From Dimorphilus gyrociliatus (taxonomy: Eukaryota; Animalia; Annelida): a DNA stretch of 64,000 bases. The position numbers were made by a program, and so were the translations under genes. The stretch is from positions 65,503-129,502 of the forward strand of contig CAJFCJ010000040.1 of NCBI GenBank assembly GCA_904063045.1. The letters are read 5' to 3'. Below the pieces are notes generated by a model. That model ran no database searches, was not told the DNA's origin, and saw only the letters and a program-made list of their open reading frames with translations. This document shows, one piece after another, positions 1 through 64,000 of this stretch. Each line of letters begins with the position of its first letter. The stretch's first letter is position 1.

Positions 1-95
1 CAAAAAAAAAAAATATTCAATAAAATAGGTTTTCAAGGAATCCCAATATTCTATATTTCATAAAATGTTCAAGTAAACAAGGTAACTAAATAAAC

Positions 96-3000
96 ATGAA
101 AACAAAATTTCTATATTTCTGTCTTTATTTTCTTTTTGTTTGTCTTATCAAGTAATAGATTGTAAAGAGCCTAATTCATACATTTTATATGATGTATGCT
201 ATTTTATCTTTGAAAATATCAATTCTTTATCAATCAGTGAAATTGAAAGGAAATGCAAAATTGATAATCTAACTCTAACTGATATTCCATCGTCAAATTA
301 TTTATTCATTTTTCGTTATTTACTTATTAAAATAAAACAGAGTTTTGGATATGTTTACCAGTTTCCTAATAGTTTGTTTGTTTGTTTGTCACTTGAAAAT
401 TCTACTATCGAACTAAACTCTAAATAGGAGTCTTTCTGAAAGAAATTTCGCATAAGAAACCGAAGGATAAATATTCAAAAAATGATCAATCAATTGAAGT
501 ATCTTTGAGTAATAATCCAATCTCATACAAATCTACAAGTCATTTATTCAATAACAAGGCAAATAGAAATTTTATATACGACTATAGGCCTACCTTAATT
601 AATAATTGTATTTTTAGAATTGCAAATTAAAGCTAGACTTTCTCGAATTTATCTTCAACAATAAAGATTCTTCTGACTATAAATTAATAACAGAATATCC
701 TCTTGGATGTATTACCTTCAACTACTTGAAAAGAAGAGATAATTGGATTGAAATGCAAATAGTTAGATGTAGTTTTTGGACTAAATTTTACATTTGCCAT
801 AAACAACCAAGTAACTATTTTTTTTGGATACGACAGAAAATGTCCCCAAATTCATGGTTTAACCCTAACCCTAACCTAGCCCTTGTCTCTCTCTAACCTT
901 TTTGATTACCCCTAACCCTAAGATGGAACCCCCCCCCCCCTAACTACAAATCAAAAGCTACTTTACTCCTGCTAACCATTTTTCAATCCGAAATCTTGCT
1001 TTCAAAAAACTCACTTGGGGACGTTTTCTGTCGACCCTATTTTTTTTTCTTAGTTTTTATTCCTCTTTCTTTTAACTAGAAGTTAAACATTACAATGACC
1101 TAATTAAGAATTTGATGATAAATGACTTAAAAACTTGCCCCAAAAATACATTTGAATGTAAACATGATGGAATTTGTATATCAAATATTTTTGTCTGCGA
1201 TGGAAAAATTGACTGTCAATTAGAAGAGGATGATGAAAAAGATTGTATTGATAGTGAACTTGAAGAATTTCAAGAATTTCAATGTTTCAATTCCTCTGTG
1301 AAAATAAATTATAAACTGGTTTGTAATTTTATTAAAAATTGTCCAAATGGTGAAGATGAGAATGGATGTCAAAGGGCAAGTTGTAAACAAAATTATAGGT
1401 AACCTAACCTATAAGCATTTTCCATAATCTATAAAAGATGATTGATTGCCTAAAATCTTTTATTAGCACCTGTGAAAATGGCCAATGTATTTTAAGTAGT
1501 GAATTTGGAGATGGTGAAAGAAATTGTTTTGATAAAAGTGATGAAAATGAAATACATTTGAGAAAATTATCTCGAGAAAGTATCATAATGTTTTTGTTTT
1601 CAAGCTCAATTTGTTGAACCTTTTGTGTTGTTTTTTTCTTTCTTTTCCTTAAATAGAATGAAGATTTTTGCAATAAAAAAATATTACTTGATGCCTTTGT
1701 TTGTGATTTTAGAAAAGATTGTATCAATAATATTGATGAAGGTTATTGTAATGGAAATCTTAATGCTACAGTCAAGAAGTCAATTTGCCCTATGGAAAAT
1801 ACCAAACACCGATGTAGAATTGTGTACGATTCAATGGGCAATTTCAGGACTAAATCACATTTTCCTTATGATGAACTTTTATTCTGTAATCAGTTAAATT
1901 GTCGCCAGGGAGAATATCTATGTCATTTTGAAAAAATATGTATATCAATTCAACAATTCTGCGATGGTGTTAATCATTGTTTCCATGGAGACGATGAGCT
2001 ATTCTGTGGTATTTATTTTTTATACGAATATTTTTAACAGTAGGATCATTTTTTTTTATTTCGCCAGAGCATTTCAAACCACCTGGCCTATTTAAATGTA
2101 ACAATGAAAATTTATATTTATTACTGGAAAAAGTATGCAACGGCATTGTAGACTGTTTGCTGGGTAGTGACGAATTTCTTTGTCATTCAAAATTATCTCG
2201 AATTGGCAATGATTATTGTATTGAGCAGTATTCCCACCATTTACAATGTAAAAGTTTGATAAAGGGAATTGGGAAGAATGAAAAAGTTGTAATTAACAAT
2301 TACGTACGAGTCGTTACGATAGATGGATCATTACGTTTAAATACAAAGAGATTTAAATATTTGAAAGTAACACTATTACACATTGAAAATTGTATTAATA
2401 TTAATGATTTCAAGCTTGATAGTTTTCCAAATGTGGTTGTTGTTATATTAAAAAAAAATTCCATTTTTCATTTAACCAAAAATGATAATGATGATGATGA
2501 TAATGTTCAATTCTCTCCTTTTTTACAATATTTTGATATTTCATTCAATCCAATCAAAAATTTAACTAGCCTTTTGTTAAATTTCCAAACAAATTCACTA
2601 AGATATCTAGATATTTCTTATACAAAAATTTCAATTCTAAAATTGATTGATTCTCAAACTTTCAATAATTTAAAAATATTCAAATTAGTTAAATGTTCCA
2701 TTACAATAATTGAAAAGAATTTCTTTAAGCGTTTAAACGAATTAAACGAACTTTATATGAATTCTACAAAATTTCCTTTAAAACATTCAAAAGAGATTGT
2801 AAAACATTTACAAAAAATTAACAAAATATTTTCTACCAGTTTTAATTTATGCTGTTTAATATGGAAATATATAAATATTGAAGTTATTTGCAAACCGTCT
2901 TCGTCACAATTTCAAATTTGTTCCGATCTTTTGGCAACAAAAACAATTCGAATTTTGTTTTGGATTTACGGTTGTAGTGGCTTCCTGGCAAATTTTATAG

Positions 3001-3960
3001 CATTAATCATACAATTAGCTTATCACAAAGCCTTCGTATCCTATCAAACAACACTGATAGTTGGTGACGTTTTTATAAGCATCTACATTCTAACAATTGC
3101 AATAGTTGACATCTACTACGCGAATCGTTTTCTCGATGAAGAATACAATTGGAGATACGGATACGTTTGCAGTAGTTTTGGAAGTCTTTCGTCCTTTGCG
3201 GTACTATTGTCATCAAGTAGCCTTTTATTGTTAACAATTGAGAAATTATCCGTAATAACTTCGCTGAGAAAGAGTTCAGTGTTGCTGGTGAAAAGGAAGG
3301 CTTGGTTTTGCGGAGGAAATATAATAATTTCACTGTTATTGGCATCTCTTCCAAATCTTTTATATAGTGTAAATATTAAAAATAGATTTTAATTCTAAAG
3401 AATCCAGGGACTTGATTAGGGTTAGGGTTAGGGTAAAACCAACAACAACATAAACTTTCCCTTTTCAGAATTATTTTTCAAAAACTCCAATGTGTTTTAA
3501 TATTTTTATTAGAAAAGAAATATTTGAAGGATGGTTTCTATCTTTTATCTATTTTGGAGTTTTCCTATTTCTATACAATACTATAATTCTAATTTGTTAT
3601 ATTTCAATTATTCTCTTTGTAAGAAAATCAAGATTGAAATTAAAGAACATGTTGAAAACTGAAAGTATTAATACAAGATTATCAAAAAGTATCCTTATCA
3701 TAATATTTACAAATATAATTTGTTGGATGCCATTTTCTTTACTAGGCCTATTGGCTATATTTATAGATTTAAATATTAAGAATAACGTATATTTCTTAAT
3801 ATTTATTGTCTTTTTACCATTAAATTCTGTTGTAAATCCTTGTATTTTTACATTTTATTGCTACATTGAATATAGGAATATTTCTAAACTGCAAAAGCAA
3901 CAGCAAAGGTATTATATGAATTTTTTATTAGCTTTTATGTTATATTTCCAATCATTTCTA
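96..3960 (+). CDS. GRL101/LGR-like receptor (signal, C-type-lectin-like region, LDLa repeats, LRRs, rhodopsin-type 7TM); multi-exon, N-terminal part frameshifted
   Basis: ATG at 96 gives a signal-like MKTKFLYFCLYFLF that joins ORF 140 with a 1-nt shift. Several LDLa motifs (e.g. CDGKIDCQLEEDDEKDC, CDGVNHCFHGDDELFC). LRRs (LQYFDISFNPI, LRYLDISYTKI). TM3 with Cys and EKL in place of E/DRY, TM6 CWMP, TM7 PLNSVVNP. 3' end uncertain. Confidence 0.85.
826..1037 (+). mobile_element. MITE (~210 bp) with TIRs and internal degenerate CCCTAA repeats
   Basis: CGACAGAAAATGTCCCCAA at the left end and TTGGGGACGTTTTCTGTCG at the right end are inverted repeats with 1 mismatch; both flanks are TA(T)8-9. Confidence 0.85.
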
Positions 3961-4800
3961 TTAAGGAAACTTCGTAATGAACAGAATATGTTGCATTTAA
4001 GATCTTATAGTATCTATTTTATTTTATATATTTTGTATACAGTTTCATTCTATTCATTCTCTATTCTCATTCATCAAACAGTGGCATCTTTCATTAATGA
4101 ATCTTTACAAAATCACATCTTTCCAAATATAATAATTAATGACTACAAAAGCGTTCAATCTCAATCTCATCTTATAATCTATAATGCTTGGCAACTTTTC
4201 AAATTATTCAAAACTACTATTCAATCTATTCAATTCCTGTCAGAGAGATTGTTTTGTTTTGAAGGAGAATTGGGAATCAATCAAATATGGATTAATGTAT
4301 ACAATTCTATATTTTATCATTTGTAATAATAACTGTCTCATAAACACCCTATTTCTTTTCATAGATCAAGACCGGAGAGTATTTTGTTGCAATTGCAAAA
4401 GTAAATGATTTTACTATAGAAAATCATCAAAACAATATCTTCAAGTTTGGAATGTTTTTGAGGAAATGCCTTCAGAAACGGACAGTTATTGGAAAACAAT
4501 TGAGATATCAGTGAAATGGAAATTTTTTCCAACTGTAAAATAGAGTTTAAAGTTTAGCAGCTGTCTTTAATCTCATTAATGTTGTTTTCCATTGTTCAGA
4601 GAATATACATCAAATTTAATTATTGTAAAACTACTCTATGAGTACCATCTTTTATGTTTCCTAGACAAAGTCTTCATCTCATTTAGATACACTTTCCTTG
4701 AATGAAAAAGTTCTGCATTTAAAAAAAAAACGCAATTATAAAGTGAAACTATTCAATTTGTATTTAAATTGAAAAATATTCAACACAAAACAATTTTTTT

Positions 4801-4883
4801 TACCAGAATTGAGGTTCGAACCCTCGCGGATATTTGTCCATTGGATCTTAAGTCCAATGCCTTAACCACTCCACCATCCTGGT
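4801..4883 (-). tRNA. trnL-UAA: tRNA-Leu(UAA), probably degenerate or a pseudogene
   Basis: The minus strand reads ACCAGGATGGTGGAGTGGTTAAGGCATTGGACTTAAGATCCAATGGACAAATATCCGCGAGGGTTCGAACCTCAATTCTGGTA. Acceptor and anticodon stems pair and a variable arm is present; the D-stem and T-stem carry mismatches. Confidence 0.85.
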
Positions 4884-4960
4884 TAATATAGACAAATGAT
4901 AGTTTAGATTAAAAGGTGAAGGTTAATTTTAATAAAACAATATACAAATGAACGGCAATT

Positions 4961-6544
4961 TTAACACTGCAAAATGCAACATGGATAATTTGTACAGAAA
5001 CTGGAAGTAAATGTATTAAATTTTAAAGATAACGTCTCTAAAGCAGGACAATTATTTAAAAGATAAATTAAAATTTCAAAATGGCATTCCTGTAATTTAC
5101 AACCATTAAGATTTAAATATTTTAAAGTATATTTTGAGGATAATAGGCCTAAACATATTTCATATAAATCTTCATACAAGTTTGAATTATATGAAAGGTT
5201 AATATTTTCCAAATTAGTGCATTTTTGAAAAAATCTACTGACAATAGTATTTTGAGATTTTTTATAGAAACAAGAAGAAAAATTGACATATTTAAGTTTT
5301 ATACTATTTAAACTATTGAAAATTTCTTCCATTTCTAAATCATAACCAAAATGACAATAAGAAAGATTTAAAGATTGAAGATTTTTACACTGACTAAACA
5401 AATCTGCTATTTGAATTGGAATTCTGAAACAAGTGAATTCTATATTTTCAAGTGTAAAAAATGGGTCAAGATTTCCATTATTGAAATACAATAACGTTTT
5501 GTCTATCAATGAAAGATTTTTAATTATCATACGATGCAAAAGATGGCATTCTTTCAGAATTTCTTTCAAGAAATCTATTTCCTCATTCTCCTCCTCTTCG
5601 TTAGGATACAATTGAAGAAAACATACTACTGATATAGATTTTAAATAGGTCATTGCATTTTTTAAAACAATTCGTTTTCTTTCTTCACCAAATCCTGTGC
5701 TTAGTACTGAAATTTCTCTTAATACTTTACAATTTTCTAGTAATTTGGCTAATTGGTTTAAATCGTTATCAGTTTTACATTCATTGATATATCGAGTTTT
5801 TTCAACAATTTAGCAGATACTTGAAGAGCTTTATAGAATTTTGAATATTCAAATTTCTTTGACGAATATACATACTTGAACTCTTCCAAATTGTGACAGT
5901 TATTTAATAGTTTCTCCAGTAGCATCAGCTCTTTTTCGTTTGGAATTCCTTTGAAATTCATACTTTTAATGGATTGAGAAGATTTTATTAAAGATTTTAA
6001 AAGCAATTCTCTTTCATCTAAAAAATTTCTATCAATATTTAAACTTATCTTTTCCAGTTTATCATGATTTTGTAGGAAATGTAATAGATCTTTGTAACAT
6101 TTAGATCTGATGATATCAATTCTCGCACTCAATGATCTCAAATTAGGAAATTTCAAGAGAATATTCTCACCAATATAATTACAATTTTTCCGTTTTAATT
6201 CAATAGCTGCATTGCAAATTGGAAATTCTTGAACATTTAATAAAACATCCTCAATTGTTACCTTTTCAACTGATTGATTTTTTAGAAACTTAAAACTAGA
6301 TAAATTTTTAAACCTTTTGTCAAAATGTATCATTTTTATAGCAACATTTCTTTTGAAAAATTCAAGATCCGATTCTTGAAAATTTTCTGAATATTTCATA
6401 GAATAATTAAATATTTGTTCTGCTAAACTTTTTGGTAACTTTAATCTCTTTTTTTTATTATATCATTGGTAATAATGAGATTTGAGGAGATAGATTTCGT
6501 ACGGATATAAATACTACTATAACTTGACTTTAGTAAGTCCCCAT
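4961..6544 (-). CDS. RNI-like LRR protein with putative N-terminal BC-box/Cul2-box; interrupted by 1-nt frameshifts
   Basis: ORFs 5758-6399 and 4961-5653 become continuous after a shift near 5787 (LDIS|NECKTDNDLNQLAKLLENCK...MTYLKS). LRR units such as LQSLNLSYC, LENINLSYN, LKYLNLNGC. Upstream frames give MGT(L)LKSSYSSI...LKLPKSLAEQIF. Confidence 0.75.
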
Positions 6545-6752
6545 ATTGTATTCAAGGATTAAAGTGCTATAAATAGATTTTAGAACACAGCAATTGAAAC
6601 AACATTGAAAATGCTTTTGGTTTTATTCAAAAGAATCTAAAAGGATATTTTATTAATAACCCTGACTTTTATAAAAAGTCATAAAGGAGTTCATATAAAA
6701 TAAAAGAAATCAATGATTAATAGAAACTGCACAATTGAATACATCAATAGAT

Positions 6753-8848
6753 CTAGTAGTTTAAATAACAAACTTGAACTTTATCCTGAATGAAACTATG
6801 CAATTGAATGGTAAAATAGACTTTTCCTACCAGAAAATTTGATTGTTTACAAGTGAAGATATATCTATTAAATCTATTCTCTCCTTTGGCCAACATTTTT
6901 AGATTACACGCTTCTTTTACGTCTCTATCATCTCTATTCTCAATTAATGGAAATACTTTAATATAATTTAACAGGTTGTTACTGTCAAACTTTAATACTA
7001 TTTCCGGTTGAATTATAGTTGAATGAACTGCAATTCCATTCCATTTCGATGTTTCTATTGTTGAATATTTTCTTGATATATTTAAACAAGTTGAATATGA
7101 AAAATCGTGTAGGTTTTCGCCATTTGTTTCAATACATTCTTCATTCAGTAAATACCTAATTGTTCTTCCTTCTGTTAAGAGAATAAAAATGAAGAATGAG
7201 AGAGAGAGAGAGAGAGAGAGAGACAAGTTCTTACCAATATCATAGAGCTGTAACATATGACTTTGATCTGTTAAAAGATTCTGAAATTGAATTCGAGACG
7301 CTAAAATTCCATTTGCGTTGAATGGAAAACTAATATACGTGCTGACACCATAAACTATCCCATTTCCAAATTGTAACATTCCATCATTCATTGTAATCCA
7401 AAAGTATCTCCATTCATTGCATTTTATAAATTCAATGATTTCGTTAGTGTAATAAGTTTTTGAATTGAATTTTATAAATGTTTTTTCACTGTTTGACAAT
7501 AACAATTCAAAGATGGCGTCGTTGTTAGATGAATACAATTTCAATTGAAATTGTCCACAAGTATTGCCTGTTGTATTTATTCCATATAAACCAAAAATGA
7601 AAGCTTTAAAACTGACAGAGGTAAGAGTTGAAGGCAAATGATAAAATACTGCTGTTGTATCCTTAATTGTGTATTCTTTCCTTGGTAAAACTGGAAATAT
7701 AAAGAAAACAATGAAATGATAAGATAAAGAAAAGATACTACCATCCGCAAACACTTGGAAAAGACCCAGTCCAACATTCTTTTCAACATTAGATGGTAAT
7801 TTATTTATGGTAGCTTTTACCCAGTTTTCAACAAAATCTTCAGTATAATCAAAACATCGTGGATGATTATTTATTGGAATATCTAGAATTTGAATTGAAC
7901 CAGAACTCCAATCAATTTTCAACTGGGACAAAAATTTTCCACTATCGTCCTCTCTGGAAAAGTATAAGGAAAACTGGTAAAGAATAATAACAAACAACTA
8001 AACAATGTACATGCCTATTTGCAAAGCATATAAGTTTAGGTACTGCAAAAATTTCAAAGTCGACTCGCATAAACTGCCCTACACAGTGAGGTTGAGTACA
8101 TGTTACTACCCATTGCTGATTGGGTAGAGTAAAACCGCCTGTATAATCCAATGCTTTATGACATAAATGATCTCCTTGAAAATGAACCATGCTTGCATTA
8201 CAAGTGGCACCTGATAACGTTGAAGCAATATTTGTATACATTTTGTTAGCAGTGCTTGTTCCTTTCACACTATCATAGGCAAATGCCATTATGGAAGAAA
8301 GTCCAACTCGGCTTAATGTTGATTTTTTAGGATATACTTTCATATAGTTGATACTTTTGACACTTTCATCTCTAATTAGGAAACATTCCGTAAATATATT
8401 CTTATCAAGCTTCAAGTAATAATTACTATTTGAACCAAACTGAATATCTACTCCATTTGCTTTATGATGGATATTGTGGTATGTTTGTGATAAGCAGAAT
8501 TCAACAATTTTATAATTTTTATTAAAATTAATTCTTATCATTTCATCACAATTGTCAATGCACTTGCTTACCCAGGAAAGCATATTCATCCATTGCGGTT
8601 TCAACGCGTTTTTGCATTTAAAATCCAAGCTGCGTATAGAAGTTTTAACAGAATCTTGTGTACAACTTGGCGAGTAGTCTGGATCAACAACATTTACCAA
8701 CTGCAAATCTAGACAAACATATTAACATTTCAGTGTAGATATTAAACTTTTTAATGCGAATCTTACCCAAATTATAACCATTTGCTTGCCGACAAACTGT
8801 TGAAATGATAAACAAAAATATACTGAAATGTAAATGTTGAGCTACCAT
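6753..8848 (-). CDS. Secreted multidomain protein with discoidin/F5-8C-like domains and a farnesoic-acid-O-methyltransferase-like (Methyltransf_FA) domain
   Basis: Signal exon 8848-8767 (MVAQHLHFSIFLFIISTVCRQANGYNL) with GTAAGA donor splices in frame to 8708. IKCNEWRYFWITMNDGMLQFGNG resembles the FAMeT-like domain. A (GA)n-containing intron lies near 7200. Confidence 0.65.
7198..7223. repeat. (GA)n microsatellite in an intron
   Basis: Direct reading of the sequence. Confidence 0.95.
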
Positions 8849-9272
8849 TTTGCCAACTGTTGAATTTACAGTCTAGTTGAAAGAGCATGAATTATAAAAT
8901 CAGATTATATCAATAGTTTTTTTCAATAATTCAAGAAAAAAGAGTTTCAAAACAGAAGAATGAAAGAAAAAAAATCAATACACACTTATTAATAAAACAA
9001 TAGATTATTCAGAGATTATGAATGCAATTCATAAAAACATAGCATTAATGTAATAATTCAGAAACAAAACTCTATCCGTTTCATTGCTTTTGTAAGAAAA
9101 CAGTGACTAAACAGAAGCAGCACATTCAGCTACATCTATTTTTTATTTGTCACCCTGTCAGCTGATTAACAATAGATTGATTAATCATTTTTCATTTGCA
9201 ATTCCAAAGTTAATATCAATGAAAACTTTCATTCGGTTTTGTCAAAGACTTACAAAATTATTTAGGCAAAAA

Positions 9273-9884
9273 ATGAACAAATGCGAAACCCTGTTTGTAA
9301 TTAGTAAGTTAAAGTACTGACTGCATTTAACTCTAATTAATTAAATTTGTTTTTAATATTCAAAACTTTCAGTCATAATTGTGCTATTTGGTTTGTCAGC
9401 GAAAGAGGTGTTGACTAATTTAGATTTTGAGGATGACATTGATGATGATAACAATAATGATTTGTGCACAGAAAGTTATAGAAATTGTGCTTTAAAATTG
9501 ACTGATAAATCTCACATTTTCAATATAGAAAAATCCTGTAAAATTTTGAGAGAAATGAATGTTTGCATGGCAACAGTAAAGCCCATCATCTGTCAAGTAA
9601 AAGGCCTTGCTATGGATTTAATGACAGATACAACAAATTTAATTTGTGCTCCAGGTAGTGTATTTTCTAGCTTTTATAGTATTAATCATTTGTTACTGTT
9701 TGAAGGATGCAGAAAGCATTTATCCAAACTTGATGGATTAGATACAAGATATTGTAGCATACACGATAAACAGAGAGAACAGATCAAGAAATGTGGTCTT
9801 CATCAACTGATAATTAACCCAAATGTAAATATTTTTTGTTTAAAAGGACAAACTGCTAACAAAAAGATTAGATCTCTCGTTTGA
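9273..9884 (+). CDS. Orphan secreted cysteine-rich protein (2 exons)
   Basis: Exon 9273-9303 (MNKCETLFVI), GTAAGT...TTTCAG intron 9304-9372, then in-frame IIIVLFGLSAKE, an acidic stretch and a Cys-spaced helical domain. Confidence 0.7.
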
Positions 9885-11092
9885 CTGTCACTTAAGAAGC
9901 ATCCATAACAAGTAACTGTGAATAGAGTATTTTTTGAAGATACTAACCCATTACAAATTCTCTCAAGTCCATCGCCCATTCTTGTATTGAAAGACAAATT
10001 TATGAGCTGAATTTTATAACATTTTGCCAGAAGGTATGAAATAGAATTACACTGTTGTTCAGTTAGATTACAATTATCAAAAGCTAATATTTTTAATGTA
10101 TCTGATGACTGAACAAGTCCATTGCAGATGAATTCCAACCCATACCCCATTTCTTTATTACCACTTAAATTGACTTCTTGTAATTGTGATAAATTCAGAA
10201 AAAAATTTCCCAATTCATTACATTGTATAGGAGAAAAATTACAATATCCAAAATTAAGATGTGTTAAACTGTTTGAAGATAATTTTAAACTGCAACATAC
10301 TTTATCCAGTATATCATCTTTTAAAATATTACCACTCAAGTTAATCATTTCTAAATACTGTAATTGTGCTAATAAATCAACAATAAACACCCATTGTTCC
10401 AAATTTGCAATATTAATTTGACTTAAATTTAAGCCTCTTAAAGAAGTTGATTTTCTCAACCATTGACAAATACTTAGTACTCCATCATTACTAATTCCTT
10501 TATTTTGACTTAAATCAACAACTTCTAGTTTAGAAAATTTTTCCATGATCTTTCCAAAAGCTATCCATTCCTCTCCACTAAACTGACAATTGGATAAATA
10601 CAAACTTTTTAGATTATTTGACGATGGAATAAGGCTATTCATAATTATTATTAATCCATTTGACATTCCAACATTACCGCTGAAATTTAGTTGTTTAATG
10701 GAAGAAAATTTTTCCAGTGTATTTCCGATTATTTTCCAAGAATTCTCATCTATTTGGCAATTCGTAAATATTGCACCAGACAGTATTGCTAAACCTTTAT
10801 TTATTTTATCGCATAAAACAAGAAAATTTTCACTTGAAAATTTAATGTCAAGTTTTAAAATATCTGATGGAATGTCTTTATGATCTTTACACAATTTACT
10901 AATAAATGAAATATTCTCAACAGATTCATCAGCAATACTAAATTTTATGTTTAAAATTTGCTCCTCAGTTAATTTACATTTTTCTGAACATAGATTGCAT
11001 GTTATATCATACTTATCTAAAGGCAAAGATTGGCAACATTGCAAACAATATACATGTTTGCAATGTTGTACACTTGATGCTCCACAGCCCAT
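9803..11092 (-). CDS. RNI-like LRR protein with N-terminal MGCG motif and a partial RING-like Cys/His cluster
   Basis: Uninterrupted ORF with about ten ~28-29-aa LRRs (LEVVDLSQN, LQEVNLSGNKEMG). N-terminus MGCGASSVQHCKHVYCLQCC...TCNLC. The true start may lie in an upstream exon. Confidence 0.85.
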   Translation of the reverse strand: MGCGASSVQHCKHVYCLQCCQSLPLDKYDITCNLCSEKCKLTEEQILNIKFSIADESVENISFISKLCKDHKDIPSDILKLDIKFSSENFLVLCDKINKGLAILSGAIFTNCQIDENSWKIIGNTLEKFSSIKQLNFSGNVGMSNGLIIIMNSLIPSSNNLKSLYLSNCQFSGEEWIAFGKIMEKFSKLEVVDLSQNKGISNDGVLSICQWLRKSTSLRGLNLSQINIANLEQWVFIVDLLAQLQYLEMINLSGNILKDDILDKVCCSLKLSSNSLTHLNFGYCNFSPIQCNELGNFFLNLSQLQEVNLSGNKEMGYGLEFICNGLVQSSDTLKILAFDNCNLTEQQCNSISYLLAKCYKIQLINLSFNTRMGDGLERICNGLVSSKNTLFTVTCYGCFLSDSQTRDLIFLLAVCPFKQKIFTFGLIIS

Positions 11093-11133
11093 AATAATAT
11101 TTCTTTCTTCAAGTGATATCAACAAGTTTTTTA

Positions 11134-11173
11134 ACACACACACACACACCTATATATATATATATATATATAT
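11134..11173. repeat. (AC)n(AT)n compound microsatellite
   Basis: Direct reading of the sequence. Confidence 0.95.
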
Positions 11174-11699
11174 TGCAGAATGGTTATCTGAAATCTTATC
11201 TTTGCAATTTGCAAAAATAACTAAGTTAAGGTAGTTGTGCTATGAATGAATAATGTAAAATGAATAATATTAATGTCACCACTGAGTAAACTTGTACATT
11301 AATTTAGGAAAAGGGAGATGTGTATAGGGACCAGAGAGGAGAGAAGAAAGACAATAACTTATGTCAAAGATATATTTCCTTCCTCTTTTAAAAATTCTTA
11401 ACTCTGTGATATCTTATCACAGTGATCCCCCTCAATGTAGATTAAATTAAATTTGAAAGTCTTGTTTGATCAATACTTTACAAGATAAACTATGTAGTCC
11501 AACTACTAATAGAGGATTGTTGTATCAGATGAAAAAATAGAGCACTTATATTCATTTTTTGGATTTAATGTCAATGGCAATCTCCTGTCAGATTGAAATA
11601 GTTGGAAAAGTTTCTAAAAATAGTAATTTGTTATTGAGGTGTTGAAGACTGGAGATGGAAAAATTCGGCCAGGCATTAGGCCTAACATCTTAAGATGTT

Positions 11700-12403
11700 C
11701 ATTCACTAAAACAAAAGATGTTGTTTGCTATGGAAACGAAGAATAAATCTTGAATAAGATATCCTTTTACTTCTGCTCTTTTCCGATCAGAGTTCACTGA
11801 AATTTCTCTTCTCTCTATCCAAGATAAAAGATGAATAATATTTAAAGAGAAAATATCTAATAATAGTGAAAATAGATAAATACAAGTGTAATATATTTTA
11901 ATGACGTAATTCTGTAGCAGATTTAAACTACTCAATAATGGTGTACACTAATTGAATGTGGATTATATAAACGAATACGAACTGATAGGCCAATGTATTC
12001 GACTGATAGCCCAGGAACTGTCCTATTCCGAAAATAATCAAATTCCTTTCCATGAAATGTTGAGAGGTAAAGATCTCTAAAAGTTCTTCTAGACAATCTT
12101 ATTTTGCAAGATTGTCCAAAAAGCCCTGTAAAGCAATCGCACTCTGCTCTACAATTTGACTTTTGATGTTGAATTGCACCCCAGCAGCAACTATTTTTCT
12201 TTGAACATTCATTACAAGACAAATGATTCTGCAAAATTGCAGTTTTTGCAGTTTAAAAAAATTCGTATAGAGATTATGATAATCTGTTGAAGAGTGTTTG
12301 ACTCATATTTACCTGATTTTTCTTTATATTTATACAATAAAGCCAAAGTTTCAATATGATAAGCCTTTACAATTGCTAGAATAGCAAAGGGCCATAATTT
12401 CAA
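11700..12403 (-). pseudogene. Small secreted protein with an EGF-like motif, frame-disrupted
   Basis: Signal-like MKLWPFAILAIVKA; CRAECDCFTGLFGQSC is EGF-like; the apparent splice junction is out of phase by 1 nt. Confidence 0.45.
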
Positions 12404-13188
12404 TTGAATAATGTTCAGGAGCTTTAATTATTTCACTTTTCAACCAATGCACTCCATTTTGCAATACCTAAATTGGTAGTTTGGTAATTGACAAGTAGAT
12501 AAGGATAACAATCGTTCTTCTTTGCCCTAACCAAAAAATGCACAATTCATTAAAATGTTTCCAATAATAAATTTAATAAGTGGTTACGCTAGATGGCGCC
12601 AGTATAATTTTGTTTTTAATTTAATAATTAATAACATTTAATTCACAAAAAGTATGAATGAAAGTTAAATATATAAGATAGTACTTGACTGATAGGATAT
12701 AAAAACAAATTCTATATCTTTTACAAAATTATTGAATGAGCTTCTGTCCATTATGTCAACAAAGGACTAGGAACAAAGAGAAATTTTCTGCAAGTAATTG
12801 CTACTACCTAAATGCTGACATCATGGAAAGTAAAAGAAACAAAGAAGACAATTACTACGTGGAGTTTTACTGTGTCAATCATTTAAATAATTTCATTGTG
12901 TAAGGTTAGACATTTACTTTGTTAATGGTATTGAGTAGTTAGTAAATTTCAATAATTGGATATTTCTTTATTGATCTTATCAACAAGTACATTATTCTGT
13001 TTTTGTTGATTGAATGAAAAGATACTTTTAATTAATCCTACACTTGTTGTTGTTCTAAAGTGTTTCTTTGTTAAATATTCATAAATATCGTATTTTTCAC
13101 GATAATAGATAATTTTTAATGAATATTATAGAAAAAATACTATTCAGAATGGTAATAACAACTTTGAAATTGTATGATGGACAATAAA

Positions 13189-15500
13189 ATGAACTTTATT
13201 GTCATTTCAATTTTTTTAATTAATTTTTTCTTTCAAAATATACAAGGTATTGAAAATATTTTCTTTTTTTTTGAAATGTTTACCAGTTTTTCTATTCTAT
13301 TTTATTCATTAATTTAGGAGATGATTGCCCTCATGGTTGGATAAGATATCTAGACAGTTGTATTGGAAAATTTACAGATAATCTGAATTCAGCTCTAATT
13401 TTAAACGCTTTGTGTAGTTTAAAAGGAGGAACTCCAATTAAAATTGATTCTCCAAAGAAGCGCCAGTCGGAAATACTATTTTATAGGCCTAAGGAGAATA
13501 GGAACAATAGGAAACTGTTCCAAAGATTTTACATGGCATGATAGTACACTGTTAAATTTTCATAATTTTGAAAATTCAGCAAATACATTTGTTAATAATC
13601 AAGATTTTGTTGCAATACGTAAAAGTAATGGAATATGGTCAACAGTTACAGATTTTAATTCCGACACTGGATATTTATGTGAAATGAACAAAGGTTTGTT
13701 TTATGAAAAATTATAGATGTTTTTGTTCTTTAAAAAAATATCACTTTAATTTATTCCACTATTTTGAATTATATTTGTCTACCTTATTGGTATTTGGTAG
13801 ACAATTATAGATATACTGGACAGTACAAAGTCAAGTTTATTTCTAGAGATTCTTGTCTTAAAGTATGATTTAATTGTATTTTGATACTAGTCATGAGCAG
13901 CAATTTTAACACTTCTTTCTTCCTATCCATAGCAATGCATAGATGGAACATACGGTATCTGTTCTAGTGTCTCTTGGGATCATGCCAAGGCAAGAGATAA
14001 ATTGTATGCAGATGACTTTCCAAAATTAAAATTCAATAGTTACTTAGAATTTATCAATTTGAAGGTGAATCTGGTACTTGTACAAGGCAAATTGACCTGT
14101 TGATCAACTTCCAGATTCTAGTTTTACAGCTTCAAATTCGGATAGTTCGTCAAAACCTTATGAAGGCAGATGTGGAAATTTTAAGCATGGCAATCATCCA
14201 GGGACATTTTCGTTTAAAATTGTTAATTCAAAACAATGGTTTCAAGTAGATCTTTTAAATCTCTATAATATAACTGGCTATCATATTTTGGGTGGAAAAG
14301 TGAATGCTAAACGTACCTTAGAGCATCATTACATGTTGTATAGTTTAAATTGTTTAGACTTTTCATGGTATCGCCAAAAGGAGAAGCAGTAGTAACCACA
14401 AAATGCTACAAAACTTAATAGAGTACTTGCAAACATTGGTACTTTAGCATCTTTTATCTTTTAAATCTTTTCTGGATCAGTTTCGATACCATTCTGTGTA
14501 ATTATATGACCAAGAAATTGTACTGATTCTTGTAGAAATGCGCATTTGCTCAGTTTGATTCTAAAGTCTTTTTCTTTGATTCTTTTCATTAATTTTTGAA
14601 AATCTTACTTAATGTACATAAAGAGCTATAGTAAAAGTAAACAAATTAAATCTTTTTTTTTTCATAAAAACTGGTAGATATAAGGAAATCTTCTGGTATA
14701 CTTTGTTGTATTGTAATTGTAGAAATTTCTGACTCTTCACAACAGAAATTGTCCTTTCCAATCATTTACCAATTTGTAAAAGTACTGGTCCAAATACAGT
14801 TTTTCTATAATTCCTTTATATCTATACTCTAAATATCAATATACCACTATTTCTAAGTGTACAGAAAAAAACTTGTACACATCAGGAATAGATTGTCAAC
14901 AATTGCATTTAACACTTCTTTTATACACAAATTTCAAGATTGCTTCATTTGTGATGAAGAATATTTAATCAACATTGCTTTTGTTTGTTATGGAAAGTCA
15001 GGTTGTTTATCTGGAAGTGATGAGAAACATTGTTCACAAATATTTCAACCAATCTTTCAATGCCATTCAGGAGAGGAGATATCTAATCTATTTGTTTGTG
15101 ATCACAAAAATTTCAGAATTTGATCCCTGTAAATTTGATGAGAGATATTGTGCAGATTAAAAGCAGTGTATAATTAAAGAAACATATTTGAATAATGAAA
15201 GACATTGCTTTTATCAAAGTGATGAATTACAGCTCTATGTAAGTATTAGGAACAATAAAGCACTTAAAATAATGATGTGATTAAATGCCAATCTTGACAA
15301 ATTATAATGATTGTTGAAATAATGAGTCCATAAATTGATCACAAATCATTCTAATTTGTCAAGATTGGCTTTTTTAATATTTCCATGCAATCATAATCTG
15401 GTGTATATGTGCATGGCAGTAGACATTTGATTTTTGGACAACAGCACAAATACAGCTAATATGAGATTGATTACTCATATCAGTCTTCTGAAAAGACTTA
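13189..15500 (+). pseudogene. Degraded C-type lectin / discoidin (F5-8C) / LDLa gene, probably the ectodomain of a GRL101-like receptor
   Basis: CPHGWIRYLDSC...FTWHDST...GIWSTV...GYLCE (CTL); SSFTASNSDSSSKPYEGR...QWFQVDL (discoidin); LDLa motifs at 14940-15110. Multiple stops and shifts, with an LTR fragment inside. Confidence 0.7.
14697..14798 (-). mobile_element. Gypsy LTR 3' (U5) fragment
   Basis: Reverse complement matches the last ~100 bp of the LTRs at 55521-56259 and 57556-58186. Confidence 0.85.
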
Positions 15501-15857
15501 TGATAAGCCCATTGTTATCTCTTACTAATATAGCTAATATATTTTACATATAGCTGCCATGGATTTGGACTAAAGTTGGAGATTGTTAACAAATAAGTAA
15601 TACATTTAAATAATATATTTATGTTTAATGAATATCAACTTTACACTAATCAAAGAGTTTTTTATTCTCCTGAACTCAAATCAAATTAAGAACTCCCTTT
15701 TTCTCTAAATATCATTATTTTTCTCAGATAAATTCAACTCATATTTATTTTGACTTTTATCAAAAGAATTCTCAAAAATAGATAGAAATCTCACAAAAGC
15801 TCCAACTTTTGAATAAAATCCGCTGTAACTACAAAAAACTACTGTCAATTCAAATGT

Positions 15858-16502
15858 ATGAGATTTTCTCTCTTCATTTAGGTGTTTTGTTTTATTTCAG
15901 CTGTATCAACAGATGTTTGTTCAAATGTTGCTGATAAAATTTTGAATTGGATTGAGCATGATATGTCTTACACAATGACTGAAAGCCAATATTCATATAC
16001 AAAGTCTGAATTTTCAAGAAATCCTGCTTACAAAATTTTTAAAAACAGTTACAAACTTACAAAAGTTGTTTGTATGCTTTTAGATTCTCAAACATTGACA
16101 GAATGGAGTGATAATTTAATAGAAATGTTTCCCATTACAATGTCTGGTTTTCAATTATCCTATGTAATTGCAAGTGAATATGCTAATGTCAAACCATATC
16201 TGGATCATGACAACCTTTACATAATGACTACACAGTTGGAGGAGATATTGATATATACTCGTGAAAATATTATCACTAGTAATGTAACAACCAAAGCAGA
16301 ATTTATCAAGAAATATACTGAATTAGTCAATCAAATGTCTGCAAAATATGGTTCTAATTGGTTTATTAATAACACAGCTTTCTTATTCTATTCCCATATC
16401 TTTCAATCACAAAAATTATGGAGATTATCAGACAGTAGTAAAGGAGCTATTGCAATAATAACAGGTATAATAATAGGACATTTTGAGTTGGTGATAGAAT
16501 AA
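15858..16502 (+). pseudogene. Orphan secreted protein with an in-frame TAG in the signal peptide
   Basis: ATG at 15858 is in frame with ORF 15882: MRFSLFI*VFCFISAVST|DVCSN...; about 200 further codons are open. Confidence 0.6.
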
Positions 16503-16619
16503 TAGCATCTAATATGTTTTCTTTTACATAATCAGCATACTGAGTCTCCTTAGTTGGTCCACTTTCTGATATTTATTTTTAAAAAATTAACCTTAAACGT
16601 TATAGATTACCTAATTAGA

Positions 16620-16860
16620 AATAGAAATAATTTATCTTACCTTGATACAGAGCAACTAGAAATTGATCACTTGAAGGAAAATCTGAAAAAGTCATTGCTA
16701 CAAATCGAAAACCACTGCCAGTCTCATCTATAGGAAAGGTTTGCACTAAATTTTTGTTTGCTGAGAAGATACTCATTCTAACATTTGAAAATGGAATAAG
16801 AAAAGCCATATATTCAACTTTTGTCAGTTGCAAGTCAATTTCATTCATTGTAATTTTAGC
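16620..16860 (-). other. Isolated coding-like exon of unknown gene
   Basis: The open frame (NEIDLQLTKVEYMAFLIPF...LVALYQG) ends at a GTAAGA donor; no family recognised. Confidence 0.3.
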
Positions 16861-17189
16861 TTATATAAATTGTATAATTATTGTAGAAGACAATAAATAT
16901 TTCAAAATCATTCTTTCAAGTTCAAACAAACACTTAACAAAAACTAAATCTCATAACAGTCTGCTTAACACTTTTATATGCAATATTTTTCATGTTCTCA
17001 TGACTGCTGTAAGAAAAGATTTCACTGAATTAAACAAAAGAAAATGTCACTGTATATCTCTCACATTGAAAACTATACATCAAAACTATACCATCACCAT
17101 AATCATTTCAATAGCTATACAAAAAATATCTTTAAGGTTTTTATTCAAAATGATCTTTGAAGCTTTTCAAATTTTGAATAATAGTAAAT

Positions 17190-17322
17190 TCAAATAAATT
17201 CAAAGTTTTACCAGTACTTCCATCTGGAATTTGGTTTAGGCATGTTTGTATTATTGGTAATTGTTTTGTCCAATCTGTCAATTGTTCCAAAACTACATGT
17301 TTATACAGTGCTCTACAGAAAG
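17190..17322 (-). mobile_element. Integrase fragment of the main Gypsy family
   Basis: RALYKHVVLEQLTDWTKQLPIIQTCLNQIP matches RALHKHVVMEQLTDWTRQLPLIQTCL in the 62323-63024 ORF. Confidence 0.9.
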
Positions 17323-17339
17323 AACTATTATGTACATAG

Positions 17340-17740
17340 GCACACACATTCAAGCAACTGCTTATAGGAGTCAGAGTAATAGATTAATTAAGCAAAGGAA
17401 CAGAGAATTGAAAAAAGAGATCAACAAATTAGTGTTGGAAGAAGACCAACGTAACTGGGTTACAAACCTACAATTGATTCAAGCATTCTTAAATCAATCA
17501 CCAGTAGAAATCACTGTAATACCTCCACAAGAACTTCCCTTTGATACCAGCAGTAGAACACTAATTGATGTAACCATTCACACGCCTGCCCCTGAATCAA
17601 GCATAATATTTGTATTCAATCAACAGCAACAATTAAAACAACTAAGAGCAAGAGCATTCAGCAATACTGAATTAATATTAGACAGAGTTGAACAGGTTTA
17701 CAGAGAAGGGGACAAAACCATAAAAGGTCAAATATTTAGA
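17340..17740 (+). mobile_element. Integrase C-terminal fragment of a second, divergent Gypsy-like lineage
   Basis: TAYRSQSNRLIKQRNRELK...W...LQLIQAFLN...PPQEL follows the rve-end pattern TTAYHPQSNGLVER. Confidence 0.7.
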
Positions 17741-18267
17741 GAAAATATTATGTCTGAAATATATATTTTATATAGTGGTGGACTAAAAAACCTGGACACT
17801 GAAAATTTTGATAGGCCACTTTTTAAATCACCCCAAAAACATGTTTTTTTGTTTGAAGTTGGTTTTTTTTAGGCAATTTACATTATTGATAAAGGGTTAT
17901 ATTTATGTAATATTGAAAAAAAAACAAAATTATTGTATTTGTGAATATTAATAGGAAAAATGTTTTTACTAATTTAATTAATTTTTTCTTTATTTGGCCA
18001 AGAGACATATTAACTGTCCATTTTATTTCTGTTTTTGGATTCAAATTGACAAAGGAGGAATACATCCGAAATATAGTGAGATTAGGTGTGAGATTTTTTA
18101 GTGGACACACTGCAGTCCAGATTCTCTTCACTATTATGGAGAGTTTGGATTTGGGTTGTGTTGAAGATACAGTGAACAGCTTAGGCTAAGAACTACTACT
18201 TTAGATAATAGCTCCTAAGCAGCCACACAGACCCTCAACCAAACAACCTTTCAGTGTTAGTGCAATT

Positions 18268-19248
18268 GGGGCTTGTCAGTCTATACTGGATTAGCAAACC
18301 CTAACCCCAAGACCTAACCCTGACCTGACAAAGGTTGGTAATAGTAGAACACTTACATCCTTTAACAAATACCTAAACACAAATCATAATGAGGTTAATA
18401 CTGCTCAATACATTTTCAATACTACTATTCTGTAGAAGAATAAATGATATAAATGTATTGTGTACAGTTTTGAAGAGTAGTCAGCCTGTCTTTATAACTA
18501 ATTTAAAATAATTCTGTTGGTACTGGTTTTAAATTCAAATTTATTTTCAAAATTCAATAAAAACTTGTTTTAGTAAGAGGTTTACAAACAATTGTTATTT
18601 TAATCTAATAAAGAATTATTTGCTTTCAAGACAATTAGACACACATCGCTCATGGCTATAGGGATAGTCTATCAAATCCCTGCATTTATTGGAACAAGCC
18701 ATTGCCTGTAAACAAAGTATAAATAGCATGTTGTTTATAACTTATACAACTTACTTTCTTCCAATCAGCCAAGAAATCTTAGTTAGAACTGTGTTATCTT
18801 TCACAATCATGTTTTCCAATTCCTGTCTCTTTTCTATTTCTTTCAAAATTGATCTCAAATTGCTTTCAAATAATGGTAATGAAAAAGTATGGAGTGAAAG
18901 GCAAACAAGCAAACAGACTATTAAAAGTTTTTTGTCCATTTTATCAGAATACAAAATTGTAAATTTCCTTCTAAGCAAAGACCAGGATTGAAATAGCTTT
19001 ATATTTTCTGCAACCTTCAATACTAAAAGCACATTTGAAAAAAAACAAGTTATCAACTAGTCTTAAACTACTTTTTCTTCTACAGAATAGTAGTATTGAA
19101 AATGTATTGAGCAGTATTAACCTCATTATGATTTGTGTTTAGGTATTTGTTAAAGGATGTAAGTGTTCTACTATTACCAACCTTTGTCAGGTCAGGGTTA
19201 GGTCTTGGGGTTAGGGTTTGCCAATCCAGTATAGACTGACAAGCCCCC
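18268..19248. mobile_element. 981-bp element with ~173-bp near-perfect TIRs enclosing a cargo gene
   Basis: 18268-18440 is the reverse complement of 19075-19248, with about 1 substitution and 1 extra C. Ends are GGGG...CCCCC, each flanked by AATT. Confidence 0.85.
18616..18939 (-). CDS. Secreted prepropeptide; likely mature 4-Cys (CX3C...CX3C) peptide
   Basis: Exon 1 reads MDKKLLIVCLLVCLSLHTFS-LPLF...EKR...WLIGRK, followed by a GTAAGT donor, a 49-nt intron and a TTTACAG acceptor. Exon 2 (18705-18616) reads AMACSNKCRDLIDYPYSHERCVSNCLESK*. The junction needs one extra G to be in phase. Confidence 0.65.
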
Positions 19249-19629
19249 AATTACCATGTATGTAACTGCCAGTGACTGTTTACTTTTTATGATATTCGTC
19301 CTCACATTCTACACCAATTAGAGGGTAATCTATCAAGTAACCGCAGGTATAATAGTCAATTAGCTACCTCTCAACACATGTAACATAGGAAGACCTAGAT
19401 TCAATTCTATGTTCCTTCCTATGTACATATGTAGCCCATCCTAATTTCATGATGCAGCCCAGAGCCATATTCATTACTGCACCATGAAATTCCACTGAAT
19501 CTAAGGCAAGGGGTGATTTCACCTCCAATTTGGACTTGGAATATTTTTGAAAAAATGTTTATTCCTGCTACAGGTATTATTCACCTGTTGAAATTTTTCT
19601 AAGTCCAATACCTAACAATATCACAACAA

Positions 19630-22600
19630 TATCACAAATTACTTGAACTGATTTTAGTTTTGTGCATGTGTTGAGTGTTGTTAGATCACCCAGCCAGGTG
19701 CTATGAGTTGCTTGTGTTGGATCCAGTATTGTTGGAAGTTGAGGTACCAAGGTGTAAGTAAAGCAACCATCTTATTTCTCATAATGAACTCCTTGCATAA
19801 AAGTTGAGATATTTGTTTGAATACAGTTTGTAGATTTTGGAAATTCTTGTTAATATTATTAAGTAAGAGAGATGTTCTAACAGCATTATCAATGTCCAAT
19901 TTATGGTATTTTGGTGGTGTTTCCATTGTGTGTTTATCTATATATTATTTGGGAACAACAGGAATACATTGCAAGAGTGTGAATTTTCCATTTGCTTTCA
20001 TTACTTCAAATTGATTGCCTGTTGGACTTTCATACCAAACATTTAATTTTGGTAATGGGTTGAAAGTGATTTCTTTGTGTTTCAATTTGAATTCTTTTAG
20101 TCTGATTCTTACTGTAGGTTTTAATTTGGAATTATTCAGCATTGTCAGAATGTAATTGTTATCAATATCCCAAATGTCTGGCGAAATAATTTCATTCAAA
20201 ATATATGTTTTTACTAATGTATTTTGTTGTATTGTAATTGTACAAATATCTCGTTCGCCACAACAGTATTGGTCCTGTTCAATCATTGGTCAACTCACCA
20301 AAGTACTGGTCCAAATAGAACCTTTGAAGTTTGTCCACAAAGTAGCCTCAATAAATGTAATTTAGGTAGAAATTAATCAACAAAATGCCAGTTCATCATC
20401 CAAAGAATATGTATTGAGTAAATGAGTTTCTAGTTCTAAACAAGTAAGCTTAAACAGCTAGCTAACAGTTGAAGAACTGAACTGCCAAGCTGGGAAATGT
20501 ATTTCCTTTTATACATTTACCAAAGCTTGGGTTCAATTTGTCAAAAGAGTAAAATAAAAAGTGAAATGCAACAAAAACATTAAAGATTGTTATAATTCCT
20601 ACAAAATAGAGGTTATTCTACAATTTCTTTAAACCTAAAGTCTAAATATCAATATGTTATTATATCTAAGTGTACAACTAATGATATTGATTGGGTTCTT
20701 AGCAACATGTGATACTTTCTATCACCTTCTCTACACTAATCATTATAAGTTACAATATTTTCTTTATCTGTTTCATTTGCATTTCTCAGAAGTTATTTCT
20801 TTTTTCCTGTGTAATTTTCCAATCTTGTTGCCTCAATATTAAAAATAACTTGAAATTTTTGGTTTATTAGCATTTTCCTGACTGCATAGTTTGACTCTTG
20901 AAGATCTGTTCTAAATACATCCATTGCTTTTTGTGGAACTAATACTCTTGTTCCTGGTCCTCCATATCCTCTTATGTATCTGTCTTGATATGGAAGATCC
21001 ATAATTGCATAATTTGGGCTTGAAAAGTATCCTCCTAGCTTAATGCATTCTATATTTTTTGCCACAGCTTTCCAAGGTGAGGTATGGCCAAGAAGGTGTT
21101 GTCCTTTCTTTGGATTAAATATAATAATTGAGTCCAGTGTTCTACAGAATTTATGTTTTATAGAACAGTCTTCCATATATTCCAAATTTGTAGTTATTTT
21201 ATCTCGGCTGGGCTGCCAATAAGCTTTACCAATTTGTAATATTGTTGTGAATTCTTCAACAACTGTTGTTCTTGGTCATTTGTAATATGGTCCCTTGTTT
21301 TCATCAAACACCAGAAGTTTTCCTTTCTGAAGAAGTTTTTGTCCCTTAAGAGTTTTCTCAGAATAAAGCATTCTTCTACATAGTTTTTCAGTTAAGCTAA
21401 GTGTTTGTTTTTCAATTCTGTGCTTTTTTGCCCCAAAGAAGTAATATGTATAAAAGTTGATTCTTCTTTTCGCCATACACTTAACTGCTTGAATTGCTAA
21501 ATTGTCAGCATTAATTTCATACACATTAGCCATAATTTTGATCATTTGTTTGGTTTCAAAGGTACAAATGGGTTCATCTGCTAAATCAAATGATTGATGT
21601 ACTTGTTGTCCTTGGCAAAACAGTACTGCTAGTAGCATTCTTACAGTTATGTTTGCTTTTGTTATGGATACATTTGCTTGAACCAAGTTTAAAGAACAGA
21701 TTACTAGCAAAGTGTAGATTATAGATCCTCTGATAGGAAGTGTTTGACCAGATCTTTGTTGCTTTTCTACTTTAATTGCATTAACTGCTATAGGTTGTTT
21801 GTTAGCTAGTCTTAATCTACTGGCATGATAGAATTTCCTTTTATCTGCCAATATTTCCAATTCCTATAAACATTTTGTAGTATCAGTAGCAGTTTCCAGG
21901 TATGGTCCATTCCATTTGCTTGTATTTATTCTGTTCATTCCTTGACCAATGTATTCATTTCTTATGTGTACCCAGTTATCCACTTTGTAAATTAGTGGTT
22001 TTCTGGTAATTGTTTTATTGACTCTATCTCTATATTTCTTCTTTGGTCTGTGAGAATTTCTTCTGGAATACCAAACATTGGGAAATAATTAAAAAACAAA
22101 TGTTTTGAGATTTCCTCAGCTGCTTGAGTTTTTAGAGGAAAAACATTGGTAAATCTTGACATGTGATCTATAATGACAAGCATGTACTTGTAAGAATCAT
22201 GTCCAGTAAGAGGTCCCATTATGTCCATGGCAATTCTTTGCATTGGTAGAGTTGGATGAGGTGTTTCAACCAACAAATGTTTGTTACTTGGTGCACATAA
22301 CTGTTTACAAAATTAACAATTTTTTATGTGATCTTTAACTGTTTTCTTTAGCTTAGGATGCCAAAATGCTTGTTCCAAAGTATGAATAGTTATATCAACA
22401 CCATAGGGTTAAAATAGTTGGTGTTGGTGAATTTGTCCAAGTAGGTTAGTTAAAGTTGAGAAAGGAATTACAAGTAGTGGTTGACAACCATTTAGATACC
22501 ATATTAAGTCATCTTTCACGAACATCCCTTAAATGTAATTTTTATATTCATTCAATGAGTCATCCTCAATATTTTCTCCTTCCAATTTATCTACTGCTTT

Positions 22601-23141
22601 CATTAATGGAGTGTCTAGTAATTGTTCTTTATAAAAGTTTATTTCAACTGGTGCAACTTTTAGTTTCATTATTTGAGCTTGATGTTCTTTTAATTCTTCA
22701 TCAAAATCATTATCTAAATTATCATTCAAATAATCATCCAATTCTTCTAAATCTTCAGTGTCAATATAAAAACATTTAAGCATATCCTTTCTTTCTGCTA
22801 ATTGGGGAACTGTATTGCCATTTTGTTTCTCTTCATTTAACCTCTCCTTAAGTAAATTTTGAAAATCAATTACTTCATTAGTTTCTCCAATTTTTGATAT
22901 TTTGAATTTTTGTTACTTCTTCCTGGTATGTAAATTATTTCAAAATCCATATCCATAAGTGCCATAACCCATTTAACAGTACTTGAATTTAATTTGTTTT
23001 GTACAAATGTTTGACCCAAATTTTTGTGATCAGTATAAAGAAAAAATTTCTTATAATGCAAGTAATGGGAGAATTTTTGAACTGCCCAATAGACAGCAAA
23101 AGCTTCTTTTTGGTAGGCTGCATATCTTAGTTGTGTGTTAA
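19630..23141 (-). mobile_element. Degenerate internal region of the Gypsy family (RNase H, integrase, env-like) with nested LTRs
   Basis: Protein segments closely match those of the 57556-64000 copy (INTQLRYAAYQKEAF, IAMDIMGP, ILADKRKFYHASRL, env N-terminus). Stops, frameshifts and an internal deletion are present. Confidence 0.95.
20218..20676 (-). mobile_element. Solo LTR (type A, internally deleted) inserted into env of the same family
   Basis: Termini TGTACACTTAGA...AAAATACA; perfect 5-bp TSD ACTAA on both sides; env-like sequence resumes across it. Confidence 0.92.
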
Positions 23142-23661
23142 TGTACACTTACACATAATGACATATTGATATTTAGACTTTAGGTATAAATCAACTTTAG
23201 AATAACTTCTGTTTCATGGGAATTATAATGGTGGAACTTTATAAAGTCTTTTATTTTGTAGAATAAGATTCTAGAACTTTAGAAAGAACTCTATTTCATA
23301 GGAAATAGATTCTTTGCCCATGTTAGATGGAGCCACTATGCATTTAACAAAGGAACAAAGAACACAGAAAAGATGCATGTCAAATTTGTTACATTTTAGG
23401 CAATACCAGATGCTACCTAAGCAGGCCTGTGCTGCAGTGGCACATGTTGGCCATGTGGTGTTCATCTCATCATTGTATTCTATATGTGTGATATAATAGT
23501 CTTTCATATTTTTGTTACTTGTCGATTATGAGACTGCTATATTTTGCCCTCCTAATCCTTTGACCAATTGTACCCAAGCTTTGGGAAATGTATAAAAGGA
23601 AATACATTTCCCAGCTTGTCAGTTCAGTTCTGTAACCATTAGCTGGCTGTTTAAACTTACT
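23142..23661 (+). mobile_element. 3'-truncated LTR (type A) abutting the RNase H remnant in opposite orientation
   Basis: Starts TGTACACTTAC and is colinear with LTR 55521-56259 through the TATA box region. Confidence 0.9.
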
Positions 23662-23729
23662 CCAAAATCAGCAATCGTAAATCTGAGATTTTTGGAAAAT
23701 ATAAGATAGTAATTATAGACTTTGTGGTT

Positions 23730-26700
23730 AATTTATTCAGCTTATGAGAAGATGAAGATGATTTTGTTATTAGAAACATTGATAGTTTTGAATTGAAGAA
23801 AGGAAGTATAAAGGCTTATTTCAAGTTATATTCTGAAAGTAGAAGAAATGGAAGTAGATCACAAAAGATAGATTATTTTGAAAAGTTTATCAAAGATAGT
23901 TTCACTCATCCAAAATTAGAATCTAAAATTTTCAATATGAAAATAACAAGATTAATTGTTAAGGATTTTTGGAAAACTAAAACTCAATTTGAAACTGAAA
24001 TTGTTCTACCAAAACCAACAGATGATAGTTGCAATACAACTTGTATTTCTTTTTTTAGACAATATTTTCCATATACTGATATATACACCTACTGATTTTA
24101 TATCCTTCTACAATTTTGATCAGAATGACTGCAATACGAAATTTAATCATTATACTGATTCTGAAGGTAAATTATTACATGGCTGCTGAAACTGCATTAG
24201 TTTTGCCAAATGTAGTTATGCTCTACTTGAAATGCCATATATTTCATCCACTCAATCAAATTTTTGTCTGAGTTTTAGAACAATTTATAATACCAAAAAT
24301 ATCTTTGCAGTAGGTTTTTTAATTTGCATTTTCATTAAAAAAACTGCAGTGTATTTGTAATAATTTTCCTTTAGATATATAAAGAATGCTGGTGAAGAAG
24401 AAAGGAAATCTTTCAAATGAGTAAAGAGGATGAAGTGACCAGATTTAACTGGCAAGGTTTTCTTTTAAATAAAACTAATCCAGATAAAAATTTGCAATTC
24501 AAGGTTTTTTTTTCAAACAAATTAAATTGGAATTAAAACTTAAGATTTTTGTTTTTTTGTCTTGAAAAATTATTTTCAAAGCATTCGTATTTGAATCTAC
24601 TAACCAACATTTTTTTGGAGATGATGGTAAAGTTCTAATTTAAAACATTTTTAAAAAATTAAAGATTCCTAATCTATTTCAGCACACTATGATAAAATTG
24701 TCCTTCCTGCCATGGCTGAAGATGAATACTTGACTGCTGACCTGATTTCACCAGTACTCAGCTTTACAAAATTTGAAAAATGCTTAAACTTAATAAAATC
24801 AAAGCAAGATTATGAATACTGTTAAAAAGTAATTAGATCATTTAACTTGAATTTTTTATTCAATAGATTTGATTATTTTTCTCAAGTAAAATTGAGATTA
24901 TCCATTCCAGGAGATATTAGTCAAGTAGATTAAGTTGTTTAGTAGCTTTTTAAGGTTCATATATGTTTACAAAAAAAATTATGGAACAAAAGTGCACTAC
25001 TAATATCACCAAAAGTATATTCTATTGGATATTTTTGTGTCCATTTTGAATATAAAATATTAATGAACATTTCAAAGACAGACAGTGTACTGTTATTGGT
25101 TGGCAATGTTTTTTTTTTTTTTTAAAAAAAAACAATTTCTAAACTCTTCTTTTACTGTTATTCAGATTTTAAAACAATTCTGCAACAGTACTTCGATACT
25201 TATAGATATGAAAAAAGAAAGTTTTGATTTTAGAAATGATGAAATTACAAATGTAAAATATGAAATTCTTGAAAAAATCTCAACATTTTTCCATCAATTT
25301 GAAATTTTTTACCTTTTCAGATAATATTTAAAGCGATTAATTTCTTTCCGAAATCTTTTATTGTCGCATTAAATTATGTTTTAATTAGCCAGAATAAATG
25401 CAAGATACCAGTTGTGAATGGTACAAAATTTAAATATATTTTTCATTAAATATTAAAAAGTCCTTTTTTTTGGTTTTATAGAAGAGAATGTTCATTGCGA
25501 CTTTGAAAATGGTATGTGTGGCTATCAGATAACAACCAATTCATCATCTTCTCTGTCATTTTATAGAGATAAATTCCCTAAAAAGTTTTAGATTTTTTTT
25601 AAATGTTTTTAATATATAAACAAATTTTTTTCAATATATCAGCCTACACTTTTGTGGTGAGAAGAATCCCCTTATTACAGAATTTATCACCTGTCAGTCT
25701 TATTTCTCCTCGAATAACTGATCATACTGTTCAAAAATGTTTAATGTTTGATATATATAATGATTTTGGTGAGAAAATTCCTTGGGAAAGAGGTCAAATT
25801 TACATAAGAGTCATCAATTTTAGTGAATGGCAATTAAAGTATAAGCAATAATTAAAGAAATATAACTGGTACATGTTTTTTTCACTAACAGCAACCCTCA
25901 GTCAAGTTGGATCTGGAATTTAACTTTTCCTATAAATGATCCAGTAACAACAGACAAACCTTGTAATAATTTGGATATTTTTTTTAAATGTTCTAGCATG
26001 TTGAATTTTTTAAATATATCTAGGCGGGAAGTCAGTTGCTGTAGAATCTGGAAATGAGCAAGATGTATCACTGTATACTTATACAAAACTGACATCACCT
26101 TTTATAACAACCTTTTATTGAAAATTTGTTCAAGGTTTGAAATTTTAAATAAACATTTCTCTCCAAATCTTTCATTTCAATTATATTTTATAAACAGATT
26201 ATTTTTAAAACTGTTAAAACAACCATTGACAATTGTTTTGTGGCAATAAACAGTATTTTTTAGATGACAAAGAATGATTGTAATTTACTGGAAGATCCAG
26301 AAAATAAATAATTTGGTAAGATTTATGATTTTCTCTTTGAATTCAATAATTCAATAATCTTGAATGAATTTTGATTAGATTGCAATTTTGAGACAGATAT
26401 GTATGGCTATACTGCAAATACTCCAATAAATCAAGGATATGGTTGGCTTAGATTTGTATATAAAGTGATGGATTTATCTGTTTGTATAAATTCAGAACCT
26501 GGAGCTATTTACTGAATTCTGCTTTATTTTTGCTTTCAGATAGTGGTATGGAAATCTTTGGAATTGACTCCAAAGATTCACACAAATCTCAACTAATTTC
26601 ACCAAAATTAAAATTAGTTATTGAAGGGAAAAAATGCTTAAGTTTGGCAATAAAATCAACACAGCATCAACCAAATTTGTTTTCAGTTCTCTTGAAATAT

Positions 26701-28060
26701 TCAAAAAGTTTAGAGTAATTTATCCTTCTATTTATTATTATTTGAATATTTTCATATTCTTACTTCAATTCTTCTCAGATTTGCTAAAGGAAGCATTAAA
26801 AATTTTAGTGAGAGTACTATCATTCTTTTTGATTACATTGTTCAAAATGGTTTAGAACAGGTACTTTTTCTTCTTTGGTACTTTTTATTGTCACATATAT
26901 TTATTAATCTGCTGCACTATAGTTTACTATCAATACAAATTCAAATGATCACCACCAACTTTTAATCAGGAGTATACAAATCACTGATTGCCAAAAATCA
27001 GGTAATAAAAAAAACAAAGCAGATGTTTGTAATAGTTTGTTTTTAATCAGAAATTTCGTATGATGATTTTTTCAACAATCGTGTGGAAGGATTGATAATT
27101 TGGAATCATTTATTTTGGATGGAGAAAAGGCAAAATTAGGAGAAATACCATGGCAGGTAGCTTGTCATTCATTAACTGAACTGATATCTATTTTAACATT
27201 AATTCATATTTGTTTTTTTTAAAAGGCAAGTTTGTCACATGAAGCTAATTTCCTTTGTGGTGCAGTTATAATTCATAACCAATATCTATTGACTGCAGCT
27301 CATTGTATTAATAGGTTCACTATTCCATTTTATTTTTAAATTTTTAATCTATTCAATTCTATGGATCTTAATTATCAGATACACTCAAAGGTTTAGTGTC
27401 AAAGTTGGAATTTTAAATGAAAGTGATAAGAGTTCCAAATCTCATTCTGTAGAACAATACATTGTACATCCTTTATTCAAAAAAACATCTGTCGAGAATG
27501 ATATTGCCATTCTTAAATTAAAATCCCGTTTAGAATTTAATGAAAAAATCCAACCAATATGTTTACCCAAGTTGTACAATGTTAAAAACAGTTCTGATTC
27601 TCAATACACAGCTTCTGGCTTTGGATTCAGATCATATCCATTTGGTATTATGTAAAATATTTTTTAAGTGTTCTATAAATGATCTTTTTTTTTTGAATCA
27701 GAAAAGGAGTTATACAAAATTGAAGTAAGAATACTAACTGAACAAGAAAGCAAATTTAAATTTCTCAATATGTCAAATGACCAAAAACCTAAATATCCAA
27801 TGCATTTATGTGTAAGTGATTCAAAAGGCCTACAGAGAAATAACTGTTATGTAAGTAAATTTCAGTTGAATTTCATCAGATTCTAAAAGAAATTTAAAAA
27901 TTTTTTTAGGGTGATTCTGGCAGACCTTTATCTTGTTTTATTGATGAAAAATGGCAAGTTTATGGATTAGTGAGTCTTGGTATGTCAGAATGCCTGTTGG
28001 ATTTTTCATGTTCCATAAGAGTATTGATTCTGCTGTAAGGTTTGAATTAATGTACTTTGT
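23730..28060 (+). CDS. Enteropeptidase-like mosaic serine protease (SEA-like, MAM-like repeats, S1 protease); 5' end lost and possibly a pseudogene
   Basis: SEA-like FELKKGSIKAYFKL; MAM starts CDFENGMCGY and CNFETDMYGY; activation region CGRIDNLESFILDGEKAKLGEIPWQ; triad motifs TAAHC, NDIAILKL and GDSGR, with plausible introns. Confidence 0.8.
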
Positions 28061-28091
28061 TTTTATGATACAGGTGACATACTTTTTGGAT

Positions 28092-28299
28092 GGGATCAAC
28101 AGAAAACGGCCCCAAGTAGGATATTTGAAGGCAGCATTTTGGGTTAAGAAATGGTTAGGAGGAAACAAGCATTTATTGATTTGTAGTTAGGGGGCTCCTA
28201 TCTAAGGGTTAGGAGTAATGAAAAAGGGTAAGGGATACATTAGGGATGGTTTAGGGTTAGGGTAAAACCATACTTTTGGGGCCATTTTCTGTCGTATCC
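28092..28299 (-). mobile_element. MITE with TTAGGG-like interior
   Basis: Termini GGGATCAACAGAAAACGGCCCC and GGGGCCATTTTCTGTCGTATCC; imperfect 8-9-bp flanking duplication (TTTTTGGAT/TATTTGGAC). Confidence 0.85.
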
Positions 28300-29899
28300 T
28301 ATTTGGACTGGATAAAGACTACTATAAATAATGATTTTTTCTTTGGCTGACTCAGAAAGTATAAAAAAAACTTTGGTATGAATTCTCTAAATAAATATAA
28401 AACTTCTTTTCTAAATTTAATAAACTTATGGATGGAAAGAAAACACTTTATTGATATTCAACTTTTTTTGTAATCTAATCACATAGTCTAACAGTATTGG
28501 ATTCATAGCCATTTGGGATAGAAAGATTTTTCCATTCATTCAATGTCTTGAAACATGTCAATTTTTAATTCTAACTATTTAAATAAAGAATAGTGTATGT
28601 AAAAATGGTGTTGTTGTTCTCTTTCTCTTGTGATTGTTGATCCCTCTCATTTCAGTCCTTTCTGGCAGTACCAAAATGCGTTACATTTTATAAGTATTTG
28701 ATTTCAAAACAATATATTTTTCACATTTGCCATTTTGTAACTTTCTAAATTTTAGCCTGAACTGCACAAATAACTAGCAATTTTTTTTTCAGTTGGTTTG
28801 ATGCAAACTATTCTTGATATGTAAAACCATGATTAAACCATTAACAATCTACTTTTACCTAAGCATTCACCTCACCAATATTACGAGTCAGATTTATGAT
28901 ACAGAGGATAAAAGAGAAAAAAATGTGCAAATTTTATAGTCGAGTCTAAAACAATCAAATGTATGAATATATCAAATGGGACAATAGTCAAAATGAAAAT
29001 CAAAAGGTAGTCAGACTATCACTAAAGAAGACTATAATGTTGAAGGTATTCTTCTTAGCTAAATTAAAACTATACTTTGTGGTAATATAATTGTAAGACT
29101 TTTGGGTCATTACAATCCAATATTGCTTATCTATTAGAGGTGAAAATGTAACAATTGTTGGGGTTCACACCATCAGATATACAATATATGCATACTAGTG
29201 AATGTATATGTGTGTTCATGGTTATCAACTTGAATATGTACATACAATATAAATTTATTTGAATTTCCCCCCATATTTTTACTTTAAAACTTCTCACTTA
29301 AAATTTCTTTTATAAATTGTCCAAAAATATAACTATCATTCTTTATATCTGTATCATCTTCTACTTCTTTTAATTTGTGTTTACACAATGAAAAATTGTT
29401 TGCTTTCTTTTCCTTAAAATTTCAAAAATTCAACTCATAAGTCAAAAGTAGAGAATAGCATTAACTATTAATAAATTTATGTAATTACCTTAAAAATATG
29501 AATAGAACTTTTATGCCTAAAATTTGTATCGATGCATTGAAAATTCTGATTTAATATACAAATTTCTTCACATATTTGTTTAATGCAAAAAAAATATATA
29601 TAATTTTTGAAAAAGGTTGAATTTATCTCTAAAATTTTACAATGCTTCTTCTGATAGATTTCCTCTTGAATTTTAATCTTTTTTTCAACTATTTAAAAAA
29701 CTTTCTTTTATTTTAATACATTTTATGTAATTAGAAATATATATGGGATACTGTTGAAAATTCTGACAAAAACAGGCTCCCCTTTCCCAACTGTTTTTGT
29801 TCTCCCTAAGCCTTTAAAGGTTTCTCTAAGCTGTATAAATATACAACACAATGTTTAACTTTTAACTGGCTATTTTCAACAGGAAACCCATAAAAAAGA

Positions 29900-32800
29900 T
29901 ACTCCAAGACCTCCGCTAATTCTCTTATGAATTAATATTCTGTATAAATAAATATATTGAGGTTATTTGAAAGAGAATTTTTAAATTTAAATAAGTAAAA
30001 AAAAACAAAACCTTTCAGACTGAATCATGAATTTAGTCTTTAGGTAAAGATTTCGGAATTCTTTGAAGGAATATGTATATGGATTAATAATTGAATTTAA
30101 AGGAATCAATATTCCAACAATGAAATTGTAGTTGTTATTATTGATATTGAGATTGAAAATTACAGATAAAATAGCTGAAGAAGAAGGCTTTTTAAGTGAT
30201 TTGTCTTGTAGGAGAATGAATAAATGATAGTTGGATGGAGATCAGTAAAAATTTGTCTATATTTTGCAATTTCTAAACCTTTTGTCTTTTTTTAACCTAA
30301 CCCTAATCTAAGATTTTTATCTAAGTATTAATCCATAATTTATAACTACACTACTAACCTAAACATAAGCCTAAATTTTGGATTATTTTCCCAATCCTAA
30401 TGGATGGATTTGAAAGAAAAAGATTGACACACAAAGACTCTTACTCTCTTTCTATCTTTACCTAGAATGGATATTGGCATCCAACACAAAAAATTTGATG
30501 TGGCAAGTATATAAATATTTAATGAAATCTTTTTAAGACTTCTCTTGTTGACAGTGTTCAATAGCAGTTTTCTCTTTGAATTATAAACAGAGACAAATAT
30601 GTTCAAATATATGATAAATATTGAAAGACTGATAAATAACATAAAAATACCAAATATTATTAATGAATACACCCAACCTTCACCTTGATCACTTCTTATA
30701 TGAATATTTAGACAAATTGTTGAATTTGAATAAAATTTCTTATACAAAAAAGATTATAAAGATTTGACAATGTATGTTTATAATTGTTAATGTTAATAAA
30801 ATTGATGACATACTTTATACATGATAGAAGGTATTATAGAAAGTATTAGAGATGTAATGAAAGAAGTTATGGCTATTTTCTTTTCATTTTCTTTCATTAA
30901 ACTAATTTTGAATACATTTGTAACAATTTCAAATCTCTCAATTGACAGAAATAGAATATTTAACATGGAAAAAATAATTGCAAATGTCATTACTGTTCCA
31001 AGTGTCTTACACAGTATACTATTCCTCCACATTTCTTCAATCAAAATATACTCATTCATAGAAAAATATAAATCAGCACCACATAATAATAAAAGATAAA
31101 TGGAGCACAGTAAATCACCAATTGATACATTTAATCTATAGATTCTTGATATTTGTACTTTTTTTAAAGTAACTATACATAAAGTAATAGCATTTCCAAT
31201 AATACCAAAAAGACTAAAAACCCAACTAATTATTTTATGAGATTTAAATGAAAAAATATTATCACAAGTTAAAAAATCTGGTGGTTGAGGTGTGCAATAG
31301 ACATTTTGTTTAAAATATCTATTGGTTAGACAGCAAATTTGAAAATGTTCACTTATCACTAATTTTTTGGGGTTATGGAAAAATTTGTCCATGTTTTGCA
31401 GTTTTTTCCCTTTAACCCCAACCTCATGACCTTATCACAATTTTTATTATTCTAGTATTTTTTTTAACCTAATCCATCTAACTTAAATGCTCACTTTTTA
31501 TTTAACATATTAATATCAATAATTTAAAGACATTTTCTAATTTAAACATGGATGACAAGTTTTCCCAAACCTAATTTTATGTTGTATAGTCCTTTTATCA
31601 TATTTCTAGAATGTTTTATATTTATCTTTGTTCTATTCAGAAATAGTTTTTCCAATGTTTTCAATTGACGAAAAGCAGTTTTATGAATAAACTTTATGTT
31701 ACACATAACAATTTTTAAGGTTAAAAGTTTGGTCAATTGTATAATATCATTTTTGTGTATTTTGTTGATATTTGTATAAGAAATGTCTAAATTTAATAAA
31801 TTCACACAATTGTAGTTATATAAAAAGCTTAATGAAGTAAAATTATTGATAGATATATTCAAATTTTGAAGTATTGTAAAATTTTGAATTGATATAAAAT
31901 CAAAATTCTTCAAATTGTTTCTAGTCAATACTAAATTTATTACATTGCTTACAGATTGAAATTTCCATTTACTTAAGAATTTATTTCTTCTAATGACAAT
32001 AGAGGTCACTTTGTGAGATAAATAATCTTTCGTAAACATGTAACTTCCATCTATTCTAAGACTTTTTAATTCTTCTGTCAGTGTATTAAGAATTCTGGGA
32101 TTTAATTTTATTTCATTTTGGAAACAGTCAAAGTGATAATTAAAGTATAAATGGCAAATATCATCTAGGTTGTTATCATTATTATCATCATCATAAACTT
32201 TACACCACATTTCATCACAACCCATTTTACAATCTACAATTCCATTGCAAACTTTTTTATTTGGAAGGAATCGATGTTCTCCCTTGCATTTAAAAAATCC
32301 TTCCAAAAGTAAACCATCTGGATTGTTTTTTTTATTTAGAAAATTAGGTCATTGGAAGATAAAAAGTAAACGATTTATTTAAACTTACCACATTTGTATT
32401 CATCATCACCGTTTAAGCAATGGTTTATACCATCACAAACCTGTTCAATAGATATACAATTTTTCTCAAGATAGCATTGATACTCTTCTGATGAACAATG
32501 GCATTTAGTTGCTAAAGCTCTTTGAATTAAATTTCCTTTCTGGTCAAACTTCATTGAGCAAATACTTTTATATAATTTGCAATGCTTTTTAATTGAAAAT
32601 GATTTACAAAAGTTTTCATCTTTATTATCCAAGCAATTGGGTATTGTATTGCATTTTAAGGAGTTTAATTGACATGAATAATCACACTTAAATTGATATT
32701 CAAAATTACAATCTAAAAAAACCACAAATTTTAAATTGATTGATATTTTAAAAATATTTTCAAAAGCAAATAACATCTCTTCATTTCTGAATTAATGGCA

Positions 32801-35800
32801 AGTTCACTTGAACAGAATTCATCACTTTTATCCAGACAATTGAAATAGCCATCGCAAACTTGATTTTTATTCACACATTCATTATTATGACATAGCTCGC
32901 TGTAATATTTGTTTACGATTAGAAAATCTCGGACATGACAGAAAATGTCCACAAAATTATGCCTTTACCCTAACCCTAACCCTAACTCAACCCTTGATCA
33001 TTACTCCAAACCCTTAGCTGGGAGCCTCCCTAGTACAAATCAGTAGTTGTTATATTCTTGCTAACCAAATTTCAACCAAAAATCTGGACCTAACATATCT
33101 TACTTGTGGATATTTTTTTTCAACCCCAAGAAATCTAACTTTTCCCTTTTCTTTTTAAATTTAGATGATATTTGTCTAATATGGTTTATGACTTATTTCT
33201 TAAACCATATATAAATTCCTAATCTTGACCTAAAATAAACAAAACAGCAGGTACCTTGTGCTCCTGTCACATTTTCTATAATCTACAGAAAAAAAAAGTA
33301 TTTTAATGTAAAAAGTTAAAAATCTTAAACTTAACTGCAAAACTTCTCATCAGATCCATCAGAACAATCTGATATAAAATTACAAACAAGACTATAAATT
33401 ATTTCTTCCTTGTCTTTAAAGCAGACAAATTTGTGTTTGTCAATCATTGAACAATTAAGTTCATCCTCATTTGTCACACAATCATTTTTACCGTCACAAA
33501 CTAATAATACATTAATGCATATTCTACTTTTTGAGCAAAAATAGGAATTTAATTGACATGTAAAATTATTGTTTGGTTTCTTATTGTTAAATTCTCTTTC
33601 TGAAACTATTTAAATTCTCTTATTTGACTTTATATACTATTCATATTTAAAATACAAACATTCAAAAGAATGACAAACAAAAAAATTATCAGTTGATGAT
33701 TTCGGTACACCCAATATTTTATAACCACGGTTATATTTATGTCTATTTAATAGAGTTTTACAATTTGAATAATCCTTTTTCAAATTTCAATAAATACAAA
33801 ACTTATTATATTTTTTAAACAATATTGTTGATGGTCTTATCAATGTAATCACTGCATTATCAGAGTTACAAACTGATTTTTGACTCTCATAACTTGAAAG
33901 TAGGTTAGCTAGATAGTTGGAACTAGTCAAGGTGTATTCTCTTCCAAATATATTCATCAATTTTGTTTCTAGTTTCTCAAAAATTTTTAAATTAGAAAAC
34001 AAAAGTTTAAATATTATATAATAAAGAATCAAACTGGATAATATCTCATCCTTTCTTGTTTTAGTAATCAACTTTTTCAAAGTAAAGAACATATTTAATA
34101 AATATATTTTTTTGACTGTTGGAAAATCTGTTAAAGTTAGATTATTTCTTTGGCAAATTTTTTCCACATGGTTAATAGTTTTCTTAGTTTTAAAGAAAAA
34201 TGTAAAATAACATCTATTTTCAAAGTGAAGAATTGCACCTTTTGGACACTGAACTTCTGGATAAGAAACAGAAATATAACTATTACTTTATAACAATTAA
34301 TAGAATTATGATTTTTAAAAGAAATGTCCATTATTCTCTCTCTCTCTTCTAACCACTGCTATATTATATTTACCCTGATTCATACAATGAATTAAGACTA
34401 CTTTTTTTGCTACTCCATCAAATCTGTTTTGAATAGAAATTGAATAGCACTGAAATATTTACAAATAGGCTTACCGATTACTTTTGTAATGTACTTTACA
34501 ATCTCTAATTTTGGATACTGTACTATCACACTGTAAATGTGAAATAAACATTTTCTTTTCCTGGGATTGAATGTCATATTCACTGAAAAAATATCCATAT
34601 GTCTCAGGTGAAATTGATCCAGAAGTATAGCCAAGGCTTTTGCATATAATTTGAATTTCATTATATTTTAACACTTCTATATGGAAATGTACATTATTCA
34701 ATTTAATATGAACAAATCCAGTAATTTCATTTGTTTGGTTATTTTTCAAAATAGTTTCAAATACAATCTCTTTCTCTAAAAAATAGGTTAAGGAAGGATT
34801 ATTTATCAATTTTTATGTTTGGACAGTTGATCCCTTTCAATAAATTCTGGGTTTTTAATGTAAGATTTAGAGAAGGGTTGGAGGGGTTAAGGAAAATGTC
34901 CACATATGTATAGCTATTAAAGTTTAAAGTGACAAGCATACAACACTTTTCAACCCAAAATTTAGCCTTCGAAAAGGTTAGGGCAAAACCATAAATTTGT
35001 GGATGTCTTCCATCACACCCAATTTAGAGTTAGACTAATTCTTAAAAGACAGTTTCCTACATTTTCTATGACCCATAGCTAATGAATCAAGATCATTGTC
35101 CTTTGATATTTGTACCTACAAACCTACCTTTATAATGTTTACTTTGGCATTCAATATTTTGTACGAATGCTACTTTTGTCTTTGGAGAAGTATCAAAATA
35201 ACATCCTGTAACTATGTTTTGCTTTGTTCTCATTTTACAACCTTCTACAGAGATGGTATGAGCTAACAGCTTTTTATAGCTATTTCTATACATTGCAAGA
35301 AGAGTTATACTAGGTCCAGGATTCAGCTTCAATGTTTTACACATTAAAAAGGATAGTGCAAGTCTTGTTCTATAGTCTTGTTTGGACACAAGTAAGTTAA
35401 AGCCATACATTTTCGAATTTATCGTAAAAATCTGGTCCTTTGAAAATTCCTCACCCTCAGTGAGTTCAAAGTATCTATTGTAACTCTTCAGATAAATCTT
35501 TTTAGACATCGAAATATTAAAGTCTAAAAATTTCAGCAAGCAACATAAAAAATGAGTTTGTAGGAGTTATAGCATAAAAAACCCACCTTCAAGTTCCAAA
35601 TAGTTGCATAAAACTGTTTTATTCTCCTTCTGCATATTCAAAGTTACTGTTATTGAACCTTGGTTCAAAAGCATGACATTTGCTACTGGTTTTTGAATAT
35701 GAAAAGTATGATTAACTGTTAAATGACTTCTTCTACAAATAACACGTGCATCCTGTGTTGAATTGATTCTAAATATATTGTTTTGGTATCTTAAAAAGAG

Positions 35801-35810
35801 TTCAAACAAA
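29900..35810 (-). CDS. GRL101/LGR-like receptor (SRCR-like, CTL-like, LDLa, LRR, 7TM); multi-exon with some disruptions
   Basis: SRCR-like ICKSLGY...HLQCDSTVSKIRDC; CQRNNLTLTDFP parallels CKIDNLTLTDIP of gene 1; LDLa motifs; LRRs; TM3 IERF, TM6 CWMP, TM7 PLNSIINPYTY. 5' exons may extend to ~36700. Confidence 0.85.
32931..33127 (+). mobile_element. MITE with CCCTAA repeats, in an intron
   Basis: Starts GGACATGACAGAAAATGTCC and has the same internal layout as 826-1037. Confidence 0.8.
34820..35020 (-). mobile_element. Degenerate MITE of the same family
   Basis: GGTTAGGGCAAAACCATAAATTTGTGGATGTCTTCC...CCC resembles the family end. Confidence 0.55.
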
Positions 35811-37288
35811 GAGATGTTTAAACTTCTTGCAAATATGTCTATTTCAAATGTGTAACATTTTTATAAGGAAATAGAGAAAAATACAAAATTGATGAAAAAA
35901 TTTATATTTACAAGATGAATTTTTTTTAAAACATTTCAAAATCACTCTTTCAAAGATATCTTCCTTTTCAACATTGCTGCAGATATATAGATATGATTTG
36001 TCATTTGAATATTCTTTTATGAGATTAAAGTGTATTTTTGAAACAGGGTTGGGTGTGAATGTACCAATGTGTCAAATATCCAAACAATGAATATATTTTA
36101 GGAAAAGCTTATTTTGAAAATTACATGACAGATTTATTGTTACTAGGCTTTTAGTTTAGTATTAGGGAAAAGGTATTAGATAAACATACTAGGTAGGGTG
36201 TGTTTGAAACCTCCATAGGTACATAGGTACATTCGCATGGGAGGAGTAGTTTTTTCTAACAGAAAAATCTAGCCTCAAGATACAATGACATGTGCACTCT
36301 TTAAAAATTCATAAAAATACTCACTAACTGCAGCAAGGGTTTACTTTATTTATAGAAACTGATTTCATTTTTATCTCATCCAAAAAGTAATCAACTTGAG
36401 CAAAATACTGCTCAAATCCATAGTCTTTACATAAACCAAAACTTTTCAATCTAAACCATTGAAACATTGATTGATTTAATTGAATTGCAAATGACTCGAG
36501 AGATTTTGTTTGCATAAAAAGATATCCACTTTTAAAGACATCATTTTCTTGAATTATAGTGAAGAAAAATTGACAATTATTAAGAGAGTAAAGAGAACCA
36601 AATAGGAAGAAATTAACAATGATATTCCATTTCCCCATCCCTGGTCCTTTGTCTTGATTTATGGCAAAAAGTTTTTAATTATATCAATGCAGCTATAACA
36701 AGTATCTATAAATTCTCTTTTCTGTAGCCTCTTTCCAAAACAACTGCAGTCTACAGCAATTTATATACTTTGTAGAGACAGTTAGGATTTATAAATGGCA
36801 CATTAAACATTCATTTGTCATTTAGCTGCATTCATAAAACTTCCAGAACCCCTCTAACAATAAATCAATTCAAATTTTGTAGTTAACCCTTTCCTAAGAT
36901 GTATTCAAGTCCTATATTTTTTACCTGAACACAATATTACATAGTTAATTATTATCCTGATAGGATTAGCATGATTTGTACCAGAATAATAAAAATATTG
37001 TAAAGTAAGCATAGACTTTATTGTCTGGCAAACATTTAAATCTTTCATTTAGCAGCATAATAATGATTATATTTATATCTGGATTGATTTTTTTTACTAT
37101 AGAAAAGGTTTGAAGTTATTGGCTTGTTTTATAATTAAAAAAACTCTCTATTCATACTTGTTTAATATGTAATAGAGTAGGGAGAGCATTATTTACATAT
37201 ATATTTTATTCTTCTACAGTTGGTAACTTTTTTTTCAACTGTACAATATCTATAATTATAATGCTGTCTGCTACAAGTGAAATATTAT

Positions 37289-37597
37289 TGTACATGTACA
37301 CATTTGATACCATACACTCAAATTGCTACATTTCATCCTCTAATAGATTAGGAATCTTGGGATGGCACTGAACTCTTCAATGCATCCTAAATGCACAATA
37401 TCCTTTCTGCTATTAACTGTTACATGTTGGACTATGTCCAACTCCTACTACATTATACAACTCTCCAAAACTTGGTAATCAATTTCTTACAAAATTTCAT
37501 TTATTATAATTAACTTGAAAGGTTGTATGTGATGTGAGAACTTTGGTAAATGATTGGAAAGGACAAATTCTTTCAATTACAATACAAAAAAACTACA
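37289..37597 (+). mobile_element. Diverged, internally deleted solo LTR (type B-related)
   Basis: TG start; GTTGGACTATGTCC...CAACTCTCCAA resembles LTR-B; U5 end ...ACAATACAAAAAAACTACA; flanks ATTAT/ATTAC. Confidence 0.65.
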
Positions 37598-37831
37598 ATT
37601 ACTCCTAAAATGTCAAATAATATTATTTAGACAGTGAAAAAATTAAGCGATACTGATAATTCAATATGTAGACAATCAAATTTTATTGAATTTAATTTTA
37701 GCTTCTTTCAAATTAATCAATATAATTTTGCTACTTTTAATGAAAATATTTCCACATTAACTCTACATAAAAACAACAGAGAAATACAAAATGAAAGTAT
37801 TTATTATCCAGTTATTTGTAGCTACGAAGAG

Positions 37832-38398
37832 AATAGACTCTTTGACAGTAACAGATAGTGGCTACTTGGGAATAAACAAAGGAACAAAGAACATGGAAAA
37901 GATGCATGTCAAACACCAGATGCTGATGAGGCAAGCCTGTTTGCTGTGGCACTTGTTTGGCATGTGGCTCTAATCTTAGAATTATATTTTATATGTGTCA
38001 TATAACAAGTCTTTTATATTTTTGTTACATGAGAATTATGGGACCATCAGATTTCAACTTTGTAATCCTTTGACCACTTGAACCCAAGCTTTGGCAAATG
38101 TATAAAAGGAACTGCATTTCCCCAGCTTGTCAGTTCAGTTCTTTAACCATTAACTGGTTTGCTTACACTTACTTGTTTAGATCTAGAAACTCATTTACTC
38201 AATACATATTCTTTAAATGAAATGCTGGTGTTTTGTTGATTAATTTCTACCAAAACTACATTTCTTAAGACTATTTGTGTAGGAACTTGAAAGGTTCTAT
38301 GTGATGTGAGTACTTTAGTAAGTTGATAAATGATTGGAAAGGATGAATACTGTTCTGAAGAAGCAGAAATTTCTACAATTGCAATACAACAAAGTACA
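37832..38398 (+). mobile_element. 5'-truncated LTR (type A)
   Basis: Colinear with 55695-56259 and ends ...CAACAAAGTACA. Confidence 0.92.
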
Positions 38399-38689
38399 CA
38401 CTTTGATCTAAATATTCAGTATCTTCACATTGTCTTACAGTTTTTTATACATTTAATGGCTTTGAAAGAAGAAGCTTCATATCCGGATTGTAGTTACATA
38501 TTTTATATTTAATAAGCTGTAATAAAAATGAGAAACGAAACCCATCTCTTGTCACTTTCCAACCTTTAGATGGGACCACCTTTAGTACAGAGCAATAGTT
38601 ATCAAATTCTTCCTAACCATATTTCAATAAAATCAGTAAACAATATAGTCTCTGAGGAGAATAATATTTGAAAAAAAGAATATTTTATA

Positions 38690-38810
38690 AGATTTTGGTT
38701 TTCACTTATATTACGAAATTGTTTGACTGTCAAACTCCCTTCTTAAGTGACGCTCACATACTGACATACATTCACTGACTCACATTCACTCATACACATG
38801 TAACGTTCTG
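38690..38810. repeat. Dispersed repeat shared with 47570-47660 (inverted)
   Basis: GTCAAACTCCCTTCTTAAGTGACGCTCA is the reverse complement of TGAGCGTCACTTAAGAAGGGAGTTTGAC near 47627. Confidence 0.7.
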
Positions 38811-38981
38811 TTCATACAGTAAAAGCTTTTCATAATGTAACTCTGGAGCATAATAGGCCTAAAGAAAATGAACAATTTAAAAATCATACATAATTTATCT
38901 GATTGAAAAAAATCATTGTGATGATTGGCACTTTCATTTATTTATTTATTGTAGTATTTGGTTGTTTGTTAATTGCTTGTT

Positions 38982-38983
38982 TG

Positions 38984-39015
<32 letters not shown>
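38982..39015. repeat. (CT)n microsatellite just upstream of the gene 3 ATG
   Basis: Direct reading of the sequence. Confidence 0.9.
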
Positions 39016-39044
39016 GTGTATGTGGATTTTCTTTTAAACTGGAA

Positions 39045-42000
39045 ATGAGAAGTCATAAATTGATGATTTATTTTCTTTTGATTATTACATTGTTTTCTTG
39101 TTTTTATTACAACATTTATTCAAACGGACTGAATTCAGTAAGAGTTACTCAATTTGGGTAATGGAGATTTATCTCGGTTCATTTGACAAGTGACTATCTG
39201 ATTAAGGGTTAGGTAACCTCTTCATCCGTAACACTTATTCATTCTTTATAGATTTTCTTTAGTTGTTAGAGATGGTCAACTGTTTAGGTGAACTTGGATT
39301 ATTGCTCTATAATCTCTTGTTTTCTTAGCCGTCTCATTTCATCTCCTACCATTATTAACCTGTTTTTAAAAAGGTCATTATAACCTTGACATTAGATTAT
39401 TTTGCCATGTTTAACAAACAATGTTCAAAGATGTATTGCTATGGTATGCCTATTACGCTTAATGATGTAAAGATTACGAGTAATATGTCAACAACCTATG
39501 CAAGACAATTACTGAGTCTTGTCTGCAACAATATGAATTATGAAAAATATAATGTCAATGCTTACAGCAATAAAGATTTTAGTAAATAAAAACCTGTATT
39601 ATGTAATGCTTGTAAATATAAAAATGATATATTTATTTTTATTAGGCGCCAAAAAAGCTCAAATTATATTTTATAAGGAAGAGGAACACGAACTCCATTA
39701 CATACATCAGCTTACTAATCTTAATTTTCTTTTCTACATTAAATGCAGTTTATTGAATGCAACATGTGATTTTTTTCTTTTTTTGCTTATTCAAGCAACT
39801 TTTTAGAAAGTTTTGAATTTTTCTTTTTCAAGATTATTACACTTTTATTGAAGATGATGGAGCTACATCAGATGTTGTTGTTCCTATTTATGGAAGATTC
39901 AATGATATTTCAAAACCTTATTGTCTTTTTCGTAACAAATCAGTAAAGCATTGCAGTAATATTGTAAAATTTTCAAAACGGTTCATTCGTAATGAAGATA
40001 ATATGGACATTATTGATTTTAACTGGACAACAACACCAGAATGTTTAACTAACTTTTGCCAAATTTCTAATAATCCTACTATCAAATGGCTAAAAAAATT
40101 TCCTAGTTTTGATGGTCTTGTACCATTTACTAAACCAAATGATATTGATATGCTTATTCTACAAACATTCATGGGAAGACTACAAGTTGAGTATGATGGC
40201 TATTGGTATAATGTTTCTGGTTTTGATATTGATGCTAATGAAGTAAGGGTTATATGCCAATATTTCAATTTTAACAGTGGAACAATCAATCGACAAAGTA
40301 AAAATAGAATGAGTGATAGTTTTATCTTTTCACTTGACTGTTTAAGAAATGTCACAAATCTAAATCTATGTAATGTTACTAATTTTATGAAATTGTGGTT
40401 AGATGAAATTACTGGATTAGATATTGTTTGTTCTAAACAATTCATTCAATGTGATAATGATGATAATAGTCCTAACTCAAAAATTGGAAATTATTTAAAT
40501 AGTTGCTATTATTTATATAAAGTTAATGCAACTTTGTCACATAATCAAGGAAAATCCTTTTGTAATGTTAAGGGTAAAAATCTTATTGGAGTGTCTTCTC
40601 AAGACGAAGCTAGATTTATTGAAAATGCTTTAATATCTCTTCATTTTCGTAATTCTTCTGAGATGTCGATAAAAAAATTAATGGCTTTTAGTAATCAGTG
40701 GAAAATTCCAAATGGTTTGAAAAGAGAAAAACAAACAAACAAACTTTTTCATATTTTTTTAATTCTTCTAAGGTTTTCTACCTAATAAGAAACATATGGA
40801 AATATGATAACATCAGTCATCATTTTGCTGGTTTGTGGGGCATGAAATTTTGACAAAATTCAATGTAAACACAATTGACAAACAAACAAAAATCATTTTT
40901 TATTAAACATTTAAAACTAATCTTTGACAGGTGCATTTTGGAGCCTAATGAACCAAAACCTGAATTTTATAAAGAACCTTGCACTTATCTAAGGAAATAT
41001 GAAGAATTTGCCAACTATAACCAGTTGATATCGATACCTTGCGAACAAGAGATGTTTGATTATATTGTATGCGAAGAGAAAACTGGTAAACTGTACGGGA
41101 GTGTGCGAGAAAATGTATCAAGAACGTTTTTAATCTCTTGGTACATTTTCTCCCTATCCTATGTTAAAGAACTGAACAATACATCCAAAAAGCCTACTTG
41201 ATGCAAAAAAATAGATTTTTTAGATTTGAAAAGACTTAGAAGAGAAAATTTACGATTTATGACAAAACAACTCACAAAATTCAACAGCCATATAAAATAC
41301 ATCAATGATCCTAAAGTATTTTTTTGTAAAAGTTCCAATGAATTTATATCTTCATTGTTTAAATGTGATGGTCAAAAGGATTGTTTTGATGGTAGTGATG
41401 AAAAAAATTGTTCAACTGAACTTTCACTATTCAAATGCAATAATGGAACAAAAGCAATTAGTTTAAGTTTTCTGTGCAATTTCATCAACGATTGTTCAGA
41501 CAAAACTGATGAAATTCATTGTGGTAAAAAGAAAATGTTTTCTTTTTTAAAAGAAAGATTATTGTTCAAAATTTTTTTTTTTTAGATTTTCCATCATGCC
41601 CTTCCAAGTAAGAGAGAGAGGAGATTTTTGACTGATTCATTTAAAGTGGCTATATTAAAGGTTAACAAGATGTTAGCCTAGCCAGATTTTAATAAATTAG
41701 TACAAAAATCTACACACATTCATACATACACAAACGCAACAGCTATACATTTAATTTTCTCAATAGTTACAAAGCATGTAATAATCAACAGTGTATACCA
41801 GAGAAACAATTTTGCAACATGAAACATGATTGTTCAGATCACAGTGATGAGATAAATTGTTTTACAAAACTGCAATTTTATAGTAAAAAGAGTAAGAATA
41901 TTTATTCTACAAAGCAACATATGTAAAAAATTCCTTTTCCTTTTAACTCTAGACCTTCAAATTCACTATTGTAACTTCAAGTTCATTTCTTATAAAAAAG

Positions 42001-42290
42001 TTTGTGACTTTAAAATTGATTGTTTTGATGAGGATTTAAAGTTGTGCTATTGTAAGTAGATTTTCTTTGCTTAAAAAATGGCTAGGGTTAGAAATTGTAC
42101 ATTCAAAAATTATTTTCTTACTAGCCAATGATCAACAATCAGAGTGGTTTAAATCCAACTGCCGCACACTATACACTTTTACTATTTTGTCTAATTTTAA
42201 ACTAGAAAAAATATATTGGAAATGATCCATTTGTTGGCAATGCTAAAACCATGAATGTCTATTACGATTGTTCAAAAGGTACTATTAATT
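39045..42290 (+). CDS. Signal / SRCR-like / CTL-like / LDLa protein (ectodomain of a third GRL101-like receptor); 3' part missing or degraded
   Basis: MRSHKLMIYFLLIITLFSCF signal; GRLQVEYDGYW...EVRVICQYF...LDC (SRCR); CYYLYK...FCNVKGKNLIGV (CTL); CDGQKDCFDGSDEKNC (LDLa). Confidence 0.75.
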
Positions 42291-42639
42291 TTTTTTTTGT
42301 TAAATGAACAAACAAACTTTCATATATAGAGTTTAAAAAACATTGAGTTAATTTGCAAAACATAAACTAGCATTAGCATCAACTATAATGAAATATTAGA
42401 AATCAAGAAATGACTCTTAAAGAGATATTAGAGGTGTTAGGAGAAATTTTGTTTAAAAGCTAAAGGGATCATTTCTTCACAATGAATTGTAATAACAAAA
42501 CAAATTATACCATTGCCTTCTTCCTAAAATATTCACATAAAAGAAAAATACTTATGACTTGTCTGGACTTGGAGGTCAGTTACTTCAGTTTAGTTCCATT
42601 ACTGATTGAACATTGCTAAAAAATTGGACTACAATTCTT

Positions 42640-43010
42640 TTGTCTATGATACAACTGTAATTTTTCTTATAGCTGATGAATGTATGTGTACATAAGCATA
42701 ATTTCTAATTTTCACTCTTATAATAAAGGCTGTGTGTCTACATTTTATCATAAATGGCAGTGCTAAAGAACTTTGAATGGATTTGAAGCATTCAATCACT
42801 ATGAATAGTGGAATAAATGTTGAAAATAGCAGGGAAAATGATAAGGTTGTTTCCAAGATTGAGCAGGAAGTACTCTCTCTCCAATATTCTTCTTCGAAAA
42901 TGTAGCTCTCACCTGAAAAGTGTCCATTTATTAGGGCCGTTATCAATACAAATACTGCTGTTAGAAAATCTCCAATATTCAATCTTAATCTAAACAGTTT
43001 ACAAAAACTG
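42640..43010 (-). pseudogene. GRL101-like 7TM fragment (TM2-TM4)
   Basis: NIGDFLTAVF...EEEYWRESTSCSILETTLSFS...IECF parallels TM2-TM3 of genes 1 and 2. Confidence 0.8.
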
Positions 43011-43134
43011 CTAGTTTTGGTTTACAATTGATTGTTTCATTCAATAAAATTTTAAAAACATTTTGGAAATTTTATAATTTTGAACAATTTAAAAAATTGA
43101 AACTTTTTCTTTTCTAAATTTTGAATTTTTGTTG

Positions 43135-43323
43135 ATAAAAAATCCAATTTCAATTTCTAACCCTAACCCAGCCCTTGGCTGTACCTAACCTTTTTCATTA
43201 CCCCTAATCCTTAAAGGAGACCCTCCTAAGTACAAATCAGTTGCTGTCTTTTTCTTACTAACCATTTCTCAATTGAAAATCTTGTCTTGAAATTTATTAT
43301 TTGTGGACATTTTCTGTGGACCC
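43135..43323 (+). mobile_element. MITE, 5'-degenerate
   Basis: CCCTAA interior and right end GTGGACATTTTCTGTGGACCC. Confidence 0.75.
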
Positions 43324-43599
43324 CTTTTTTATTGCAGTCTGTAGTTGTAACTAAATATTTGGTACAATCTGAAAGTATTACACATTTTGCTCTATTTTTA
43401 AAATGGCCTAACTAATAATATTGATACTTTCCAAATATATTACTTAATCTGTAAACTTTCATTGTGAAAATTTTCACTTGGTTCTGTCAAGCCATTACAA
43501 AATTATTTTGGCTCAACAAGTCATGTCTACATATTCCAATCAGCAAAAAATTATTGCATTCTTAGTCCATGAGGAGGCCTCTGCAAAGAATATTCACAC

Positions 43600-44330
43600 T
43601 ATGATGCTTCATGGCAGAGAAACTGCTGGATGAATGGGAAAAATCCTTCACTGGGGAACTGGAAGACTGAGTAGCAGAAACCAGAAGAAACATAAAAAAG
43701 TATCTGACAATGGTCAAGAATGATTACTCACCTAAAGTTGACAACCCACAAGGAATGGGCTTGGGTGATGAAATAAGAAAGGCAGATGTCAAAGCAGATA
43801 TAAAAAACATATACATAGGAGCAGAGGGAAGCATGCCTGGGAATAATTGTTCAAGAAGAAGCAGCAGCTGCTCCCTCAGGGAAGAGGAAAGAAATATGTA
43901 TGGAAGAGCAAATGAAAGAGATGATGCAGAAATGGTAGAAAAGCAGGAAGAGAATGAATGAAAGAAAAACGTTATGCCAAAATGTGATGACAAGCAAAGA
44001 AACAGCTCACTTTGAAGTCAGACAAATGAAAAAAGAGAACCTGCTGAGGCAAGAGCTGGAAGCTAGCCAGGAAGCAGCACTGGAAGAAAGAGACCATCAA
44101 TTGACTATGTTGATGAAAGCTACCATAAATAGTAGGTTAGAAAGCATAAAGGCACAGATGGAAAACAAACTAAAAGGCCCTGATGGTCAGAAGGTACGAT
44201 AGAAGATAAAGTATGATCCCAAACACTCCAAAAATGGTAACCTTGTAGAGATCCAGGATACCAGAGCCGATATGACAATCATCACTAAGAAGGCAGATAG
44301 AAGGATCCACACAAGACTCATAGAGACGAG
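43600..44330 (+). mobile_element. Gag / aspartic-protease remnant of another LTR retrotransposon
   Basis: Coiled-coil-like ORFs followed by VEIQDTRADMTII, a decayed DTGA protease motif. Confidence 0.5.
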
Positions 44331-45375
44331 TTTTCCAGCTCAAAAAGATAAATTAATCCTACATTCTTTTACAAGCAAATTTTCAAGTTCTTTTGTCAGT
44401 CAATTTAGGTTCAATGTTCAAGTTTTTTTGACTTTAGAACAATTTATCAGTAAATTCTTTAGCATCAAATTTTGTTCTTCATTCAAATCACAATTTCTAA
44501 TACAGACATTCTTTAGAGTATTGAATGATCTTTCAAGCCCCTTACAAATATGATAAAAACCATTTCTAGTTTAGAACAATTTCCCATAAGATTTCCTAAA
44601 TGTTTACCATGTTCTTCACTTAAATCACACTGTTATAACTCAAGATCTCTTAAATTATTTCATGATTTTTTGAGTCCTTGACAAATTTCAAAAAATCCAT
44701 TTCCCATGTTTGTATTGTCAGATAAAATTATTGTTTCAATTTTAGAACAACTCTTCAAAAAAATTCCTATCATTCTACTTTCTGTCTCATTTAAATTACA
44801 CAGTTGGAGATCAAGATTTTTTAAATTATTTGATGAATTTTCAAGGTATTGCAAAATATGGAACAATCCATTTCCCATGTCACCATTTTCAGATATATCT
44901 AAAGTTTGGGACAGGTCGAAAACAGCCATAAATGAAATATTTGAAAGTTAGATTTCAGCCTGGGAAATGGTTAGGAGGAATAAGATAACTGTTGATATGT
45001 TCTTAGGAGGGTCCCATCTAAGGGTTAGGGCTATTCAAAAAGGTTAGGCAAAAACAAGGACTGGGTTAGGGTTAGGATAAAACCATAGATTTATAGCCGT
45101 TTTCTGCCACATCCCTAAAGTTTCTAGTTTAGAGCAATTTTCAAGTAATTTTTCTATTTCTCTGCATTGTCCTTCTGGTAAAAATCACAATGGTAAAAAT
45201 AAAGATGTTTTAAAGCATCAGACAACGATTGCAGTGCAAGACAAATATAAGAAAAACTATTTCATATTTTACTACTGTCAGATAGATTGATCACTTCTAT
45301 TTTGGAGCAATTCTTAATAAGATTTTCTAAATAATTACATTGCTTTTCATTTAAATCACAAAATGACAAATCAAG
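44330..45375 (-). pseudogene. RNI-like LRR pseudogene, paralog of 9803-11092
   Basis: LDISENGDMGNGL...LKNLDLQLCNL...IILSDNTNMGNGFFEICQGL; in-frame stops and a MITE inserted in the coding sequence. Confidence 0.85.
44908..45115 (-). mobile_element. MITE with perfect 8-bp TSD
   Basis: GGG...CCC ends with TAAAGTTT on both sides (44900-44907 and 45116-45123). Confidence 0.9.
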
Positions 45376-45379
45376 AGTC

Positions 45380-46075
45380 TTTAGTAGGTCTCGCAATGAT
45401 GGGAAGAATAGAGTGGCACAAGGCTGTGAAATGTGAGATTGAGATTAAGGGAAGACACTAAAAAGCATTGGAGTACCCAGAGATCACTATGATAAACCAG
45501 AAAACCATCACAGAAGCAGAAAAAACGAGATGGCTATATCTAAAAGACATCCCTATCGCAGAACTGAGAAATCAACAAGTAGACTTGTTGATAGGGTGTG
45601 ACATGATAGCACCCAGGACAATACTGGAAGGAGATGTGGACAAGCTGACTGCTATGCTTTCTAAGTTAGGATGATCAATAACAGGATGAAGGAAAGAAAA
45701 GCTGCAGCAGGTAAGGATATCATTGGTATTAAAAGGAAAAAGCTCAAAAAAACAAAAACTAACTTTAAAAGACAAAAGATGGGTAGATGAATTGTGAGAA
45801 ACAATAACTTTTAAGGACAAAAAGGTGTATACACCTATCCTGTTTAATGGCGAAAAGGAGCTAGAATGCAATAGATATATGGCATATAAGAGATTAGAGG
45901 GCCTACAGAAAATGTTTACAAGATATGTGCAGTACAAGAGACAGTATAATGAAGGCATTATGGATTACTTGGACAAGGACTACACAAAAAGAAAAGAAGA
46001 AATAGAGACAATAAAATGATTCATACCACATCATAGCCTAGCAAACCTGAAAAAGAAAGGGTTACACATAGTTTA
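45380..46075 (+). mobile_element. BEL/Pao LTR retrotransposon pol remnant
   Basis: W.YLKDIPI...VDLLIGCD...SKLG and AYKRL...Y...IMDYLDKDY...FIPHH...IVYD follow the BEL/Pao protease-to-RT pattern. Confidence 0.75.
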
Positions 46076-46299
46076 TGATTGGATGGCAAAATAACACAAT
46101 AATGGTTCAATACTATTTATATATTACAGAATATAGTGGACAAATGTATGTGTACAGCATCAGTATTGAATAGTCTTGTTTTCAATTACAAAACATTTAT
46201 TGAAATTTTACATTACTAATATCTTCTTTTCATTTAAATAAATATTTTACTTTTTCCAGGTTATTCTGTTAACACTAAACAACTGGAGATTAGAATGTT

Positions 46300-46690
46300 A
46301 ATTAATTCTTTTAATTAGATAGTTGTTTATCTTTAAAGGTTTCAAAATATCATTTACATCAAGCAAACAACAAGAATTTTTATTTCTTTGTACAACACTT
46401 CCTTTCAACAAATTATTGTCAACTTCAATAGATGCCATTTCATTATTCAAATTATTATCTCTAATTTGAACTGCTTAATAGAATTTATATTGTTTCTTGC
46501 CAATATCACCAATCAGTCCACCCATTTCATTGTAATCTTTAGGCTCAACTCTCAAACCAACATCCAAATGCATTTCACCTAAAAAGTGATTAGATTTTTC
46601 AACAGCAACTGCAGTTGATGACTTTAATTCAGTGGAAACAATCTTTTGGCCATTTACAATTTCACACTTCACTTGATTAGTCTGCACAGT
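46300..46690 (-). pseudogene. 3' half of a paralog of the 49850-51450 gene, joined to a solo LTR
   Basis: QTNQVKCEIVNGQKIVSTELKS...EKSNHFLGEMHLDVG...GLIGDIG aligns with ORF 50947-51450. Confidence 0.9.
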
Positions 46691-47321
46691 TGTACTTTGT
46701 TGTATTGTAATTGTAGGAATTTCTGGTTTGTCATAACTGTAATCATCCTTTCCAATCATTTACCAACTTGCCAAAGTACTGGTCCAAATAGAACCTTTAA
46801 AGTTCGTCCACAAATAGTCCAACAAAGGCAATTTTGGTAGGAATTAATTAATAAAACACCAGTATTTCGTCCAAAGAATATGTATTGAGTAAAATGAGCT
46901 TCTAGTTCTAAACAAGCTAGTTTAAACAACTAGCTGACGGTTAGAAAAGTGAACTGTCAACTGTTAATTTTGTAGGGTTTATATACTCTTTTAAGGGTTG
47001 ATAGTTCACAAATTTCAATGTTCACAAAAACAAAAGTAACATTTTAAGACAAAGAAAAGTTCTAAATATGGTCATGTTTTTATTGTTTTCCTCTTCTAAA
47101 TAATAGTTGAATTTCGAGGGTTGGAGAGTTGCATAAGACATAACAATTTTAGTAGGACAAGTCCAACAATCAAGAAAACATGTAGATTGTATATTTGACC
47201 ATTTTTATATTCTACCTTAATAATGATATTTAATTGATTGAGTTAGTAAATTTAGCATCAGCATATAAGGATGAAGTATATCTGATTAATGCATGTTAAG
47301 AAGAACAGTATTGTGTATACA
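46691..47321 (-). mobile_element. Solo LTR type B (631 bp)
   Basis: TGTATACAC...AAAGTACA, nearly identical to 57556-58186; the flanks (ACAGT/ATTGT) do not form a clean TSD. Confidence 0.95.
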
Positions 47322-47979
47322 ATTGTACAAGTCTTTATGATTTCTATTAACACCTCTGCTACCAGTGTGCCTGCTTATAAGTGTTTTCTCACCAAAAGGT
47401 CTTGTGACAATTTTTCAAAAACATCTACTTAAACTCTTTCATTGGTATTTTTAAAGAGGTTAAGAATATTTTCAAATACATTTGTATAGGTCTATGGAGA
47501 TCTTTTTGAATTAACAGATCAGATTGTTAAGGTTAATATAGAATCTAAACAGAACATTATATACTAAACATTCCGTTCACATTACATGATATGAGTGAAT
47601 GTGTGTTAATGTGCGAGCGTCAGTGTCTGAGCGTCACTTAAGAAGGGAGTTTGACTTAGCCCAGAGTTGGGACAGTCCAACATGAACATGGCATGAATGT
47701 GGCAATACAGATGAGCACAGTCAAACACCCAATTAAGTGACACTAACAAAGTATAAAAGGGAGTGAATGTAATAAAATGGTGTGAGAGACCAAAAGAATA
47801 TCAAATAAAATTTATACGAAATTCTTAGGAATTTTGTGTTATAAGCGAAGAACAAAATCTTATAAAGAATCTATGGTAGTGGGCTAGTTGTGTTGTATCT
47901 CTTTAGACACATTTAAAAAATTTTTCATTCAACTGTAAAATATTATTTACTTGGATATTTTTGAAATAGTTTTTGTTGA

Positions 47980-48142
47980 TAAAGACAGGCATATGTGAAA
48001 TATTTCAAGGCTAGATTTCAGCGTGGGAAAATGTCTATGAAAAATATTAAAACTATTGATAAATACTAGGTTGGGTTCTATCAAACATTAAGTTTATTCA
48101 AATAGGTTAGGTAAAAAAATATGATTAGATTAAGGTTAAGGT
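47980..48142 (-). mobile_element. Degenerate MITE
   Basis: GCTAGATTTCAGCGTGGGAAAATG...GGTTAGG parallels 44908-45115. Confidence 0.6.
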
Positions 48143-49849
48143 AAAATTATTAACTTATCAAAATTTTCTACCACATGTAAAGTCTTTGCTACACTAAAAT
48201 TCTTCTTGTCATTTTCTTTTCTAATTTTTGAAAGTAGGGTTATAGTGAACAAATTTTTTAGATATTTTGAAAGATGCCTATGATACCCAGTTTGTAAGTA
48301 GTGATAGATGTGTCTGAATGTAAAAATTGTAATGTTACATGAATGCTGTACAAATGCTACTTCCAAATAACTTCTGTTGGATATAATATTTAGTGGACAA
48401 AATATGAACAATATTTGTTAGATATAAGGTTGGGTCAAATTATTTCAAACTTTGTGCTTTTCTTATTAAAACAACTCAACTAATGTCATTGATACTCTCC
48501 AATACTCTTAGTAAATAAAAAAACTTTTATTGTGTAAACACTGTTGAAAATTCATTGCTTTTTTAGTGATTGAGAAAGTTTTTCTAAGTTCTTTTACAGA
48601 TGATCAAAAAGCTATTTTTGGATGACATTTTGAGTGAATGTTTCATAAGAAGGTAGGTATATGTTATAAAAAGGAAAGAAAAAATTTTGATGACTTGCAA
48701 GATGTGGTTGTCCAAAGACAGTTGTAAAATTTCAAAACTGAGAAGAAATAAATAGCCCCAAAAGTAGAGATCAGACTATTTTACAGAGAGCAATCTTCAA
48801 AAAATTTGTTATGTAGCTATTGGATAAATGACAAAAGAACTCAGATAGGGAAAGATTTGTGCTAAATGGATCCACTATGACCTTAATCAGTACTGAAATG
48901 ATTTAAGTGTGAACTCCTTCAGATATACACAGCAGAAGGGAAAGAATTTTTAGAAAAAATGTCACTAGAGTCAATGTGTAGGTACATCTCTATGAAAATA
49001 GGCCTTCTCTGGAAAATGAGTCATATTTCTATATTAACGAAGGCATTTCTAACAATTTCCAGAAATTTCTGATATTTTGTTTTTTTAAAATTCCTATTAA
49101 ACTTTTACTTTAACATCAACTCTGATACTATTCTAACTGTCTTATTACCGTTTGAATCAATTGGTATAAATATTTGTTTTAATCTTAAGCCTATAATGAA
49201 AAATCATAATAAAAAAATGTTTTTGACTGTGTTAAACACAAGGAGTTTTTAGATTTTAAAGTTTCCCAGGCTAAATTTTATTTTTATCAATGTCCTTTGT
49301 CTATTTTATCAATTACCATACAACATAAAATTTCTACAATTACAATATAACAAAGTACACCTCTTCTTATTCAATAAGCCTATAGACATGAGTCCATGCA
49401 AAAATTGAGAGAAATTATTCACCCTCTTTTAAAATGTCTGAAATGTTGCCAAAATGAAAAGAAGTGTAAAGAATATTTTCTCTTTTGTTGTCTGACATTC
49501 CCAACCAAAAATTTTTACCTCCATTGTAAAGCTGATAGTGAATGATTTCTTTATTGCTCCCACCAGCTTTAAGCGTTCAATACAAAACACTATTAAAATA
49601 TATAGAAGAAGAAAAATATTTTGCTGAATAATAAAATACTACTAGTCCTACATTTTTAGGTTAAATACTATGTTTAATAAAATAGCCTGATCTGTTTATT
49701 CAAATTATTCATGAGAAATATTTGACAATTTCTTTGGTTTTTTGTAAAAATATAGAAATATTTCAAAGACTGTTTTATTTAAATTGTCTCCTCATCTATT
49801 GTTAAAAAATCCTTAAAAGCACCCAACTTTTTTTAGTTATCCAAAAATC

Positions 49850-51450
49850 ATGAAGGCGTTTACAATACATAACTTTGCTCTTCTTTTTCTGAGTTTTGGT
49901 TGTATGATTTTTAGATTATTTTTAATATCAAAGCAAATTAATATATTTTTATTTATTTACAGTAATTACAGTTCATTCAGACAGTTTTAGTCTGAAAGTT
50001 GAATCTCCAGCTCAAATTTTGGAAGATAGTAGTAGTTACAACCTTTATTTCCAACAAATCACTGGAACTCCTACTTGCAGGTATCTTTTACATTAACATT
50101 CAAATCAGGAATCTATCAATTTAATTTGTTTTACAGCTATACACTTACAAAACCAGATGGAACCATTTTACTACAATCCTCAAAATCAGTAAATTCTGCA
50201 CTTGTATATGAAAATTTCCAAGGCAGTTTGTTTTCAGGAACAACTGAGAATTATGTACTGACCTACACTTATTCATGTACCAGTGGAGGGACTACACTTG
50301 AATTTGAAGTTAGAGGATATGTTTATTCACGTGAACGTATGTATTATCAATATTCATTTTCAAGTCCATTTGTGATGTTTTTGATGTTTCATTAGAATAT
50401 GGTAGTGGTAATCTACCTATGGGCTATGGTATTGAAATTGAGATGTCAACTGAGCAAACTTCACCAATTAGAGTCAGAATTCAAGGTGGTAGTGGTGGTG
50501 GCTCATGCAGGTAATTAGTACAATGACAGTCAAATTTTGCAACATCAATTAATGTCTACTTTTGTCTACTTTAGCATAACTCGACCAGACACTTCTATAG
50601 CTACAGTAGATAATGTTGGACCACTTTCAATTGGGCAAGATTCATTGGATATTACAGTTACTAAAACTGGTTCCCAAGAGTCCTTTTTCATAGCTGCAAG
50701 TTGCATATCAAATGGAAAAACATTCCAAAATGAAATTCCAGTTTACTTTTCACCCAATGCTCCTTCACCATGGGCATCTGCAACTGGAGATCCACACTTT
50801 GCACAAAATGTTGTTGACAAATCAACTATGTCTACTAAACAAATATGTTATGATGTAACTGGGAAAATGGGAGATTATATATATATATTGCTGGATTTTC
50901 TCACAGTAGAATAAAGATTTTTGGCCAACTGAAAGATGATTACTATATGCATAAAATTGTCATTCAATCTCCATCTGCCAACATCACAGTATCATTAAAG
51001 GATATTCATCTTGGCCAAAAAGATACCATTCAATGGAATGAAAACTCAAAGCAAATGACTTTGCAAACTAATCAATTGAAATGTGAAATTGTAAATGGGA
51101 AAAAGATTATTTTCACTGAATTAAAGTCATTAAATGCAATTGCTGTTGAGAAATCTAAGCATTTTTTAGGGGAAATGCACCTGGATGTAGGCTTTAGGCT
51201 TATGCCTGAAGATTACAATGAAATGAGTGGACTAATTGGAGATATTGGCCAGAAAAAATTTAAATTCTTCACAGCAGTTCAAATTGGAGAAGATAGTTTA
51301 AACAATGAAATGGTTTCTATTCAAGTTGACAACAAATTTTTGAGAGGAAGTGTTGTACAAAGAAATAAAAAGTCTTGTTGGTTGCTTGATGTAAATGACA
51401 TTTTGAAACCTTTGAAAACAACTGACTATCTTTTCAAAAGAATTGATTAA
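49850..51450 (+). CDS. Secreted protein with two beta-rich modules, a GDPH motif and an ITI-heavy-chain-C-like domain; one frameshift near 50905
   Basis: Signal MKAFTIHNFALLFLSF|VITVHS across an in-phase intron; introns 50081-50136 and others restore the frame; ATGDPHF...ICYDVTG...GQLKDDYY...GLIG. Confidence 0.75.
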
Positions 51451-51744
51451 CATTCAAATTAAATATAATATTTACAATTTATATTTTACGATTTACAGAA
51501 GGTAAACCAAACTATTGAGTTAAGTAATACTGTTTCCTAAATTTTGTATATGACATTTGCCTAATGAAAAACAATCTATAATGTAAACAATATATTTTAT
51601 GGAATGTATGAAGGCATAAATACAGACTAACTTTTTGAATTGGACATGAAATAATCTTACAAAAAACAATAATGTATTCTTAATAATTCATATATTTAAA
51701 AGAATGATAACATTATGTAAGTGGATACAACATAAAACATCCCT

Positions 51745-51865
51745 AAATGCATAGTCTAACCCTAACCCTAACTAAGTCCTTGTCACTCCTGAACATTTTT
51801 GATTACCCTGACCCTTAGATGGAACCCCCCTAACTACAAATCAAAGTCTACTTCACTTGTCCTAT
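51745..51865 (+). mobile_element. MITE fragment with CCCTAA repeats
   Basis: AACCCTAACCCTAAC...TTAGATGGAACCCCCTAACTACAAATCAAAG matches 860-960. Confidence 0.8.
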
Positions 51866-52185
51866 GAAATTCCTACAATCCTGATACAACAAATTGCATT
51901 TTTAATGCAAGTTTACTATTAGATCCACTATAATAATGTACATTTTAATCCCATGTTTATAAAATACAGATTATGGCCCTCTAACCAGTACCCAAATTAG
52001 TGTTTGTCAGGAACCAGCATCTTACTAACACAAGAACAGAAACACCAAGTTGGAAATCAAACCATTAGAAACAGTTCTGTGAGTGGCCTAACCCATAACC
52101 CTAACCCAAACTAACCCTGAACCAAATTTCAAGATAATTGGAGCACTTTGAAATTTTTGATAATTTCAGTTGTTGACTCATAAAT

Positions 52186-52342
52186 GATCTTAGAGCAAGA
52201 AACTGTTGGAGCTGATGGAAAGAAAACCAAGAGACCAGTTTCATTTGCATCAAAATTACTTATCAATTCACAGCTCAAGTATGCTGCATATCAAAAAGAA
52301 ACTTTTGCTGTTTATTGGGCAATACAGAAGTTTTCACATTAA
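52186..52342 (+). mobile_element. RNase H fragment of the Gypsy family
   Basis: LEQE...RPVSFASKLLINSQLKYAAYQKETFAVYWAIQKFSH. Confidence 0.9.
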
Positions 52343-52529
52343 AGAATAAGAAAACATAACATTTGAAATGTAGAGAAGAATAGAGAAGAACTGAAGTAAA
52401 TCATTTGATTTATGAAAGGACAGTTGACCCTTTTTTTTTGGGGTCAACTGTCTGGATTTTTTTTCTTTTGAATTCAAACTATCACATTCTCTTTTTAGTG
52501 AACCAGGCTAAAATCTACCCAAACCCTTT

Positions 52530-53090
52530 TGTTATTTATAGCTTACCGCAAGAACTTTCATCATCCCCTTCTAAGCAATGTCTTATACCATCACAAACCT
52601 GATCAATATAAATACAATAATTGAATTTTTTACACTTGAACTGTCCACATTTACATTGATGACTTTCCATACAAAACTTTAACTCATTGAAGGGTGGATT
52701 CATTTTTGTTAATAGATAATTTGCTGAGTTATATTTCAATAAACAGCTGTTATTGCTTTTATGCTTTGAATTATAAATCAATTCTTCAGAAAATGAAGTT
52801 TTGTTCAAGATACTTATAAGTAATTCTCTGAAATTACAAAATTCTTCATCTTCAGTAGTTGGACAATCAACTTTAAAATTGCATTCGTAAAATTTTGGAA
52901 TACAATGAGTATTTGAGCATTTAAGCTGTTTTTTGCCACAACCAACTGCAGATACAGATAATAATCGAATTAGTGCAGATATTGGAATATTTAGTTTGTT
53001 TTGTTCTTTTTACAAACTATGATAACAATCTTCATTGCTATAATCTATACAGTCTCCATTGTTGTCACAAAACTTTTCAGTTCTAATACA
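52530..53090 (-). pseudogene. LDLa-rich fragment of a GRL101-like gene
   Basis: CKCGQFKCKKFNYCIYIDQVCDGIRHCLEGDDESSC parallels exons of genes 1 and 2. Confidence 0.75.
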
Positions 53091-53094
53091 CTGG

Positions 53095-54533
53095 TGATTG
53101 GAGCAACATGTTGCTAAAAACCCAATCAACACCAATAGTAAAAACACTTATTTCACCTGATATTTGGGATATAGATAACAATGCTGAAAAATTCCAAATT
53201 GAAATCTACTGCAAGATTCAGACTAGATGATTCAGATTGAAGCACAAAGAAATCACTTTCAACCCATTACCAAAATTAAATATGTGGTATGTAAGTCCAA
53301 CAGGGAACCAATTTCAAACAGTGAAACAAATGGGAAATTTACACTCTTACAGTATAACCCTGATATTGCTAAAAGGAAAGTGGAGGAAAACATGATTGAA
53401 AACACACCACAATTCCAGAAAGTGGACATTGAAAATGCAGTTAGAACATCTGCCTTACTTGGAAACATTAATAAGAACTTTCAAAACTTACAAACTGTAT
53501 TTAAACAAATATCTCAACTTTTATACAATGAGTTTATTGTGAGAAATAAGATGGTTGCATTGCCTACACCTTTGGCATCCCAACTTCCAATAATACTGAA
53601 TCCAACACAAGGAACTCACAGCACCTGACAACACTCAACACATGCACAGAACTAAAATCAGTTCAAGTCATTTGTGACATTGGAATCATAACAAAAAATG
53701 GATTGTGTTCTAAACAATTCCTCATCAAGCATAAAGGATTTCAATTTTCAATTGATCCAATACTACACCATGCCTACCACATAACAAAAGAAGATATAAG
53801 ATATAGGGAATGTGATCAAACACAATATCTCTTTAAAATAAAAAAGAACCCTTTGGATGCTGAAAGGAATCATAATGGAATATCTTCTGGAAGGAAAACT
53901 TTTATCTACTATACAAAGAATGGTTGTAAATTCCCAACAGCTGCTACCAGGTCAATCAGAATGAAAATCAACAATGAAATTGAAGAACCAAAACTGGAAG
54001 TTTCAAGGCTCACTGAGTTACTACAATTAGGTATAAACAATGAAGTTGGCAAAAAACACCAACAGTTCCAACAAGTCATTGACTATATACAAGACACTTT
54101 AACAAGGCAAAACAAGCATATCAACTTTGCTTATAAATTAGGAATTGATTCAAGTATGTCTACACAGCAACACTTATTTTCATCATGGCTAAAAACTCCA
54201 ACCAAAATGCTGAATAACATTGCTTTTCCAACAATAATTATTATTGGCATTGCATTCATACTATGGTTGGCATATAAAAGAAAATTTAGCAAAACTTACT
54301 AGGAAAAGACTTTGGAAATACTTGGAAAGAAAGAATGCCCAAGCCACAGCTCCAGATATTCAACAAGAGGAACTACATGTGCCAACATACTCAACTTTAG
54401 AAATTGACCAAGAAGCAATACCTCTTCAAAACTACCCAACTTTTAAGAAAGAAGATAACAGAGTCATAGTGACAAGTCCCAGACCTTTCGTGGAAGCAAG
54501 GTCTTAAAAGGGTGGGATATCTGTGCACTTAGA
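53095..54533 (+). mobile_element. 3' end of a Gypsy copy: env C-terminal half, polypurine tract and first 12 nt of the 3' LTR
   Basis: Homologous to 19630-20700; TM helix IAFPTIIIIGIAFILWLAY; tail with YSTL and YPTF; AAAAGGGTGGGA at 54506-54517 followed by TGTGCACTTAGA at 54522. Confidence 0.9.
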
Positions 54534-54550
54534 AATAATAACGTAATAAT

Positions 54551-54660
54551 GGGGTCAGAACAGTTTGCCCCTGGACAGTTTGCCCCAGGACAGTTCGCCC
54601 CATTTTAGAGACAGTTCGCCCCATTTTAGGGACAGTTCGCCCTATTTCAGGGATACTTTA
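54551..54660 (+). repeat. Subterminal tandem repeats (ACAGTTYGCCCC core x5) at the probable end of a DNA transposon
   Basis: Five 15-21-bp units begin right after the truncated 3' LTR. Confidence 0.7.
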
Positions 54661-54889
54661 TCCCTTTCAAGATTGATTGACCCTTCAGTAGGGAAAGAGT
54701 GATGTTCTACTTATTACATTTTGTTATTAGTTATTTTACTGTTATTTTTATATCTTTGATATTCTCAGCAAAACATACCTCATTAATGTTACTGTTACCA
54801 GTTTTTTTTACAAATCTATTTCCTGTTCCTCTGAAGGAAAAGTCTTTTGAATTAAATGAATTTTTATTATTTTGAATGATACTTTACAG

Positions 54890-55238
54890 AGATTGGTTTA
54901 ACTATTGAATTGATTGGTGTAAAAATGAATTTAAAAACCTGTTGGTGTTGTATGAGGAAATTTTATTGGAATCAGCAAAAAATAAGATGCAAATTATGTA
55001 AACACTTTTATCACCAAAAGTGCTCAAAAGGTAATCGAATTTATTTTTTTTCATTTATTTCAATGAATTTTTTTATAAAGCAGATGCTGATTATTGTGTT
55101 GATTGTTTCAATATTACAAAACAACAAGTTGTTATCAGAATAAGAAGAGTAGATCAAATGATGGAAGAAAATGGATTTGATAAAAGTAGTCCTAAACATA
55201 TGTCTACTGTTAATAAAACCTTTCAGGAAGAAAATCAG
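54890..55238 (+). CDS. Spliced PHD-finger-like (C4HC3) fragment, probably transposon-borne
   Basis: CWCC...CKLCKHFYHQKCSK|ADADYCVDC joined in phase by intron 55031-55080. Confidence 0.6.
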
Positions 55239-55520
55239 GTGATGTATTAAACTTAATCTTTCTTCAATTATTAACATGAAATTCTGCTTACAGTTAACAT
55301 TATCATTTGATTTTGAAAATAACTTTGTGGAAAATGAGGAAGGAAGAAGTCATTCATCAGTTATTTTGAAGATAAGATATGAGATATAAATGATAAATGA
55401 ATGATATTTAGTAATTCTATTTGTATTATCAAGATGGAAATAACTAAGAAAACAAGTTGGAGTTTTTAGCCATGATGAAAATAAGTGTTGCTGTGTAGTA
55501 TTGGTGGAAATCTTGAAAAC

Positions 55521-56259
55521 TGTGCACTTAGATATAAGGGTACATTAGAAAGACTTCTATTTTATAGGAATTAGACTGATGCAACTATAGAAATACTTAT
55601 ATTTCGTAGGAATTATAGTGGTGGAACTTTAGAAAGACTTTTATTTCATAGAGTTAGCTTTTAGTACTTTAGAAAGAACTCTATTTCGTAAGAAATAGAC
55701 TCTTTGACTGTAACAGATGGTGGCTACTTGGGGAATTAACAAAGGAACAAAGAACATGGAAAAGATGCAGGTCAAACACCAGATGCTGATGAGACAGGCC
55801 TGTTTGCTGTGGCACATGTTTGGCATGTGGCCCTAATCTTAGGATTATATTTTATATGTGTGATATAACAAGTCTTTCATATTTTTGTTACATGAGAATT
55901 ATGAGACCATCAGATTTCAACTTTGTAATCCTTTGACCACTTGAACCCAAGCTTTGGAAAATGTATAAAAGGAAATGCATTTCCTCAGCTTGTCAGTTCA
56001 GTTCTTTAACCGTTAACTGGTTGTTTAAACTTACTTGTTTAGAACTAGAAACTCATTTACTCAATACATATTCTTTGGACGAAATACTGGTATTTTGTTG
56101 AATTAGTTCTACCGAAATTACATTTGTTAAGACTATTTGTGGACAAACTTGAAAGGTTCTAATTGGACCAGTACTTTGGTAAATTGATAAATGATTGGAA
56201 AGGACGAATACTGTTCTGAAGAAGCAGAAATTCCTACAATTACAATACAAAAAAGTACA
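55521..56259 (+). mobile_element. Solo LTR type A (739 bp)
   Basis: TGTGCACTTAGA...AAAAGTACA; perfect 5-bp TSD AAAAC; TATAAAA at 55964. Confidence 0.95.
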
Positions 56260-57555
56260 AAAACAAAGATTATTAACCTTAACATGTGCTTGTAAATACT
56301 TTTAACTATACACAAATATAAGAATTGTTTTTCTATTCTTCCCTTTATGTTTATCATAAAATAATCACACTACTACTTCCCAATCACAGATGTGCTTCTA
56401 TTACTTTTTTATAATTTACTAGCTTTCTATTCTACAATACAACTATAGTTGTATATTAATCAGTACTTTTAATAATATCTTATAGAGTTAGGAAATGAAA
56501 GAAGCATAAAAAAGAAGTGTCATACACGCAAGAAGATCCACCTTCAGAACCTAGAATTTCAATTGCTACATATGTCCCTTCTTCAAATGGTCTATTTCCA
56601 AGTACTGTCAATACTGTTCCTAGGGCTGTTATATCTCCAATATCTGAAAGAATAAGGTCTTTAGAAAGTTGTATTATATTGGGAAAATGAAAAGTATTTA
56701 GAGAGAAAACAAAAATGCTAAAAAAAAAACAAATTCATTATTGCTTTGCTCTGATCATTTGACTTCTAATCTAAAAAAAGAAAATTGATTTATATACAAT
56801 ATTTTTCAGGCCAAATACAGGCACACATATTTGATATAGCAATATACAAATATTCTTTTATTATTGTATTGTGATTGCAAGCATTTCATTCTGAACCAAA
56901 GTAAAATTGTATTTTTGTAATTGTCAGTGTACTTTGTTGTATCTTGATCATAGGAATTTCGTGAAATGTAACAATTTTGGTAACATTAAATTCAAGCATT
57001 GAAAGAGAGAAATTGGAACAATGAATAACTCAAACCTAATCAAATTGGATATATGAATGTTCTAGATATTATTTCTTCAACATCTTAAGAGTATTTTATG
57101 TTACTGGACCAAATATTCAAATTGATTGCCCTATTGATATATTGTGTAAGGCATTTCTACCTGCTCTGCTTTTTCAGAGTTTTTCTATAATTTATATTTA
57201 TGAAACATTCCGAGAATTGTATTCTAGAGAATTAAAAAGAACATCAGTAGTTGTACACATACATTCGTCAGCTATATTCTACAATAGAGAAGTAGTATTG
57301 AACCAGTATTGTACTATGCAGATAGCACTGATAAAGATAAGCAGTAGTGACCTAGTTTCGCATAGGGCAGTGCATACACATTATGCAGCAATAAAACCTA
57401 TTGAATTATATAAAGAATATTTGCTATTTGCAACCTAGCATTAATATTACAATTTATTAATCCATAAATTTATGATTTCAAACTAAAACTAGTTCAATTA
57501 ATTATCAATTATGCTTAAATTCTAAGTTTAGATTATATTCACTATTCAACAGTAT

Positions 57556-58186
57556 TGTATACACAATACTGTTCTTTTTAACATGCATTAATCAGATATA
57601 CTTCCTCCTTATATGCTGATGCTAAATTTACTAACTCAATCAATTGAATATCATTATTAAGGTAGAATATAAAAATGGTCAAATATACAATATACATGTT
57701 TTCTTGATTGTTGGACTTGTCCTACTAAAATTGTTACATCTTATGCAACTCTCCAACCCTCGAAATTCAACTATTATTTAGAAGAGGAAAACAAGAAAAA
57801 CATGACCATATTTACAACTTTTCTTTGTCTTCAAATGTTACTTTTGTTTTTGTGAACATTGAAATTTGTGAACTATCAACCCTTAAAAGAGTATATAAAC
57901 CCTACAAAATTAACAGTTGATAGTTCAGTTTTCTAACTGTCAGCTAGTTGTTTAAACTAGCTTGTTTAGAACTAGAAGCTCATTTTACTCAATACATATT
58001 CTTTGGACGAAATACTGGTGTTTTGTTAATTAATTTCTACCGAAATTGCCTTTGTTAGACTATTTGTGGACGAACTTTAAAGGCTCTATTTGTGTGAGTA
58101 CTTTGGCAAGTTGGTAAATGATTGGAAAGGACAATTACAGTTGTGACGAACCAGAAATTCCTACAATTACAATACAACAAAGTACA
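57556..58186 (+). mobile_element. 5' LTR type B (631 bp)
   Basis: TG...CA termini; TATATAAA at 57892; matches solo LTR 46691-47321. Confidence 0.95.
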
Positions 58187-61100
58187 AATATGGCGCAGTC
58201 AACAGCCCACAATGCTACTTCAATGAATGTTATTTTGGTTTATGAGAATGACAAAGCCAGAGCCAAAGAAGTAGATGAATATCTTTCAAAAATTAATGAA
58301 TTAATGTTGAGAATTAAAAGTAGTGGAGCCAAAGTTGATGGTAATAGCTTTTTAAAGTACCATTTGATGACTGGGGCAGCTACAATTCCTGAAGGTATGG
58401 TTAATCCTGATCCTACTCAACCAAAATTCAGTTATGATGGCATTCAAGATAATGCTTTGGAAAAGACAATTGCAAGTCTTCTAATTGATGCTAATGAGAA
58501 ACCTAATACTACTTTGCTGAGACCCTATTCTGGTAGCAAAGATACTTGGGCCTTTAAGAGGAACTTTCAAACAGCTTGTGAATTAAACCTTTGGGATACA
58601 GAAGAGAAAAGAGTTCGAATGATGAGAAAATACACTACTGGAAGAGCCAGAGATGTTATTGAAAGTTTACCCTCCATGGCAAATGAAAATGAAATTTGGG
58701 ATGCATTGGATGAAGAATTTAATCCAGATCCTATGGCTTACAAAAAAGAAATTGATAGATTGAGACAGTTCAATGATGAAACTGTCCAAAGTTTTGTTAG
58801 AAGAAGTAAAGAACTTGTAGAAAAATTCCTACCATTCAATACTACTGTAATGGCTTGTGTTACTGAAAGAGTTAGAGAACTTCAACTGTTAACTGTATTC
58901 AGGAATGGTCTTAAAGGAAAAATTGTTAATCATGTGGAAAAAGATGGAGAGATTAACTCAGTTAATCAGTATATTAAATTGGCAAAAAGAGCAGAAATAT
59001 TTTTTGATAATGCAAGAAAAGAAAGTGAAAATGAATTCAAACAGTACAAAAGGAGATTTGACAACAATCAGAGTAACTCAAATCAAAATGAACATACATT
59101 TAAACCTTTTTCTCAAAATAGATTTCAACAACAAAGAAATGGAAATGCAGGAAATAATGAAAAAGGCAGCTTTAACAGACTAATACATGTTGGACCTGAT
59201 GAACCTAATGAAACTGAAATTTCTAAAGGAAGAATGGCAATATTTAATCTCAAAGAAGAGAAAATCGCACATTTTAAGTGTACTTCTTTGGTGAAAGGCA
59301 GAAAAGATTTCCAATTTCAAATGAAAAATCATAATGGAAGAGAGGTTATTGCTTTATGTGATTCAGGAGCACTTTTGTCATTTATTACAGAAAAAGAAAT
59401 CAGGTTAATGGATTCTAAATTCATCAAGAAAGAAACTACTGGCTTACCAATCATCACTTCAGCAGAGGGAAATGCCTTAAAGACAAAAGGAAAAGCAAAA
59501 CTGAATATTCAATTTAATGGAAGAATTATGGAACAAGAATTTTTTATTATGGAAAAACTAGATATGGCTATAATACTTGGTTGTGATTTCTTAGAAAATG
59601 CTGGAGCTCTTATTGATTTTGCAACAAAACAAGTTTCTCTTCCATTCTTTATCAGAAAAGGACAACCAGTTAGAAAGTTTTTGCAATATAATGAAAATCA
59701 CCAAACAAAATTTGGAAAACAAGGCAGTTTAAAAAAAGTAACTGTTGGAATGATGGGACAGTATTTTGAAGATTCTGACACTCCATCTGAAGTTTTTGAT
59801 ACTCCATCTGAAGTTTCAGATAGTGTGGACTCAGAAATGGAAGTTACTGATCCAGATACTGGCTATGATACAAGCAACACTCATGGTTCAAGCATAGTTT
59901 ATGAGGGATTCAATGGTTTTGATTCAAATAGCAATTATGGCACAGATGAAAGTTCCAGTACTTCTGAAAATTATGATACAGAAACAAGTACTGAATCAGA
60001 TCACAGCCCAGACTCAGATTTGGATATAATCAATGGTACAAGCTCATCTGAAGATGAAATTAGTGATTCAACTGAATCTGATAATGGTTCAATGATTGTT
60101 ATAGACTCATCTGAGGAAGAGCTTGATAACATAACTGAGCCTGATAATGATTCAATGATTGTTATAGACTCATCTGAAGAAGAGACCAGTAACACAATTG
60201 AGTCTGACAATGATTCCATAATGGTTATAGACTCATCTGATGAAGAGACTGGAAATATACCTAAGTCTGACAATGACTCAGTTATTCTTATAAATTCCTC
60301 TGAAGAAGAAACTGAAGACTTGGCTATGGAAATGGAAATTAAACCACAATACATAGAATTAGAAGATGGAATAACTATCAAAGTGGAAAAAGAACAAAAG
60401 AAAAATCCAGTAACTCCTGAAATAGAAGAATTACAGTTGGAAAGTATTGAATTTGAACATTTGTCTAATCAAAATGTACACAATATTAATTCAAATACAC
60501 TAGAAATTGACAATTATTTACATGTGTCCAAAAATAATCTTGACAAGAACAGAGAAGAATTAAAAAAAATGATAAAGAATTATGAAGATATTATTGCTAC
60601 AAATCAGAATGACATTGGTTCACCAGATGTTCCACCAATGGCAATTGAATTATTGGAAGATATAAAGCCTTTCAAACAAAGACCATACAGATTGCCACCC
60701 AACAAACAGCAGGAATGCAGGGATCAATTAAATGGATTATTGGAAAATGGTCTAATTAGAGCAAGCAAAAGCCAATGGGCTTCACCCATTGTTTTTGTGA
60801 AAAAGAAAGAAGGAACATTAAGAATGTGTGTGGATTACAGAAAACTTAACAAGCAATCAAAAAAGAATTGTTATCCAATCCCACATCAGGAAGATTTATT
60901 TGATAAGCTTGGAGGAGGCCACAAATATTTTTCTATATTGGATTTAACAAGTGCATTTCATCATATTCCAATTAAAGAAGAAGATAAGGAGAAAACTGCT
61001 TTTATTACACCATTTGGTTTATTTGAATTCAACCGCATGCCATTTGGTTTGGCTAATGCACCTTCACACTTCAGCTATATCATGGCAAATTTTGTTATTA

Positions 61101-63460
61101 ATGGATTGGAAAACTTCTGCATTAATTATATGGATGATATTATAGTTTTTACCAAAACATTGGAAGAACACTTTGTAGCTCTACAGAAACTTATGGAAAG
61201 AATCAAGGAAAAAGACTTTAGAATTAAACTGAGCAAATGTGCATTCTTACAAGAATCAGTTCAATTCCTTGGTGATAGAATTACACAGAATGGTATTGAA
61301 ACTGATCCTGAAAAGATTCAGAAAATAAAAGATGCCAAATTACCTATGTTTGCAAATACTCTGTTGAGTTTTGTGGCATTTTGTGGTTATTATAGAAGAT
61401 TTGTTAAAGATTTTGCAAAAATCACAAAACCTTTGAGAGAATTATTAAAAGTACACCAAAAGACAGAAAAACTGAAATGGACAAAAAAAGCAGAGGAAGC
61501 TTATGAAACACTAAGGAATGCAATGACAGAGCCCCCAATCCTTCAACTGCCAGACTTTACTAAATCATTCTATTTAACAACAGATGCTTCTAATTATGCA
61601 GTTGGTGCAGTTCTAGAACAAGAATGGGAAGAAGATGGAAAGAAAATAAGAAAACCAATTTCTTTTGCTTCCAAGCTCCTAATCAATACACAACTAAGAT
61701 ATGCAGCTTATCAAAAAGAGGCTTTTGCAGTATATTGGGCAGTACAAAAATTCTCCCATTATCTACAGTATAAGAAATTTTTTCTCTACACTGATCACCA
61801 AAATTTGGTACAAACATTTGTACAAAACAAACTGAATACAAGTACTGTTAAATGGGTGATGGCACTTATGGATATGGATTTTGAAATAATATACATACCA
61901 GGAAGAACTAATAGAGCAGACTGGATATCAAGAATTGGTGAAACTGATGAAGTAATTGATTTTCGTAATTTACTTAAGGAAAGATTAAATGAAGAAAAAC
62001 AAAATGGCAATACAGTTCCCCAATTAGCAGAAAGAAAGGATATGCTTAAATGCTTTTATATTGATACAGAGGACTTAGAAGAATTAGATGATTGTTTAGA
62101 TGACAATCTAGACAATGATTATGATGAAGACATAACTGAAATCCAAGCCCAGATTATGAAACTAAAAATCACACCAGTTGAAATAAACTTCTATAGAGAA
62201 CAAGTATTAGATACTCCACTAATGAAAGTTGTAGACAAATTGGAAGGAGAAAACATTGATAATGGGTCTTTGAATGAATATGGAAACTTTATTGAATCTA
62301 TGTTTGTAAAAGAAGATCTTGTATGGTATCTAAATGGCTGTCAACCACTACTTGTAATTCCACTATCAACTCTAACCAACTTACTTGGACAAATTCATCA
62401 ACATCAACTATTGAGCACTATGGTGTAGACATAACAATTCACACTTTGGAGCAAGCTTTCTGGCACCCCAAGCTAAAGAAAACAATTAAAGATCACATAA
62501 AGAGTTGTGAATTTTGTGAGCAATTAAGAGCACCAGGCAACAAACATCTGTTGGTTGAAACACCTCACCCAACTTTACCAATGCAAAGAATAGCTATGGA
62601 CATAATGGGACCTCTGACTGGACATGATTCTTACAAGTATATACTTGTCATTATAGACCACATGTCCAGATTTACCAACATATTCCCTCTAAAAACTCAA
62701 ACAGCTGAGGAGATTTCTAAACATTTGTTTTTCAACTATTTCCCAATATTTGGTATCCCAGAAGAAATTCTCACAGATCAAGGAAGGAATTTTCTTGGTG
62801 AAATCTTTACAGAAATGGTGACATCAATGGGAATACGAAAAATTAAAACAACAGCATTCCATAGCCAAAGTAATGGAATGGTAGAAAGAAAGAATTTGGA
62901 AATTCGTAGAGCACTACATAAACATGTAGTTATGGAACAATTGACAGATTGGACAAGACAGTTACCATTAATTCAGACATGTTTAATCAAATTCCAGTTG
63001 GAAGCACTGGCAAAACCCACATGAAATATTATTTGGATTGAAGAATAGAAATGTTTTAGACCTGTTAATGGAAGTTCCAAGATTAGAACCAACAACAAAA
63101 TTCTTATTTGATAGAAAACATGAACTTGAAGAAATTAGAGCAACAGCACTTTGCAAATCTGTTCTAAAAAAGAAGGAATATAGAGATAGAGTTAATAAAG
63201 CTATTACAAGAAACCTCCAACTTACAAAATTGGTGATTGGGTACACATAAGAAATGAAAACATTGGTCAAGGAATGAACAGAATAAATACAAGCAAATGG
63301 AGTGGACCATATCTTGTAACTGCTACAGATACTACAAAATGTTTGTATGAATTACAAATATTGGCAGATAAAAGAAAATTCTATCATGCTAGTAGACTAA
63401 GACTAGCTAACAAACAACCTATAACAGTTAACACAGTGACAGTAAGGAAACACAAACAAA
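58118..63460 (+). CDS. gag-pol: Gag-Pol polyprotein, single frame to 62428; integrase broken by 1-nt shifts near 62417 and 62985
   Basis: 1436-aa ORF containing a capsid-like region (no CCHC knuckle seen), PR, an acidic spacer, RT and RNase H. Integrase continues in ORFs 62323-63024 and 63274-63492. Confidence 0.95.
58191..58202 (+). promoter_or_regulatory. Primer-binding site, probably tRNA-Ser, overlapping an in-frame ATG at 58190
   Basis: TGGCGCAGTC lies 4 nt after the LTR end and is complementary to a tRNA 3' end ...GACUGCGCCA. The Ser assignment is from recall of tRNA-Ser acceptor stems. Confidence 0.7.
60017..60310 (+). repeat. 63-bp in-frame tandem repeat (4 units plus 1 degenerate) in the PR-RT spacer
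   Basis: Units start at 60080, 60143, 60206 and 60269, encoding MIVIDSSEEE, MIVIDSSEEE, IMVIDSSDEE and VILINSSEEE. Confidence 0.95.
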
Positions 63461-63467
63461 TGGTGGA

Positions 63468-64000
63468 ATGCTTCCTATCAGAGGATCAATAATTTATACA
63501 CTGTTAGCAATATGCTGTTTAAACTTGGTCCAAGCAAATGTATCCATAACAAAAGCAAACATAACTGTAAGAATGCTACCATCAGTACAGTTTTGTCAAG
63601 GACAACAAGTACACCAATCATTTGATTTAGCAGATGAACCAGTATGTACCTTTGAAACTAAACAAATGATCAAAATTGTAGCTAACATCTATGAAATTAA
63701 AGCTGACAATTTGGCAATTCAAGCTGTCAAGTGTTTAGTGAAAAGAAGAATCAATTTCTACACTCATTACTTTTTTGGAGCAAAGAAACACAGAATTGAA
63801 AAACAAAACTTGCCTTAAGTGAAAAACAATGCAGAACAATGCTATACACACACAAAACTTAAATGGACAAAACCTAATTGAAAAAGGCAAACTTTTCTTA
63901 TGTATATGAAAACAAAGGACCAAATTACAAATGGCCAAGACCACAGTGTGGAAGAATTTACAACAATCCTTCAAATTGGCAGGCTTATTGGAATCCAAGT
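63468..64000 (+). CDS. env: Env-like glycoprotein N-terminus (frameshifted, truncated by window edge)
   Basis: Signal-like IIYTLLAICCLNLVQA|NVS with NxS/T sites; C...YFFGAKK motif; homologous to 21276-21860. Confidence 0.85.

Follow-up and report, generated by a model that had tools for sequence, protein, structure and literature searches.

Ty3/gypsy retrotransposons with a gB-type envelope (env) gene are widespread across animal phyla, according to the part of Chary and Hayashi (2026, PMC13524379) consulted here. In the annelid Dimorphilus gyrociliatus, the commonest transposon of the genome is Dingle, a name that covers the Gypsy-like elements of the Dinophilidae (Martin-Duran et al. 2020, PMC7854359, consulted in part). 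An open reading frame (ORF) downstream of the Dingle integrase is reported there to match CMV and HSV-1 gB in HHpred (P>99) and is presented with a model. The 2026 table contains a single entry for the species, Dgyr_errantivirus_1, which is typed ENV_HSV, present in 7 copies, and labelled GAG-POL, with an LTR at 1669-2299, a primer site at 2303, and a second LTR at 10348 (PMC13524379 suppl. 1). The classification of 32 gB-type Envs by cysteine bridges in the same source, as far as consulted, includes no annelid Env, and Dgyr_errantivirus_1 is absent from it.

Here, we analysed 64,000 nucleotides of D. gyrociliatus DNA (the window), an AT-rich animal sequence (GC 0.24-0.34) in which short-intron genes lie among many fragments of one LTR family. 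An initial annotation had described a gypsy element with a class III fusogen-like envelope at 53095-54507 and proposed it as a candidate new endogenous retrovirus lineage. We conclude with high confidence that three broken copies of an env-bearing Ty3/gypsy element lie in the window, that the family is very likely the published Dingle, and that the predicted fold of its Env is class III, of the gB/G/gp64 type. The feature is real and the fold call was correct; the novelty fails, the element very likely having been described already as Dingle.

Three broken copies of an env-bearing Ty3/gypsy element

The Pfam domain order protease-RT-RNase H-integrase, by which Ty3/gypsy elements are recognized, was found in the window and bears out the element class first assigned. 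The three copies belong to different subfamilies: copy A is 80% identical to copy B and 83-86% identical to copy C at the nucleotide level. Copy C (plus strand) comprises an LTR that ends at 58186, a long gag-pol ORF, a broken integrase, and an ORF with a signal peptide; copy A (minus strand, 23142-19627) retains the last part of pol together with the 5' two thirds of the env ORF; and copy B holds the last part of env, followed by a purine tract and a 3' LTR stub (Table 1). TG..CA LTRs, a primer site after the 5' LTR, a purine tract before the 3' LTR, and a short target duplication were all seen in different copies; these structural features are pooled across copies, none of which has both LTRs inside the window. 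The env gene directly follows the integrase; in two subfamilies it is placed between the integrase and the purine tract.

Run X1 has contigs that differ from copy C at 22 of 3040 letters (99% identity over 3 kb), which fits copy C belonging to a young subfamily. Contigs of run X5, which carry neither strand nor level, have GT..AG joints over host genes and also include contigs on the element. Short fragments of pol and LTRs from this family also lie at 14390-14863, 17205-17316, and 52214-52353. At 59999-60313 (plus strand), acidic repeats of 63 bp separate protease from RT in the pol frame and encode four hydrophobic-then-acidic motifs, (V/I)(I/L)(D/N)SS(E/D)EE; the same acidic repeat is also present in the D. 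gyrociliatus protein DgyrCDS14407. We take these motifs to resemble SUMO-interacting motifs with CK2 sites.

Table 1. Features of the env-bearing element and its LTR family in the window
Feature	Position	Strand	Evidence
Copy C gag-protease-RT-RNase H ORF, 1436 aa	58118..62428	+	Pfam
Frame-broken integrase of copy C, with zinc finger, core, and C-terminal tail	62296..63489	+	Pfam
Start of copy C env (ATG and signal peptide), with frame breaks beyond 63815; truncated at the window end	63468..64000	+	
Copy A pol 3' end, internal deletion	21741..23142	-	
Copy A env 5' part (signal peptide, predicted fusion and PH-like domains), in-frame stops	20677..21740	-	
Copy A env middle to central helix, 80% identical to 53148-53682	19627..20212	-	
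Copy B env 3' part, a pseudogene with several frame breaks; spans the extra segment, central helix, beta region, anchor, and tail	53095..54507	+	
Predicted membrane anchor, 19 residues	54219..54275	+	mean hydropathy 2.4
Predicted cytoplasmic tail with YSTL and YPTF, frame other than anchor ORF	54298..54507	+	
Purine-rich tract and ~20 bp 3' LTR stub, like solo-LTR 5' end at 20676	54505..54545	+	compared by eye
Solo LTR, 459 bp, same family, inserted in copy A env, 5-bp target duplication	20218..20676	-	
Copy C 5' LTR, likely 935 bp; inner 631 bp (57556-58186, TGTA..TACA) occurs alone elsewhere	57252..58186	+	
Lone 631-bp LTR (96% identity to 57556-58186), lacking a clear target duplication	46691..47321	-	
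LTR piece, another subfamily (further pieces 37827-38398, 23142-23661)	55582..56259	+	
Primer-binding-site-like 12-mer, 4 nt after LTR, overlaps gag-frame ATG	58191..58202	+	

LTR forms and primer-binding site

The LTRs of 935, 631, and 459 bp have their 3' ~265 bp in common and differ in their 5' parts, and the 631-bp form begins at a short palindrome within the 935-bp form. The gag frame opens inside the LTR (58118-58202), and its second ATG overlaps the primer site, leaving almost no leader; the layout of Ty1 is similar. Priming of the window element by tRNA-Ser is likely. The primer 12-mer of the published entry, common to 26 of 1512 published elements and alone not specific, is typed tRNA-Ser in 25 insect elements and "others" for the worm entry (PMC13524379, consulted in part). 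A match to the 12-mer also arose in 34 of 100 shuffles.

Comparison with the published elements

The window pol is matched most closely by DgyrCDS14407, which is 84, 85, 93, and 96% identical to it in four ungapped blocks of 136-168 aa and is the top protein by single best alignment among the best 120 of 2612 RT matches. At its end, 64 residues are 73% identical to the C-terminal part of env, indicating that pol and this part of env are joined in another copy too. In an RT tree of 116 tips, as the initial annotation had proposed building, DgyrCDS14407 is sister to the window RT with support of 1.0 on a long stem and is its only close neighbour among the tips; the tree kept 115 of the 120 listed matches (5 were dropped for short cover) and contains no named reference elements, and it confers no clade name.

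Dingle and Dgyr_errantivirus_1 were compared with the window element by host, anatomy, and lengths, not by sequence. By description, Dingle agrees with it in host lineage, Ty3/gypsy pol, and a gB-like ORF after the integrase, with no difference shown in the part of the source consulted (PMC7854359). Dgyr_errantivirus_1 agrees in LTR length (630-631 versus 631 bp), in the gap before the primer site (4 versus 4 nt), and in the distance between LTRs (8049 versus 8074 nt, where the window's figure includes a 304-bp LTR extension as internal sequence and is a sum over pieces of three subfamilies). Its primer 12-mer is matched at 11 of 12 letters in the window and at 12 of 12 in contigs of all four runs compared, and both elements have a gB-type Env and fused gag-pol (PMC13524379, supplementary table). 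Subtracting 3000 from the end of the tabulated region (11589) gives a position at odds with an env stop beside the LTR; other rows of that table misfit likewise (PMC13524379, as far as consulted).

Dgyr_errantivirus_1 is listed with a chromodomain (PMC13524379, consulted in part), and none was found in the window element: Pfam Chromo had no match in the six pol stretches scanned, and the 97-aa integrase tail gave only a weak match to MLVIN_C, below cut-off (E = 0.006). This negative scan counts against exact identity with this entry and would fit another gB-type errantivirus in the genome: an env-bearing gypsy family so far undescribed and separate from the chromodomain-bearing entry. A comparison by description rather than sequence leaves room for such a family, as do the subfamilies, at least three and 80-86% alike, within the window. 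However, the published row is matched in LTR length, in the 4-nt gap, in the primer site, and in the distance between LTRs, the 2026 table has that one entry for the species (PMC13524379, consulted in part), and the name Dingle covers the gypsy-like elements of the genome (PMC7854359, likewise); we consider a second family improbable. The element is very likely Dingle/Dgyr_errantivirus_1, that is, a described env-bearing lineage with the same glycoprotein, the very finding that the initial annotation had named as decisive against a new lineage.

One env gene across three copies

The segments 63468-64000, 19630-21720, and 53095-54507 had been combined into a glycoprotein of roughly 800 aa. Both the join and the length hold: coordinate arithmetic over the three copies gives an env gene of 2475 nt (~825 codons). 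The join is real: copy A is split by a solo LTR with a 5-bp duplication, contigs bridge the site, and the natural relative P0004 matches both ends of env. In four contigs of run X5, 20212 adjoins 20677, with exactly the solo LTR and one target copy left out, and one X1 contig spans both halves with 736 letters in between.

A full-library search with the N-terminal part of env found 3 of 1.84 billion proteins (P0002, 47%; P0003, 24%; P0004, 25%), with P0004 at E = 3e-6 in that library. P0004 also matches the C-terminal part down to the anchor (pairwise E = 2e-9, 18% over 232 columns), and P0003 does so more weakly (E = 3e-5). Because P0004 matches both parts, the join is not a chance one. The helix piece alone gave no significant match (pairwise E = 0.72), although the window helix could be aligned. 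Word-indexed protein searches with the N-terminal part and with a 4-row profile returned no new relatives, and scans of viral and metagenome contigs yielded no confirmed locus.

All of the motifs first quoted are present, but they are spread over the three copies, and most lie outside 53095-54507. The signal peptide and KC..FY(T/H)YFFGAKK occur in copy C (from 63468, plus strand) and copy A (minus strand, ~21740-20796), whereas LCRRM, GPYYK..PRT, EDCSIKHKFCRTLDSIII, and the helix as quoted (..LLCKEFIMRNKM..) all come from copy A. The "(W)" in the quoted GPYYK motif is a stop codon in copy A, read as X. Copy B contains a diverged helix, a Cys-bearing beta region, the anchor, and the YSTL/YPTF tail in at least four frame pieces, and is a pseudogene. 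All env pieces in the window are pseudogenes, with stops or frame breaks in all three copies. The signal peptide and C-terminal anchor expected of a class III protein were both found, by hydropathy only, and the two tail motifs are present in the sequence, as initially described. Copies A and C frame env differently against the end of pol. The segment between the PH-like domain and the helix is ~200 residues long, versus ~30-100 in relatives (hand count); four pieces of it searched against Pfam gave nothing above cut-off.

Predicted class III fold of Env

For the N-terminal domains of Env, the class III assignment is well supported by predicted models and upholds the initial call. In the structure search that had been suggested as a check, predicted models matched G, gB, and gp64 folds. 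With the copy A N-terminal model (5-row alignment; mean pLDDT 55, with approximately residues 70-250 mostly at 60-85), class III fusogens took ranks 1-11 of 48,161 chains (Z 8.7-4.5; next row, Z 3.3). The top matches were Chandipura G (Z 8.7, rmsd 7.7, 181 aligned) and HSV-1 gB (Z 8.4, rmsd 7.3, 183 aligned), followed by CMV gB (Z 7.8), thogotovirus GP, rabies G, and gp64. In the predicted model, a PH-like domain encloses an elongated fusion domain that carries two loops; the models are of weak quality overall, the Z-scores are middling, with rmsd of 5-8 A, and the match covers the N-terminal ~190 residues only. The model of the relative P0003, which shares its alignment with the copy A model and is thus not independent of it, matched gB (E = 1.6e-8) and lyssavirus G (E = 1.6e-7) in the PDB, and class III proteins took ranks 1-5 in a separate structure ranking. 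Of the long central helix and beta crown domain also expected of class III fusogens, this model shows helices (309-340 and 345-370) at low pLDDT (~45).

The likeness to rhabdovirus G in particular, also proposed initially, stands in part. For the copy A model G gave the top Z-score, and P0003 exceeds the Pfam threshold for Rhabdo_glycop_FD (25.6 bits against 22; P0002 is below cut-off, and P0004 has no match). However, vesiculovirus G and HSV-1 gB are tied, at Z 8.7 versus 8.4 for the copy A model and 7.8 versus 8.1 for the model of the relative. An atlas search with P0004 gave Monjiviricetes_fusion clusters in 19 of 30 matches (top, 0.96), a lead only, with recognition at 1417, below the mark of 2300; the same search with a window env piece gave no usable match. 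The window env pieces matched no fusogen family above cut-off in Pfam and had 0 matches by sequence in the PDB. An Env of the baculovirus-F type (class I) was set aside: it appeared neither among the Pfam matches nor in the fold searches, and the class III match was positive.

Selection and proposed function

Between copies A and C, the N-terminal part of env has a dN/dS of 0.12 (0.05-0.22) over 113 codons, compared with 0.06, 0.07, 0.13, and 0.29 for four pol blocks and 0.55-1.06, with wide intervals, for LTR pseudo-codons; codons with stops were skipped. Two middle env blocks (A versus B) gave 0.36 (0.17-0.75) and 0.79 (0.21-3.7). The low N-terminal value therefore indicates that selection kept the fusion domain while the subfamilies diverged, and this part of env was constrained about as strongly as pol. 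That Env is an inert passenger, or the fossil of a separately inserted RNA-virus glycoprotein, rather than a working part of the element would suit the broken state of every env piece in the window and the negative-strand RNA virus glycoproteins at the top of the structural matches, but it is highly improbable given the placement of env, which two subfamilies carry between the integrase and the purine tract, the contrast in dN/dS with the LTR pseudo-codons, and the link of pol to the env C-terminal part in DgyrCDS14407.

In the predicted architecture of Env, a PH-like domain encloses the fusion domain, which bears two hydrophobic loops; a long helix, an anchor, and a tail follow. By analogy with class III proteins and Drosophila errantiviruses, Env would be made via the secretory pathway and would trimerise, and the two tyrosine motifs may sort it to sites of particle budding. 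Env alone could then fuse particle and target membranes, probably in acidic endosomes, and such fusion might carry the element from one cell to another and into the germ line.

Other features of the window

A ~990-bp MITE-like element at 18264-19252 is bounded by 181-bp inverted repeats that are 98% identical. Dispersed ~200-bp repeats, unrelated to the LTRs, occur at 825-1047, 28090-28299, 32931-33127, 43157-43333, 44918-45114, and 51722-51857. Pieces of LDLa/LRR/7TM receptor genes from at least two paralogues (Pfam 7tm_1, LRR_8, and Ldl_recept_a) lie at 1998-4326, 30793-32348, and 52536-53009, and Pfam identified two leucine-rich-repeat ORFs and one SRCR-domain ORF at 4961-5809, 9803-11149, and 39817-40785. 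A spliced host gene at 49859-51644 has GT..AG introns of 55-65 nt in contigs of run X5; an inverted copy of its last part (85% identical) lies at 46289-46690, and the lone LTR cuts this copy.

Discussion

This analysis confirms a published element. It adds independent structural support for the class III assignment and purifying selection on env, and it describes the self-insertion of a solo LTR, LTRs in long and short forms, and probable priming by tRNA-Ser.

Other gypsy polyproteins among the RT matches carry sequence relatives of this Env. Among 124 proteins, P0109, P0111, and P0095 matched the 4-row Env profile (E = 4e-14, 5e-12, and 1e-9 across the three; next, 0.34), and P0111 passes Pfam Monjiviricetes_fusion PF24664 (63 bits, cut-off 27). 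All three have cysteines, the FFG loop, and the second loop in common with the window Env, and these shared features, with the profile matches, place it within the known gypsy-borne class III set. Their RTs, in contrast, are distant from that of the window (tree distance, 1.7-2.0), and P0111 and P0095 carry env before pol, whereas the window element carries it after the integrase. P0109 (residues 1095-1277) has the order RT-RH-IN-chromo-like-protease-like-class III env, an unusual place for the protease; its chromo and protease Pfam matches are weak.

We also considered whether the Dingle Env was captured separately from a nyamivirus-like, negative-strand RNA virus infecting annelids, not drawn from an ancient gB-type pool, and then gained the ~200-residue domain, possibly setting cell tropism. 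Against predicted viral structures, both models ranked G of Beihai rhabdo-like virus 3 (Berhavirus sipunculi, Nyamiviridae) first, and for the P0003 model rank 2 was also a nyamivirus and rank 3 Midway nyavirus. The name Berhavirus sipunculi points to peanut worms, which are annelids, and the Dingle entry is the only gB-type one among the 45 annelid rows listed in the consulted part of PMC13524379. However, the E-value margins of the top match are 4-fold and 100-fold, the two models share an alignment, the structure library holds no retrotransposon Env, and the other gypsy Envs are detectable sequence relatives. A separate capture therefore seems unlikely, and the narrow nyamivirus top ranks of the predicted models do not resolve the closest class III family. 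No literature linking nyamivirus glycoproteins with retrotransposon envelopes was found by title or abstract start. If true, such a capture would name a donor virus family and be a counter-example to the view that gB-type gypsy envelopes are ancient and rarely reacquired (PMC13524379, consulted in part).

By comparison with viral glycoproteins, the window Env is 9-16% identical to Mononegavirales G and herpesvirus gB, among which no single family stands out. At this low identity, the G proteins of Nyamiviridae and Rhabdoviridae and herpesvirus gB have, by structure search of the predicted models, the same class III fusion and PH-like domains as the window Env.
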